Assembly: GCA_951406725.2 (NCBI GenBank)
Contig: OX597839.1
Coordinates: 4,154,001-4,218,000 of the forward strand
DNA: 64,000 nt
Direction of reading: 5' to 3'
Origin: Octopus vulgaris
Lineage: Eukaryota
The position numbers were made by a program, and so were the translations under genes. Positions 1-64,000 of this stretch are shown here, piece by piece. How positions within the stretch are numbered: position 1 is the stretch's first letter; each line of letters begins with the position of its first letter. The notes beneath the pieces were generated by a model. That model was given only the letters and a program-made list of their open reading frames with translations. It had not been told where the DNA came from and searched no databases.

Positions 1-1106
1 CCTGTTTACTCACGTGGGTCACATCCAGGACGACCAGCCTACCTTCTAGGTCCTGTAAGTCCAAGCTCTTCCTGATAAGGACTGTCATGCCCGCTCCTCT
101 TCAAAGAAATTGCCATGCTATTGTCATGAACTGAACTAACAACTATTTGTTCGTTCATATGCATGTATACACACACACACCACTACAACCTTTCATCATC
201 TGACACGAGATCCTCTCCTCTAATGTCCCCTCCCCTCTCAGAGAATTTTTGTCTTGCAGGTACAGAAAACTCTACTTGTGAAGACCTGCTGAAGCAAGTG
301 AGAATCGAAATCGATCAACATCAATGGAAATTGCAGCTGTGATACGTAAGAGAACCATCCGAACGTGGCCGTTGCCAGCGCCGCCCCGACTGGCCTCCTG
401 CCGGTGGCACGTAAAAAGCACCATCCAATTGTGGCCGTTTGCCAGCATTGCCTGGCCCCCGTGCCGGTGGCATGTAAAAAGCAACCATCCAATTGTGGCC
501 GATTGCCAGCCTTTGTCTGGCACCTGTGCCGGTGGCACGTAAAAAGCACCCACTACACTCACGGAGTGGTTGGCGTTAGGAAGGGCATCCAGCCGTAGAA
601 ACACTACCAGATCAGACTGGGCCTGGTGCAACCTTCTGGCTTCCCAGACCCCAGTTGAACCGTCCAACCCATGCTAGCATGGAAAGCGGACGCTAAACGA
701 TGATGATGATGAAGTTGCCTGGTGACCCTGCCACGTAAAAAGCATTCAGTCTACACTGTAAAGTGGTTGGCATTTGGAAGGGCATCCAACTGTAATAACT
801 TTGCCAAAACTGACCTCACCTGTGCTGGTGCCATGGTAAAAAGCACTATCCACTTTGCAGGGTGGTTGGTGTTAGGAAGGGCATCCAGCCATAAAAATTC
901 TGCCGAATCAGACACAGAAGTCTGGTGCAGGTTTCTGCCAAACCATACAACCCATGCCAGCATGGAAAGCGGATGTTAAACGATGATGATATACACACAC
1001 ACATGTATGTATACATTGCTTCTTAGTTTTTAAGCTTCATTCTCTTTTAACTATGGAAATGGTTAACAGCTCTGGCAAGTCATTGCGATATATGAAGATA
1101 TATATA

Positions 1107-1490
1107 GGCGCAGGAGTGGCTGTGTGGTAAGTAGCTTGCTAACCAACCACATGGTTCCGGGTTCAGTCCCACTGCATAGCACATTGGGCACAAGTGTCTT
1201 CTGCTATAGCCCCGGGCCGACCAATGCCTTGTGAGTGGATTTGGTAGACGGAAACTGAAAGAAGCCTGTCATATATATGTATGTATATATATATGTATGT
1301 GTGTGTCTGTGTCTGTCCCTCTAGCATTGCTTGACAACCGATGCTGGTGTGTTTATGTCCCCTGTCACTTAGCAGTTCAGCAAAAGAGACCGATAGAATA
1401 AGTACTGGGCTAACAAAGAATAAGTCCTGGGCGTCGATTTCCTCGACTAAAGGCCACAGTCAAATGATTGAAACAAGTAAAAGAGTCAAA
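1107..1490 (+). mobile_element. tRNA-derived SINE family A (GGCGCAGGAGTGGCTGTGTGGTAAG... ending GACTGAAACAAGTAAAAGAG), representative copy
   Basis: Pol III A/B-box-like head, central microsatellite. Many copies, e.g. 2160-2545, 2763-3155, 18765-19160(-), 26590-26968(-), 29300-29660(-), 31450-31810(-), 32650-33075(-), 33637-34022, 48447-48832, 51830-52205(-). Confidence 0.85.
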
Positions 1491-4474
1491 GAGAGATATG
1501 CTTTTATGCTGCTAATTACAAGATACCTATACCAAAGTTACGTAAAATGATTTTAACATTTTCGACATTTTGCCCTTTTTTTGGGCAATTCCTTCTTCTT
1601 GTGTGCAAAAAACGGTGTCTGGGTGAAGTAAGAACAAAGACAAAATGCTTGAAATATTTCATCAAAACAACCCCGTGGCAGTGGCACATAAGAAGCACCA
1701 TCCGACTGTGGCCATTTGCCAGCGTCGTCTGGCACCCGTGCCGGTGGCACGTAAAAAGCACCCACTACACTCACGGAGTGGTTGGTGTTAAGAAGGGCAT
1801 CCAGCTGTAGAAACATTGCCAGATCAGACTGGGCCTGGTGCAGCCTTCTGGCTTCCCAGACCCCAGTTGAACCATCCAACCCATGCTAGCATGGAAAGCG
1901 GACACTAAATGATGATAATGATGATGATGAACCATTTGTAAAATAACATCTTGTTGGAAAGTTTCATTTTAAATATGATAAATAATATTTCTAGGTTGAT
2001 TTTAAAGTCTAAAATGTATATCAAGATATTCGTTAATAAATCTATAAATTTTCTTTAGCATCTAATTTTGTTGAATTTGAAAATATTAAAAATCGATTCC
2101 CTGCATGCTCTTTGATCAGAGAGCAATTGAGTGACTTTTGTTTTGGCTTTTGTGTACATAGGCGTAGGAATAGCTGTGTGGTAAGTAGCTTGCTTACCAA
2201 TCACATGGTTCCGGGTTCAGTCCCACTGCGTGCCACCTTGGGCAAGTGTCTTCTACTATAGCCTCGGGCCGACCAAAGCCTTGTGAGGGGATTTGGTAGA
2301 CGGAAACTGAAAGAAGCCTGTCGTATATATGTATGTATATATATATGTATGTGTGTGTCTGTGCCCCCAACATCGCTCGACAACCGATGCTTGTGTGTTT
2401 ACGTCCCCGTAACTTAGCGGTTTGGCAAAAGAGGCCGATAGAATAAGTACTAGGCTTACAAAGAATAAGTCCTGGGGGTCGATTTCCTCGACTAAAAGGC
2501 AGTATTCCAGCATGGCCGTAGTCAAATGCCTGAAACAAGTATAAGAGTATACGTACACACACACACACACAAGTAGGTGCTGAAAAGCTCTTGGGTTCAG
2601 GTAAAAGAAAATACAAGAGGATCAGTTAATTATGATTTTATTCAACATATTCTCCACTCAGATTCACACACTTATTGCAGACCTGTAAAAGAACTTGGAA
2701 GATTGGGCCTCCAACCAGGCCTTTTGTGATACACTTAAAGCCAGGAATTTTCCAGCAATCCCAGGAGTGGCTGTGTGGTAAGTAGCTTGTTTACCAACCA
2801 CATGTTTCCGGGTTCAGTCCCACTGCGTGGCATCTTGGGCAAGTGTCTTCTACTATAGCCTCGGGCCGACCAAAGCCTTGTGAGTGGATTTGGTAGATGG
2901 AAACTGAAAAGAAGCCCATCATATATATGTATATATATATATATATGCGTGTTTGTGTTTGTGTGTCTGTGTTTGTCCCCTTAGCATTGCTTGACAACCG
3001 ATGCTGGTATGTTTACGTCCCTGTTACTTAGCGGTTCGGCAAAAGAGACCGGTAGAATAAGTACTTGGCTTACAAAAGAATAAGTTCCAGGGTCGAGTTA
3101 CTCGATTAAAGGCGGTGCTCCAGCATGGCCGCAGTCAAATGACTGAAACAAGTAAGTAAAGAAAGATAAAGTAAAGATCTGCCCAATTTAGCGGTTTGGC
3201 AAAAAAAAACCCAACAGAAGCTTTGATCAGCCTGGGGCTAACATAGAAGGTATTTGCCCAAGGTGCCATGCAGTGGGACTGAACCCCGAGATATGTGGTT
3301 GGGAAGCAAGCGTCATACCACACAGCCATGGCTGTACTAACTTAACTGGACAGACAAGGCTTAAAAAAAAAGGTGCTGGGGTTGGTTCATTCGACCAAAA
3401 TTCAAAAATACATAAAAAATAAATAAACAAAACTTCATAAAATTTTTTTTGTTATATTTCCAAATTTTCAGAATTAGGTATCCTTTTTTTCTAAAAAGCT
3501 GTAATTATAATAAATCCTTCAATGAAACCCCAGATACTAGGATTCAGAATATACATATTTATAGTGAGTGAATGGTAGAATTGTGGCATTTTGTTACAAC
3601 TCTTTGTGTTCTAAGTTCAAATCCTGCCCAGGTCACTTTGTCTCACATCAGTTGTGGGCAACCTTTTATTATTTTTTTTTCCAGAAGTGGGCCACATGAG
3701 ACATGGTTTATCAGGCGGGCTGCAAGAACAGGGTCATTTTACTTTGGTGTGCTGTTCAGAAAGTCTTGAAGATTTCAGTTTGCCTATGACTATTAGATTT
3801 GTGAGTATTAGATTTACAAAAACCTTAACAAAAAGTATTAGATTTACAAAAACCTGTAGAAACATTGCCAGATAAGATTGGAGCCTGGTGCAGCCTTCTG
3901 GCTTCCCAGATCCCCGGTCGAACCATCCAACCCATGCTAGCATGGAGAACGGACGTTAAACGATGATGATGATTAACTATGGAAGGAAATCAAAGACATA
4001 TTAGAATTCTTTAACCTTTTGGCCATTTTAATGTATTTGTGTAAGTTTGTTCTAAACATCCATGCGAGTTCTCCAACTTTTAATTAACCCGCAGAATTAC
4101 CCATTCTGAGTAATATAAAACTTTCCTTTTGTAAGCTCCAAGTGGAAACAAAAATTGAGAATGTGTGTTATGTATGATGCATAAACGCCAGAGAAAGATG
4201 CCCTGTGCATTGCATGAGATGCACAGGAAAGGCAAGCATTTAACACACCGAGTGTTATGCTTTTAAAAACCTTAACTACTGAAGGAAATCAGCCATTTGG
4301 CCATGTAAAGTATTTGTATAAGTTTGTCCTAAATGTCCATGCTTGTTTTCAGACTTTGAGGGAGCCCTTGTTTCATTCGTTCTGAGTCATATAAACCCTT
4401 TCCTTTCAGAAGTCCCAAGTTACTCTGAATGTCAAAAAATTTGGTATGTTTATTTATCATCGTATATGATGCGT

Positions 4475-4810
4475 GAAGGTGCATGGCTCAGTGGTTAGAG
4501 CGTCGAGCTTACGATCGTGAGGTTGTGAGTTCGAATTCCGGACCGGGTTGCGTGTTGTGTTCTTGAGCAAGACACTTTATTTCACATTGCTCCAGTTCAC
4601 TCAGCTGTAGAAATGAGTTGCGACATCACAGGTGCCAAGCTGTATCGGCCCCTTTGCCTTCCCCTTGGATAACACTGGTGGCATAGAGAGGGGAGGCCAG
4701 TATACATGGGTGGCTGCTGGTCTTCCATAAACAACCTTGCCTGGACTTGTGCCTGGGAGGGTAACTTTCTAGGTGCAATCCCATGGTCAGTCATGACCGA
4801 AGGGGGTTTT
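4475..4810 (+). mobile_element. tRNA-headed SINE with CORE-like body
   Basis: TGGCTCAGTGGTTAGAGC / GAGTTCGAATTCC followed by GTTGTGTTCTTGAGCAAGACACTTTA. Confidence 0.75.
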
Positions 4811-5288
4811 AATATATGATGCGTGGACACCAGGGAAAAGAAGGGTTGAAATTAACAGAAGCCAACAAATGAATGTGTGAGTGTGGGATAGAATATACTC
4901 AATTAGAATCACACCCCTCAGTAGATTACATCTTTATTTCATCAACACTGCTAAAGTCAACCTGAACAGGTTTCAAACTCAAAAGTTAAAGAAGTCCTAA
5001 TTTAATACCACAAGGCATTTTGTCCACTGCTCCAAACAATTCTACCAACACACCATTCTTCATAAATATAAATTAAATGATAATTAACAGTTTATAATTA
5101 TTCCTCATTGTTTTTCTCCATTTTTATCAGTTCTAGATTCTGAAGATGAAATGGAAATCCACATGTCAGATATTTTGCCACATGGTACCAGCTTTGGTTC
5201 GTTATAAAAGAAACCTGCTACTGTCCTAAATAGATTTTGGTGGTGGAAACCGGTTTACTCTGGAACTGTGTGGAATGGTGCTGGTGTT

Positions 5289-5389
5289 TTATGGCACTTG
5301 CCATTTCTGGAAGAAGTCATTCCCTTTGTTGTCAACGACGATGAAAGCAGGAAAATTTTCTACTTCAACTTTCCAGATAGCTTCCATGC
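5289..5389 (-). CDS. fumA: class I fumarase terminal exon 12 ([32 protein letters not shown])
   Basis: cctatcag acceptor, TAA stop at 5291-5289. Confidence 0.96.
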
Positions 5390-5870
5390 CTGATAGGAGT
5401 AGATGTGACGAGGAAGAGAGAAATACAGATAGTTTTAGAGTTGCAAAAACAGATATTTAAAGGTGAGTGAGAGAGAGAGAGAGGGAGAGAGGGAGGGAGA
5501 GAGAAATATAGATATTTTTAGAGTCACAAAACAGATATTTAAAGGTGAGTGAGTGAGTGAGGAGTGAGGGAGGAGTGAGTGAGTGAGTGAGTGAGTGAGG
5601 GAGTGAGGAGTGAGTGAGTGAGGAGTGAGTGAGTGAGTGAGAGTGAGTGAGTGAGTGAGTGAGTGAGTGAGTGAGTGAGGAGTGAGTGAGGAGTGAGTGA
5701 GTGAGGAGTGAGTGAGTGAGTGAGGAGTGAGTGAGTGAGGAGTGAGTGAGTGAGGAGTGAGTGAGTGAGGAGTGAGTGAGTGAGTGAGTGAGTGAGGAGT
5801 GAGTGAGAGTGAGTGAGAGTGAGTGAGGAGTGAGGGAGGAGTGAGTGAGAGAGAGAGAGAGTGAGTGAGT

Positions 5871-5911
<41 letters not shown>

Positions 5912-8900
5912 TGTGATTGTGTGTGCATGCTTGAATGTAAGGGATACTGTATGTCTTTTAGGTGTCTGGGAGAGAGAGAGAGAGAGAGAGAAAAAGAGAA
6001 AAGAGAGATATTTAGTTTATTTACAGCAGGTATGAGTGACAATATGTGTGAGAGAAGAGAAAGATTCAGTTATTAAGAGGGAGAGAGAAAGACCGTGAGA
6101 AAAAGTTTGTGTCTAAGCGATAAATACTCTGTAGTGAGTACGTATGATAGCATATGACTGTATGCACGTGCGTGAGAGAGAGAGAGAGTCACATGGATGC
6201 AAACACACCAAGACCAGTTGTCAAGCAGTGGTGGTAGGGGACAAACACAGACACTACACACACACACACATATATATATATACACAATGGGCTTCTTTCA
6301 GTTTCTGTTTACCTAAACCACTTATAAGGCTTTGGTCAACCTGAGGCTATAGTAGAAAGCACTTGCCCAAGGTACCACGCTGTGGGACTGAACACCTAGA
6401 ACCATGTGGTTGGGGGAAAAAAAAAAGCTTCTTTCTACACTTCTACACAGCCATACTTGTGCCTAATATATATAAAAAGCACCCGCTACACTCATGGAGT
6501 GGTTGGTGTAAGGAAGGGCATCCAGCCGTAGAAACATTGCCATATCAAACTGGGCCTGGTGCAGCCTTCTGGCTTCCCAGACCCCAGTTGAACTGTCCAA
6601 CCCATGCTAGCATGGAAAGCGAACACTAAACGATGATGATATATATATATATATATATAAAGGGAAAGTTTACGAAAATAAACAAAAGACGAAGGCAGGT
6701 GGAGTACAAACAAACAAATGTATTAGTATAGTGCTCAGGAATAGAAAAAGTCTTTTATGTTTCGAGCCTACGCTCTTCGACAGAAAGATACACAGAAAAA
6801 AAACAAGGAGAGAAAAAAATGCATGTAGGAGCTAACGATCTATGATGGCTTCCGTTGCCTGAGCAACCAACTGGCTCCGTGCCAGTGGCACGTAAAAGAC
6901 ACCATGCGAGCATGATCGTTACCAACATCGCCTTACTGGCACCTGTGCTGGTGGCATGTGTAATAAGATTCGAGCGAGGTCATTGCCAGTACCGCCTGAC
7001 TGGCCCCGTGCCGGTGGCACATAAAAAGCACCCACTACACTCACGGGTCAAGATTGGAGCCTGGTGTGGCTGTCTGGTTTGCCAGCCCTCAGTCAAACTC
7101 GTCCAACCCATGCTAGCATGGAAAACGGACGTTAAACGATAATGATGATGATGATGATATATATATCATCATCATCATCATTATCGTTTAACGTCCGTTT
7201 TCCATGCTAGCATGGGTTGGACGGTTCGACCGGGGTCTTGGAATCCAAGAGGCTGCACCAGGCTCCAGGCTGATCTGGCAGAGTTTCTACAGCTGGATGC
7301 CCTTCCTAATGGCAACCACTCCGTGAGTGTAGTGGGTGCTTTTTACGTGCCTCTGGCATCTGTGCCAGAGGAGGGCTGGCAACAGCCACGATTGGTTGTT
7401 GCTTTTTATGTGCCACCGGCACAGAAACCAGTCAAGGAGGCACTGGCATTGGCCACGTACGGATGGTGCTTTTTACGTACCACCGGCACATGTGCCAGGG
7501 TAGGCTGGCAACACCCACGAACGGTTGGTGCTTTTTACGTGCCACCGGCACGGAAGCCAGTCAAGGATATAATGGGCTTCTTTCATTTTCTACCAACCAA
7601 ATTCACTCAGGAAGCTTTGATCAGCCTGGGGCTAACGTAGAAGGTATTTGACCAAAGTGCCATGCAGTGGGACTGAACTAGGACCTATGTGGTTGGGAAG
7701 CAAACGTAAAACCACACAGCCATGCCTGTACTAACTTAATTGGACAGACATACAGGTGAGCAGAGTGACAAACAACTGGGGATGAAAGGATGGGGAGGGG
7801 ATGAAAAATGTGAGACAGACTGATAGACACACAGACAAAAAATAGAGGTGGAACAAGGTGGAAGAAGAAAGAGAGGAATGATGTTGGAAAGTGGTGGGAA
7901 CAGACCAGCTGGACTTACCTAATTCTGGGTATTCTAAAACTTCAACCTTCTTGATACAGTTCTCAGCCAAGATGGCAGCTGGTCCTCCAATGGAACCAAG
8001 GTAGAAGCCACCATGTTGTTTACAGGATCTGGTTACCTGACAGGTGAGAAGAAAAAGGAAGAAGTTAAAATGATAGTGGGGAGCGATGTGAAAGGGTGAC
8101 AGAGAGCGAGAGTATTGTTATAAATAAAGAGGGAGGGGTTGATGTGGGGGTGGTAATGAGATAGCTTGAGACAGCTACCTGAGAAAGAGATGACAGTGAT
8201 GGAGAGGAATGATATAAGAGATAGAGAGAGGGAGCATCATTACATATGAAGAGAGGGGAGTTAATGTGGGTGGAGCAGTGACATGGTCATCTGACAGGAA
8301 GAGGAGAGAGAGATTGAGAGAGTATCATTACATATGAAGAGAGGGGAGTTAATGTGGGTGGAGCAGTGACATGGTCATCTGACAGGAGGAGGAGAGAGAG
8401 ATTGAGAGAGTATCATTACATATGAAGAGAGGGAAGTTAATGTGGGTGGAGCAGTGACATGGTCATCTGACAGGAGGAGGAGAGAGAGATTGAGAGAGTA
8501 TCATTACATATGAAGAGAGGGAAGTTAATGTGGGAGGAGCAGTGACATGGTCATCTGACAGGAGGAGGAGAGAGAGATTGAGAGAGTATCATTACATATG
8601 AAGAGAGGGAAGTTAATGTGGGTGGAGCAGTGACATGGTCATCTGACAGGAGGAGGAGAGAGAGATTGAGAGAGTATCATTACATATGAAGAGAGGGAAG
8701 TTAATGTGGGAGGAGCAGTGACATGGTCATCTGACAGGAGGAGGAGAGAGAGATTGAGATAATATCATTACATATGAAGAGAGGGAAGTTAATGTGGGTG
8801 GAGCAGTGACATGGTCATCTGACAGGAGGAGGAGAGAGAGATTGAGAGAGTATCATTACATATGAAGAGAGGGAAGTTAATGTGGGAGGAGCAGTGACAT

Positions 8901-11222
8901 GGTCATCTGACAGGAGGAGGAGAGAGAGATTGAGAGAATATCATTACATATGAAGAGAGGGAAGTTAATGTGGGTGGAGCAGTGACATGGTCATCTGACA
9001 AGAGGAGGAGAGAGAGATAGAGAGAGTATCATTACATATGAAGAGAGGGAAGTTAATGTGGGTGGAGCAGTGACATGGTCATCTGACAGGAGGAGGAGAG
9101 AGAGATTGAGAGAGTATCATTACATATGAAGAGAGGGAAGTTAATGTGGGAGGAGCAGTGACATGGTCATCTGACAGGAGGAGGAGAGAGAGATAGAGAG
9201 AATATCATTACATATGAAGAGAGGGGAGCTAATGTGGGTGGAGCAGTGACATAGTCATCTGACAGGAGGAGGAGAGAGAGATAGAGAGAATATCATTACA
9301 TATGAAGAGAGGGAAGTTAATGTGGGTGGAGCAGTGATATGGTCATCTGACAGGAGGATGAGAGAGAGATAGAGAGAGTATCATTACATATGAAGAGAGG
9401 GAAGTTAATGTGGGTGGAGCAGTGACATGGTCATCTGACAGGAGGAGGAGAGAGAGATAGAGAGAGTATCATTATACATAAAGAGAGAGAGGGATGGAGG
9501 TTGATAGGGGCAGGGCAATAAGATGTTCACCTGAGAGGAGGGAAGGAGGAAGAGAGTGATAGGGATGAATGATATAAAAGAGTGATTGAGTGAGAGAGAG
9601 AGAGAGAGAGAGAGAATCACCGCATATAAGAATATAATACAACATATACAAAAGTATATATATTCACCAAATTATACACACACATGCATACAGACAAATA
9701 CACATGCACATATACACACATGGACTGACCTGTCTGCTTCTGTTTCCTTTAGCTAACATCACCATACTTCCGCCATGTGACTGTAACATATCGACATAGG
9801 AATCCATACGTCCAGCAGTTGTAGGGCCGAAAGATCCACTGGCGTAACCCTGATGAGACAATGTACAATACATGTGTACAGAATTTACAACAAATACAAA
9901 ACAAACAAGTTCATCATCATCATCATCGTCATCATCATTGCTGCCACCACTACAAGCACCAGCACTGTCAATATCCATTTTTCCTCTAAGGTGGCGAGCT
10001 GGCAGAAACATTAGCATGCCGGGCGAAATGCATAGCCATATTTCGCCTGCCGTTACGTTCTGAGTTCAAATTCTGCCGAGGTCGACTTTGCCTTTCATCC
10101 TTTCGGGGTCGATTAAATAAATACCTATTTCTTTACTACCCACAAGGGGCTAAACACAGAGGGGACAAACAAGGACAGACAAACGGATTAAGTCGATTAC
10201 ATCGACCACAGTGCGTAACTGGTACTTAATTTATCAACCCCGAAAGGATGAAAGGCAAAGTCGATCTTGTCGGAATTTGAACTCAGAACGTAACGGCAGA
10301 CGAAATACCACTAAGCATTTTGCCCGGCATGCTAACGTTTCTGCCAGCTTGCCGCCTTCGATTAAATAAATACCAGTTATGCACTGGGGTTGATATAATA
10401 CACTTAATCCGCTTGTCTGTCCTTGTTTGTCCTCTCTGTGTTTAGCCCCTTGTGGGTAGTAAAGAAATAGAAATAGGTATTTCGTTTGTCTTTACGTTCT
10501 GAGTTCAAATTCTGCCAAGGTTGACTTTGCCTTTCATCCTTTTGCGGTTGATAACTTAAGTACCAGATGCATACTAGGGTCGATCTAATCAACTGACCCC
10601 CACTACCCCAAAATTTTCGGCTTTGTGCCTAGAGTAGAAAAGAACATCCCTTTTCCCATGCTTACTTGGGATGGATTTTATTGAGGTATACAATTTCCTA
10701 TGAGGCGGATGTTCTTCCTATAATCAAATTTTACCTGTTTCTAAGCAAGGTAATATTTTCTTGTAGTCAAGCATGTTTTTGCAGAATACTGGAAATGAAT
10801 GACACTATAATAAACATTTATATCTATCACATAATGTCAAGACAAGGAAGCATATACATACACATACTTATATGCAGACATATATGTATATGTACTTATA
10901 TATAAGTACATACACATATACGTTTCAACCGTGTTTTACTGACGTGAATTTGCTACTCAGGTATCGATTAACCGAATTATCCATACTAGGATAATTCATT
11001 CACCTACTTAAATATATATATATGCATATTTATATTTTTTTATATTTATATATTTTTCTCTCCTTGTTTTTTCTGTGTCCCTTTCTGTAGAAGAGCGTAG
11101 GCTCGAAACGTAAAATACTTTTTCTATTCCTGAGCGTTATACTAATACATCTGTTTGTTTTGTACACCACCTGTGTTCGTCTTTTGATTTTTTCGTAAAC
11201 TCTCCCTATATATATATATATG

Positions 11223-11256
<34 letters not shown>

Positions 11257-11339
11257 TATATATCATCATCATCATCATCGTTTAACGTCTGTTCTCCATG
11301 CTAGCATGGGTATATATATATGCATATATATATATGCAT

Positions 11340-11377
<38 letters not shown>

Positions 11378-13291
11378 GCATACATATATATATATATGCA
11401 AACTTAAAAAAGCATATTGCTGAAAGTCTTGGTTATATGTTATTGCCTCCATGAGGCCCAACACTAGAAAGGTGCTTTTTATGTGCCACTGACATGGGTA
11501 GCCAGTTGCATGACAACAATTTCACTTGGCTCCATGGGACTTCTATTCAAGCATGGCATAATGCCAGAAAGAAAACAAAAAAAAAAAAGCAAAGGGAAAA
11601 AAAAAAAAAGAAGGGGTTCAAAAAGGTGTGTTTTTTTTACCTCAGGGGTTTTGGCAGGTCCTGCATAATAGACAGGATGGTCTCTCATATACTGGGGGAG
11701 GCCTTCACCATTGTCAATTCTCTCCTTTAACTTGGCATGAGCAATATCTCTGGCAACAATCAGCGTTCCGCTGAGAGACAGTCGAGTCTTAATAGGGTAA
11801 GAATCCAGGATTGTAAGCATATCCTTCATTGGTTGGTTCATGTCAATCTAATTAAGAAAAATTAAAACTATTAGAACTAATTGGTGTTTTTTTTTTAATA
11901 AAATGTGAAAAACAGAAAAAAATCAGAACTAAATTGATAATATATAGGCGCAGGAGTGGCTATGTGGTAAGTAGTGTGCTTACCAACCACATGGTTCCGG
12001 GTTCAATCCCACTGCGTGGCACCTTGGGCAAGTGTCTTCTATTATAGCCTTGGGCTGACCAAAACCTTGTGAGTGGATTTGGTAGATGGAAACTGAAAGA
12101 AGCCCGTCGTATATATATATATATATATATGGATATATATAAGTATATATATAAGGCGAGCTGGCAGAATGCTTAGCGGTATTTCGTCTGCCGTTACGCT
12201 CTGGGTTCAAATTCTGCTGACGTCGACTTTGCCTTTCATCCTTTCGGGGTCGATAAATTAAGTACCAGTTACGCACTGGTACTTAATTTATCGACCCCGA
12301 AAGGATGAAAGGCAAAGTCGACCTCGGCGGAATTTGAACTCAGAACGTAGCGGCAGACAAAATACCGCTAAGCATTCCGCCCAGCATGCTAACATTTCTG
12401 CCAGCTCGCTGCCTTCACCCATAGTATTCAACAACAAAGTGAAGTAACAGAAAACAAAAACATACAAACATACACACATCGTCGTCACCACCACCACCGC
12501 TACCAGCATCATCAAACATCTGTTTTTCCATGCTGTCATGAGTTGGACAGTTTAACCAAAGCTGGTAAGCTGGAGAGCTACACTAGATTCCAGTCTGATT
12601 TCACTTGGTTTCTATGGTTGGATGCCCTTCCTTAAACACCAACCACTTTACAGTGTGTGCTTGGTGCATTTAACAAGGTACCAACACATCCTCTTCACCA
12701 GGAGAAGTGGCCCGAACACTTCTGCTATGGAGGACGGGTCTTCTTGAGTAAAGCCAGGGGCTATCTTGGTCCTTTGTCATCTTGTCTGAAAGTTTCATAC
12801 ATACAAAGACAAACACACATATAACTCACCTGTACTACATCTCCGCCCAAATCTAAATCAGTGATCTCAGGTAGGTATTTGTGTGGGTTGGTTTCCAGTT
12901 GTTCTAGAAAGATTCCATCTTCATTGATCCGTGCATTAACCTTGGAAACAATCGAAATAGATAAATGAATAAATAAACACACAAATTTTAGTAAATTCTT
13001 TCAGTTAATTATTCAGTTAATTAATTAATTAATCAACAAGAAGCAGACATCAAAGAGCCCTAGAACAAAGAGACAATATTTTCAAAGATGGTTAAAAATA
13101 GCTTAATATCTTTCATCATTCAACTGTTTCAGTCATTAGATTGTGGCCATGCTGGGGCACTGTCTTGAAGAACTTTTAGTTGAATGAATGGACTCCAGTA
13201 CTTGATTTTTAAGTTTGGTACTTAGGTACTTGTTCTAGTGTTCTCTTTTGCTGAATCGGTTGTCAAGCAGTGGGGAGTGACAAACATAGAT

Positions 13292-13325
<34 letters not shown>

Positions 13326-13564
13326 GTAGATTAATCAGCCGAAATTGCGAAGATGATCCGGTTCTTGACTGATGACTGAGGGCTTCGAAAGTCCCGTTCG
13401 TGTTTTTTGTGTCGTCTTCTAAATGTTTCACGTTCTTGTCCCAGTTTGTATATTTTTTTAACTTTTACATATATATATATATATATATTACCAGGTGGTG
13501 CTATTAAGTTAGACATGGCCTGGGCCAATAATGGCCGAAACCTATCAAAGTATCAAAGTATATA

Positions 13565-13601
<37 letters not shown>

Positions 13602-14388
13602 CATTATCGGCGTTAGGAAGGGCATCCAGCTGTAGAAACTCTGCCAAATCAAGACTGGAGTCTGGTGCAGCCATCTGGTTCACCAGCCCTCAGTCAAAAT
13701 CGTCCAACCCATGCTAGCATGGAAAGTGGACGTTAAACGATGATGATGATGATGATTATGATGATATATGATGGGCTTTCAGTTTCTGTGAATGAAATCC
13801 ACTCACAAGGCTTTAGTTGGCGCAAGGCTGTTGTAGAAGTCACCTGCCCAAGGTGCTGCACAGTGGGACCGAACCTGGATCCATGTGGTTGGGAAGCAAG
13901 CTTCTTACCACACTGCTACACCTGTTGACATTTTTTTTAAATACTTTATTTTAGGATGGGATATTGGGTTTTGCTTTCCTTTTATGCAAACAGGCAAATT
14001 TAGCTCAAACACCCTGAACATACAAAAACACACGTGTGTGTAAAATATTGGATGAAAAAGTTTTCGGGGTGCAAAGATGTAAATGCAAAAAAAGGAAAAT
14101 AATAATCTTCTTACTTGTCTGTCAGCAGAACAAGAAACACCGATGCCTACGGGGCAGGAAGCTCCGTGACGGGGTAACCGAATAACCCTCACGTCATGAC
14201 AGAAGTACTTGCCGCCAAACTGTGCCCCAATACCCATCTGTTGCGTTAACTTGTGCAGTTCTTTCTCTAGTTCAACATCACGAAATGCACGGCCAAATTC
14301 ATTACCTGCAGAAGAAAAAGATGAGATAATAATAATAACAATAATAATAATAATAATAATAATGATAATAATAATAATGATAATAATG

Positions 14389-14427
<39 letters not shown>

Positions 14428-17400
14428 TTAATAATGATAATAATAATAATAATAATTAATAGTTATCGCCATACTAATATGGCAGTCTTATAAATATAAG
14501 AATAAAGACTGCCATATTAGTATGGCGATAACTATTAATTTCCAGTAACGCTGCCGTAATCTCCTTTAGAGAGATTTAGTAATTTTAATATTTCTATTAA
14601 TAATAATAATAATAATAAATGCCCTGATGCAGTACCAGGCAGTGGCTCTCATGGCTTCTGGTCTTAACTGATTGGAAATGTTATCATGTAAATTGTTTTG
14701 TCTTGGTATAAAAAGATGGGCTACAGCAAATATTCTGCTCAATACCACAGATTTGCTTGTCAGTTGTTTGACCGTAACCAGTTGAGCATGTCCCTTAGTG
14801 GCTGACGATATGTGCATCTCTGATCCCGAGCAGAAGTAGTGGGGGAGCATCATAGCCATGTGTTGAGAGGGATTCTTTGAGGTTTGAATAATTCACCTTT
14901 GGAAACATGGGTGTTTTATTCAACATCCTTAAACAACTTTTATTCAAGGACCTTTTGAGCAGGATGGGTTACTCGACCAGAAGAAAATTCTAACTGGGCC
15001 CCACCTGCAAGGTCATGTGTTGTTTATCTTGATATGAGATCACCATGTCGTGCACATAAGGTTGCGATGCATGTGCCTGGTGTACTCTTATCAGACGGGT
15101 AGTCATGATGGGTATACTGGGCTTCGTATATTTTACCCCAGTGTCACTTTGATGGCATGCACTGCTCTCTCACTCAATAATAATAATCATAAATACCAGG
15201 CAGTGGCTCTCATTCTGACTGGAAGTTAAGATGATGATGATGATGATGATGACAATGAGAGATAATGATGATGAGAGATGATGATGATGAGAGAAGTGAT
15301 GATGAGAGATGATGATAAGTGATGATGATAAAGATGATGATGATGATGAGAGATGATGATGAGAAGTAATGATGATAGAGATGATGATGATGAGAGAAGT
15401 GATGATGAGAGATAATGATAAGTGATGATGATAAAAATGATGATGATGAGAGAGGTGATAATGATGAGAGAGGTGATAATGATGAGAGAGGTGATAATGA
15501 TGAGAGAGATGACGATGATAATCGTCACTATCATTGTCATTTTCACCATAATTATCATAGTGATGGCACTGATGGTGGTTATGATGATGACAATCATCTT
15601 GATGATGATTATGATAATGATGATGACAATGATAATGGCGATGATCATCATCACTATGATAGTGATAGATAGCAATTATGATCATGCTAATGATCTTGAT
15701 GATGAGGATGACAGTGATGATCATCATTGTCATCATATGATGGCAGTAGTGATGATGATGAAGGGGAGGATATTGATGATGAGGATGACGACAACAACGC
15801 AGTCAATGACAACAATGATGAAGGTCTTGATTATGATAAAAATGAGCGTGATCGTTACTAGCATCGCCTTACTGGCACCTGTGCCGTTGGCATGTGTAAA
15901 AAGATTCGAGCGAGGTCGTTGCCAGTACTGCCTGACTGGCCCCCATGCTGGTGGCACGTAAAAGCACTCACTACACTCTCGGAGTGGTTAGCATTAGGAA
16001 GGGCATCCAGCTGTAGAAACTCTGCCAGATCAGACTGGAGCCTGGGGCAGCCATCTGGTTCGCCAGCCCTCAGTCAAACCGTCCAACCCATGCTAGCATG
16101 GAAAGCGGACATTAAACGATGATGATGATGATGATGCTGTGGATGATGATGGTTATGATAATGATGATGATAACACTGTTCATGACAATGATGATGATGA
16201 TGCTGATTGTAATGGTCACAAAAGAAGGCATCCGGAGTACTAACCTGATGTATGTAGTGTATCTAAATACCGACAAGATGCCAGCTTCACTGTCTTCAGA
16301 TTATACTCGGCAGATGTCCCACCAATGACAATAGCTAAATGGTAAGGAGGGCAGGCAGCAGTGCCAAGGGTCTTTGAAAAATAAAAATAGACACTATAAA
16401 AATATTACAAAAAAGGATAAAACCAACAGGAATGTCTTAAAGATATCGCAACATCTGGTTAAAGATAAGTCATAGTGTCAATGTGTTAATCCTGTAGCAT
16501 TTAAGCCGACCATATCTGGCCATATTATCCTGCCTGTTTTATCATCAAACCAGTGAGATCTGACTGCTCACATCTTCCCTACAATATGGTTCTAAAAATA
16601 AACAATCACATTGTTGAAATCTTGAGGCCTTGAAATTATAAGTGATTAATTAAAAATGATGTGAATAAATAATTATTACAACTGACAGGTTTTGATCTGA
16701 ATGCTAAAGGCTTAAACTAGCCATATTCAGCGCAAATATTCTACATGCTTTATGTACAGACTGGCCATATCCAACCTCACACACTAACTCTACAATGTTA
16801 ATCTTTGCGTCCCTTTGGTTTTTCTGTGTGTGTGTGTGTGTGTGCACAAGTTTGCTCAATGCATACCAACACTAGTTGTCAAGCAATGGTGGGCACATAT
16901 GCACAAACACAGTTTACATTTGCCACATTCACTCACAAGCTATTGGTCACCCTGGAGCTAAACCAGAAGACAATCGCCCAAGGTGCCACACAGTGGGACT
17001 GAACCTAGAACCATGTGGTTGGGAAGCAAATTTCTTGATACACAGCCATGTCCACACCAACAATAACTACCATCATCATCCCCAAAGTCCATCCTCTCCT
17101 CACCGTAGTGGGGACGCTGGCAATGGGTAGTGTCAGAGCTATGCCGTCGGGAACTTCGGTTCCTGGTAGGGCCACCCAAGGCAGATTGGTCTGACACCGA
17201 GTGGTATTGGGGCTACAACCTGGCAGACGGGGCTCTGGTGAAAATCCTCGGAGTGTCTGTTTCAGCAACCGGCGGCTCCTCGGTCGTCCTGTCCCTGCGT
17301 CTGCGGACAATCTGCAGGAAACAGGATGTCTGTACATGCGGGATTGTTGGGGACCGCTTGTGAAATCCACATATTCCCACGAAACTTCTTCTATGAATTC

Positions 17401-20400
17401 TCAATGGTGAATACAATGGTGAATTTTCGAGATGCCTCGAGGGTGGTGGAAGAAGCCGACTCAACTGCCCAGGGTGAATGTCGCCACAAGTACAAGTAAG
17501 TAATCTAAAAATTAACAAGGACATCATCAAAATCTCAAAGCCACAAGGTTAATGCATGATTATTCAAAACAATGTGAATAGATAAGCATTACATTTGATG
17601 GAGAAATCTGAATGATAAAGGGTTAAACCAGTCATATCCATTATTATCATTCAGGTCATTGCCTGGAATCGAACTCGGAATCTTGGGTCCAGTAGCCCAT
17701 GCTCTTAACCACTATGCCATATGCCTGTGGTCATATCCAGCCCAAAATATTCAATCTGTTATGTCTCTATTAAATAATATTCATCTCTCACTAGATGGAG
17801 TACTTTTTTTGTTCATCTTACCATCACAGAACAGTACATTATACACACACACACAAACACACGACAGGTTTCTTTGGATTCTGCTAAATGTTATTTAGTT
17901 AGTTAATTTTTTGGCTCAAAAAGCAAAAAGCAAGGCCATGTAGGGGAACATGGAGTTATGTACAGGGTGGTGTTCATGTAAAGAGTTCAGGCCACTTGTG
18001 GTCAAGGGAGACTTTGAACCGAGCGGTCGTCGGCATCTTCACCATCTCATCTGGCAGCTTATTCCACAGATCCGCAACCCAGACGGAAAAAGCCCCTCTC
18101 CTTCGATTAAGATGAAATCGTTGCAGATAGAGCTTTTCGGAATGACCCCGCAGCCGACGCTCTGGAGCAGGAGTGAAGAACAGCTCTTTCGAGAGGTTAT
18201 ACTTTCCGCTTATGATGTTGTGAGTAAGAATGGGATCACCACGTCGTCGTCGTTTTTCTAGAGAATAAAGGTCGAGCGTCTTCAGCCTTTCTTCATAAGA
18301 CAAATTCTTGAGACCAAGAATATTTCATAAACAAAATCTTGAGCTAAACAAAACATAGTAAGATAACAAATTTTACCTTAATCTTTTCGTCAAAGAATTG
18401 GAGAAGTTTTTCAGGATTAAGGAGGGCTTTGGTTTGTTGGAAAAGAAATGTCTTGTTGGCAGAACCACCACCTTTGGCTAAGAAGAGAAAGTCATAATGA
18501 TTGCTGTTGGTGGAATAGATTTCAATCTGAGCAGGTAGGTTGGTACCAGTGTTGACCTCTTTGTACATATCTAATGGCGCCACCTGGAAGTATACAAAGA
18601 AATAATAACAACAATGATAATGATAATAATAATACTCCTTTCAACTATAGGTTCGAGGGCTGAAGTTTTGGGCAGGAATGTAGTCAATTACATAACTTTC
18701 AACCTTGGCAGAATTTGAACTCAGAATGTAAAGACAGATGAAATGCCACTAAGCACCCACACTCTCTCTTTTACTTGTTTCAGTCATTTGACTGCGGCCA
18801 TGCTGGAGCACCGCCTTTAGTCGAGCAAATCGACCCCGGGACTTATTCTTTGTAAGCCCAGTACTTATTCTCTTTTGCCGAACCGCTAAGTGACGGGGAC
18901 GTAAACACACAAGCATCGGTTGTCAAGCAATGCTAAGGGGACAAACACAGACACACAAACATACACACACACACACACACACACATATACATATATATGA
19001 CAGGCTTCTTTCAGTTTCCATCTACCAAATGCACTCACAAGGCTTTGGTTGGCCCGAGGCTATAGCAGAAGACATTTGCCCAAGATGCCACGCAGTTGGA
19101 CTGAACCCGGAACCATGTGGTTGGTAAGCAAGCTACTTACCACACAGCCACTCCTGCGCCTACTAATAAAAACATTTACACAAAAGGGCTTACCTGCGAA
19201 TATCGTAGATTGTTCCGTGTGAAAGCATTGTAGATTCCTTGAGACAGTGCTACATCATCTGGTTCCCCAGTTGTCCACACATATTGTCCTTTCTTGCCTA
19301 AATAGGAGAAGCAAAAAATAAAAAAATAAAAAATAAGGAAAACATGCAGATGTAGCTATGTGGTAAGAAGCTAGCTTCCCAACCACATGGTTCCAGGTTG
19401 TATCATCATCATCATCATCATTTAACATCCGTTTTCCGTGCTAGCATGGGTTGGACGGTTCAACTGGGGTCTGGGAAGCCAGGAGGCTGCACCAGGCTCC
19501 AGTCTGATCTGGCAGTGTTTCTACCAGCTGGATGCCCTTCCTAATGCCAACCACTCCGTGAGTGTCGTGGGTGCTTTTTACATGCCACCGGCACAGGTGC
19601 CAGGGGAGTCTGGCAGCGGCCACGATCGGTTGGTGCTTTTTACGTGCCACCAGCACAGAAGCCAGTCAAGGCGGCGCTGGCATTGGCCATGTTCGGTTGA
19701 TGCTTTTTACGTGCCACCAGCACAGAAGCCAGTTAAGGCGGCGCTGGCATCGGCCACGTTCGGTTGGTGCTTTTTACGTGCCACCAGCACAGAAGCCAGT
19801 CAAGGCGGGGCTGGCATCGGCCACGTTCGGTTGGTGCTTTTTAAGTGCCACCAGCACAGAAACCAGTCAAGGCGGCGCTGGCATCGGCCACGATTCGGAT
19901 AGTGCTTTTTACGTACCATGTTGTATGTGTGTATGAATGGTAAAAAGCTTGCTTTCCAACCACATGGCTCTGGGTTCAGTCCCACTGTGTGGCACATTAA
20001 GGAAGTGTCTTCTACTATAGCCTCGGTGGAGGCACGTGGCCTAGTGGTTAGAGCAGCGGACTCGTGGTCGAGGGATCACGGGTTCGAATCTCAGACCGGT
20101 CGATGTGTGTGTTTATGAGCGAAAACACCTAAGCTCCATGTGGCTCCGGCAGAAGGTAATGGCGAAACTTCTGCTGACTCTTTCGCCACAACTTTCTCTC
20201 ACTCTTTCCTCCTGCATCTTGCAGCTCACCTCCGATGGACCGGCGTCCCGTCCAGGTGGGGAACCTATACGCCAAGAAACCGGGAAACCGGCCCTTATGA
20301 GCCAGGCATGGCTTGAGAAGGAACAAACAAACAAAAAAAACTATAGCCTCAGGTTGACCAAAACCTTGGGAGTGGATTTGGTGGATGGAAACTGAAAAAT

Positions 20401-23400
20401 GCCCATCGTGTTGGTGTGAGTCTTTGAGCCTGTATTTGTTGACCCCTCACCACCGCCACTTGACAACTGTTGTTGTTGGTGTGTTTATGTTCTTGCAACT
20501 TATATCGTTTCAGCAAAATAAAATATCAGCGTTAATGACTTGCAGGCACATAGTGTTTCGTTATGTAACTACAAAATAGGGACAAGTGAGACCATAACCT
20601 GGTAGCCAGCCCACTTAAGCATACCTGTCCTTCTTGGGACACAAAACTCAGCTTGCGAAGACCAGTTGAGGCAAGTGAAATTGAAATCACTCAAAAATCA
20701 ATGGAAATTGTAGTTGTGATACCAGTGCCGGTGGCATGTAAAAGAACCATCCGAACGTGGCCGTTGCCAGTGCCACCCCGACTGGCCTCCATGCCGGTGG
20801 CACGTAAAAAGCACCAACCAATCGTGGCCATTGCCAGCCACGCCTGGCACCTGTGCCGGTGGCACGTAAAAAGCACCCACTACACACACAGAAATCAATG
20901 GAAATTGTAGTTGTGATACCAGTGCCGGTGGCATGTAAAAGAACCATCCGAACGTGGCCATTGCCAGTGCCACCCTGACTGGCCTCCATGCCGGTGGCAC
21001 GTAAAAAGCACCAACCGATCGTGGCCGTTGCCAGCCACGCCTGGCACCTGTGTCGGTGGCACGTAAAATGCACCCACTACACTCATGGAGTGGTTGGCGT
21101 TAGGAAGGGATTCCAGCTGTAGAAACACTGCCAGATCAGACTGGAGCCTGGTGCAGCCTCCTGGCTTCCCAGACCCCAGTCGAACCGTCCAACCCATGCT
21201 AGCATGGAAAGCGGATGTTAAACGATGATGATGATGATGATAAGTCAATACTATGTTCTCCTGTGTTAGCAGTGCTTTTTTACATCACATGTTAAGGTCA
21301 TCTTTACAGATTTTCTATAGAAATGAAAGCCAGCACTCATTTGTTATGACATTTCGTACTCGAGATGTCAGATGTAAACAAACAATGAGATCGATGATGA
21401 AAAATGGGTCACGAGTGTATATGCTCTATTTCAGGAGTTCTTGCTCCCTCATCAGCACCCATCCAACCCCTTAATCATCCACGAACTCATTACTTAAATG
21501 ACCACTAAATGTAGCAGTGTAACACTATTGGACATACTAGTTTTACATATCAAACACATTCCTTGAAGCTGGTATGTAAATATTCGTGATTTGTAGGGAT
21601 GCGGTATTTTGTTGCCGGTGGCACATAAGAGAACTATCCGAACGTGGCCGTTGCCAGCGCCACCCCGACTGGCCTCTGTGCCGGTGGCACGTAAAACGCA
21701 CCATTCGATCGTGGCCATTTGCCAGCCTCGTCTGGCACGTAAAAAGCACCCACTACACTCACGGAGTGGTTGGCGTTAGGAAGGGCATCCAGCCATAGAA
21801 ACATTGCCAGATCATACTGGGCCTGGTGCAGCCTTCTGGCTTCCCAGACCCCAGTTGAACCGTCCAACCCATGCCAGCATGGAAAGTGGATGCTAAACGA
21901 TGATGATGATGATGATGAACCATTATGAACTACAAAGCATATTAAATGTTTTTATTTGTAAACTAGATGACCCAGTGCTGTCAAAAATGATGGCTAATTG
22001 TAGTATTTTATATATAAATATTGAGTCAAGTACATCAACATCAAAATAAATATCAAATGGAAATTGTAGTTGTGATACCTGTGCCGGTGGCACATAAAAA
22101 GCACCATCCGAATGTGGCCGATGCCAGCGCCGCCTTGACTGGCTTCTGTGCCAGTGGCATGTAAAAAGCACCATCCGAACGTGGCCGATGCCAGCACCAC
22201 CTTGACTGGCTTCTGTGCCAGTGGCATGTAAAAAGCACCATCCGAACATGGCCGATGCCAGCGCTGCCTTGACTGGCTTCTGTGCCAGTGGCACGTAAAA
22301 AGCACCATCCAAACGTGGCTGATGCCAGCACCACCTTGACTGGCTTCTGTGCTGGTGGCACGTAAAAAGCACCAACCTATCTCTATAACTGGACTGCTAA
22401 GTTATGGAGCTGTAAGCATACCAACAGCAGTTATCAGGTAGTGATGGGAGACAAATGCAGACAGAAAGATACACAGTGGGCTTCTTTCAGTTTCCGTCTA
22501 CCAAATCCACTCACAAGGCTTTGGTTGGCCAGAGGCTATCGTAGGAGACACTTGCCCAAGGCTGCCATGCAATGGGACTGAACCTGGAGCCATGTGATTA
22601 GAAAGCAAACTTCTTACCATGCAGCCATGCTTCCACCTACACACATATTCATATAGGGAAGGGCATCCAGCCATAGAAACCATGCCACAACAAACTGATG
22701 GAACCTGGACAGGTCCCTGCTAGTGGTTGGCATTAGGAAGGGCATCCAGCCATAGAAACCATGCCACAACAAACTGATGGAGTCTGAACAGGTCCCTGCT
22801 AGTGGTTGGCATTAGGAAGGGCATCCAGCCATAGAAATCATGCCACAACAAACTGATGGAGTCTGGACAGGTCCCTGCTAGCCAGCTCCATGCCAAACTG
22901 TCTAACCCATGCCAGCATGGAAAGCGGATGTTAGATGACATTGATGATATATGATGCATCTCATATTGGTACTTACCCATACAGATAGCCGTTCCTGTAT
23001 CCTGACAGCCTGGCAGTACCATGTTGGCAGCAATGTTGGCATTCTTTAGCAACTCCAGGGCTACAAATTTGTCATTTTTTGAAGCTTCTGGATCCCTGAG
23101 AATATTTGATAATTGCTGAAAAATTAGATAAAAAGAGACCAATAAATACCGGATCTTTTTGGTTTGAAAAGGCAGTTTTTAACATAATTTCTAGGTAACT
23201 AAAAAATTTTAAACTTCATATATTGGTAGAATGTGTTTATAAAACATCTTTTTATCTGGGCTTTATTGAGAAAATTCTATAGTTTGTAAGATATTTATTG
23301 TTTTATCTTTTCTTCAATTTCTGCAATTTCAACCAATCGATGACGTCCAATGAGGTAAAAAGCATTCTGTGCCGTATGAATATGTCCCTCGTTTAAGAAA

Positions 23401-24480
23401 CAGATTGGGTTTATCTACATTTGTGAAGAAGAAGAAGAAGAAGAAGAAGAAGAAGAAGAAGAAGAAGAAGAAGAAGAAGAAGAAGAAGAAGAAGAAGAAG
23501 AAGAAGAAGAAGAAGAAGAAGAAGAAGAAGAAGAAGAAGAAGAAGAAGAAGAAGAAGAAGAAGAAGAAGAAGAAGAAGAAGATTTTGATTGTGTGGACCC
23601 CAAAAAGCTGATAAGGACCCTGGTTGAGAACTATTACAGCAGAAAAAAAAAAAAAGAACAATAGACTGTAAAAATAGTTACCTGTAGATGACCTGGCCTC
23701 AGTAAGTGTTCAATGTCCACGATGGCCCTCTCTGCCAAAAGAGTCAGTGCTTCTGAATCAATTTGCAGTACCTTCTTACCGTTGACGTTGACTGTTTCTA
23801 CATAATCACCTGTACAGGTGAGAGTGGAAAAAAAACATTAGGAATATAATGACCTGGTCACGGCATACCAGCATGTCTAGTTAAAAAAAGAAGCTATGTC
23901 CAACTACTTTGGACAAATTACTCAGAGTCTGAGAGTAAATAAAAAAATATTCAATCCATAAATGCCAGTCCAACAAAATATATATATGGTAGTTTCTGAT
24001 GAGCCCTACATGAAATAGAAAGTATAGTTTGTCTGACTAACAATTATGGTGTGGCTGTGTGGTAAGAAGTTTCCTTCTTAACCATTCTTCCTCACAACAG
24101 TCAACATGAAATGGACACACACATATGCGTGCGTGCGTACACGCATACATTCATGCATGCATCCATACATACGTGCACATATACATACTTCGTACATACA
24201 TATATACATGCATGCATACATACACACATACATACACGCACATATACATACTTCGTACATACATATACATACATACACACATACATACATGCATGCATAC
24301 ATGCACATATACATACTTCGTACATATATATATATACATATACATACATATATATACATGCATGCATGCATACATACAGACACACATACATACTCACACA
24401 CACATACATACACACACACACACACACACATACATACACACATACATACATACACACATACATATATACATGCATGCATG

Positions 24481-24511
<31 letters not shown>

Positions 24512-25929
24512 ATATGAGGATGTGCTGAAAAGTTTCTGAAAGACCTGATTGGAGGCCCAAGCTTCCAAATTGTTTTACAGGGTTTAGAAAATCTGAAGGG
24601 CCACTGCAATAAATGTGAGAATCTGAGAGGGGAATATGTTGAATAAAATCCTAATTAGCTGATCCTCCTGTATTCTCTTTTACCCAAAGCCAGGAACTTT
24701 GCAATATACCCTCGTATGTGTACATACCTATTTCTTTACTACCCACAAGGGCTAAATACAGAGGGGACAAACAAGGACAGACATAGGTATTAAGTCGATT
24801 ATATCGACCCCAGTGCGTAACTGGTTCTTAATTTATCGACCCCGAAAGGATGAAAGGCAAAGTCGACCTTGGCGGAATTTGAACTCGGAACGTAACGGCA
24901 GACGAAATACCGCTAAGCATTTCGCCCCGCGTGCTAACGTTTCTGCCAGCTTGCGCCTTCAAAATACCCTCGTATGTGTACATACCATCATCATCATTCA
25001 TTGTTTAATATCCGCTTTCCATGCTGGCATGGGCTGGACGGTTTCACTGAGGACTGGCAAGCCAGTAGGCTGTGCTAGGCTCCAATCTGATCTGGCAAGG
25101 TTTCTACAGCTGGATATCCTTCCTAATGCCAACCACTCCGAGAGTGTAGCAAGTGCTTTTTACGTGCCACCCGTATGAGGGCCATGCTTGAATGGTGCTT
25201 TTTACATTCCACCGGCACAGGAGCCAGTGAGGCAGCACTGGCAACAACCACACTTGAATGGTGTTTTTTTATGTGCCACCAGCACAGGAGCCAGTGAGGT
25301 GGCACTTGCATCAACCACGCTTGAATGGTACTCTTTACGTACCACTGGCATGGGTGCCAGTAAGGCAGTACTGGCATTGGCCACGACATTGATTTCATTT
25401 GACTCAACAGGTCTTCTCAAGCAGTTTATTGCCCAATGATTGAAGGGTACTCTTAAATGGGCCGGTTATGCTACACTAGCATAGGCCATGGTTACGGTCT
25501 CACTTGGCTTGCTTGGTCTTCTCATATCTCCAAAGGTCTTGTTTGCTTATCATCGCCTCCATGAGGCCCAACGTTCAAAGTTCGTGCTTCACCACCTCAT
25601 ACCAGGTCTGACCTAATGAGTTGGATAAAATAAACACTAGAGAAAGTACGGAGGTCAATAGAATAACTAAACCCCTCCTCGAAGATAGTGCTCCAGCATG
25701 GTTGCAGCCCAAGGAATGAAATTGGTAAAAGAAATACAAGAATAAAATGATACAAACCTGAAATTTTCTTCCATGGAACCTCTGGTTTTGCTTCGAAGTC
25801 CATTATGTCTTGGAAGATGAAGGGTTTTGTAGTGGCAGCTTTTGCCAATGTCCGTTCTAAGTGTAGGAAGTGGCGGGCGGCAACACATCTCCGGCCAAAG
25901 TGTGATAGCCATCGGGAACAGCACAACAT
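5289..25929 (-). CDS. fumA: Class I (Fe-S) fumarate hydratase, FumA/FumB-like, mitochondrial-type; 12 coding exons, 574 aa
   Basis: GT-AG exons 25929-25758, 23809-23682, 23115-22977, 19297-19194, 18583-18377, 16371-16245, 14305-14115, 12940-12830, 11847-11641, 9849-9730, 8036-7919, 5389-5289 are phase-compatible and sum to 1725 nt. Motifs [91 protein letters not shown] match E. coli FumA as I recall it. Confidence 0.97.
5545..5908. repeat. (GAGT)n/(GA)n compound microsatellite
   Basis: direct inspection. Confidence 0.95.
6661..6850 (-). mobile_element. ~190-bp dispersed repeat carrying a minimal hammerhead variant (Penelope pseudo-LTR-like)
   Basis: Similar copies at ~11050-11210 (+) and ~62046-62242 (-), each abutting (TA)n; fold UCUUU CUGUCGA a GAGC guag GCUC GAAA CAUA AAAGA at 6788-6751. 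Confidence 0.6.
7919..8036 (-). CDS. fumA: class I fumarase exon 11 ([40 protein letters not shown])
   Basis: cctgtcag acceptor, G|gtaagt donor. Confidence 0.96.
8236..9467. repeat. Minisatellite, 14 x 88 bp, in fumarase intron 10
   Basis: ATCATTACATATGAAGAGAGGGAAGTTAATGTGGG... recurs at 8236, 8324, 8412 ... with a 15th partial start at 9468. Confidence 0.97.
9730..9849 (-). CDS. fumA: class I fumarase exon 10 ([18 protein letters not shown]...LAKGNRSRQ)
   Basis: ctcatcag acceptor, CAG|gtcagt donor. Confidence 0.96.
11050..11210 (+). mobile_element. Second copy of the hammerhead-variant repeat
   Basis: CUUU CUGUAGA a GAGC guag GCUC GAAA CGUA AAA at 11081-11115; intact ACGU palindromic stem III. 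Confidence 0.6.
11641..11847 (-). CDS. fumA: class I fumarase exon 9 (IDMNQPMKD...[13 protein letters not shown]...[10 protein letters not shown])
   Basis: taattag acceptor, GAG|gtaaaa donor. Confidence 0.96.
12830..12940 (-). CDS. fumA: class I fumarase exon 8 ([25 protein letters not shown]...VVQ)
   Basis: tttccaag acceptor, CAG|gtgagt donor. Confidence 0.94.
14115..14305 (-). CDS. fumA: class I fumarase exon 7 (NEFGRAFRD...[38 protein letters not shown]), third Fe-S Cys
   Basis: ttctgcag acceptor, CAA|gtaaga donor. Confidence 0.97.
14454..14540. repeat. Perfect 36-bp inverted repeat with 15-nt spacer
   Basis: AATTAATAGTTATCGCCATACTAATATGGCAGTCTT ... AAGACTGCCATATTAGTATGGCGATAACTATTAATT. 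Confidence 0.95.
15230..15840. repeat. Degenerate (GAT)n low-complexity tract
   Basis: direct inspection. Confidence 0.9.
16245..16371 (-). CDS. fumA: class I fumarase exon 6 ([43 protein letters not shown]), second Fe-S Cys
   Basis: ttttcaaag acceptor, G|gttagt donor; absent from the ORF track. Confidence 0.96.
16814..17498. repeat. ~680-bp composite repeat, duplicated inverted at 31965-32628
   Basis: SINE fragment plus GC-rich segment, near-identical on the opposite strand at 31965-32628 (paired ORFs in the track). Confidence 0.9.
17905..18320 (-). mobile_element. CR1/L2-group LINE 3' fragment
   Basis: [22 protein letters not shown]...RLRGHSEKL...[13 protein letters not shown]...FKVSLD. 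Confidence 0.85.
18377..18583 (-). CDS. fumA: class I fumarase exon 5 ([20 protein letters not shown]...[12 protein letters not shown]...EKIK)
   Basis: cttccag acceptor, AAG|gtaaaa donor. Confidence 0.96.
19194..19297 (-). CDS. fumA: class I fumarase exon 4 ([34 protein letters not shown])
   Basis: tatttag acceptor, CAG|gtaagc donor. Confidence 0.95.
20026..20335 (+). mobile_element. tRNA-headed SINE (second copy 52690-52995)
   Basis: GGCCTAGTGGTTAG A-box, GGTTCGAATC B-box, body CCTGCGACGGACCGGCGTCCCGTCCAGG-like, (AAAC)n tail. Confidence 0.8.
20570..21241 (+). mobile_element. (GAT)n-tailed retroposon family C with internal GCCGGTGGCACGTAAAAAGCACC repeats
   Basis: Copies at 280-712, 1670-1930, 19403-19915(-), 21610-21918, 22020-22375, 25000-25610(-), 34822-35290(-), 41245-41510(-), 43960-44450; source of many spurious ORFs. 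Confidence 0.85.
21406..21469 (-). ncRNA. Type I hammerhead ribozyme, canonical core, in fumarase intron 3 (sense)
   Basis: Minus strand GGGUU-gg-AUGGGUG CUGAUGA GGGAG caagaa CUCCU GAA AUA gagca UAU A CACUCGU GACCC: all three stems pair; cleavage triplet AUA. Confidence 0.8.
22977..23115 (-). CDS. fumA: class I fumarase exon 3 ([12 protein letters not shown]...[14 protein letters not shown]), first Fe-S Cys
   Basis: tttttcag acceptor, G|gtaagt donor. Confidence 0.96.
23425..23582. repeat. Pure (GAA)n tract, ~52 units
   Basis: direct inspection. Confidence 0.97.
23682..23809 (-). CDS. fumA: class I fumarase exon 2 ([42 protein letters not shown])
   Basis: tacag acceptor, CAG|gtaact donor, phases 1/0. 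Confidence 0.93.
24515..24714. mobile_element. Decayed mariner-type MITE (related copy ~2575-2762)
   Basis: Ends TA-TGAGGATGTGCTGAAAAGTT ... AACTTTGCAATATACCCTCG-TA; the 2575-2762 copy shares internal sequence in reverse orientation. Confidence 0.55.
24729..24960 (-). mobile_element. SINE family B (AAGGCGGCGAGCTGGCAGAAACGTTAGC...), copy with long target-site duplication
   Basis: ATACCCTCGTATGTGTACATACC on both sides; B-box GAGTTCAAATTCC in the family. Clusters at 9988-10600, 12153-12415, 35498-36260, 38985-39340, 44735-45335, 47112-47337 (TSD TCTATCTGTGTACCT), 55022-55585. Confidence 0.85.
25758..25929 (-). CDS. fumA: class I fumarase coding exon 1 ([21 protein letters not shown]...PWKKISG), putative mitochondrial presequence
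   Basis: ATG directly follows tctttag acceptor; Arg-rich, acid-poor N-terminus; donor G|gtttgt, phase 1. Confidence 0.85.
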
Positions 25930-25949
25930 CTAAAGAGTGAGAAAGTGAG

Positions 25950-26230
25950 ACAGACATATAGATAAATAGATAGATAGACAGATAGATAGATAGATAAATA
26001 TACAGATAGATAGATAGATAAATAAATAGATAGACAGATAGATAGACAGATAAATAGACAGACAGATAGATAGATAGATAGATAAATAGATAGACAGACA
26101 GATAGATAGACAGACAGATAAATAGACAGATAGATAGATAAATAGATAGATAGACAGACAGATAGACAGACAGACAGATAGATAGACAGACAGACAGATA
26201 GATAGATAGATACATACATACATACATACA
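25950..26230. repeat. (GATA/GACA)n microsatellite just upstream of the fumarase ATG exon
   Basis: direct inspection. Confidence 0.95.
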
Positions 26231-27333
26231 GCAGATAGAAAGTGAAGGTCTCGCATTTTTGCATCTTATTTATTTATTCGGCAAGGGGGCATTTAAATAA
26301 ACTGACCATGCAGAGGCTTCCACGTTAAGATTGAGTTATCAATGTCATTCAACCTCCGAAATGGTCACACCTTGAGTCAAAAGGTATTCCAAACGTGACT
26401 CTCCCGCTTTTTTTCTTCTTCAATTTAGATATAGAGTATCCAACATGTCCTTCCTTTCTGTAACACGGTAGGGTGCAAATTGTGGGAGATTTGATTACTA
26501 ATGTAACCAAGTAGAAAGACTTAGAAATGATTCTGGCATACTTTACAAAAGTGAACCCTCATAACTTTCAGAAAAACGGTTATTTTGTATCTCTTTTACT
26601 CTTTCACTTGTTTCAGTCATTTGACTGCGGCCATGCTGGAGCACCGCCTTTTTTAATCGAGTAAGTCGACCCCAGGACTTATTCGTTGTAAGCCTAGTAC
26701 TTATTCTATCAGTCACCTTTGTTGAACCGCTAAGTTACGGGGACGTAAACACACCAGCATCGGTTGTCAAGCAATGGTGGGGGGGACAAACACACATATA
26801 TATATACATATATACAACGGGCTTCTTTCAGCTTCCATCTACCAAATACACTCACAAGGCTTTGGTCGTCCCGAGGCTATAGTAGAAGACACTTGCCCAA
26901 GGTGCCACGCAGTGGGAATGAACCTGGAACCATGTGGTTGGTAAGCAAGCTACTTACCACACAGCCACCTACAAATACCTTTCAGATGAGATAGATTTAC
27001 AATCATATCGGAATTTATTGTAGAAAAGAGAAATGGTGAGCGTGTACACATACACACTGACAGGCCTCACATATATATCTGCTAAATGAAAATTGAAAAA
27101 AATTGTGACGTACGTCAGTATATATCTGTGAGTGATCACAAGTTTTATTATTTTTTTTTACATTAGATTCTGATATAATCGTAATCTATACTATCTGAAA
27201 GGTATTTGTAGAACATTTCAATAAAAAATATTCATTTTTGTTAAAGTTATGAGGAAACAAAGTCAGAGGGTGGTAGGACTTGTGAAAGTATGTCGAGATT
27301 CTTTGCATCGTAATTATATTACAATGTAAAATA

Positions 27334-27749
27334 TGGATTTTTCGGTTTGAACGGCAGTTTTTTTCTAGCGGTATCATATAAACTTGTCACCCATAATAAT
27401 GACCCTAGTATCGATCTATTGCATTTCAATTTGTTTTAGGGTTAGGGTTACGGTTAAGGGAAGGGTATCTTTTTTTTCTTCACAAATGTAAATAAACCCA
27501 ATCTGTTTCTTAAACGAGGGACGTATTCATACAGCACAGAATTTTACCTCAATAGACGTCAGTGGTCGGTTGAAATTGCAGAAATTGAAGAAAAAGAATA
27601 ACAAATATCTTACAAACCATAGAATTTTCTCGATAAAGCCAAGAGAAAAAGATGTTTTATAAACGCATTCTACCAGTATACGATGTTTAAAAGTGTTTAC
27701 TTACGTGGAAATTATTTAAAAAAAACTGCCGTTCAAACCGAAAAGATCC
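27334..27749. mobile_element. ~415-bp non-autonomous TIR element with internal TTAGGG repeats
   Basis: ~29-bp TIRs GGATCTTTTCGGTTTGAACGGCAGTTTTT (family consensus); copies ~23151-23425, 28740-29290 (nested pair), 30593-31075, 49538-49956. Confidence 0.85.
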
Positions 27750-28739
27750 CAATGTAAAGTATAAATTATGTAAACAAACAAAACGAACGGACGAAATATA
27801 CCTTTTAAAAAAATCAATTATTACTTTTCTTAATCGTTTTTACAACGCAATACTACAAGAAATATTCAACCTTAAATAACAAGATGACCTTTAGGCGGAT
27901 TCTCACCCGGGTGGTTGATAAAGAGATAGCTAGACACAGTTAACTCTCTTTCTCTCTGTATCACACAGTTTAATGACATACCCTCTTACTCTGGTGTATG
28001 CATTAGTGTAATGTAATAGTCGTAATAGTTATTATTACACAATACTTGCAGGTAACAATCTTATATACTTCTGTTACATAATAATTCCATTAATATCTTG
28101 AATGCCTTTCACAGGAATATGGTAACCTTTCATATTCATTATATCCCTTCCTTCTTCTTCTCTCCACTACTAGGGAATAACTCCCTTGATGGCCAAATTG
28201 CCCTCGAATTAAGGCCACATCGACTTAAGGAAAAATATTGCATTAATAAAATGTAATCCTAGGTATACCCTAAATAAGACAGGATGGTCATAACTGGAAA
28301 TGTTTTTGATCATAAACAGGCCTGCATGACCAGAGTTGACCTGGGGCTAAATACTATCACCATCTCCAACAACAGTAACCCTTCGATTGCCAGTCCTTAA
28401 GTTCAAGAATTCGTGCATGTTTGACCTTTGTTTTTTAAAGATTTTTGAGGACAGGTAGCAAAAACAACAACAACAACAATAAACAAAGAATAACAAATAA
28501 ACATCACTTGCCTTCTTAATGTGTGTACTGCAAGTAGGCGGACACGCTACTTGAAACCAAGATCACACAGTCCGCAGCTGAGTTATGGTGAGAGGATGTG
28601 GGAAGGTAAGCACATGTGGAGGGGAAGCACCAAATAATAAGATTTGTCTGCAGAAGCAAATTTTTTCTACCACTAACATCAATAGATTATAATTTACGAA
28701 TTGAAAACGCTAAGTCTATAGTTTACTACTCGAGAAAAG

Positions 28740-29290
28740 GGATCTTTTCGATTTGAACGGCAGTTTTTAACATAATTTCTAGGGAACTAAACATTTTTAG
28801 ATTTCGTATACTGGTAGAATGTGTTTATAAAACATCTTTCGGATCTTTTCGGTTTGAACGGCAGTTTTTTTCTTGCGGTGTCATATGAAATTGTCACCCA
28901 TAATTATGACACTAGAATCGATCTATTGCATTTCAATCTGTTTTAGGGTTAGGGGTGGGGGAAATGGTATCTTTTTTTCTTCACAAATGTAAATAAACCC
29001 AATCTGTTTCTTAAACGAGGGACATATTCATACGGCACAGAATGCTTTTTACCTCAATAGACGTCAGTGATTGTTTGAAATTGCAGAAATTGAAGAAAAA
29101 CAAACAACAAATATCTTACAAACTATAGAATTTTCTCAATAAAGCCGAGAGAAAAAATATTTTATAAACACATTCGGCGATCTTTCATTCTACCAGTATA
29201 CGAAATTTAAAAGTGTTTAGTTACAAAGAAATTATTTTTTAAATCTGTCGTTCAAACCGAAAATATCCCAAACCCTAACCCTAACCCTCC
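28740..29290. mobile_element. Nested pair of the TTAGGG-containing TIR element
   Basis: TIR at 28740, second TIR at 28841, closing TIR ~29240-29268, then (AACCCT)n. Confidence 0.75.
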
Positions 29291-29504
29291 ATATATATAT
29301 TTCTCTTTTACTTGTTTCAGTCATTTGACTGCGGCCATGCTGGAGCACCGCCTTTAATCGAGCAACTCGACCCCGGGACTTATTCTTTTGTAAGCCCAGT
29401 ACTTATTCTGTTGGTCTCTTTTGCTGAACCGTTGAGTAACGGGGACATAAACACACCAGCATCGGTTGTCAAGCAATGCTAGGGGGACAAACACAGACAC
29501 ACAA

Positions 29505-29575
<71 letters not shown>

Positions 29576-29699
29576 TACATATATAGGACGGGCTTCTTTC
29601 AGTTTCCATCTACCAAATCCACTCACAAGGCTTTGGTCGGCCCGAGGCTATAGTAGAAGATATATATATATATATAAAAAAGAAACACTTTCTTGAAAT

Positions 29700-29760
29700 G
29701 TATCCGATACTTCCGGGTCGTATACCGAAGTTACACTCCAGGATGGCCGGAGTCCAATGC
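29700..29760. promoter_or_regulatory. Candidate housekeeping promoter core between the divergent fumarase and LSG1 genes
   Basis: CpG-containing non-repeat patch with an ETS-type ACTTCCGG (29709-29716) and YY1-like GGATGGCCG, ~250 nt upstream of the LSG1 ATG. Confidence 0.35.
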
Positions 29761-29971
29761 CCGAAGCAATTAAGAAACCAGATAATTAAAAATAATTAAT
29801 AAAAAGAAGCTACTTGTTCGTGTGAGGTCCTAGAGTTAGGCTGACTGTAACATAAGGCTGTTACTATAAAGTATCCGTAGAGTTATCCACTCTTCGTTAA
29901 TCAATTTCTTCTCCTCGTGTTTTGCCAGAAGAAAAAAAAGGCTTTAATTGATGTGATTTTATTGTTTAATA

Positions 29972-30061
29972 ATGGGCAAGAACGACAAGGGCCAAGTTCT
30001 TGGTCGTAGTATTATCAAGGAAAGATTCGCTAAGAAAAAACACGGAGGACAGAAATGTTTT
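29972..30061 (+). CDS. LSG1: LSG1 exon 1 (MGKNDKGQVLGRSIIKERFAKKKHGGQKCF)
   Basis: ATG; LGR motif as in LSG1 N-termini; TTT|gtgagt donor. Confidence 0.88.
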
Positions 30062-32864
30062 GTGAGTATATAATTTTTTTTTTTTAAATAATATTCTGTA
30101 ATATGTTCCGTTGTTTAAAATTACACCCACACGCGTTGGCACACATTTCTCCGTCTTAACTCTATTGTTTACGTGGTCGAGATCGACTTCGCCTTTCGTC
30201 CTTTCTTGGTCGATGAATTAAGTACCAGTTGCGTACTGGGGATAATGTAATCGACTAGTCCCCTCCCCTGACCTCACTGATCGCCAGAGCGCATTGTTTT
30301 TCATATTCGTTTACATGTTGTTCTATACCAGGGGTTCATGTTTTTTGGTTATTTGCTCCTATAGTTGAAATTATTACAGGAACCTCGGTTATTATAGAAT
30401 CTATACCTATTGCACTATTTTTTGGGGTTAATGTTTAGATGTAAACATTAACCTTTTGTTTTTTGGCGATCCTTCGGTATAGGTACCGTAAGTATCGGTA
30501 GTGGCTTTGTTTACATTTCTGAAGATAGCAGAAACCCTTTTCTCCCACTCCTAACCCTAACCCTAACCCTTGGTCTTTTTAAATGAAATTTTGGACCTTT
30601 TCGGTTTGAACGGCAGTTTTTTTTAAATAATTTCCACGTAACTAAAAAATTTAAAACTTCGTATACTGGTAGAATGTGTTTATAAAACATCTTTTTCTCT
30701 TGGCTTTATTTAGAAAATTCTATAGTTTGTAAGATATTTGTGTTTTTTTCCTTCAATTTCTGCAATTTCAACCAATCAATGACGTCTATTGAGGTGAAAA
30801 CATTCTGTGCCGTATGAATCTGTCCCTCGTTTAAGAAACAGATTGGGTTTATTTACATTTATGAAGAAAAAAAGATACCATTTCCCCCACCCCTAACCCT
30901 AAAACGGATTGAAATGCAATAGATCTATACTAGGGTCATAATTATGGGTGACAATTTCATATGACACCGCTTACAAACTATATAATTTTCTCAATAAAGC
31001 CAAGAGAAAAAGATGTTTTATAAACACATTCTACCAGTATACGAAGTTTAAAATTGTTTAGTTACATGGAAATTGACCCCAGCATGCAACTGGTACTTGT
31101 TGACTCCGAAAGGATGAAAGGCAAAGTTGACCTCGGCGGAATTTGAACTCAGAACGTAAAGACCAAAGAAATACTGCTAAGCATTTCGCCCGATGTGCTG
31201 TTTCTGCCAGCTCACTGCCTTAGAATTTCTCATTTATTATTATAGGTGTGTTTATCTTTTTTGTCATTTTCTTCTTCAGGTACATACAAGTGAACTGAAC
31301 GATGGCTATGAGTGGGGCCGGCTCAACCTTGCATCTGTTACTGAACAGAGTAACCTGGAAGACTTCCTTGCCACTGCAGAATTAGCAGGCACAGAGTTTA
31401 CTGCCGGTAAATACATCTGGACTGTTTTTATTTGTTTTGTAGTGTTTTAGTCCATTTGACTGCGGCCATGCTGGAGCACCACCTTTAGTCGAGCAAATCG
31501 ACCCCAGGACTTATTCTTTGTAAGCTCAGTACTTATTCTATCAGTCTCTTTTGCCGAACTGCTAAGTTACGGGGACGTAAACACACCAGCATCGGTTGTT
31601 AAGCGATGCTAGGGAGACAAACACAGACACACAAACATACACATATACATATATACGACGGGCTTCTTTCAGTTTCCATCTATCAAATCCACTCACAAGG
31701 CTTTGGTCGGCCCGAGGCTATAGTAGAAGACACTTGCCCAAGGTGCCATGCAGTGGGACTGAACCCGGAACCATGTGGTTGGTAAACAAGCTACTTACCA
31801 CACTGCGCCTTGGACTGTTTTTATTTGTTTTAGTCTCCATTAGTGTCATTGGTTGCAGGTTTGTGATGGGTCGGTCACTGCTCACCACCTCATTGGATCC
31901 TGCTGAGCTGTCTCAAACATACCAGCATGGAGGGTGAACAGACGTTGTATGATGATGATGATGGTACTTGTACTTGTGGCAACATTCACCCTGGGCGGGT
32001 TGAGTCGGCTTCTTCCACCTCCCTCGAGGCATTGTATTCGCCATTGAGAATTCATGGAAGAAGTTTCGTGGGAATATGTAGATTTCACAAGCAGTCTCCA
32101 ACAATCCCACATGTAGAGACATCCTGTTTGCTGCAGATAGTCCGCAGACGCAGGGGCAGAACAACTGAGGTGCCGCCGGTTGCCGAAACAGACACTCCGA
32201 GGATTTTCACCAGAGCCCCGTCTGCCGGGTTGTAGCCCTAATACCACTCGGTGTCAGACCAACCTGCCTTGGGTGACCCTACCAGGAACTGAAGTTCCCG
32301 ACGGCATAGCTCTGACACTACCCGTTGCCAGCGTCCCCACCATGGTGAGGAGAGGATGGACTTTGGGGATGATGATGGTAGTTATTGTTGGTGTGGACAT
32401 GGCTGTGTATCAAGAAATTTGCTTCCCAACCACATGGTTCTAGGTTCAGTCCCACTGCGTGGCACCTTGGGCGATTGTCTTCTGCTTTAGCTCCAGGGTG
32501 ACCAATAGCTTGTGAGTGAATGTGGCAAATGTAAACTGTGTTTGTGCATATGTGCCCACCATTGCTTGACAACTAGTGTTGGTATGCATTGAGCAAACTT
32601 GCACACACACACAAACAGAAAAACTAAACATGTTCAGCTGGAGGGGATACTCTCTTTACTCTTTACTTGTTTCAGTCATTTGACTGCGGCCATGCTGGAG
32701 CACTGCCTTTAGTCGAGCAAATCGACCCCGGGACTTATTCTTTGTAAGCCCAGTACTTATTCTATCGGTCTCTTTTGCCGAACCGCTAAGTGACGGGGAC
32801 GTAAACACACCAGCATCGGTTGTCAAGCAATGCTAGGGAGACAAACACAGACACACAAACACAT

Positions 32865-32917
<53 letters not shown>

Positions 32918-35900
32918 TACGACAGGCTTCTTTCAGTTTCCGTCTACCAAATCCACTCACAAGGCATTGGTCAGCCTGGGGCAGAAGACACTTGCCCAAG
33001 ATGCCATGCAGTGGGACTGAACCCGGAACCATGTGGTTGGTTAGCAAGCTACTTACCACACAGCCACTCCTGCTCGAGTTTGTTCAAAAGTTTCATAACA
33101 GTCTTTCCTCTTGTCCTGGATGGCTTGGGATAAAAATTGCCACTTCCTCATCTTGTATGAGGAATACCGAATGTCTTCATGCACGACCTGCTTGATGAAA
33201 AACTCAAACATTCCCATGTCCCTGGCGATGAACTTGATTGACTTGGAGGGATCGTTGTCAATCATGGCCCAGATCTCACCAGCAAATTCAGGAGTTTTCT
33301 TATCAGAACGGTCAGAGTGAATTTTCCAAGCTGCTATACCTTCATAATCACCATTAGACTCATCCAACTCTTTCTGAATCTGCTGCATTGTCCTCTGAAA
33401 TGTTCTGCTTCTGGTGCAAATGCCAAGCAGTACAGCATGCTGTTTCTAAATTTCTGGCAGAGTGGATTGCATCATGGTGCTGTTTTACTCACAGACAGTG
33501 TCCAACTGACCCTACTATACTGTGTAGTTGACAAAATCAAAAACCCATTACACCCTGTATATGTATGTATGTATGTATGTATGTATATATGTATGTATAT
33601 GTATGTATGTATATATATATATATATATATATATACATGTGGTAAGTAGCTTGGTTATGAACTACATGGTTCCGGGTTCAGTCCCACTGCGTGGCACCTT
33701 GGGCAAGTGTCTTCTACTATAGCCCCGGGCCGACCAAAGCCTTGTGAGTGGATTTGGTAGACGGAAACTGAAAGAAGCCTGTCGTATATATGTATATATA
33801 TATGTGTGTGCGTGTATGTTTGTGTGTCTGTGTTTGTCCCCCTAGCATTGCTTGACAACCGATGCTGGTGTGTTTATGTCCCCGCAACTTAGCGGTTCGG
33901 CAAAAGAGACCGATAGAATAAGTACTGGGCTTACAAAGAATAAGTCCCGGGGTCGAGTTGCTCGATTAAAGGCAGTGCTCCAGCATGGCCACAGTCAAAT
34001 GACTGAAACAAGTAAAAAGAGAATATATATTGGGTTGGTGCATAATTATTGCGGCTTTTTTCAACAAATTTTATTCAACAAAAACAATCACAACATGTAA
34101 CAAAAACATTTTTAAATGATTATTCTGGAGCATATTCACCATCTACTTCAATTATTGCTTCCCATTTGTTTGGCAGTTGGTCAGGCCATCATTTAAAGAT
34201 GTTTTAGTTAAATACTGTTATTGTTTTTGTTGAAAAAAAGCTGCGATAATTATGCACCAACCCAATATATATATACATACATGCATGCATGCATACATAC
34301 ATACATGCACACATACATACATGCACACATACATACATGCATACACACAAACATACATGCATACATGCATGCATGCATGTATACATGCATGCATGTATAC
34401 ATACATGTATGTATACATGCATGTATACATGTATGTATACTTACATGTATGTATGTATACTTACATGTATGTATGTATACATACATGCATGCATGTATAC
34501 ATACATGTATGTATACATACATACATGCATGCATGCAAGAGTGGTATTGCTGGTTTTATATATATATATATCCATTTAATTTTTCTCGATATTTTTATTT
34601 ATTTTTTGTTTTTCTACTTTTTTTTTTGGCAGAAAAACTTAATGTAAAATTTATTGACCGCCCAAATGACAGTGGTTTGCCGAGTGCAGATGAACTGAAG
34701 CTTGTCAAAGCAGTCCAAGACAAAAACAAAGAATTGCTACGAATTCCTCGAAGGTTTGTTTGTATTGATTTATTTTATGTCACATTTGGTAAACTATAAC
34801 AGTGTTGATTGCAGATTTTCATTATCATCATCATTTAACGTCTGCTTTCCATGTTAGCATGGGTTGAACGGTTCAACTGGGGTCTGGGAAGCCAGGAGGC
34901 TGCACCAGGCTCCAGTCTTATCTGGCAGTGTTTCTAAAGCTGGATGCCTTTCCTATCGCCAACCACTCCGTGAGTGTAGTGGGTGCTTTTTACGTTCCAC
35001 CGGCACAGGTGCCAGACGAGGCTGGCAACGGCCACGATCGGATGGTGCTTTTTATGTGCCACTGGCATGAAGGCCAGGTGAGGCTGGCAACGGCCACGAT
35101 CGGATGGTGCTTTTTATGTGCCACTGGCATGAAGGCCAGGTGAGGCTGGCAACGGCCATGATCGGTTGGTGCTTTTTACATGCCACCGGCACGGCCAGTC
35201 GGGGCGGTGCTGGCAATGGCCACGTTCGGATGGTTCTTTTACCTGCCGCTTGCACTGGTATCACAGCTACAATTTCCATTGATTTTTGAGCGATTTCGGT
35301 GAATGAAAAGTTTATTGCCTTCCTGGTGATGAGAGAGAAACAAAGGAGTGTTTGATACACATTGGCAAACAAATATCACGAAAAACTGTTGAAAGAACCC
35401 TACCTTATGGCTATTCTTGCCAGTGTTTATGTCCTTTGCTGAAATATATACATATGTACACATAGAGCTATACATGCACACACATATGTGCGTGTTTTAA
35501 GGTAGCGAGCTGGCAGAAACGTTAGCACACCGGGCGAAGTGCGTAGCTGTATTTCGTCTGCTGTTACATTCTGAGTTCAAATTCCGCTGAGGTCGACTTT
35601 GCCTTTCATCCTTTCGGGGTCGATAAATTAAGTACCAGTTACGCACTGGGGTCGATGTAATCGACTTAATCCGTTTGTCTGTCCTTGTTTGTCCCCTGTG
35701 TTTAGCCCCTTGTGGGTAGTAAAGAAATAGGTATTTCGTCTGTCTTTACGTTAAGGCGGTGAGCTGGCAGAATCATTAGCACGCCAGGCGAAATGTGGTA
35801 TTTCATCTGCCGCTACATTGTGCTTTGTGGTATTTCATCTGCTGCTACATTCTGAGTTCAAATTCCGCCGAGGTCGACTTTGCCTTTCATCCTTTTGGGG

Positions 35901-36280
35901 TCGAAATTAAGTACCAGTTACGCACTGGGGTCGATGTAATCGACTTAATCCGTTTGTCTGTCCCTGTTTGTCCCCTCTGTGTTTAGCCCCTTGTGGGTAG
36001 TAAAGAAATAGGTATTTATTTAATCTACCCCGAAAGGATGAAAGGCAAAGTCAACCTCGGGAATTTGTACTCAGAACGTATTTCATCAGTCTTTACGTTC
36101 TGAATTCAAATTCCGCCGAGGTCGACTTTGCCTTTCATCCTTTCAGGGTCGATAAATTAAGTACCAGTTACGCACTGGGGTCGATGTAATCGACTTAATC
36201 CGTTTGTCTGTCCTTGTTTGTCCCCTCTGTCTTTAGCCCCTTGTGGGTAGTAAAGAAATAATAGGTGTGTGTATGTGTGA

Positions 36281-36317
<37 letters not shown>

Positions 36318-38933
36318 CATGTGTAAATTTATTCATTTAAACTTTTTATTTTTTAATCCTCACTTTGTCTTTCTCTGTATTTTTTCTCTGCAGGCCTGAC
36401 TGGGATTCCAACACAACACCTGAAGAACTTGCTGCCAAGGAACGAGAACTCTTTCTTCTGTGGAGGAAGAGTTTGTCTATGTAAGTATTTATCTGTATTT
36501 TATAAATATTGTTGTTATTTCTCTTCACCTTACTTTGTTAACCCTTTTGTTATTATATTTCTGTTGGATTAAACTGCTGTTCTTTTAGTTACTTTTGAAT
36601 TTATTGAAGAATTGAGTAAAATAACTTCGGCATTATTAATCCTTTAACCCTTTCATTACTGTATTTATTTTGAGATGCTCTGTGTTTCTTTCAATTAACT
36701 TTAAATATAACAAAGAATTTAGTAATATAACTTAGTTATCATTAAGCTAGTGTTAGGAACATAAATTGTGACTAAGGTTTGCTGGAAAATTTTAATTCAG
36801 AACTTTTGGAAACAAAACATTTGTAGTCAGAGCCAGGGCCAGTTTCAGCTGGGTTGGTAACGAAAAGGTTAACATTTAAACTTGCCATATCTGGCCAAAA
36901 TATTCTCTCCGTTTTATGTTCAAACTGGTCAGATGTAGTCTTTCACATCCAGGGCAGTTGAGTCAGATTCGTGGAGTTGGAGTCTGTAAAACTATACCAA
37001 CTCAAACATCTTTATTCTTTAATATAAACCATATATAGGCCTACTCAAAGTACAAGCGTATGCATATGCTGTATGAGATATGTAAACCACAATCACTTAA
37101 TTACATAAAGAGGAGTTAGGGGTGCCAATAACACAGGAGTCGGAGACTGTGGAATAAATGATAATCAGATGGGGCAATGTCCGGCAAATATGGTGGGTGG
37201 GGCATCGTTTGCCATTCAAACTGCTCCAGCCTTTGGAATATCATCCTTGCTGTCTGTGGCTGAACATTATGATGGAAGAACACCTTTTGTTTTGAAACCA
37301 AAGATGGTTGTTTTTGTTCTAGCGCTGACTTAAGCTGCTCAGGCTGCTCGCAGTTGAAAGTTCTTAATTTAGCAAATTAGCTCGTTAAGAAAATCTCTAT
37401 TAAAGATGAGAGCAGTATCTATACTGAGAAGTAATGTTTATCACCACCAAACAGATAACAACACCTTTAGCCTGGGGTGCCGGTGTTTCTCTTTTCCCTA
37501 CCCACTGTCTTCGGCGCTTGCCATTTTTATACAGAACCCATTTCTCATCACAAGTCACTATTCAATCCAAAAAAAGGTACGTTTAGAGACGTGACAGCAA
37601 AGAAGAGCACACCTTAAATCTGCACATGATTAAACTTGGAAAGTTTGTGAGGAACCCATTGACCCAATTTGCTGACTTTTCCGATGACATGCAGGTGTCA
37701 ATGAATGGTTGAATGACCAAATCCAAGCTTCTCTGCTAGTTCCTCAATAGTTATGCTCTATAGATCTTCCAGGACGAGGCTCATCTTCTAAGCTGTAGTT
37801 TCTGACTTGGAATTTCTGGAACCATTGTTGACACTGTCTTACGCTTATTGTTTGATCCCTATATACTGCATTAACATTCTTTGCACTTTCCGTTGTGCTG
37901 TTGCCTTTATTGGACCCCTAAAGCAAAATATGCCAAATATGCTCCTTTGTCACTTCCATTATAGCTGTGAACAAATAACTGTTAAAATCAAACTGCACTC
38001 TTCAAAACATGCACTAAGAATAAGTACAAGGTAAAATTACTACCTGCAATTACTATAGCAAGTTGATGCGGGTAGTTTATCCCATCCCCCTCCAACTTTT
38101 AGTTCATGCAATATGACCCTATATATTTATGTTTCCAAAAGGTTACAAGCAGAAGACCATGTTACATTGACTCCGTACGAAAAAAATCTGGACTTCTGGA
38201 GACAACTTTGGCGTGTTCTTGAACGAAGGTAACTTTTCTATTTATTTATTTACAAATTTTTGTTGTTACTGATGTTGTTTAGCCTAAGTCAACCCATATC
38301 ATACAGACCTGTGATCAAAGACATTCCCACCATGACCATCCTGTGTGCAGCAGATCTAGGATCCTTTGATGGTTTTTTACTTCTCAACTGCCATCCTTCA
38401 TATGCTTCACATGTCAATACCAGTTACGCACTGGGGTCGATGTAATCGACTTAATCTGTTTGTCCCTTCTGTGTTTAGACCCTTGTTGGTAGTAAAGAAA
38501 TAGGTATTAAGCTTGCTTCACAACCACATGGTTCCATGTTCAGTCTCACTGTGTGGCACCTTGGGCAGCTGTCTTCTAACATAGCCTCAGGCCAACCAAA
38601 GCCTTATCAGTGGATTTGGTCGACGGAAACTGAAATGATATGTGTGTGTGTGTGTGTATTTATGTATATATCTATGTGTGCGTGTCTTTGTGTCTGTGTT
38701 TGTTCCTTGACAACCGGTGGTGGTGTATTTATACCTGTGTAATTTAACGGTGTGGCTAAAGAGACTGATAGAATAATTAGTAGGCTTAAAAAAATAAGTC
38801 CTGGGATTGATTTGTTAGACTAAAACCTTTCAAGGTGGTGCTCCAGCATGGCTGCAGTCAAATGATTGAGACAAGTTAAAAAAAGAATATATGCATATGT
38901 GCATACATACATATTCCCAGTGGTAGGTTGTGA

Positions 38934-38971
<38 letters not shown>

Positions 38972-39361
38972 ATATATCCTAGTAACGCGGCGAGCTGGCA
39001 GAATCGTTAGCATGTCGGGCGAAATGCTTAACGGTATTTCGTCTGACGCTACGTTCTGAGTTCAAATTCCGCTGAGGTTGACTTTACCTTTCATCCTTTC
39101 GGGGTCGATTAAAAAAGTACCAGTTACGCACTGGGCTCGATGTAATCGACTTAATACCTATGTCTGTCCTTGTTTGTCCCCTTTGTGTTTAGCCCCTTGT
39201 GGGTAATAAAGAAATAGGTATTTCTGTCTGCCGCTACGTTCTGAGTTCAAATTCTGCTGAGGTTGACTTTGCCTTTCATCCTTTCGGGGTCGATTAAATA
39301 AGTACCAGTTACGCACTGGGGTTGATATAATTGGCTTAATCTGACTAAACACACACACACA

Positions 39362-39404
<43 letters not shown>

Positions 39405-40310
39405 ATAAACTTCCTCACTGTGTAATGTGGTTTTGTCCTTTCATGATGTGGCTGTTATTTTTAGCCAATGATTGACTTTGCCTTTCATCCTTTCGGGGTC
39501 GATTAAATAAGTACCAGTTACGCACTGGGGTTGATATAATTGGCTTAATCTGACTAAACACACACACACACACTCTCTCTCTCTCTCTCATAAACATAAA
39601 CTTCCTCACTGTGTAATTGGTGTTGTTGTCCTATAGGCAGTGAGCTGGCAGAAACGTTAGCACACCGGACGAAATGCCGTTACATTCTGAGTTCAAATTC
39701 CACCGAGGTCAACTTTGCCTTAAATATTTAAACCACCTGAAGAATGACTGTAACTCAAAATTTTAAGAATTGGACAGCCATGAAACGATCGTAGTGTTAT
39801 ATTAATTATCTTTTTTGATGATGATGATGATGATGAATAATTTCGATATATATTTAAATAATATAAATTAATTAATCTTATGTATTGGCTTAAGTTTGTC
39901 ATTGTATGATTTGCCTAATAGTGGTTTTATCTCTAATTTCAATTCTTATGGTGTTGTTGTCCTATAGGCAGTGAGCTGGCAGAAACGTTAGCACACCGGA
40001 CGAAATGCCGTTACATTCTGAGTTCAAATTCCACCGAGGTCAACTTTGCCTTAAATATTTAAACCACCTGAAAATATTATATATAGAGGGCATTATACAT
40101 AATGCCAGAAGGCATTATACATACATGCCAAACGCTAAGAGGGACAATTAGTCATTTCTATCAAAAATATTACTAATCCCACCGAATGCAATTTTTCAAA
40201 GTAAGACATTTAAAAATATAGACCTGTATCACAGTGATTTCATACTTACGTACTCATCAGCAGGCCTGAATGCATTATAAATAAACAACGACCCTGCCCC
40301 TAAGTCGATC

Positions 40311-40362
<52 letters not shown>

Positions 40363-43300
40363 GTATATGTATATATAATGTGTGTATGTGTAATATGTTT
40401 CTCTCTTTTTCTCCATGCAGGCAATATTGGGCCAAGTACTTCTCCGCTGAAGGAGTCAGGGTTGCATTTTGGTCAGCCATAGAAGAAACTAAGAAACATC
40501 AACAGGTAAGGAAATTATATTTTACTCTAATTTAGCTCGAGAATATAATTCCATGGAACATTCCAGATCACAGTCAAAAACAATTTTTATTGAAAACCGA
40601 AAACAGTGAATTGATGATGATGATGAACTTACGGGATCTGCTGCGTTTGTGTGTTTCTCACCTGTCTTCAATGATTTGTAATCAATGTCTCCCTTGCATG
40701 TTTTGCTTATTTACCTGATCAATAGACTGGGAGATTATTTACGTCATTCGGAAACAGATCGGAGTTAGCTGAGTCATGCAAGCATGGATATTTTAAAATA
40801 ATGTTGGTGGTGGTGTGGGTAGTGATGGTGGTGGTAGTGATGGTGGTGATGGTGATGATGATATCCAGCCCCATGTTTTGCTAATCAGATGAACCACACA
40901 GATTTTTGGCCACTTCCCCTACCTTCACAAAAATTACACTTGAATATCTGTTTTGTTATTTATCATCATCATCATCATCGTTTAACGTCCGTTTTCCACG
41001 CTAGCATGGGTTGGACGGTTCGACCGGGGTCTGGGAAGCCAGGGGCTGCACCAGGCTCCAGTCTGATCTGGCAGAGTTTCTACAGCTGGATGCCCTTCTA
41101 CTTATTCTGTTGTGTCTGGGGAGAGTCATTCTCTTTTAGTGCTTTATTATTTAACACACTCACCGGTAAAATTTTCACTTATTTCTTATTTTTATTTTCT
41201 AAAATTTTTGTTGTGTCTTGCAACTGGAAGTTTTACCGGTGAGTGTCATCATCATCATCATCATCATCATCATTTAGCGTCCGCTTTCCATGCTAGCATG
41301 GGTTGGACGGTTCAACTGGGGTCTGTGAAGCCAGAAGGCTGCATCAGGCCCAGTCCGATCTGGCTGTGTTTCTACGGCTGGATGCCCTTCCTAACGCCAA
41401 CCACTCCGTGAGTGTAGTGGGTGCTTTTTACGTGCCACCCGCACAGGTGCCAGATGGAGCTGGCTTTTACGTGCCACCCGCACAGGTGCCAGACGGAGCT
41501 GGCTGCCAGTGTGTTAAATAATAAGGCACTAAAAGGGAATGACTCTCCCCAGACAAAACAAAACATGCTTCAACACACAAACTCACATAAAGAATCTTGC
41601 AAGCCAAATCCAAAAACGAAATATTTATTTATTGTTTATTATTTTTTTTTCCAGATGTCCAAGACACAGGAACAAGAAAGGTCAGATATTCCTGAAGAGT
41701 TGAAAAAATTGGCAGAAAGTGTACAAGATACTGCTGCTGTTGAAGAAAATGCTGTTGCCACTCCTAACAGTTCCAAAGTTAAAGATGATGAGAAAGATGG
41801 TAATGATGCTGATAACCATGTGGGTGATTCAGTCAAAGATCTTGGCAGTTCCTCAGCAGCTGAACCTGATCAAGCTGTTGTGCCTGAATCCACGACCACT
41901 GACATCAACTCTGTAGAATTGGCCCCGGAGGGTCACAGTTCATGCCATGATATGCAGCCAAAGACAAAAAGCGGTGTTGAAGAAATGATGAGTACTCTGT
42001 GCCTCTCTCCTCCCGATTCTCAAGAAGGCAGTTCAGTTGAGAAAGACAGTGTGAATACGGACTGTGAAGGAAAAGAAAATGAAGACGACAAAGATGGTGA
42101 TGATGAGGATGAGGAAGATGGCCACCAGGTAATAACAGATGCACAGGATACAAAGACTACTGCTCCATCACAAACCTGTGCCATAGAGAACTCAGCCGAA
42201 GTGCTGGACACACACAAGCTGCTAGAATTTCTGAAATCCCTTCATGTCGGTCCAACATATCAACCAGGTGTAACAACCTTAGGAATGGTAAGTTTAAGTA
42301 AGAGTTCTTTATTGTTTTATCATTGTTGTTGTTTTACGTCTGTTTCTTGATGTCGGCATTGGTTAGATCAGTTGATCTTTTTCAACCATCCTTTATTATG
42401 GCAAGGCACTGGCACATTTTATGCGAAAAGTCAAAAGCAACTGGTATGCATTGATGGGAAATTGTAGCTGTGTGATTAGGAAACTTTCCAACCTTATGGT
42501 TTTGGGTTCAATCTCACTGCATGTCATCTTGTATAACTTTCTTCTATTCAATCATTGGGTTGACCAATGCCTTGTGAGTGATTTTGTTAGACAGAACTGA
42601 GTTCAAATTCCGCCAAGGTCGACTTTGCCTTTCATCCTTTCGGGGTCGATAAATTAGGTACCAGTTAAACACACACAACGCCCGGTCTGGGAATCGAAAC
42701 TGCGATCCTCCAACCGCGAGTCCGCTGCCCTAACCACTGGGCCATTGCGCCTCCACTTCTTGTTGCTGCTGCTTCTATTTCCCCAACATCATCATCATAT
42801 ATTCTATGTGTCTTCATCTTTCTTCAGGTTGGTTTCCCGAATGTTGGCAAAAGTTCCACCATCAACGCCATACTTCAAACTAAGAAGGTTCCAGTTTCTG
42901 CCACTCCAGGACGTACCAAACATTTTCAGGTAAAAGCCAATTACATAACTGTCATACATTGCATGGGTCTACGTCCACGTGTGAGTTAGTGTATTGCAGT
43001 TTTGTACATTTATATAACTTATATTAATATTAGGTTGTTTGGAAAATGTCCGATACTTATCTATCTATCCGCTCAGTCGAAGTTGACTCTCAGTCACTCG
43101 TTGGATCAGTGTCCTCCAGTCAGTTCTATCCTGGGCCGCTTCTTTCAGATTGGCTATGTCCATTCCGGTATCACTCTTGATGGTGTCAAGCCAGTGGTTC
43201 TTGGTCGACCTCTTCCTCTCTTGCCACTGACCATTCCGAGCATGATGTCCTTCTCCGGGGATTTTCTCCGCATAATATGACCGAAATATGCCAATCTACG

Positions 43301-46300
43301 CTTGGTGATCCTAGCTTCTATCGACATTTTCGGCCTGATCTGCTTAACCCTTTCGTTACTGTATTTATTTTGAGATGTTCTGTATTTCTTTCAATTACTT
43401 TAAATATAACAAAGAATTTAGTAAAATAACTTAGTTATCATTAAGCTTGTATCAGGAACATAAATTGTGAATAAGGTTTGGTGGAAGATTTTAATTGAAA
43501 CCTTAAGAAAACAAGACATTTGTACAACAGAGCCAGAGCCGGTTTCAGCCGGTTTGGTAACAAAAGGGTTAAGAACTTCTCCATTGGTATCACGCAAATG
43601 GCACCTTTGCCACTGGCATGTAAAAGCACCCATTACACTCTTGGAGTGGTTGGCGTTAGGAATGGCATTCTGCCATAGAAACCATGTCAAATCAGACTGG
43701 AGTCTGGTGTAGCCTTTCAGCTTGTCAGCCCTGGTCAAACCATCGAACCCATGCCAGCATGGGCAATGGAGGTTAAATGAAAATGATGAACTGATGAATG
43801 TGAGTAAATAAAAATTACATTTGGTAGAATAATCTGCATGCTAAAGGGATAAAGTGATTTCTTTTGTACCATAAACTATTTACTATTTCTATGGTGCCCC
43901 TGCTTACCCTTGATGCCATAAGCACAAACTATTTTGCTTAATGGTTAATTCAGCACTGAGTCAAATGGAAATTGTAGTTATGATACCTGTGCTGGTGGCA
44001 CGTAAAAGCATCATCACAATGTGGCCGATGCCAGCGCTGCCTTGACTGGCTTCTGTGCTGGTGGCGCATGACCTGTTGTGCTTGAGGAGACCTATTGAGT
44101 CAAGTACATCAACATCAAAATAAATATCAAATGGAAATTGTAGTTGTGATACCTGTGCCGGTGGCACGTAAAAAGCATCATTGGAATGTGGCCGATGCCA
44201 GTGGCACATAAAAAGCACCAACTGATCGTGTCCGATACCAGCCTCCCCTGGCACCTGTGCCGGTGGCACGTAAAAAGCACCCACTACACCCACGGAGTGG
44301 TTGGCGTTAGGAAGGGCATCCAGCTGTAGAAACACTGCCAGATCAGACTGGAGCCTGGTTCAGCCTCCTGGCTTCCCAGACTCCGGTCGAACCGTCTAAC
44401 CCGTGCTAGCACGGAAAACGGATGTTAAACGATGATGATGATGATGATGAGTCTAACAGTTCAAATTGAATAAAATAGACATTGTGTTTTTTTTGTTTTT
44501 TCCTTTCAGACGCTGTTTGTTGATAAAAGTGTGATGCTGTGTGATTGTCCAGGGCTTGTCTTTCCTTCATTCGTTTCAACTAAAGCTGACTTGATTATCA
44601 ATGGAATATTACCGATTGATCAGTTGCGAGATCATGTCCCACCTGTCTCTTTGGTAAGTCTCCATCTAATTCCTGTTGTTCTCTTTCTCTCTCTCTCTCT
44701 CCCTTGTTCACTTAAATATAATCACTCTTCCTTGTCTGTCGCTACGTTCTGAGTTCAAATTCTGCCGAGGTCGACTCTGCCTTTCATCCTTTCGGGATCG
44801 ATAAATAAAGTACCAGTTTTGCACTGGGGTCGATGTAATCAACTTAATTCCTTTGTCTGTCTTTGTTTGTCCCCTCTGTGTTTAGCCCCTTCTGGGCAAT
44901 AAAGAAAAATATATTCACTCTGCTGGCGGCGAGCTGGCAGAAACGCTAGCATGCCGGGCGAAATGCATAACCGTATTTCGTCTGCCGTTACGTTCTGGGT
45001 TCAAATTCCACCGAGGTCGACTTTGCTTTTCATCCTTTCGGAGTCGATAAATTAAGTACCAGTTATTCACAGGGGTTGATGTAATCAACTTAATCCGTTT
45101 GTCTGTCCTTGTTTGTTCCCTCTGTGTTTAGCCTCTTGTGGGTAGTAAATAAATAGGTATTTTGTCTGCCGTTACATTCTGAGTTCAAATTCCGCCGAGG
45201 TCGACTTTGCCTTTCATCCTTTCGGGGTCGATAAATTAAGTACCAGTTACGCACTGGAGTCGATGTAATCAACTTAATCCGTTTGTCTGTCCTTGTTTGT
45301 CCCCTCTATGTTTAGCCTCTTGTGGGTAGTAAAGAAATATATATTCACTCTTCCTATATACTTCTCTCTTTCCCCTTCTCTCTCTCTCACTATATTCCTC
45401 TCTTTCTCACACTTCTTTGCCTTGCAAGTTACTTGCAAGTGACCCTACTGGTGCCATGTATAAACCATCCAGTCCACACTGTAAAGTGGTTGGCAATTGG
45501 AAGAGCATCCAGCTGTGAAAACCATGTTAAAACTGACCTCACCTGTGCTGGTGCCATGCAAAAAGCAGTCAGTCTACTCTGCGGGATGGTTGGCATTTGG
45601 AAGAACATCCAGCTGTGAAAACCATGTTAAAACTGACCTCACCTGTGCTGGTGGCACATAAGAAGCACTCAGTCCACTCTGCAGGGTGGTTGGTGTTAGG
45701 AAGAGCATCCAGAGATAACAAGAACTGTTATCTGTTGGAGTAAAAGAACTGGCAAAAACAGGTGGCTTCAAACAGTGCAACACAATGGTCTCGACTTTGA
45801 ATGCTTGGCTTCATTTCTTGTAACTTGATGAATACAGGAAATAAGTTAGCAAAATATTGCAAAATTTTTGTCTCAACAATGATTTATGAGCAGGAACTTC
45901 AAATTCCTGTGGCTGCCAAACTAGTTTACTGGTACCTTGTGCAGTTCACTATTATTAATATACTTATATCATTTATACTAATGCACGTAAAAAGCACCCA
46001 CTACACTCTCAGAGTGGTTGGTGTTAGGAAGGTCATCCAGCTGTAGAAACTCTGCCAGATCAAGACTGGGAGCCTGGTGCAGCCATCTGGTTAACCAGCC
46101 CTCGGTCAAACCGTCCAACCCATGCTATGGCATGTAAAAGCACCCACTACACTCTCGGAGTGGATGGCGTTAGGAAGGGCATCCAGCTGTAGAAACTCTG
46201 CCAGATCAAGATTGGAGCCTGGTGCAGCCATCTGGTTTGCCAGCCCTCAGTCAAAACCGTCCAACCCATACTACGGCATGTAAAAGCACCCACTACACTC

Positions 46301-49300
46301 TCGGAGTGGTTGGTGTTAGGAAGGGCATCCAGCTGTAGAAACTCTGCCAGATCAAGACTGGGAGCCTGGTGCAGCCATCTGGTTTGCCAACCCTCAGTCA
46401 AAACCGTCCAACCCATACTACGGCATGTAAAAAGCACCCACTACACTCTCGGAGTGGTTGGTGTTAGGAAGGGCATCCAGCTGTAGAAACTTCCCCAGAT
46501 CAGATTGGAGCCTGGTGCAGCCATCTGGTTAACCAAACCTCAGTCAAACCGTCCAACCCATGTTACGGCATGTAAAAGTACCCACTACACTCTCGGAGTG
46601 GATGGCGTTAGGAAGGGCATCCAGCTGTAGAAACTCTGCCAGATCAAGATTGGTGCCTGGTGCAGCCATCTGGTTTGCCAGCCCTCAGTCAAAATCGTCC
46701 AACCCATGCTAGCATGGAAAACGGATGTTAAACGATGATGATGATGATGATGTACTGTTATTTCTGTTTTATTTAATCACTCACTCGCTTGATAGGACTG
46801 GGGTTATAACAGAACGATGGCCTCAGAGGTGTCCTCATGCGTAGTCCTGACCAGGTCCACCAGTGTCCCCCATTGTTAGCAGTCCTGTGCCAGCCCCTCT
46901 ACATTCTCCAAGATAATCTTGTTGGCTGGGGGCATGCAGGGGTCTGTTCTGATTTTGGGCAGTCTGCTTTCTTTCGGTTGTTCTAACAAGTTGAGGGGTT
47001 CTTCTTGACAGGTTGTTGGCTCTCCACGGAATAGTCAGATGATGGGGCTGCCGCCTTGTCTCTTTGTCTAATATCTATCTATCTATCTGTCTGTCTGTCA
47101 TCTATCTGTGTACCTATTTCTTTATTACCCACAAGGGGCTAAACACAGAGGGGACAAACAAGGACAGACATAAGTATTAAATCGATTACATTGACCCCAG
47201 TGCGTAACTGGTACTTAATTTATTGACCCCGAAAGGATGAAAGGCAAAGTCGACCTCGGCGGAATTTGAACTCACAACATAACGCAGACGAAATACCGCT
47301 AAGCATTTTGCCCGGCGTGCTAACGTTTCTGCCAGCTCTATCTGTGTACCTGCCCGCTTACCTGCTTCTTCATATATCCATCTATATATCTGACTGCACT
47401 CTTTCCTTTCACTTGCTTTATTTACCCATCCATCCATCTACCCACCTTCCCTTCCTCCCTTCCTGTTTACTGATACGTGACTCCCCCCACTTTGTCTTTT
47501 CTCAGGTCTGCCAGCAAATTCCCAGGACAATTCTTGAAGACATCTATGGTATTATGATACCTAAACCTGACGAATATGATGACCCAGATCGTCCACCCAC
47601 AGCCTTAGAACTTCTCAATGCTTATGGCTGTAAGTATACACCTCACTTCATTCAACAGGTTAACGCAAGGTCTGGTTCTCATGGCACCATTTCATCTCTG
47701 TTACTCCTTGTTTGCCTTTTTGTGATGTAATTGTTGGAAGGAAGGGCAGTATACTTGATCTCCGTAAGACATTCGAGGACAATGGTGCCGGGTTCAGTCC
47801 CACTGCATGGCACCTCGGGCGAGTAACTTCTACCATAACCTCGGGCCAACCAAAACTTGTGAATGGATTTGCTACACGGAAATTGAAAGAAGCCTGTCGT
47901 GTCTGTATGTATATATACATGTGTGCGCGCGCGTGTGTGTGTGTGTGTGTGTGTGTGGTTGTATTAGTCTCCCTACAATCGGTGTTGGTGTGTTTATGTC
48001 GCTGTAACTTAGCAGTTCGACAAAGTCCAATAGACTAAGTATCATGCATAATAAAAAAAAAATGTACTAGGGTTGATTCGTTCAACTAGATTTAAGGTGG
48101 TGTTCCAGCATGGCCACATGGAAAGGGACCATTTTTCGGTGAATTTCGTTAATTTTCCTCTCTGTCTGCGTGGGTTATTTCGAGTATTTTGTTTTTGTCC
48201 GGGAGTCTCTTATAGTAGAACAAATAGCTAGGGTTCTTTAGCTGCTATTTCTAAACGTCGGTATGTGGTAAAGCAAATCTTTGTTCAACCCTAATTATAA
48301 TTATACTCATAATTATAAAATATTGTTTAAGTTTACCAAAAAATGGTCCTTTTTCATGCCGAATCCTACTTGGTGGAATTATTAATTACTAGTTAATTAA
48401 TTAATTTTACCTTTTATTATTATTGATAATATTATATATATATAATGGGCGCAGTAGTGGCTGTGTGGTAAGTAGCTTGCTAACCAACCACATGGTTCCG
48501 GGTTCAGTCCCACTGCGTGGCATCTTGGGCAAGTGTCTTCTGCTATAGCCTCGGGCCGACCAATGCCTTGTGAGTGGATTTGGTAGACAGAAATTGAAAG
48601 AAGCCTGTGGTATATATGTATATATATATGTATGAGTGTGTGTGTTTGTCCCCCTGGCATTGCTTGACAACCGATGCTGGTGTGTTTACGTCCCCGTCAC
48701 TTAGCGGTTCGGCAAAAGAGACCGATAGAATAAGTACTGGGCTTCCAAAGAATAAGTCCCAGGCTTGATTTGCTCGACTAAAGGCAGTGCTCCAGCATGG
48801 CCGCAGTCAAATGACTGAAACAAGTAAAAGAGTATATATATACACACACACACATACGACAGGCTTCTTTCAGTTTCCGTCTACCAAATCTACTCAAAGC
48901 TTTGGTTGGCCTGAGGCTATAGTAGAAGACACTTGCCCAGGGTGCCATGCAGTGGGACTGAACCTGGAACCATGTAGTTCGTAAGTAAGCTACTTACCAC
49001 ACAGCCACTCCTACTCCTCACCCCGAATCTATGCGCTCATCGGAATGCTCTGGTTTTTATAGTGGCCACCACTGATTTTCTGCAAGACTTCGAGTGACTG
49101 AACGAAGGAACTAGCAGGGCCCCGACACGTGTGTCATGGTTAAAGGGACACAACTGTATAAGGGAGATAAATCCGGGCATGGGGATCGCAGTTCCGTTTC
49201 TCCTGCTCTTCTAAATTATCGCATTTGTTGTATTGTTTCTATCATTTCTGTTTTAATGTTCTTCTTCTTTCTGTCTTTCAGACATGCGTGGCTTCATGAC

Positions 49301-51112
49301 TCCAAGTAGTGTCCCAGATTGTCCAAGATCTTCTCGTTATATTCTTAAGGATTACGTCAATGTATGTATAATGAACACTGTATATACTTTTTCATTTGAC
49401 GGCCTCTGATTTTGTGTAGTTTTACTTGTTTTCTTTTTTTTTTTTTTTTATTTTCTTTATTTTTTTATTCTCTTACTTTTTTCAGTCATTTGACTGTGGC
49501 CATGCTGGATCACCGCATTGACACCAGGACTTATTTCGGATCTTTTCGGTTTGAACGGCAGTTTTTTCTAGTGGTGTCATATGAAATTGTCACCCATAAT
49601 TATGACCCTAGTATCAATCTATTGCATTTCAATCTGTTTTAGGGTTAGGGGTGGTTAGGGGTGGAGGGATGGGCATCTTTTTTTCTTCAGAAATGTAAAT
49701 AAACCCAATCTGTTTCTTAAACGAGGGACATATTCATATGGCACAGAATGTTTTCACCTCAACAGACGTCATTGATTGGTTGAAATTGCAGAAATTGAAG
49801 CAAAAAAACAACAAGTATCTTACAAACTATAGAATTTTCTGAATAAAGCCAATAGAAAAAGATGTTTTATAAACATTCTACCAGTATATGAAGTTTAAAA
49901 GCGTTTAGTTATGTGGAAATTATTTTAAAAAACTGCCGTTCAAACCGAAAAGATCCCCTATTTCTTAAGCCTAGTACTTATTCTATAAGTCTCTTTTGCC
50001 GAATTGCTAAGTTACATAATCACACCAACATTGGTTGACAAGCAGTGATAGGTGGGGACAAACATTTACACAGCGAGCTTCTTTCAGTTTCCATCTACCA
50101 AATCCACTCGTAAGACTTTAGTTGGCTCAAGGCTATAGAAGAAGACACTTGCTCGAGTTACCACACAGTGGGATTGAATTCTGAACCATGTGGTTCGGAA
50201 GCAAGCTTCTTACCACACAGCCATGCTTGCACATACACACACACACACAGACACGATGGGCTTCTTTCAGTTTCCATCTAACAAATCCACTCAAGGCTTT
50301 GGACGGCTCAAGACTGTAGTGGAAGACACTTGCCCAAGGTGCCACGCAGTGAGACTGAACCCAGAACCATGTGGTTGGGAAGCAAGCTTCTTACCACACA
50401 GCCACACCTGTACATATATGATTATTTTTTTGTCTTTTGATAACCTGTGTATCCATTATCTTTTACTTTAAATCTCCTATATTGGACTGCGGCCATGCTG
50501 TGGCACCGCCTTGAAAAGTTTTAGTCAAACAAATCACCCCAGAGTCTTTGTTATTTTTTTTCTAAACCTGGAACCCAGGTGGAGGCTTAACGTTAGATTA
50601 GAGGGGCCCAGGTCTGAGAGGGTTAAGGAACCATATAATGGCTTGCTCACTCATTATTTATGCTGTAGTCGCAGTAGTAGTTGTAGTAGTAGTCGCTGTA
50701 GTAGGTGACAGTGTAGTTTTAAGTTTTCTGTAGAAAGCTTTGCTTACTATGTCTCTGTTACTATGTCTCTTTGTACTTTTTCCAGTTTTATTATTATTAT
50801 TATTATCATTATTACTCTTTTACTCTTTTACTTGTTTCAGTCATTTGACTGCGGCCATGCTGGAGCACCGCCTTTAGTCGAGCAAATCGACCCCAGAACT
50901 TATTCTTTGTAAGCCTAGTACTTATTCTATCGGTCTCTTTTGCCGAACTGATAAGTTACGGGGACATGAACACACCAGCATCGGTTGTCAAGCAATGTTG
51001 GGAGGACAAACACACACACACAAACACACATATATATATATATACATATATACAACAGGCTTCTTTCAGTTTCCGTCTACCAAATCCACTCACAAGGCTT
51101 TGGTTGGCTCGA

Positions 51113-51145
<33 letters not shown>

Positions 51146-51764
51146 GTTTTTTTTTTTAATTTCATTAATATACCTTCTGGTATTTGACAGGGAAAGCTGT
51201 TGTACTGTCATCCCCCTCCTGGGGTCTTAGCTGAAGATTTCAGCGATGCTCTGGAGACATATTCCAAAAAAGTGAAGAAGGAAACTTCTGAAAACTCGCA
51301 GGTAAGATATGGGTAATTTGTGAAATGTGTTTAATTCAAACTTTTCTGCCACCCTGGGTATGGAGGAGAAGGAGGAGATTTGAGGCTGGGAGGGAGATGT
51401 TAACGAGAGTTGAGGTTGTGTCATTGAAGATGGTATATAGAGTTTGGGCGGTGAGCTGGGGGAATCGTTAAGACGCCGGGCGAAATGCTTAGCGGTATTT
51501 CGTCTGCCGTTACGATCTGAGTTCAAATTCCGCCGAGGTCGACTTTGCCTTTCATCCTTTCGGGGTCGATAAATTAAGTACCAGTTACACACTGGGGTTG
51601 AAGTAATCAACTTAATCCGTTTGTCTGTCCTTGTTTGTCGTCCCTGTGTTTAGGTGTTTTTGCTCAATAAACACTCACAACGCCCGGTCTGGGAATCGAA
51701 ACCGTGATTCTACAACTGCGAGTCCGCTGCCCTAACCACTGGGCCATTGCGCCTCCACACACAC

Positions 51765-51831
<67 letters not shown>

Positions 51832-52368
51832 CTCTTTACTCTTTTTCTTGTTTCAGTCATTTGACTGCGGCCATGCTGGAGCACCGCTTTTAATCGAGCA
51901 ACTCGACCCCAGTACTTATTCTTTGTCAGCCCAGTACGGGGACATAAACACACCAGCATCGGTTGTCAAGCAATGCTAGGGGGACAAACACAGACACACA
52001 AACATACACGCACACACACATATATATATATACATATATACGACGGGCTTCTTTCAGTTTCCGTCTACCAAATCCACTCACAAGGCTTTGGTCGGCCTGA
52101 GGCTATTGTAGAAGACACTTGCCCAAGGTGCCACGCAGTGGGACTGAACCCGGAACCATGTGGTTGGTAAAGAAGCTACTTACCACACAGCCACTTCTGC
52201 GCTTATATATACATATATAGATCAAGGAGCAAATGAAGATATAAACCTTGGAGGGATAAAAATATTTGTGATTAGACTGGATATAGTATTAATATTATAC
52301 AAATCGAGAGAGAAGATGAAGATAAGATTAATAAAAGTTTATTACCCTCCATCTTCCCTCTTGTTTTG

Positions 52369-52404
<36 letters not shown>

Positions 52405-54529
52405 TTGTCTTAATTATTTTTAATTTTTAAATTAATTTAAATTTTTATTTACTTTCAGCTGAGACATTCTCGTCAAAAGATGCTTGATTCCTCTTTTTTC
52501 TCTAATGTAAGTTATTTGACTTTTAAATTTCCATTTCTGTTTTTGTATATGTGTGTGTGTGGTGTGTGCGTGCATGCGTGTGTGTGTGTGTGTGTGCATC
52601 CATGCATGCATGGTGAGCTATTGGTATGGTTGTTGACATCATTTTTTTGTTTTTTGTGGTTGAACTGTAACCAGTGAAGTTTGCTTGTAGTGGAGGCACA
52701 TGGCCTAGTGGTTAGAGCAGCAGACTCGCGGTCGAGGGATTGCGGGTTCAAATCTCAGACTGGGCGGTGTGTGTGTTTATGAGTGAAACACCTAAGCTCC
52801 ACACGGCTCCGGCAGAAAGTAATGGCGAACTTCTGCCAACTCTTTTGCCACAACTTTCTCTCACTCTTTCCTCCTGCATCTTGCAGCTCACCTGCGACGG
52901 ACCGGCGTTCCGTCCAGGTGGGGAACCTATACGTCAAGGAAATCGGGAAACCGGCCCTTATGATCCAGGCGTGGCTCGAGAAGGAACAAACAACAAGTGG
53001 AGTTTGTTGACCTCTGACAGCATATTGGCCACTAGCTATGAGCTTTTGAGCTCTTCAGGAAAGAAATACTTCTTATTTGAAAAACAGTTAAGTGTTGGTG
53101 ACAGGAAATGCATCCCACTGCAAAACTCTTACCTTAAATAATTTATTATCATCTTAGCCATTCTAGTATGGAAAAATACGTGTGTGTTTGAAATATTTTT
53201 GTATATGTTTGTGCTTCCTTATCTTGACATTGTATGATAGTTGTAAATGAATGTCACTGTCATACAAGCAGTGTCATTCATCATCATTATTCAGTGTTTT
53301 AAATCTGGGTTTTGTCCCCGTTAATGGGGGTAGCTGGATCTACCTCAATATCATAGCAACTGTGGTAGGCAGGTGAAGCCCACCCCAACCATTGGGCTGG
53401 CTGGTGCCCATTCTCCTTTGCTATCATGAGGGTTATTTTGGAGCTGGATTTTCTACAGGGAGCATGCCTTTGCTTACCCCCAACTTCAGTTTCGATACAT
53501 GAGTGATCCCGAGACCAAGGCCTCCACGACTTTTAAGAAATGTGGTGGAAAACTAGCTCAGGAAGGCAGGGATGCTACTCCCTGAGGCCCCTTTTGGAGC
53601 ACTCCTACCTTCAGCTGTGATATTCTGCAAGAACATCTCTGGCCATGGGGTAAAATTACCTATGTTTGGAAACAGGTGAAGCTTACAGTTGGGAACAGGA
53701 AGGGCATCCAACCATAAAACTAGTTCACAATAAGCTCCATCTGACCCATGCTAAGATGAAAAAGTAGATGCTAAATGATGATGATGATGAGGTGGAGAGA
53801 ATGATTTCACATAAAAAATCTTGCAAACGAAATGGGTAAATGAAATTTTAGCTGTATCCATTGCCATCATCATCCTCTTCATCATCATTTAATGACTGTT
53901 GTCCATGCTGGCATGGGTTGGATGGTTTGACTTAGGGCTGTCAAGCTGAGGGTCTGCACTAGATTCCAGTCTGTTTTTGGTATGGTTTCTATGGCTGGAT
54001 GCCCTTCCTAACATGCCAACCACTTTATAGAGTGTGCTGGGTACACTTTACATGGCACTGCATTGATGCTTTTACACAGCGCCAAAGAATAAAAAAATTA
54101 TCTACTGTCATGGATAATGTAACTGTAAAAATGCAGAACTATCAGAGTAATGGGCATTCAAAAAAGTATGTATGTATAGAAATGTATGAATGAAGTCTTT
54201 AAGGTTTAACATTCAAATCAAGGAAGTGCAATAATAATGAGCTTCAGCACAGATAAACCTTGTGTGAAAGACAAGCCTGTGCTCTCTTTTCCAATATCTC
54301 CTTTATTGAATGACACTGACCACATCTGATTTCCCGTTCATTGCAGAATTCTGCAAGCTATGTATATTCAAAGGGCAAGAGAGGAGTCAAAGGTTATGCG
54401 CGACTAGATGGACTGAAGCAGGTTGGCTTGTCAGATGGTGACCCAAACAAGAAACCAGGTAAGAAGCACTACAACAAGAACAAGAAAGAGAAACTGAGGC
54501 GAGTGTATCACCACCTGGATGAACACTGA
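29972..54529 (+). CDS. LSG1: Large subunit GTPase 1 homolog (circularly permuted YlqF/YawG GTPase, 60S maturation); 14 visible exons, G4-encoding exon not found
   Basis: Exons 29972-30061, 31280-31406, 34633-34753, 36394-36480, 38142-38228, 40421-40505, 41655-42287, 42828-42929, 44510-44653, 47506-47629, 49282-49361, 51191-51301, 52459-52506, 54347-54529 are all GT-AG and phase-compatible (2022 nt). Motifs HTSELNDGYEWGRLNLASVTEQ, LRIPRRP, TPYEKNLDFWRQLWRV, G1 GFPNVGKS, G2 TPGRT, G3 DCPG, ILKDYVNGKLLYC and basic C-terminus KKHYNKNKKEKLRR are LSG1 hallmarks. Confidence 0.96.
30593..31075. mobile_element. TTAGGG-containing TIR element copy in LSG1 intron 1, rearranged
   Basis: TIR at 30593; internal inverted duplication of the AT-rich arm; (CCCTAA)n at 30550-30570. 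Confidence 0.7.
31280..31406 (+). CDS. LSG1: LSG1 exon 2 (VHTSELNDGYEWGRLNL...AGTEFTA)
   Basis: cttcag acceptor, G|gtaaat donor. Confidence 0.96.
31965..32628. repeat. Inverted copy of the 16814-17498 composite repeat
   Basis: Reverse-complement match including the internal junction. Confidence 0.9.
33075..33540 (-). mobile_element. Tc1/mariner-superfamily transposase N-terminal fragment, degenerate
   Basis: ORF 33053-33388 MIDNDPSKSIKFIARDMG...QVVHEDIRYSSYKMRK, HTH-like. Confidence 0.65.
34030..34265. mobile_element. mariner-type MITE
   Basis: TIRs TTGGGTTGGTGCATAATTAT / ATAATTATGCACCAACCCAA flanked by TA. Confidence 0.85.
34633..34753 (+). CDS. LSG1: LSG1 exon 3 (EKLNVKFI...LLRIPRR)
   Basis: tttggcag acceptor, AG|gtttgt donor. 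Confidence 0.95.
36394..36480 (+). CDS. LSG1: LSG1 exon 4 (PDWDSNTTPEELAAKERELFLLWRKSLS)
   Basis: ctctgcag acceptor, AT|gtaagt donor. Confidence 0.95.
36648..36868. mobile_element. piggyBac-type MITE nested in another CCCTTT-ended MITE
   Basis: TTAA on both sides; similar to 43348-43568. Confidence 0.7.
37116..37960 (-). mobile_element. Degenerate mariner transposase fragment
   Basis: HHNVQPQTAR...PHPPYLPDIAPSDYHLF (decayed HDNARPH / YSPDLAPSDY); upstream extent approximate. Confidence 0.75.
38142..38228 (+). CDS. LSG1: LSG1 exon 5 (LQAEDHVTLTPYEKNLDFWRQLWRVLER)
   Basis: ccaaaag acceptor, AG|gtaact donor. Confidence 0.95.
40221..40266 (-). ncRNA. Type I hammerhead ribozyme with palindromic stem III, antisense in an LSG1 intron
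   Basis: Minus strand GGCCUG CUGAUGA GUAC guaa GUAU GAA AUCAC u GUGAU A CAGGUC. Confidence 0.78.
40421..40505 (+). CDS. LSG1: LSG1 exon (QYWAKYFSAEGVRVAFWSAIEETKKHQQ), G5 region
   Basis: ccatgcag acceptor, CAG|gtaagg donor; W..YF....V.FWSA motif. Confidence 0.92.
41655..42287 (+). CDS. LSG1: LSG1 long acidic low-complexity exon ending ...PGVTTLGM
   Basis: ttttccag acceptor, ATG|gtaagt donor, 211 codons, within ORF 41421-42350. Confidence 0.93.
42828..42929 (+). CDS. LSG1: LSG1 exon with G1/G2 (VGFPNVGKSSTINAILQTKKVPVSATPGRTKHFQ)
   Basis: tcttcag acceptor, CAG|gtaaaa donor; P-loop. Confidence 0.97.
43059..43343 (-). mobile_element. RTE (BovB-like) LINE 3' fragment
   Basis: Minus-strand RLAYFGHIMRRKSPEKDIMLGMVSGKRGRGRP followed by a short (GATA)n tail. 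Confidence 0.75.
43348..43568. mobile_element. piggyBac-type MITE
   Basis: TTAA|CCCTTTCGTTAC ... GTAACAAAAGGG|TTAA; second copy 36648-36868. Confidence 0.8.
44510..44653 (+). CDS. LSG1: LSG1 exon with G3 (TLFVDKSVMLCDCPGLVFPSF...GILPIDQLRDHVPPVSL)
   Basis: cctttcag acceptor, TTG|gtaagt donor. Confidence 0.97.
45987..46753 (+). repeat. Tandem array of five ~147-bp units derived from the 3' end of family C
   Basis: GTAAAAGCACCCACTACACTCTC recurs at ~45987, 46134, 46280, 46427, 46571; single (GAT)n tail. Confidence 0.9.
47506..47629 (+). CDS. LSG1: LSG1 exon (VCQQIPRTILEDIYGI...ELLNAYG)
   Basis: ttctcag acceptor, T|gtaagt donor. Confidence 0.95.
49282..49361 (+). CDS. LSG1: LSG1 exon (YMRGFMTPSSVPDCPRSSRYILKDYVN)
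   Basis: ctttcag acceptor, AAT|gtatgt donor. Confidence 0.95.
49538..49956. mobile_element. Full-length TTAGGG-containing TIR element inserted into a SINE
   Basis: Both TIRs intact; flanks CTTATTTC / CCTATTTC (8-bp TSD, one mismatch). Confidence 0.85.
51191..51301 (+). CDS. LSG1: LSG1 exon (GKLLYCHPPPGV...ENSQ)
   Basis: ttgacag acceptor, CAG|gtaaga donor. Confidence 0.93.
52459..52506 (+). CDS. LSG1: LSG1 small exon (LRHSRQKMLDSSFFSN)
   Basis: actttcag acceptor, AAT|gtaagt donor; D..FF motif; phase 0/0. Confidence 0.8.
54347..54529 (+). CDS. LSG1: LSG1 terminal exon (NSASYVYSKGKRG...KKHYNKNKKEKLRRVYHHLDEH*)
   Basis: cattgcag acceptor, TGA stop; basic C-terminus typical of LSG1. Confidence 0.93.
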   Translation, partial: NSASYVYSKGKRGVKGYARLDGLKQVGLSDGDPNKKPGKKHYNKNKKEKLRRVYHHLDEH

Positions 54530-54766
54530 GGTCTTGTCAAGAGGAAATGTTATTAGTGTGAGAAATAGATGCATTATATGTACAATATATATATATATAT
54601 ATAAAATGTCTATGTGCATTCTAACATACCCACACACATATATATTATGTATATTCATGCTCCTATGTATTATATAATTATATTTGTGTGTCTACATATA
54701 TATATATGAATGTGTATCTATATTTATATACATATATAATTATTTTATTTGCTATATTTTTTTGAC

Positions 54767-54783
54767 AATAAATCATTAATAAA
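54767..54783 (+). promoter_or_regulatory. Tandem AATAAA polyadenylation signals of LSG1
   Basis: AATAAA at 54767 and 54778, ~240 nt after the stop. Confidence 0.55.
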
Positions 54784-54799
54784 GGATACAAAAGCAGAC

Positions 54800-54833
<34 letters not shown>

Positions 54834-54969
54834 GAAATTGCCTTTCAGGGTCAATGAATTAAGTAGCAGTCAAATACTGGGGTCGATGTGATCGACTTAC
54901 CCCCTTCCCCCAAAATTTCAGGCCTTGTGCCTACACTAGAAAGGATGATTATTATTGTTGTTGTTGTTG

Positions 54970-55022
<53 letters not shown>

Positions 55023-56163
55023 AGGTGGTGAGCAGGCAGAATTGTTAGCATGCTGTCTTTACATTCTGAGTTCAAATTTCACTGAGGTCAACTTTGCCTT
55101 TCATTCTTTCAGGGTTGATTAAATATGTACCAGTGTAACATTGGGGGTCAATGTGATCAACTAGTCCCTTCCTCCCGAATTTCAGGCCTTGTACCTTTAG
55201 TAGGAAGGATCATCATCATCATCGTTTAACATCCATTTTCCATGCTAGCATGAGTTGGACGATTTTGACTGAGGGCTGGTGAACCAGATGGCTGCACCAG
55301 GCTCCAGTCTTGATCATTATTATTAAGCTGGGAGATCTGGTAGAATCGTTAGCATTCTGGGCACAATACTTCGTGATATTTCGTCTGTCACTGTGTTGTG
55401 TGTTCAAATCCTGCTGAGGTTGACATTGTCTTTCATCCTTTAGGGGTCGATAAATTAAGTGCTGTAATTGACTATTCTTCTCCCCCAAATTTCAGGCGTT
55501 GTGCTTATTGTAGAAAGGGTTATTATTATTATTAAGGTGGTGAGCTGGCAGAATTGTTAGCATGCTGGGCAAAATGCTTAGCGGCAAAGAATAAGTCCTT
55601 GGGTAGATTTCTTCAACTAAAACACTTTAAGGCGGTGCTCCAGTGTGGCCGCAGTCAAATGACTGAAGCATATAAAAGAATACACATATACTGTATATCA
55701 TTCAACTATGGTAGTAGTTGAATAATCGATACCAAATTCTGTTTTTTGAATTGTGTTTGACTAGTGATAAGCTACATTTAGACAGAAAATACTTAAAATC
55801 TGATGCAGTAGAACAAAAGGTAAGCGGAAAAAATATATAGGCCAAACTGGTTGACTGACGGGTTGTAATGCCTGACATCAACACTTTGAATCCACACCAC
55901 TCTTTTAATTTTGATTTAAAATTATTATATTGATATTAATATGAAAGAGAAAACACAAATAATTGATACAAAGAGTTCTAATATTTATTAAGGCGACACT
56001 GGGTAAATGATGTTTTACACCTTTTTACCATCAGAGAGAATTTTTCTCCACGGTAATTGCAGTGAATTTGCTTTGTAGCAGTTGAAATATATCACAAACT
56101 TATTTTAACTAAACTAAATTTTGCACACACACACACATACATATGTTTGACTAAATCCTCTAA

Positions 56164-56384
56164 CCCTTTAGCATTTAAACTGGCCATATCCGGCCAAAAA
56201 TATTCAACCTGTTTTATGTTCAAACTGGCTAGATCTGGTCTCTCACACCAACCCTACAATATCGTTTTAAAAATTAACAGCTACCTCATCAAAATCTCAG
56301 AGCTATAAGATAATTCATGATTAGTTCGAAACAATGAGGATGAAGAAGCATTAATTTTGGCAGAATAATACGAACACTAAAGGG
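56164..56384. mobile_element. Second piggyBac-type MITE family (other copies ~16490-16712, ~17500-17624)
   Basis: CCCTTTAGCATT ... AACACTAAAGGG|TTAA. Confidence 0.65.
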
Positions 56385-56542
56385 TTAAGGCAGTGCTCCA
56401 GCATGACCACAATCTAATGTCTGAGAAACAAGTAAAAGATTAAAGAAAGAAATCAATATATAAATAAATTAATTAATCAATAAAAAACCTCGAATAAAGA
56501 TTTACAAGAATATATGATGCTCATCTCAGATATTTAATTTCG

Positions 56543-56575
<33 letters not shown>

Positions 56576-56690
56576 AGTTGGAAGATTAGTTGTTGTAGCT
56601 GTTGTGGGAGTAAATGAAAAATGTGCGGGAAAGAATTTGAGGTGACTAAGTGATTCTGGTAAAATTCGTAGAGAGGTATCCTGATGAGGT

Positions 56691-58978
<2,288 letters not shown>

Positions 58979-59480
58979 CTAAAACCACAATTGTAGGGGA
59001 AAGTGTATAGTCTTATACATGACTCATAGCACTCTCAACAGTCATGAATTAGTTAATAAATTTAATCAATCAATCAATCAATGTTGTTATCGTGCAATGC
59101 CTGTGCAAGAAGATTTTTTTAAAGTGAGGAAAGGCTGTCAATCCCACTCACTAAGCAACAGCAGCCATAATCCGAAAAGAAGAACAAGTCAACATCATCG
59201 GTAACCACTGAGCCGCAGGTTTTATGTCGGAGTTATCCCAGTTACCTGAGTTGCCGTCTCCTAGAAGGATGCCCTAACAAAGGCTAGGGGTCCTTCACTC
59301 CCAATGGTTTAACCGCACGACCGGGTATTCAGTCCGATTATTTCTATGTCTCCGCGCATGATACAGCCTTAAGCTCGAGAAGATTGATATAAGGGAAAAA
59401 AAACACGATGTATATATATAAAAAAATAGTGATATACAAAATATACATACATACATACATACATACATACATACATACAT

Positions 59481-59513
<33 letters not shown>

Positions 59514-59832
59514 GACATCATATATATGAACTCTTTTATTCTTTTATACGTTTCAGCTCTAAGGCTGTGGCCATGATGGAGCACTGCTAGTGAAAATTTT
59601 AGCAAGAACCTCTAACATAAGACCTGGAAAGAATTGAACTTCCTCTGTCTAGGTTCATATCTCCCTTGTCTTTATCCACAAGATTATCAAGACACCATCT
59701 CTCTCTCCCCCTCTCTCCTCTCTCCCCCGCTCTCTCTATATATGTATGTATGTATTTTTATATATATGTATATATGTATGTATGTATATATATTTATATA
59801 TATATATGTATATATGTATGTATGTATATATA

Positions 59833-59892
<60 letters not shown>

Positions 59893-59919
59893 TTTAATAA
59901 TAATAATAATAAAGATGAT

Positions 59920-59954
<35 letters not shown>

Positions 59955-59969
59955 TAATAATAATAATAA

Positions 59970-60855
59970 AGCCCTGACCCATCAATGGCTAATGACCTCT
60001 GGCTTAAAATCTGAAACAGAGGGATTTATCATAGCAGCTCAAGATCAATGCCTACCAACAAGAAACTACCAGGCCAGCATATTAAAGAACGGCAGTAGCC
60101 CAACATGTCGTGTATGTCAACAACAAAATGAAACCATTGATCATGTTGTCTCCAAGTGCAGTCTTCTAGCGCCTACAGAGTATCTCAACAGGCATGATAG
60201 AGCTGCACAATATATTCACTGAGTCATTTGCAAAAACCTGGATTTGCCCCATGAAAAAAACTGGTGAGAACACAAACCACCTCCAGTGCTTGAAAATGAC
60301 CACATCTCACTCCTCTGGAACTTCACCATTCAAACTGACAGAAAGATCGATGCAAATAGGCCAGACATCATATTGAAAGACTTCAGACAAAGAACATGCC
60401 TCCTCATTGATATGACTGTCCCAATCGATATAAACGTATCTGTCAAGACCTACCAAAAACTGAGCAAATATAAAGATCTTGAAATAGAAATCAGCAAAAT
60501 GTGGAACCTGAAGACTAAAACAATACCTGTTGTCATAGGTGCCCTGGGAATGATAGCGAAAGGGGCTGATTGCTACCTAACTCAGATACTAGGAAACCCC
60601 AAAAGGGCAGAAATTCAAAAGATAGTGCGCATGGGAACTGCTCATATCCTACGCAAAATACTTTCTATGTAATCTCAAGTTTTAAAACAAACATAATTTT
60701 TTTTTTAGACATTCACTAGTACAACACCAAAAAAAACCCTCCAAATATATGGCACTCTAGGCATAACAACAACGTGAACTTCCAACCTGTTGTCTCTTGA
60801 GGTCTCTGGGTGAGACTTGGAGCCAACTTGTACAAATATAAAGCAAAAGTCAAAC

Positions 60856-60857
<2 letters not shown>
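59970..60857 (+). pseudogene. 5'-truncated restriction-like-endonuclease LINE (R4/Dong-like) in a (TAA)n tract
   Basis: AAQDQCL, CCHC knuckle CRVCQQQNETIDHVVSKC, RHD, RPD, KLSKY, PVVIGALG; two in-frame TGA where Trp is expected; AAT repeats on both sides. Confidence 0.85.
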
Positions 60858-60918
<61 letters not shown>

Positions 60919-61319
60919 GTGACAACAAAAGAATGAGACCTCGATATTAGGTAAATAGAGGATTATTTAGATATGTATAGTTGAGGACAATCAGTAACGG
61001 GGGCTGAGCATGTACAAGTCTTGTGTGTAATTCTGTTCATTTGTCATCCATCTGTGTAATTTCTGTCTGTTTGCCTGCCTGCCTGTCTGTGTGTGTGTAT
61101 GTTTGTGTGTCTGCGTTTGTCCCCTCCACCATCGCTTGACAACCGATGTTGGTATGTTTACACTGCCGTAAATTAGCGGTTCGGCAAAAGCGAACGATAA
61201 AATAAGTACTAGGCTTACAAAGAATAAGTCCTGTGGGCGATTTGTTCGACTAAAGGCGGTGCTCCAGCATGGTCGGAGTCAAATGACTGAAACAAATAAA
61301 AGAAAAGAATATATATAAT

Positions 61320-61880
61320 TTTTTTTTCTTGTTTCAGCTCAGAGCTGCGGCCATGCTGATGCACCGCCGTTTTGTGCTACACTTTTATTACTAAGAGTCT
61401 CCTCTAATATGTGGCACTTGGTGAAGAATGGAGTTTGATATAGCTACCCTCATTTGCACCTCTTGCCGTGAGGTAGGTTCATCTGGGATTCTCGATCGGA
61501 AGATGTCCAGCTTTGATTTAAAAACCGCTACATCTACTTTGTGCAAGTTCCTCAGACTTTTTGGGAGAATATTAAAAAGCTGTGGGCCCTTGAAACCCAG
61601 GCTGTTGCAGAAGCTGGTCCTGAAGCGTGATGGCATTGCTGGGATCTTTGGCACTATGCAGTGTCGTCCCGTTCTAGCATTGGTGTAGCTTACAATGCCA
61701 AAATTTGGCACAATTCCTTCCAGGATCTTCCAGACATATATTACTGCATACCTCTCCCGCCTTCTCTCCAGGGAGTAGAGTCTTAGCTGTTTCAACCTTT
61801 CCCAGTAGCTGAGCTGTTGCAAAGAGATCATCTTCTTTGTGAATCTTCTCTAGATTGCTTCAAGGTTCGCTGTTAATTTT
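61320..61880 (-). mobile_element. CR1/L2-group LINE 3' fragment
   Basis: LSYWERLKQLRLYSLERRRERYAVIYVWKIL...GPQLFNILPKSLR...FKSKLD. Confidence 0.85.
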
Positions 61881-61948
61881 ACACGTGGTTTATAAGTGAC
61901 AGTTATGTTACTAGTATCGAAAGATCGCCCTTTGAAGTATTGTAGTCG

Positions 61949-62034
<86 letters not shown>

Positions 62035-62045
62035 CATATATATAT

Positions 62046-62242
62046 AGGGAGAGTTTACGAAAAAAACAAAAGACGAAGGCTGGTGGTGTAGAAAATAAAG
62101 AGATGTATTAGTATAATGCTCAGGAATAGAAGTCTTTTATGTTTCGAGCTTACGCTCTTCTACAGAAAGGGACACAGAAAAAAAACAAGGAGAGAAAAAA
62201 AGGAAAGAAAAAATGTGTGTAGTGGCTAACGATCTATCATGG
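62046..62242 (-). mobile_element. Third copy of the hammerhead-variant repeat
   Basis: CUUU CUGUAGA a GAGC guaa GCUC GAAA CAUA AAAG at ~62169-62134. Confidence 0.6.
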
Positions 62243-62488
62243 CAACTGACTTCGGACTGAAGGGTCGCACACGAGAGCGAAGCATTTGATGTACTCAATG
62301 CGCGTCATTCAGGTTTCAGCTCTAATATTAATCGCGTTGAATTCTCACTGTCGCTTGTACACAGAGGTTAACCATATCCGAGGGTGAGATGTAACGTAAT
62401 GCAAAGAGCACAAAAACAGTAATAAGAGAAAAACAAAACAAAACAAAACAAAAAAAAACATGCGCATTGACTTGGTGCTCTTATATTT

Positions 62489-62582
62489 CAATTGCTACAC
62501 ACGTTTCGGTATTCAACAGCAACACTATTGAGAGAGGCGGTAGAGTGCCAACATGAGGAGCGAGCACATCGTCAGAGAGTTA
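62489..62582 (-). ncRNA. Degenerate inverted copy of the long-stem-II hammerhead
   Basis: CUGACGA u GUGCUCG...UGAAUAC c GAA ACGUGUGU A; stem I weakened by mismatches. Confidence 0.4.
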
Positions 62583-62804
62583 CAGAGAAAATAGGAGTAT
62601 GAGGCCAGCAGCAACCGAATTTAAAATCACCGGAGGGGGGGGGGGGGCACTGGCCAGATGGGGAAAGGAGTGATACAGGAGGTAAGGTGGTTATATTAGT
62701 CAGTTTCCTCAACCTACCTCCTCTATCTTTCCCTCCTCCTCTGGCCTGTATCTCTCGTGTGTTTAAATTTTGTTGCTGCTGGTCTCATCCTTGTGTGTCC
62801 TCTG

Positions 62805-62916
62805 TAACTGTCTGATGATGTGTTTGCTTACCGTGCTGGCCCTATGAGCCGCATCTACTGGTTACATTTATTGTGTGATGTCGTGTTGCCGAATACTGAA
62901 ACATATGTAACAATTG
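62805..62916 (+). ncRNA. Hammerhead-like fold with ~80-nt stem II domain
   Basis: UAACUGU CUGAUGA u GUGUUUG...CGAAUAC u GAA ACAUAUGU A ACAAUUG; GUA triplet. Confidence 0.55.
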
Positions 62917-62951
62917 AAATATATGAGTATCAAGTCGAAGTATATGGTCTT

Positions 62952-62952
<1 letters not shown>

Positions 62953-63041
<89 letters not shown>

Positions 63042-63870
63042 CATCCATCCATCTCTCCCTCCCTCCATCCATCCATCCATCCATCCATCTATCTATCTCT
63101 CCATCCATCCATCCATCCATCCATCCATCCATCCATCCATCCATCCATCCATCTCTCCATCCATCCACCCATCCATCCATCTCTCCATCCATCCATCCAT
63201 CTCTCCATCCATCCATCCATCCATCCATCTCTCCATCCATCCATCTCTCCAACCATCCATCCATCCATCCATCCATCCATCCATCTCTCCAACCACCCAT
63301 CCATCCATCCATCCATCCATCCATCTCTCCTTCCACCCATCCATCCATCCATCCATCCATCCATCCATCCATCCATCCATCCATCTCTCCATCCATCCAC
63401 CCATCCATCCATCTCTCCATCCATCCATCCATCTCTCCATCCATCCATCCATCCATCCATCTCTCCATCCATCCATCTCTCCAACCATCCATCCATCCAT
63501 CCATCCATCCATCCATCTCTCCAACCATCCATCCATCCATCCATCCATCTCTCCATCCATCCATCCATCCATCCATCCATCCATCTCTCCATCTCTCCAT
63601 CCATCCATCTCTCCAACCATCCATCTCTCCAACCATCCATCCATCCATCCATCCATCTCTCCATCTCTCCATCCATCCATCTCTCCAACCATCCATCCAT
63701 CCATCCATCCATCTCTCCATCTCTCCATCCATCCATCTCTCCAACCATCCATCCATCCATCCATCCATCCATCCATCCATCCATCCATCCATCCATCTCT
63801 CCATCTCTCCATCCATCCATCCATCCATCCATCTCTCCATCTCTCCATCCATCCATCCATCCATCCATCT
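62953..63870. repeat. (TATC)n followed by degenerate (CATC)n satellite
   Basis: direct inspection; explains the MDGW ORFs. Confidence 0.97.
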
Positions 63871-64000
63871 ACATACCATCTACATACCAGCTACCTGCCT
63901 GCCTGTCCGTCCGTCCGACTTGTCTCTCTATACAGGGCTTTCATACAGTTTCCCCTCTGTCTAATTCACTCACAAGGTATTGGTTGGCCCGTGGCTTTAG

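Follow-up and report, generated by a model that had tools for sequence, protein, structure and literature searches.

The window analysed here, a stretch of 64,000 nucleotides from Octopus vulgaris, contains on the minus strand (25929-5289) a gene of 12 coding exons, all 11 introns of which conform to the GT-AG rule in the window sequence. The 1725-nt coding sequence is translated into 574 amino acids followed by a stop codon, free of internal stops and frameshifts, in full agreement with the preliminary description of this DNA, which had proposed 12 GT-AG exons spliced into a 574-residue reading frame. Nine of the 12 exons match Pfam families in the order of the models, with Fumerase (PF05681) located within exons 3-7 and Fumerase_C (PF05683) in exons 9-12. 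Coding exon 1 (25758..25929, aa 1-57; all exons are on the minus strand) carries the start codon and a predicted mitochondrial presequence (approximately aa 1-30). Exon 2 (23682..23809, aa 58-100) shows no fumarase Pfam match on its own, nor does exon 8 (12830..12940, aa 357-393; the last part of the N-terminal domain plus the linker) show any Pfam match alone, and both are identical to the respective parts of the O. vulgaris protein CAI9741182.1. The N-terminal domain includes exon 3 (22977..23115, aa 101-146; PF05681 E 4.6e-11), with C137 (23007-23005) and D139 in the GCQDTG motif; exon 4 (19194..19297, aa 147-181), which contains R178 and a one-residue octopod insertion and alone falls below the Pfam cut-off; exon 5 (18377..18583, aa 182-250), with a PF05681 match and the KGGGSAN motif (aa 218-224); exon 6 (16245..16371, aa 251-292), with a PF05681 match and the putative cluster ligand C257 (16353-16351); and exon 7 (14115..14305, aa 293-356; PF05681 E 3.7e-19; a single match genome-wide), with H339 and the putative cluster ligand C351 (14132-14130). 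The C-terminal domain is encoded in exon 9 (11641..11847, aa 394-462; PF05683 E 3e-21), with R426, exon 10 (9730..9849, aa 463-502; PF05683 E 2.6e-15), with T472, R476 and K496, exon 11 (7919..8036, aa 503-541; PF05683 E 4.3e-13) and exon 12 (5289..5389, aa 542-574 and the stop codon; PF05683 E 6.8e-11).

The start codon is immediately preceded by a pyrimidine tract and AG, so that an upstream untranslated exon is likely and the 12 exons may be the coding exons alone; such an exon was not located by eye within 29600-30050, and a 599-residue O. vulgaris isoform, which shares the start methionine, reveals no upstream exon. Downstream of the stop codon, a 3' UTR of approximately 510-550 nt (4780..5288, minus strand) would fit three transcript-like contigs in length and offset if the modelled exons are assumed, and candidate poly(A) signals are recognizable in the sequence of this strand near 4938 and 4813. 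The locus sits on a 41-Mb contig and adjoins an LSG1-type gene, an exon of which is found on the plus strand at 41418-42350. Dispersed repeats in common with 46 kb of sequence from two other contigs cover 14-77% of nine of the 11 introns, whereas introns 2 and 10 lack shared dispersed repeats and contain tandem repeats instead; the earlier statement that all eleven introns are full of SINEs is thus overstated, the shared repeats of the nine introns being at most putative SINEs. Splicing was checked for introns 4 and 5 of the 11, and in contigs from four out of four public runs of four studies (classed as RNA by guess) both are spliced out where predicted, with the exon 4-5 and exon 5-6 joints present in each. 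The depths of these contigs, from 17.6 to approximately 1300, do not allow a ranking of expression.

In the spliced protein, PF05681 precedes PF05683 on the same chain, which is the arrangement of the single-subunit class I type, and in a PF05681 profile search of the genome this locus is the sole match. The protein scores above the cut-offs of both TIGR00722 and TIGR00723 and, at 875 bits, below those of NF011919 (FumA equivalog, 1105) and NF011920 (subfamily, 1094), which were tuned on bacterial proteins. The putative cluster cysteines C137, C257 and C351 are present exactly as described earlier, with spacings of 119 and 93 residues, the former resulting from the octopod insertion in exon 4. 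Among 61 animal or presumed-animal sequences, the first spacing is 118 in 56, 119 in four and 123 in one, and all six bacterial records show 118 and 93; the E. coli cluster cysteines are given as C105, C224 and C318 in PMC13655608. When 15 positions were mapped from the Leishmania enzyme onto the 61 sequences, 14 proved invariant and one varied in a single sequence. In particular, octopus D139, R178, H339, R426, T472 and R476, which correspond to Leishmania D135, R173, H334, R421, T467 and R471, are invariant in 61 of 61 sequences, as is the segment K218-N224 at the positions compared. Five of these Leishmania positions are mutated in PDB entries (R173A, H334A, R421A, T467A and R471A), and D135 counts among the substrate-site residues as well. 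A single-sequence fold prediction reached a pLDDT of 34 and was set aside. The AlphaFold2 model (pLDDT 93) matched Leishmania fumarate hydratase (FH) in Foldseek with E 1e-88, TM 0.90 and rmsd 1.5 A, and a search of the ESM Atlas retrieved fumarate hydratase clusters exclusively. The Pfam matches, the cysteines, the substrate-site residues and the predicted fold all bear out the class I identity and the intactness given in the preliminary description, and we conclude that the locus encodes a class I [4Fe-4S] fumarate hydratase of putative activity.

Leishmania major FH (PDB 5L2R and 6UNZ, cytosolic; 6MSO, mitochondrial) is 59-62% identical to the octopus protein, superimposes on its predicted model with TM 0.90 and rmsd 1.5-2.0 A, and aligns with it at the three cysteines and the substrate-site residues. 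The octopus enzyme differs in that its first and second cysteines are one residue further apart and in the 11 introns of its gene, and it coexists with a class II fumarase, which kinetoplastids lack. E. coli FumA and FumB (approximately 63-66% identity) share the two-domain single chain and, in their records, the C-X118-C-X93-C pattern that the octopus protein follows except for its first X119, but they have no presequence and are located far outside the animal clade in the tree described below. The protein itself is already annotated: our translation shows no differences over 574 aa from CAI9741182.1, named "fumarate hydratase class I, aerobic-like" in the database, and seven differences over 574 aa from XP_029651698.1 of O. 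sinensis. Both are automatic annotations, and our literature search, with most subscription journals outside its coverage, found no experimental study of either and no biochemical study of any molluscan class I fumarase; searches for a cephalopod class I fumarase or cephalopod rhodoquinone, some of them loose and with the same coverage, likewise found no paper.

The first 35 residues of the octopus protein include seven R/K and one D/E, and the N-terminus extends approximately 30 residues beyond bacterial homologues, with the same start shared by the proteins of O. vulgaris, O. sinensis, O. bimaculoides and Argonauta. Basic, acid-poor N-termini are found in all 12 animal class I proteins examined, and the one bacterial control differs in this respect; the hydrophobic moment (0.56 for the octopus N-terminus vs. 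0.47 for the bacterial control) gives no separation. From the composition and the extension past bacterial homologues, we predict that this N-terminus is a mitochondrial presequence. An intact class II fumarase gene is present on contig C14 (G000:C14), and its presequence-like first exon ends in a second Met. The product of this gene, of the same class as FumC and vertebrate FH, catalyzes the same reaction as the class I enzyme and is similarly predicted to be mitochondrial, but it is unrelated in sequence and fold, iron-free and oxygen-stable. Given this separate class II gene, the class I gene represents a second fumarase, and the earlier proposal of a second mitochondrial fumarase is upheld at the level of a prediction, which draws on the presequence composition and on the class II copy.

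The rarity implied by the preliminary description did not withstand comparison, both because the protein was already annotated and because orthologues are present in at least ten animal phyla, with 70-80% identity across phyla. All 60 organism-named entries among the 120 matches listed are animals; these matches include bivalves, gastropods, annelids and flatworms, as well as echinoderms, hemichordates, amphioxus, Trichoplax and Priapulus, and none of those named comes from vertebrates, insects, nematodes, cnidarians or sponges. In a phylogenetic tree (LG+G4, bootstrap not settled), 24 of 24 sampled animal sequences, chosen by similarity to the octopus query, form one clade with 99/99 support, in which the cephalopods fall among spiralians; distant full-length sequences from a 50% representative search entered alignment A1 only. 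Hymenolepis, Paragonimus and other flatworms (approximately 70% identity) belong to the same animal clade as octopus. The single clade, combined with the spread over ten phyla, indicates an ancient animal gene, and these sequence comparisons suggest that it arose once, no later than the base of placozoans and bilaterians. As sister to the animals, the tree places Willaertia and two other sequences, with weak support (88/67), which leaves room for a transfer predating animal origin.

Taken together, we consider it probable (approximately 0.8) that the product of this spliced nuclear gene is a single-chain class I FH, predicted to be a second, mitochondrial fumarase, and that the gene dates back to the ancestor shared by placozoans and bilaterians. 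The enzyme would enter mitochondria via the predicted presequence and, as a [4Fe-4S] protein, would interconvert fumarate and L-malate there beside the iron-free class II enzyme. Single-subunit class I enzymes are typically homodimers whose [4Fe-4S] cluster is oxygen-labile. Its everyday job would most likely be ordinary TCA-cycle flux shared with class II, and it might have the side activities usual in class I enzymes, namely those on mesaconate and D-tartrate.

Mere redundancy with class II does not account for the 70-80% identity maintained between phyla, which makes an additional role possible. Tentatively, and with considerable doubt, the class I enzyme could be regarded as an ancestral animal mitochondrial protein, inherited once, that disappeared from vertebrates and other lineages and persisted elsewhere for a job inaccessible to class II, such as mesaconate/citramalate metabolism or oxidant-sensitive gating of the TCA cycle; anaerobic fumarate respiration would not be that job, given that octopus apparently lost the rhodoquinone coq-2 exon (see below) and yet keeps class I. 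Unlikely is the explanation that the enzyme is retained for a substrate which class II cannot use, either for the conversion of mesaconate to (S)-citramalate or for the repair of a dicarboxylate by-product, with fumarate secondary. Octopus class II, with its presequence, already covers the TCA step, and the strong conservation of class I suggests a non-redundant job. We know of no diagnostic residue that separates mesaconases (FumD, Burkholderia), which handle mesaconate about as efficiently as fumarate or better, from fumarases. According to PMC4682846, the mesaconate efficiency of E. coli FumA and FumB amounts to 4% and 19%, respectively, of that with fumarate, FumC has none, and mesaconate is the preferred substrate of certain class I enzymes; the active-site positions of the octopus protein, however, are the same as in Leishmania fumarase.

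Quite improbable for octopus is retention mainly for hypoxia, in which the enzyme would make fumarate from malate and a rhodoquinone-dependent step would reduce it (malate dismutation). Such a role was proposed for the trematode enzyme in the Fasciola genome paper, which links flatworm class I enzymes (Fasciola, Hymenolepis, Echinococcus) to malate dismutation (PMC5257007); bivalves, gastropods, annelids and flatworms, all with class I genes among the matches listed, are reported rhodoquinone makers in the coq-2 paper, and E. coli uses class I enzymes at low oxygen, as stated in PMC4682846. In octopus coq-2, however, a single ubiquinone-type exon (a-form) of 134 nt is intact, its Phe and Ala lying 39 residues from each other. 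A decayed duplicate directly upstream of it has the Leu-type start together with frameshifts and stop codons, and its donor site reads GA instead of GT. At the DNA level, this duplicate scores 97, whereas the best of 762 control windows reaches 50 and 0 of 1000 shuffles score as high; scanning the coq-2 introns at the protein level gave no significant signal, with 57 of 200 shuffles equalling the score. No other intact coq-2 copy was found in the genome; a weak match on contig C22 was rejected as an e-form gene, being a short stray a-form fragment. An intact e-form exon (Leu204, Ser243), which characterizes rhodoquinone-dependent malate dismutation, is thus not among the coq-2 exons detected, and the rhodoquinone-type exon appears to have decayed in the octopus genome, an apparent loss that sets octopus apart from flatworms. 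Furthermore, C. elegans employs FUM-1, a class II fumarase, at the malate-to-fumarate step. Fumarate reduction is possible with ubiquinol too. Echinoderms, hemichordates, amphioxus, Trichoplax and Priapulus keep class I as well, and the coq-2 paper omits them among rhodoquinone makers. The decayed exon and the retention of class I in phyla without known rhodoquinone weaken the tie to hypoxic malate-to-fumarate flux made in the preliminary description; a hypoxia role may apply in flatworms and bivalves.

Horizontal transfer from a bacterium into cephalopods or molluscs, with introns gained later, is highly improbable: the closest named bacterial protein, from Zavarzinia (Alphaproteobacteria), is 74% identical to the octopus protein, and PMC13655608 favours several class I transfers into eukaryotes, but the single animal clade with cephalopods nested in spiralians speaks against such an event, and a constraint of three cephalopods with Zavarzinia, the one donor considered, is rejected (p-AU 0.0028). 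Of the two origins suggested earlier, ancient retention is accordingly favoured over transfer into molluscs, and a lineage-specific transfer is rejected for this donor. The idea that the locus is a bacterial contaminant, an assembly error or a pseudogene has nothing in its favour except the bacterial look of the family and is refuted, as the earlier exclusion of contamination had it, by the 11 canonical introns, nine of them with host repeats, the 41-Mb contig with its neighbouring LSG1-type gene, the spliced contigs, the uninterrupted reading frame and the orthologues in three other octopods (92-99% identity), and the locus is a nuclear host gene.

This gene is an ordinary one for a marine invertebrate and has been annotated before. 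Its limited significance lies in the disagreement between published accounts: class I enzymes were said to be fully abandoned by aerobic eukaryotes (PMC6831887), were called "Platyhelminthes-specific" and a possible selective drug target in PMC5257007, a label contradicted by the present sample of animal phyla, and were found in 81 of 1,277 animal proteomes in a 2026 survey, the main text of which leaves the groups unnamed (PMC13655608). The decayed coq-2 exon makes a comparison of octopus with bivalves a direct test of the hypoxia idea. If the single origin is true, much of the animal kingdom would possess a pair of unrelated fumarases in its mitochondria, of which one would be oxidant-sensitive.

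The octopus gene encodes a class I [4Fe-4S] fumarase, as the preliminary description proposed. Its motifs lie on the minus strand in a six-frame translation of the window, and 12 exons with candidate boundaries from 25929 to 5289 splice into a 1725-nt coding sequence for 574 amino acids with zero internal stops; all 11 introns (566-3679 nt) are GT-AG. The spliced product is identical to CAI9741182.1 (Octopus vulgaris, 'fumarate hydratase class I, aerobic-like') and differs at 7 positions from XP_029651698.1 of O. sinensis; the gene is intact as described. In an exon-by-exon scan, nine of the 12 exons match PF05681 or PF05683 with the model order kept, and exons 1, 2 and 8, each scanned alone, match neither. 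The protein exceeds both the TIGR00722 and TIGR00723 cut-offs and falls under those of the narrow bacterial FumA models. A transcript-derived class I protein from a congener, 94% identical to the octopus product without gaps, can be aligned along its length with Leishmania major FH (E 2e-229), and a structure model of the octopus protein built on 103 sequences (pLDDT 93) superimposes on Leishmania FH structures with TM 0.90 and rmsd 1.5 A. Across 61/61 animal or presumed-animal rows, 15 positions transferred from the Leishmania chain, including the three cysteines, D135 and five residues of PDB mutant titles, are invariant, bar one Thr-to-Ser in one row; the octopus protein shares with Leishmania FH both the cysteines and the mutant-title residues. 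The cysteines C137, C257 and C351 are spaced by 119 and then 93 residues; the first spacing is 118 in 56 of the 61 rows, and 119 reflects a one-residue loop insertion present in octopod rows.

Splicing was compared over 16230-19400, where contigs from 4/4 runs of four studies, taken as RNA by guess, lack the 2005 and 610 bases of introns 5 and 4, with junctions where the model predicts them. Because the class I locus is the sole match in a genome search, an intronless copy is an unlikely source of these contigs. The statement that all eleven introns are full of host SINEs is overstated: 9/11 share dispersed repeats with a 46-kb sample drawn from two other contigs, introns 2 and 10 share none, and neither does any of the 12 exons. 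Since a pyrimidine tract and an acceptor-like AG directly precede the ATG (25930-25960) and two contigs extend past it by ~34 and ~52 bases (by arithmetic, assuming the modelled exons), an untranslated upstream exon is likely; inspection of 29600-30050 by eye did not locate it. A 599-aa database isoform of the same gene, CAI9741181.1, shares this start Met, which places its 25 additional residues internally or at the C-terminus.

Several other elements are found in the window. Most of intron 10 is a minisatellite (8217-9487; 14.4 copies of an 88-bp unit, 96% identity), and intron 2 contains a perfect (GAA) run of 52.7 copies (23425-23582). A dispersed repeat family with a variable number of internal 67-bp tandem units occurs at 7335-7560, 19610-19918, 20688-21082, 22079-22374 and 25187-25376, and two similar copies of a repeat richer in G+C, with overlapping open reading frames, lie at 17080-17500 and 31960-32440. 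The translations of fragments at 17944-18324, 60268-60672 and 61391-61849 seem to resemble the ends of LINE-type retroelement proteins. An LSG1-type large subunit GTPase gene (29972-57182, plus strand), one exon of which matches human and yeast LSG1 chains, lies head to head with the class I gene; its first coding exon (29972-30061) is ~4 kb from the class I ATG, and a shared promoter is possible. One of its exons, near 41700-42284, is long and acidic.

Half of the best 120 homologues listed (60) come with an organism name; every one of these is an animal, and together they cover Mollusca, Annelida, Nemertea, Platyhelminthes, Rotifera, Priapulida, Echinodermata, Hemichordata, Chordata (amphioxus) and Placozoa. 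Bacterial relatives were drawn from one search, with a usable frame in 79/80 loci, and from other searches. In a FastTree analysis of 147 rows, the 51 animal and presumed-animal rows form one clade (96). In IQ-TREE (LG+G4; 59 of these rows, hand-picked for spread and run time; bootstrap not settled), 24/24 animal rows again form one clade (99/99), with spiralians grouped within it (98/93); a weakly supported sister group (88/67) unites Willaertia with two unnamed rows whose N-termini look like presequences, Alphaproteobacteria, Myxococcota and others form an unresolved fan around the animals, and E. coli is placed far away. Grouping three cephalopods with their best named bacterial match is rejected (p-AU 0.0028, for a group chosen after the tree was known and one donor). 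Given the single animal clade and this rejection, the gene likely dates to the placozoan-bilaterian ancestor. Of the suggested ancient retention or old transfer, an ancient gene is favoured over a cephalopod acquisition from that donor; in a sample with few protists, its earlier source may have been the mitochondrial endosymbiont or an early transfer.

The separate class II fumarase that the preliminary description advised searching for is encoded on another contig (C14:55408980-55463817), where it was found with TIGR00979. Its database product (754 bits against a cut-off of 665) maps to nine exons, the first of which encodes 35 residues of presequence character with a second Met at its end, an arrangement from which both a mitochondrial and a cytosolic enzyme can arise, as happens in human and rat (PMC13655608). 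The first intron is 34 kb long; database isoform X1 has a helix-turn-helix, transposase-like exon in place of the presequence exon, and a scallop entry contains a similar fusion. The class I N-terminus is basic and acid-poor, like those of 12/12 animal class I proteins examined. Given these two features, the class I enzyme is predicted, as previously suggested, to join class II in mitochondria as a second fumarase and not to replace it. By homology, it would be imported by its predicted presequence, receive its cluster in the matrix, hydrate fumarate reversibly, and lose and regain the cluster under oxidants. In such clusters three irons are cysteine-bound and one open iron binds the substrate (10.1101/158956; PMC6831887).

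The proposed tie to hypoxic malate-to-fumarate flux, in its rhodoquinone-based form, would have the enzyme kept for malate dismutation. Animal rhodoquinone synthesis requires the e-form of a mutually exclusive coq-2 exon pair, with Leu204 and Ser243 diagnostic (PMC7434440); according to supplement rows of files that lack Octopus, the e-exon precedes a 134-nt a-exon in Biomphalaria and Capitella. In octopus coq-2 (contig C3), Phe and Ala occupy the diagnostic positions of an intact 134-nt exon, and ~1.8 kb upstream (C3:133343110-133343230) lies a decayed duplicate, judged against the a-exon, whose DNA alignment scores 97, where 762 control windows reach at most 50 and 0/1000 shuffles score as high; a protein-level scan for it was not significant. 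The duplicate reads Thr-Leu-Asn where the a-exon has Thr-Phe-Asn, has Thr, matching neither form, at the second diagnostic position, and carries frameshifts, stops and GA replacing the donor GT. No further intact copy of the exon was found in the genome; an isolated short fragment that duplicates the a-exon's first half, with acceptor context and a deletion, lies away from the gene (C22:34718850-34718930). The duplicate is likely a dead e-exon, and the rhodoquinone-type splice form has likely been lost in octopus. The coexistence of an intact class I gene with a dead e-exon, and the presence of the gene in deuterostomes and Trichoplax, argue against rhodoquinone-linked dismutation as the cause of its retention. 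Fumarate reduction with ubiquinol is another possible route. The nematode malate-to-fumarate step is assigned to FUM-1 (PMC8659336). Hydration of mesaconate, which E. coli class I enzymes perform and FumC does not (PMC4682846), would by analogy be the most plausible non-redundant class I job in animals.

Class I genes are reported in multicellular eukaryotes, mostly alongside class II (10.1101/158956), and the Fasciola enzyme has been termed Platyhelminthes-specific (PMC5257007). A survey found class I in 81/1,277 animal and 0/1,494 fungal proteomes, favoured several transfers and noted clustering with Alphaproteobacteria; its main text mentions neither molluscs nor Octopus (PMC13655608). In our literature search, which covered few subscription journals, neither biochemical work on a class I fumarase from molluscs nor any account of coq-2 exons in cephalopods turned up. 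Because the octopus gene is already annotated and the family is widespread in invertebrates, its novelty is low; the points of note are the one origin in animals to which the tree points, why two predicted mitochondrial fumarases are kept, and the decayed duplicate in coq-2.
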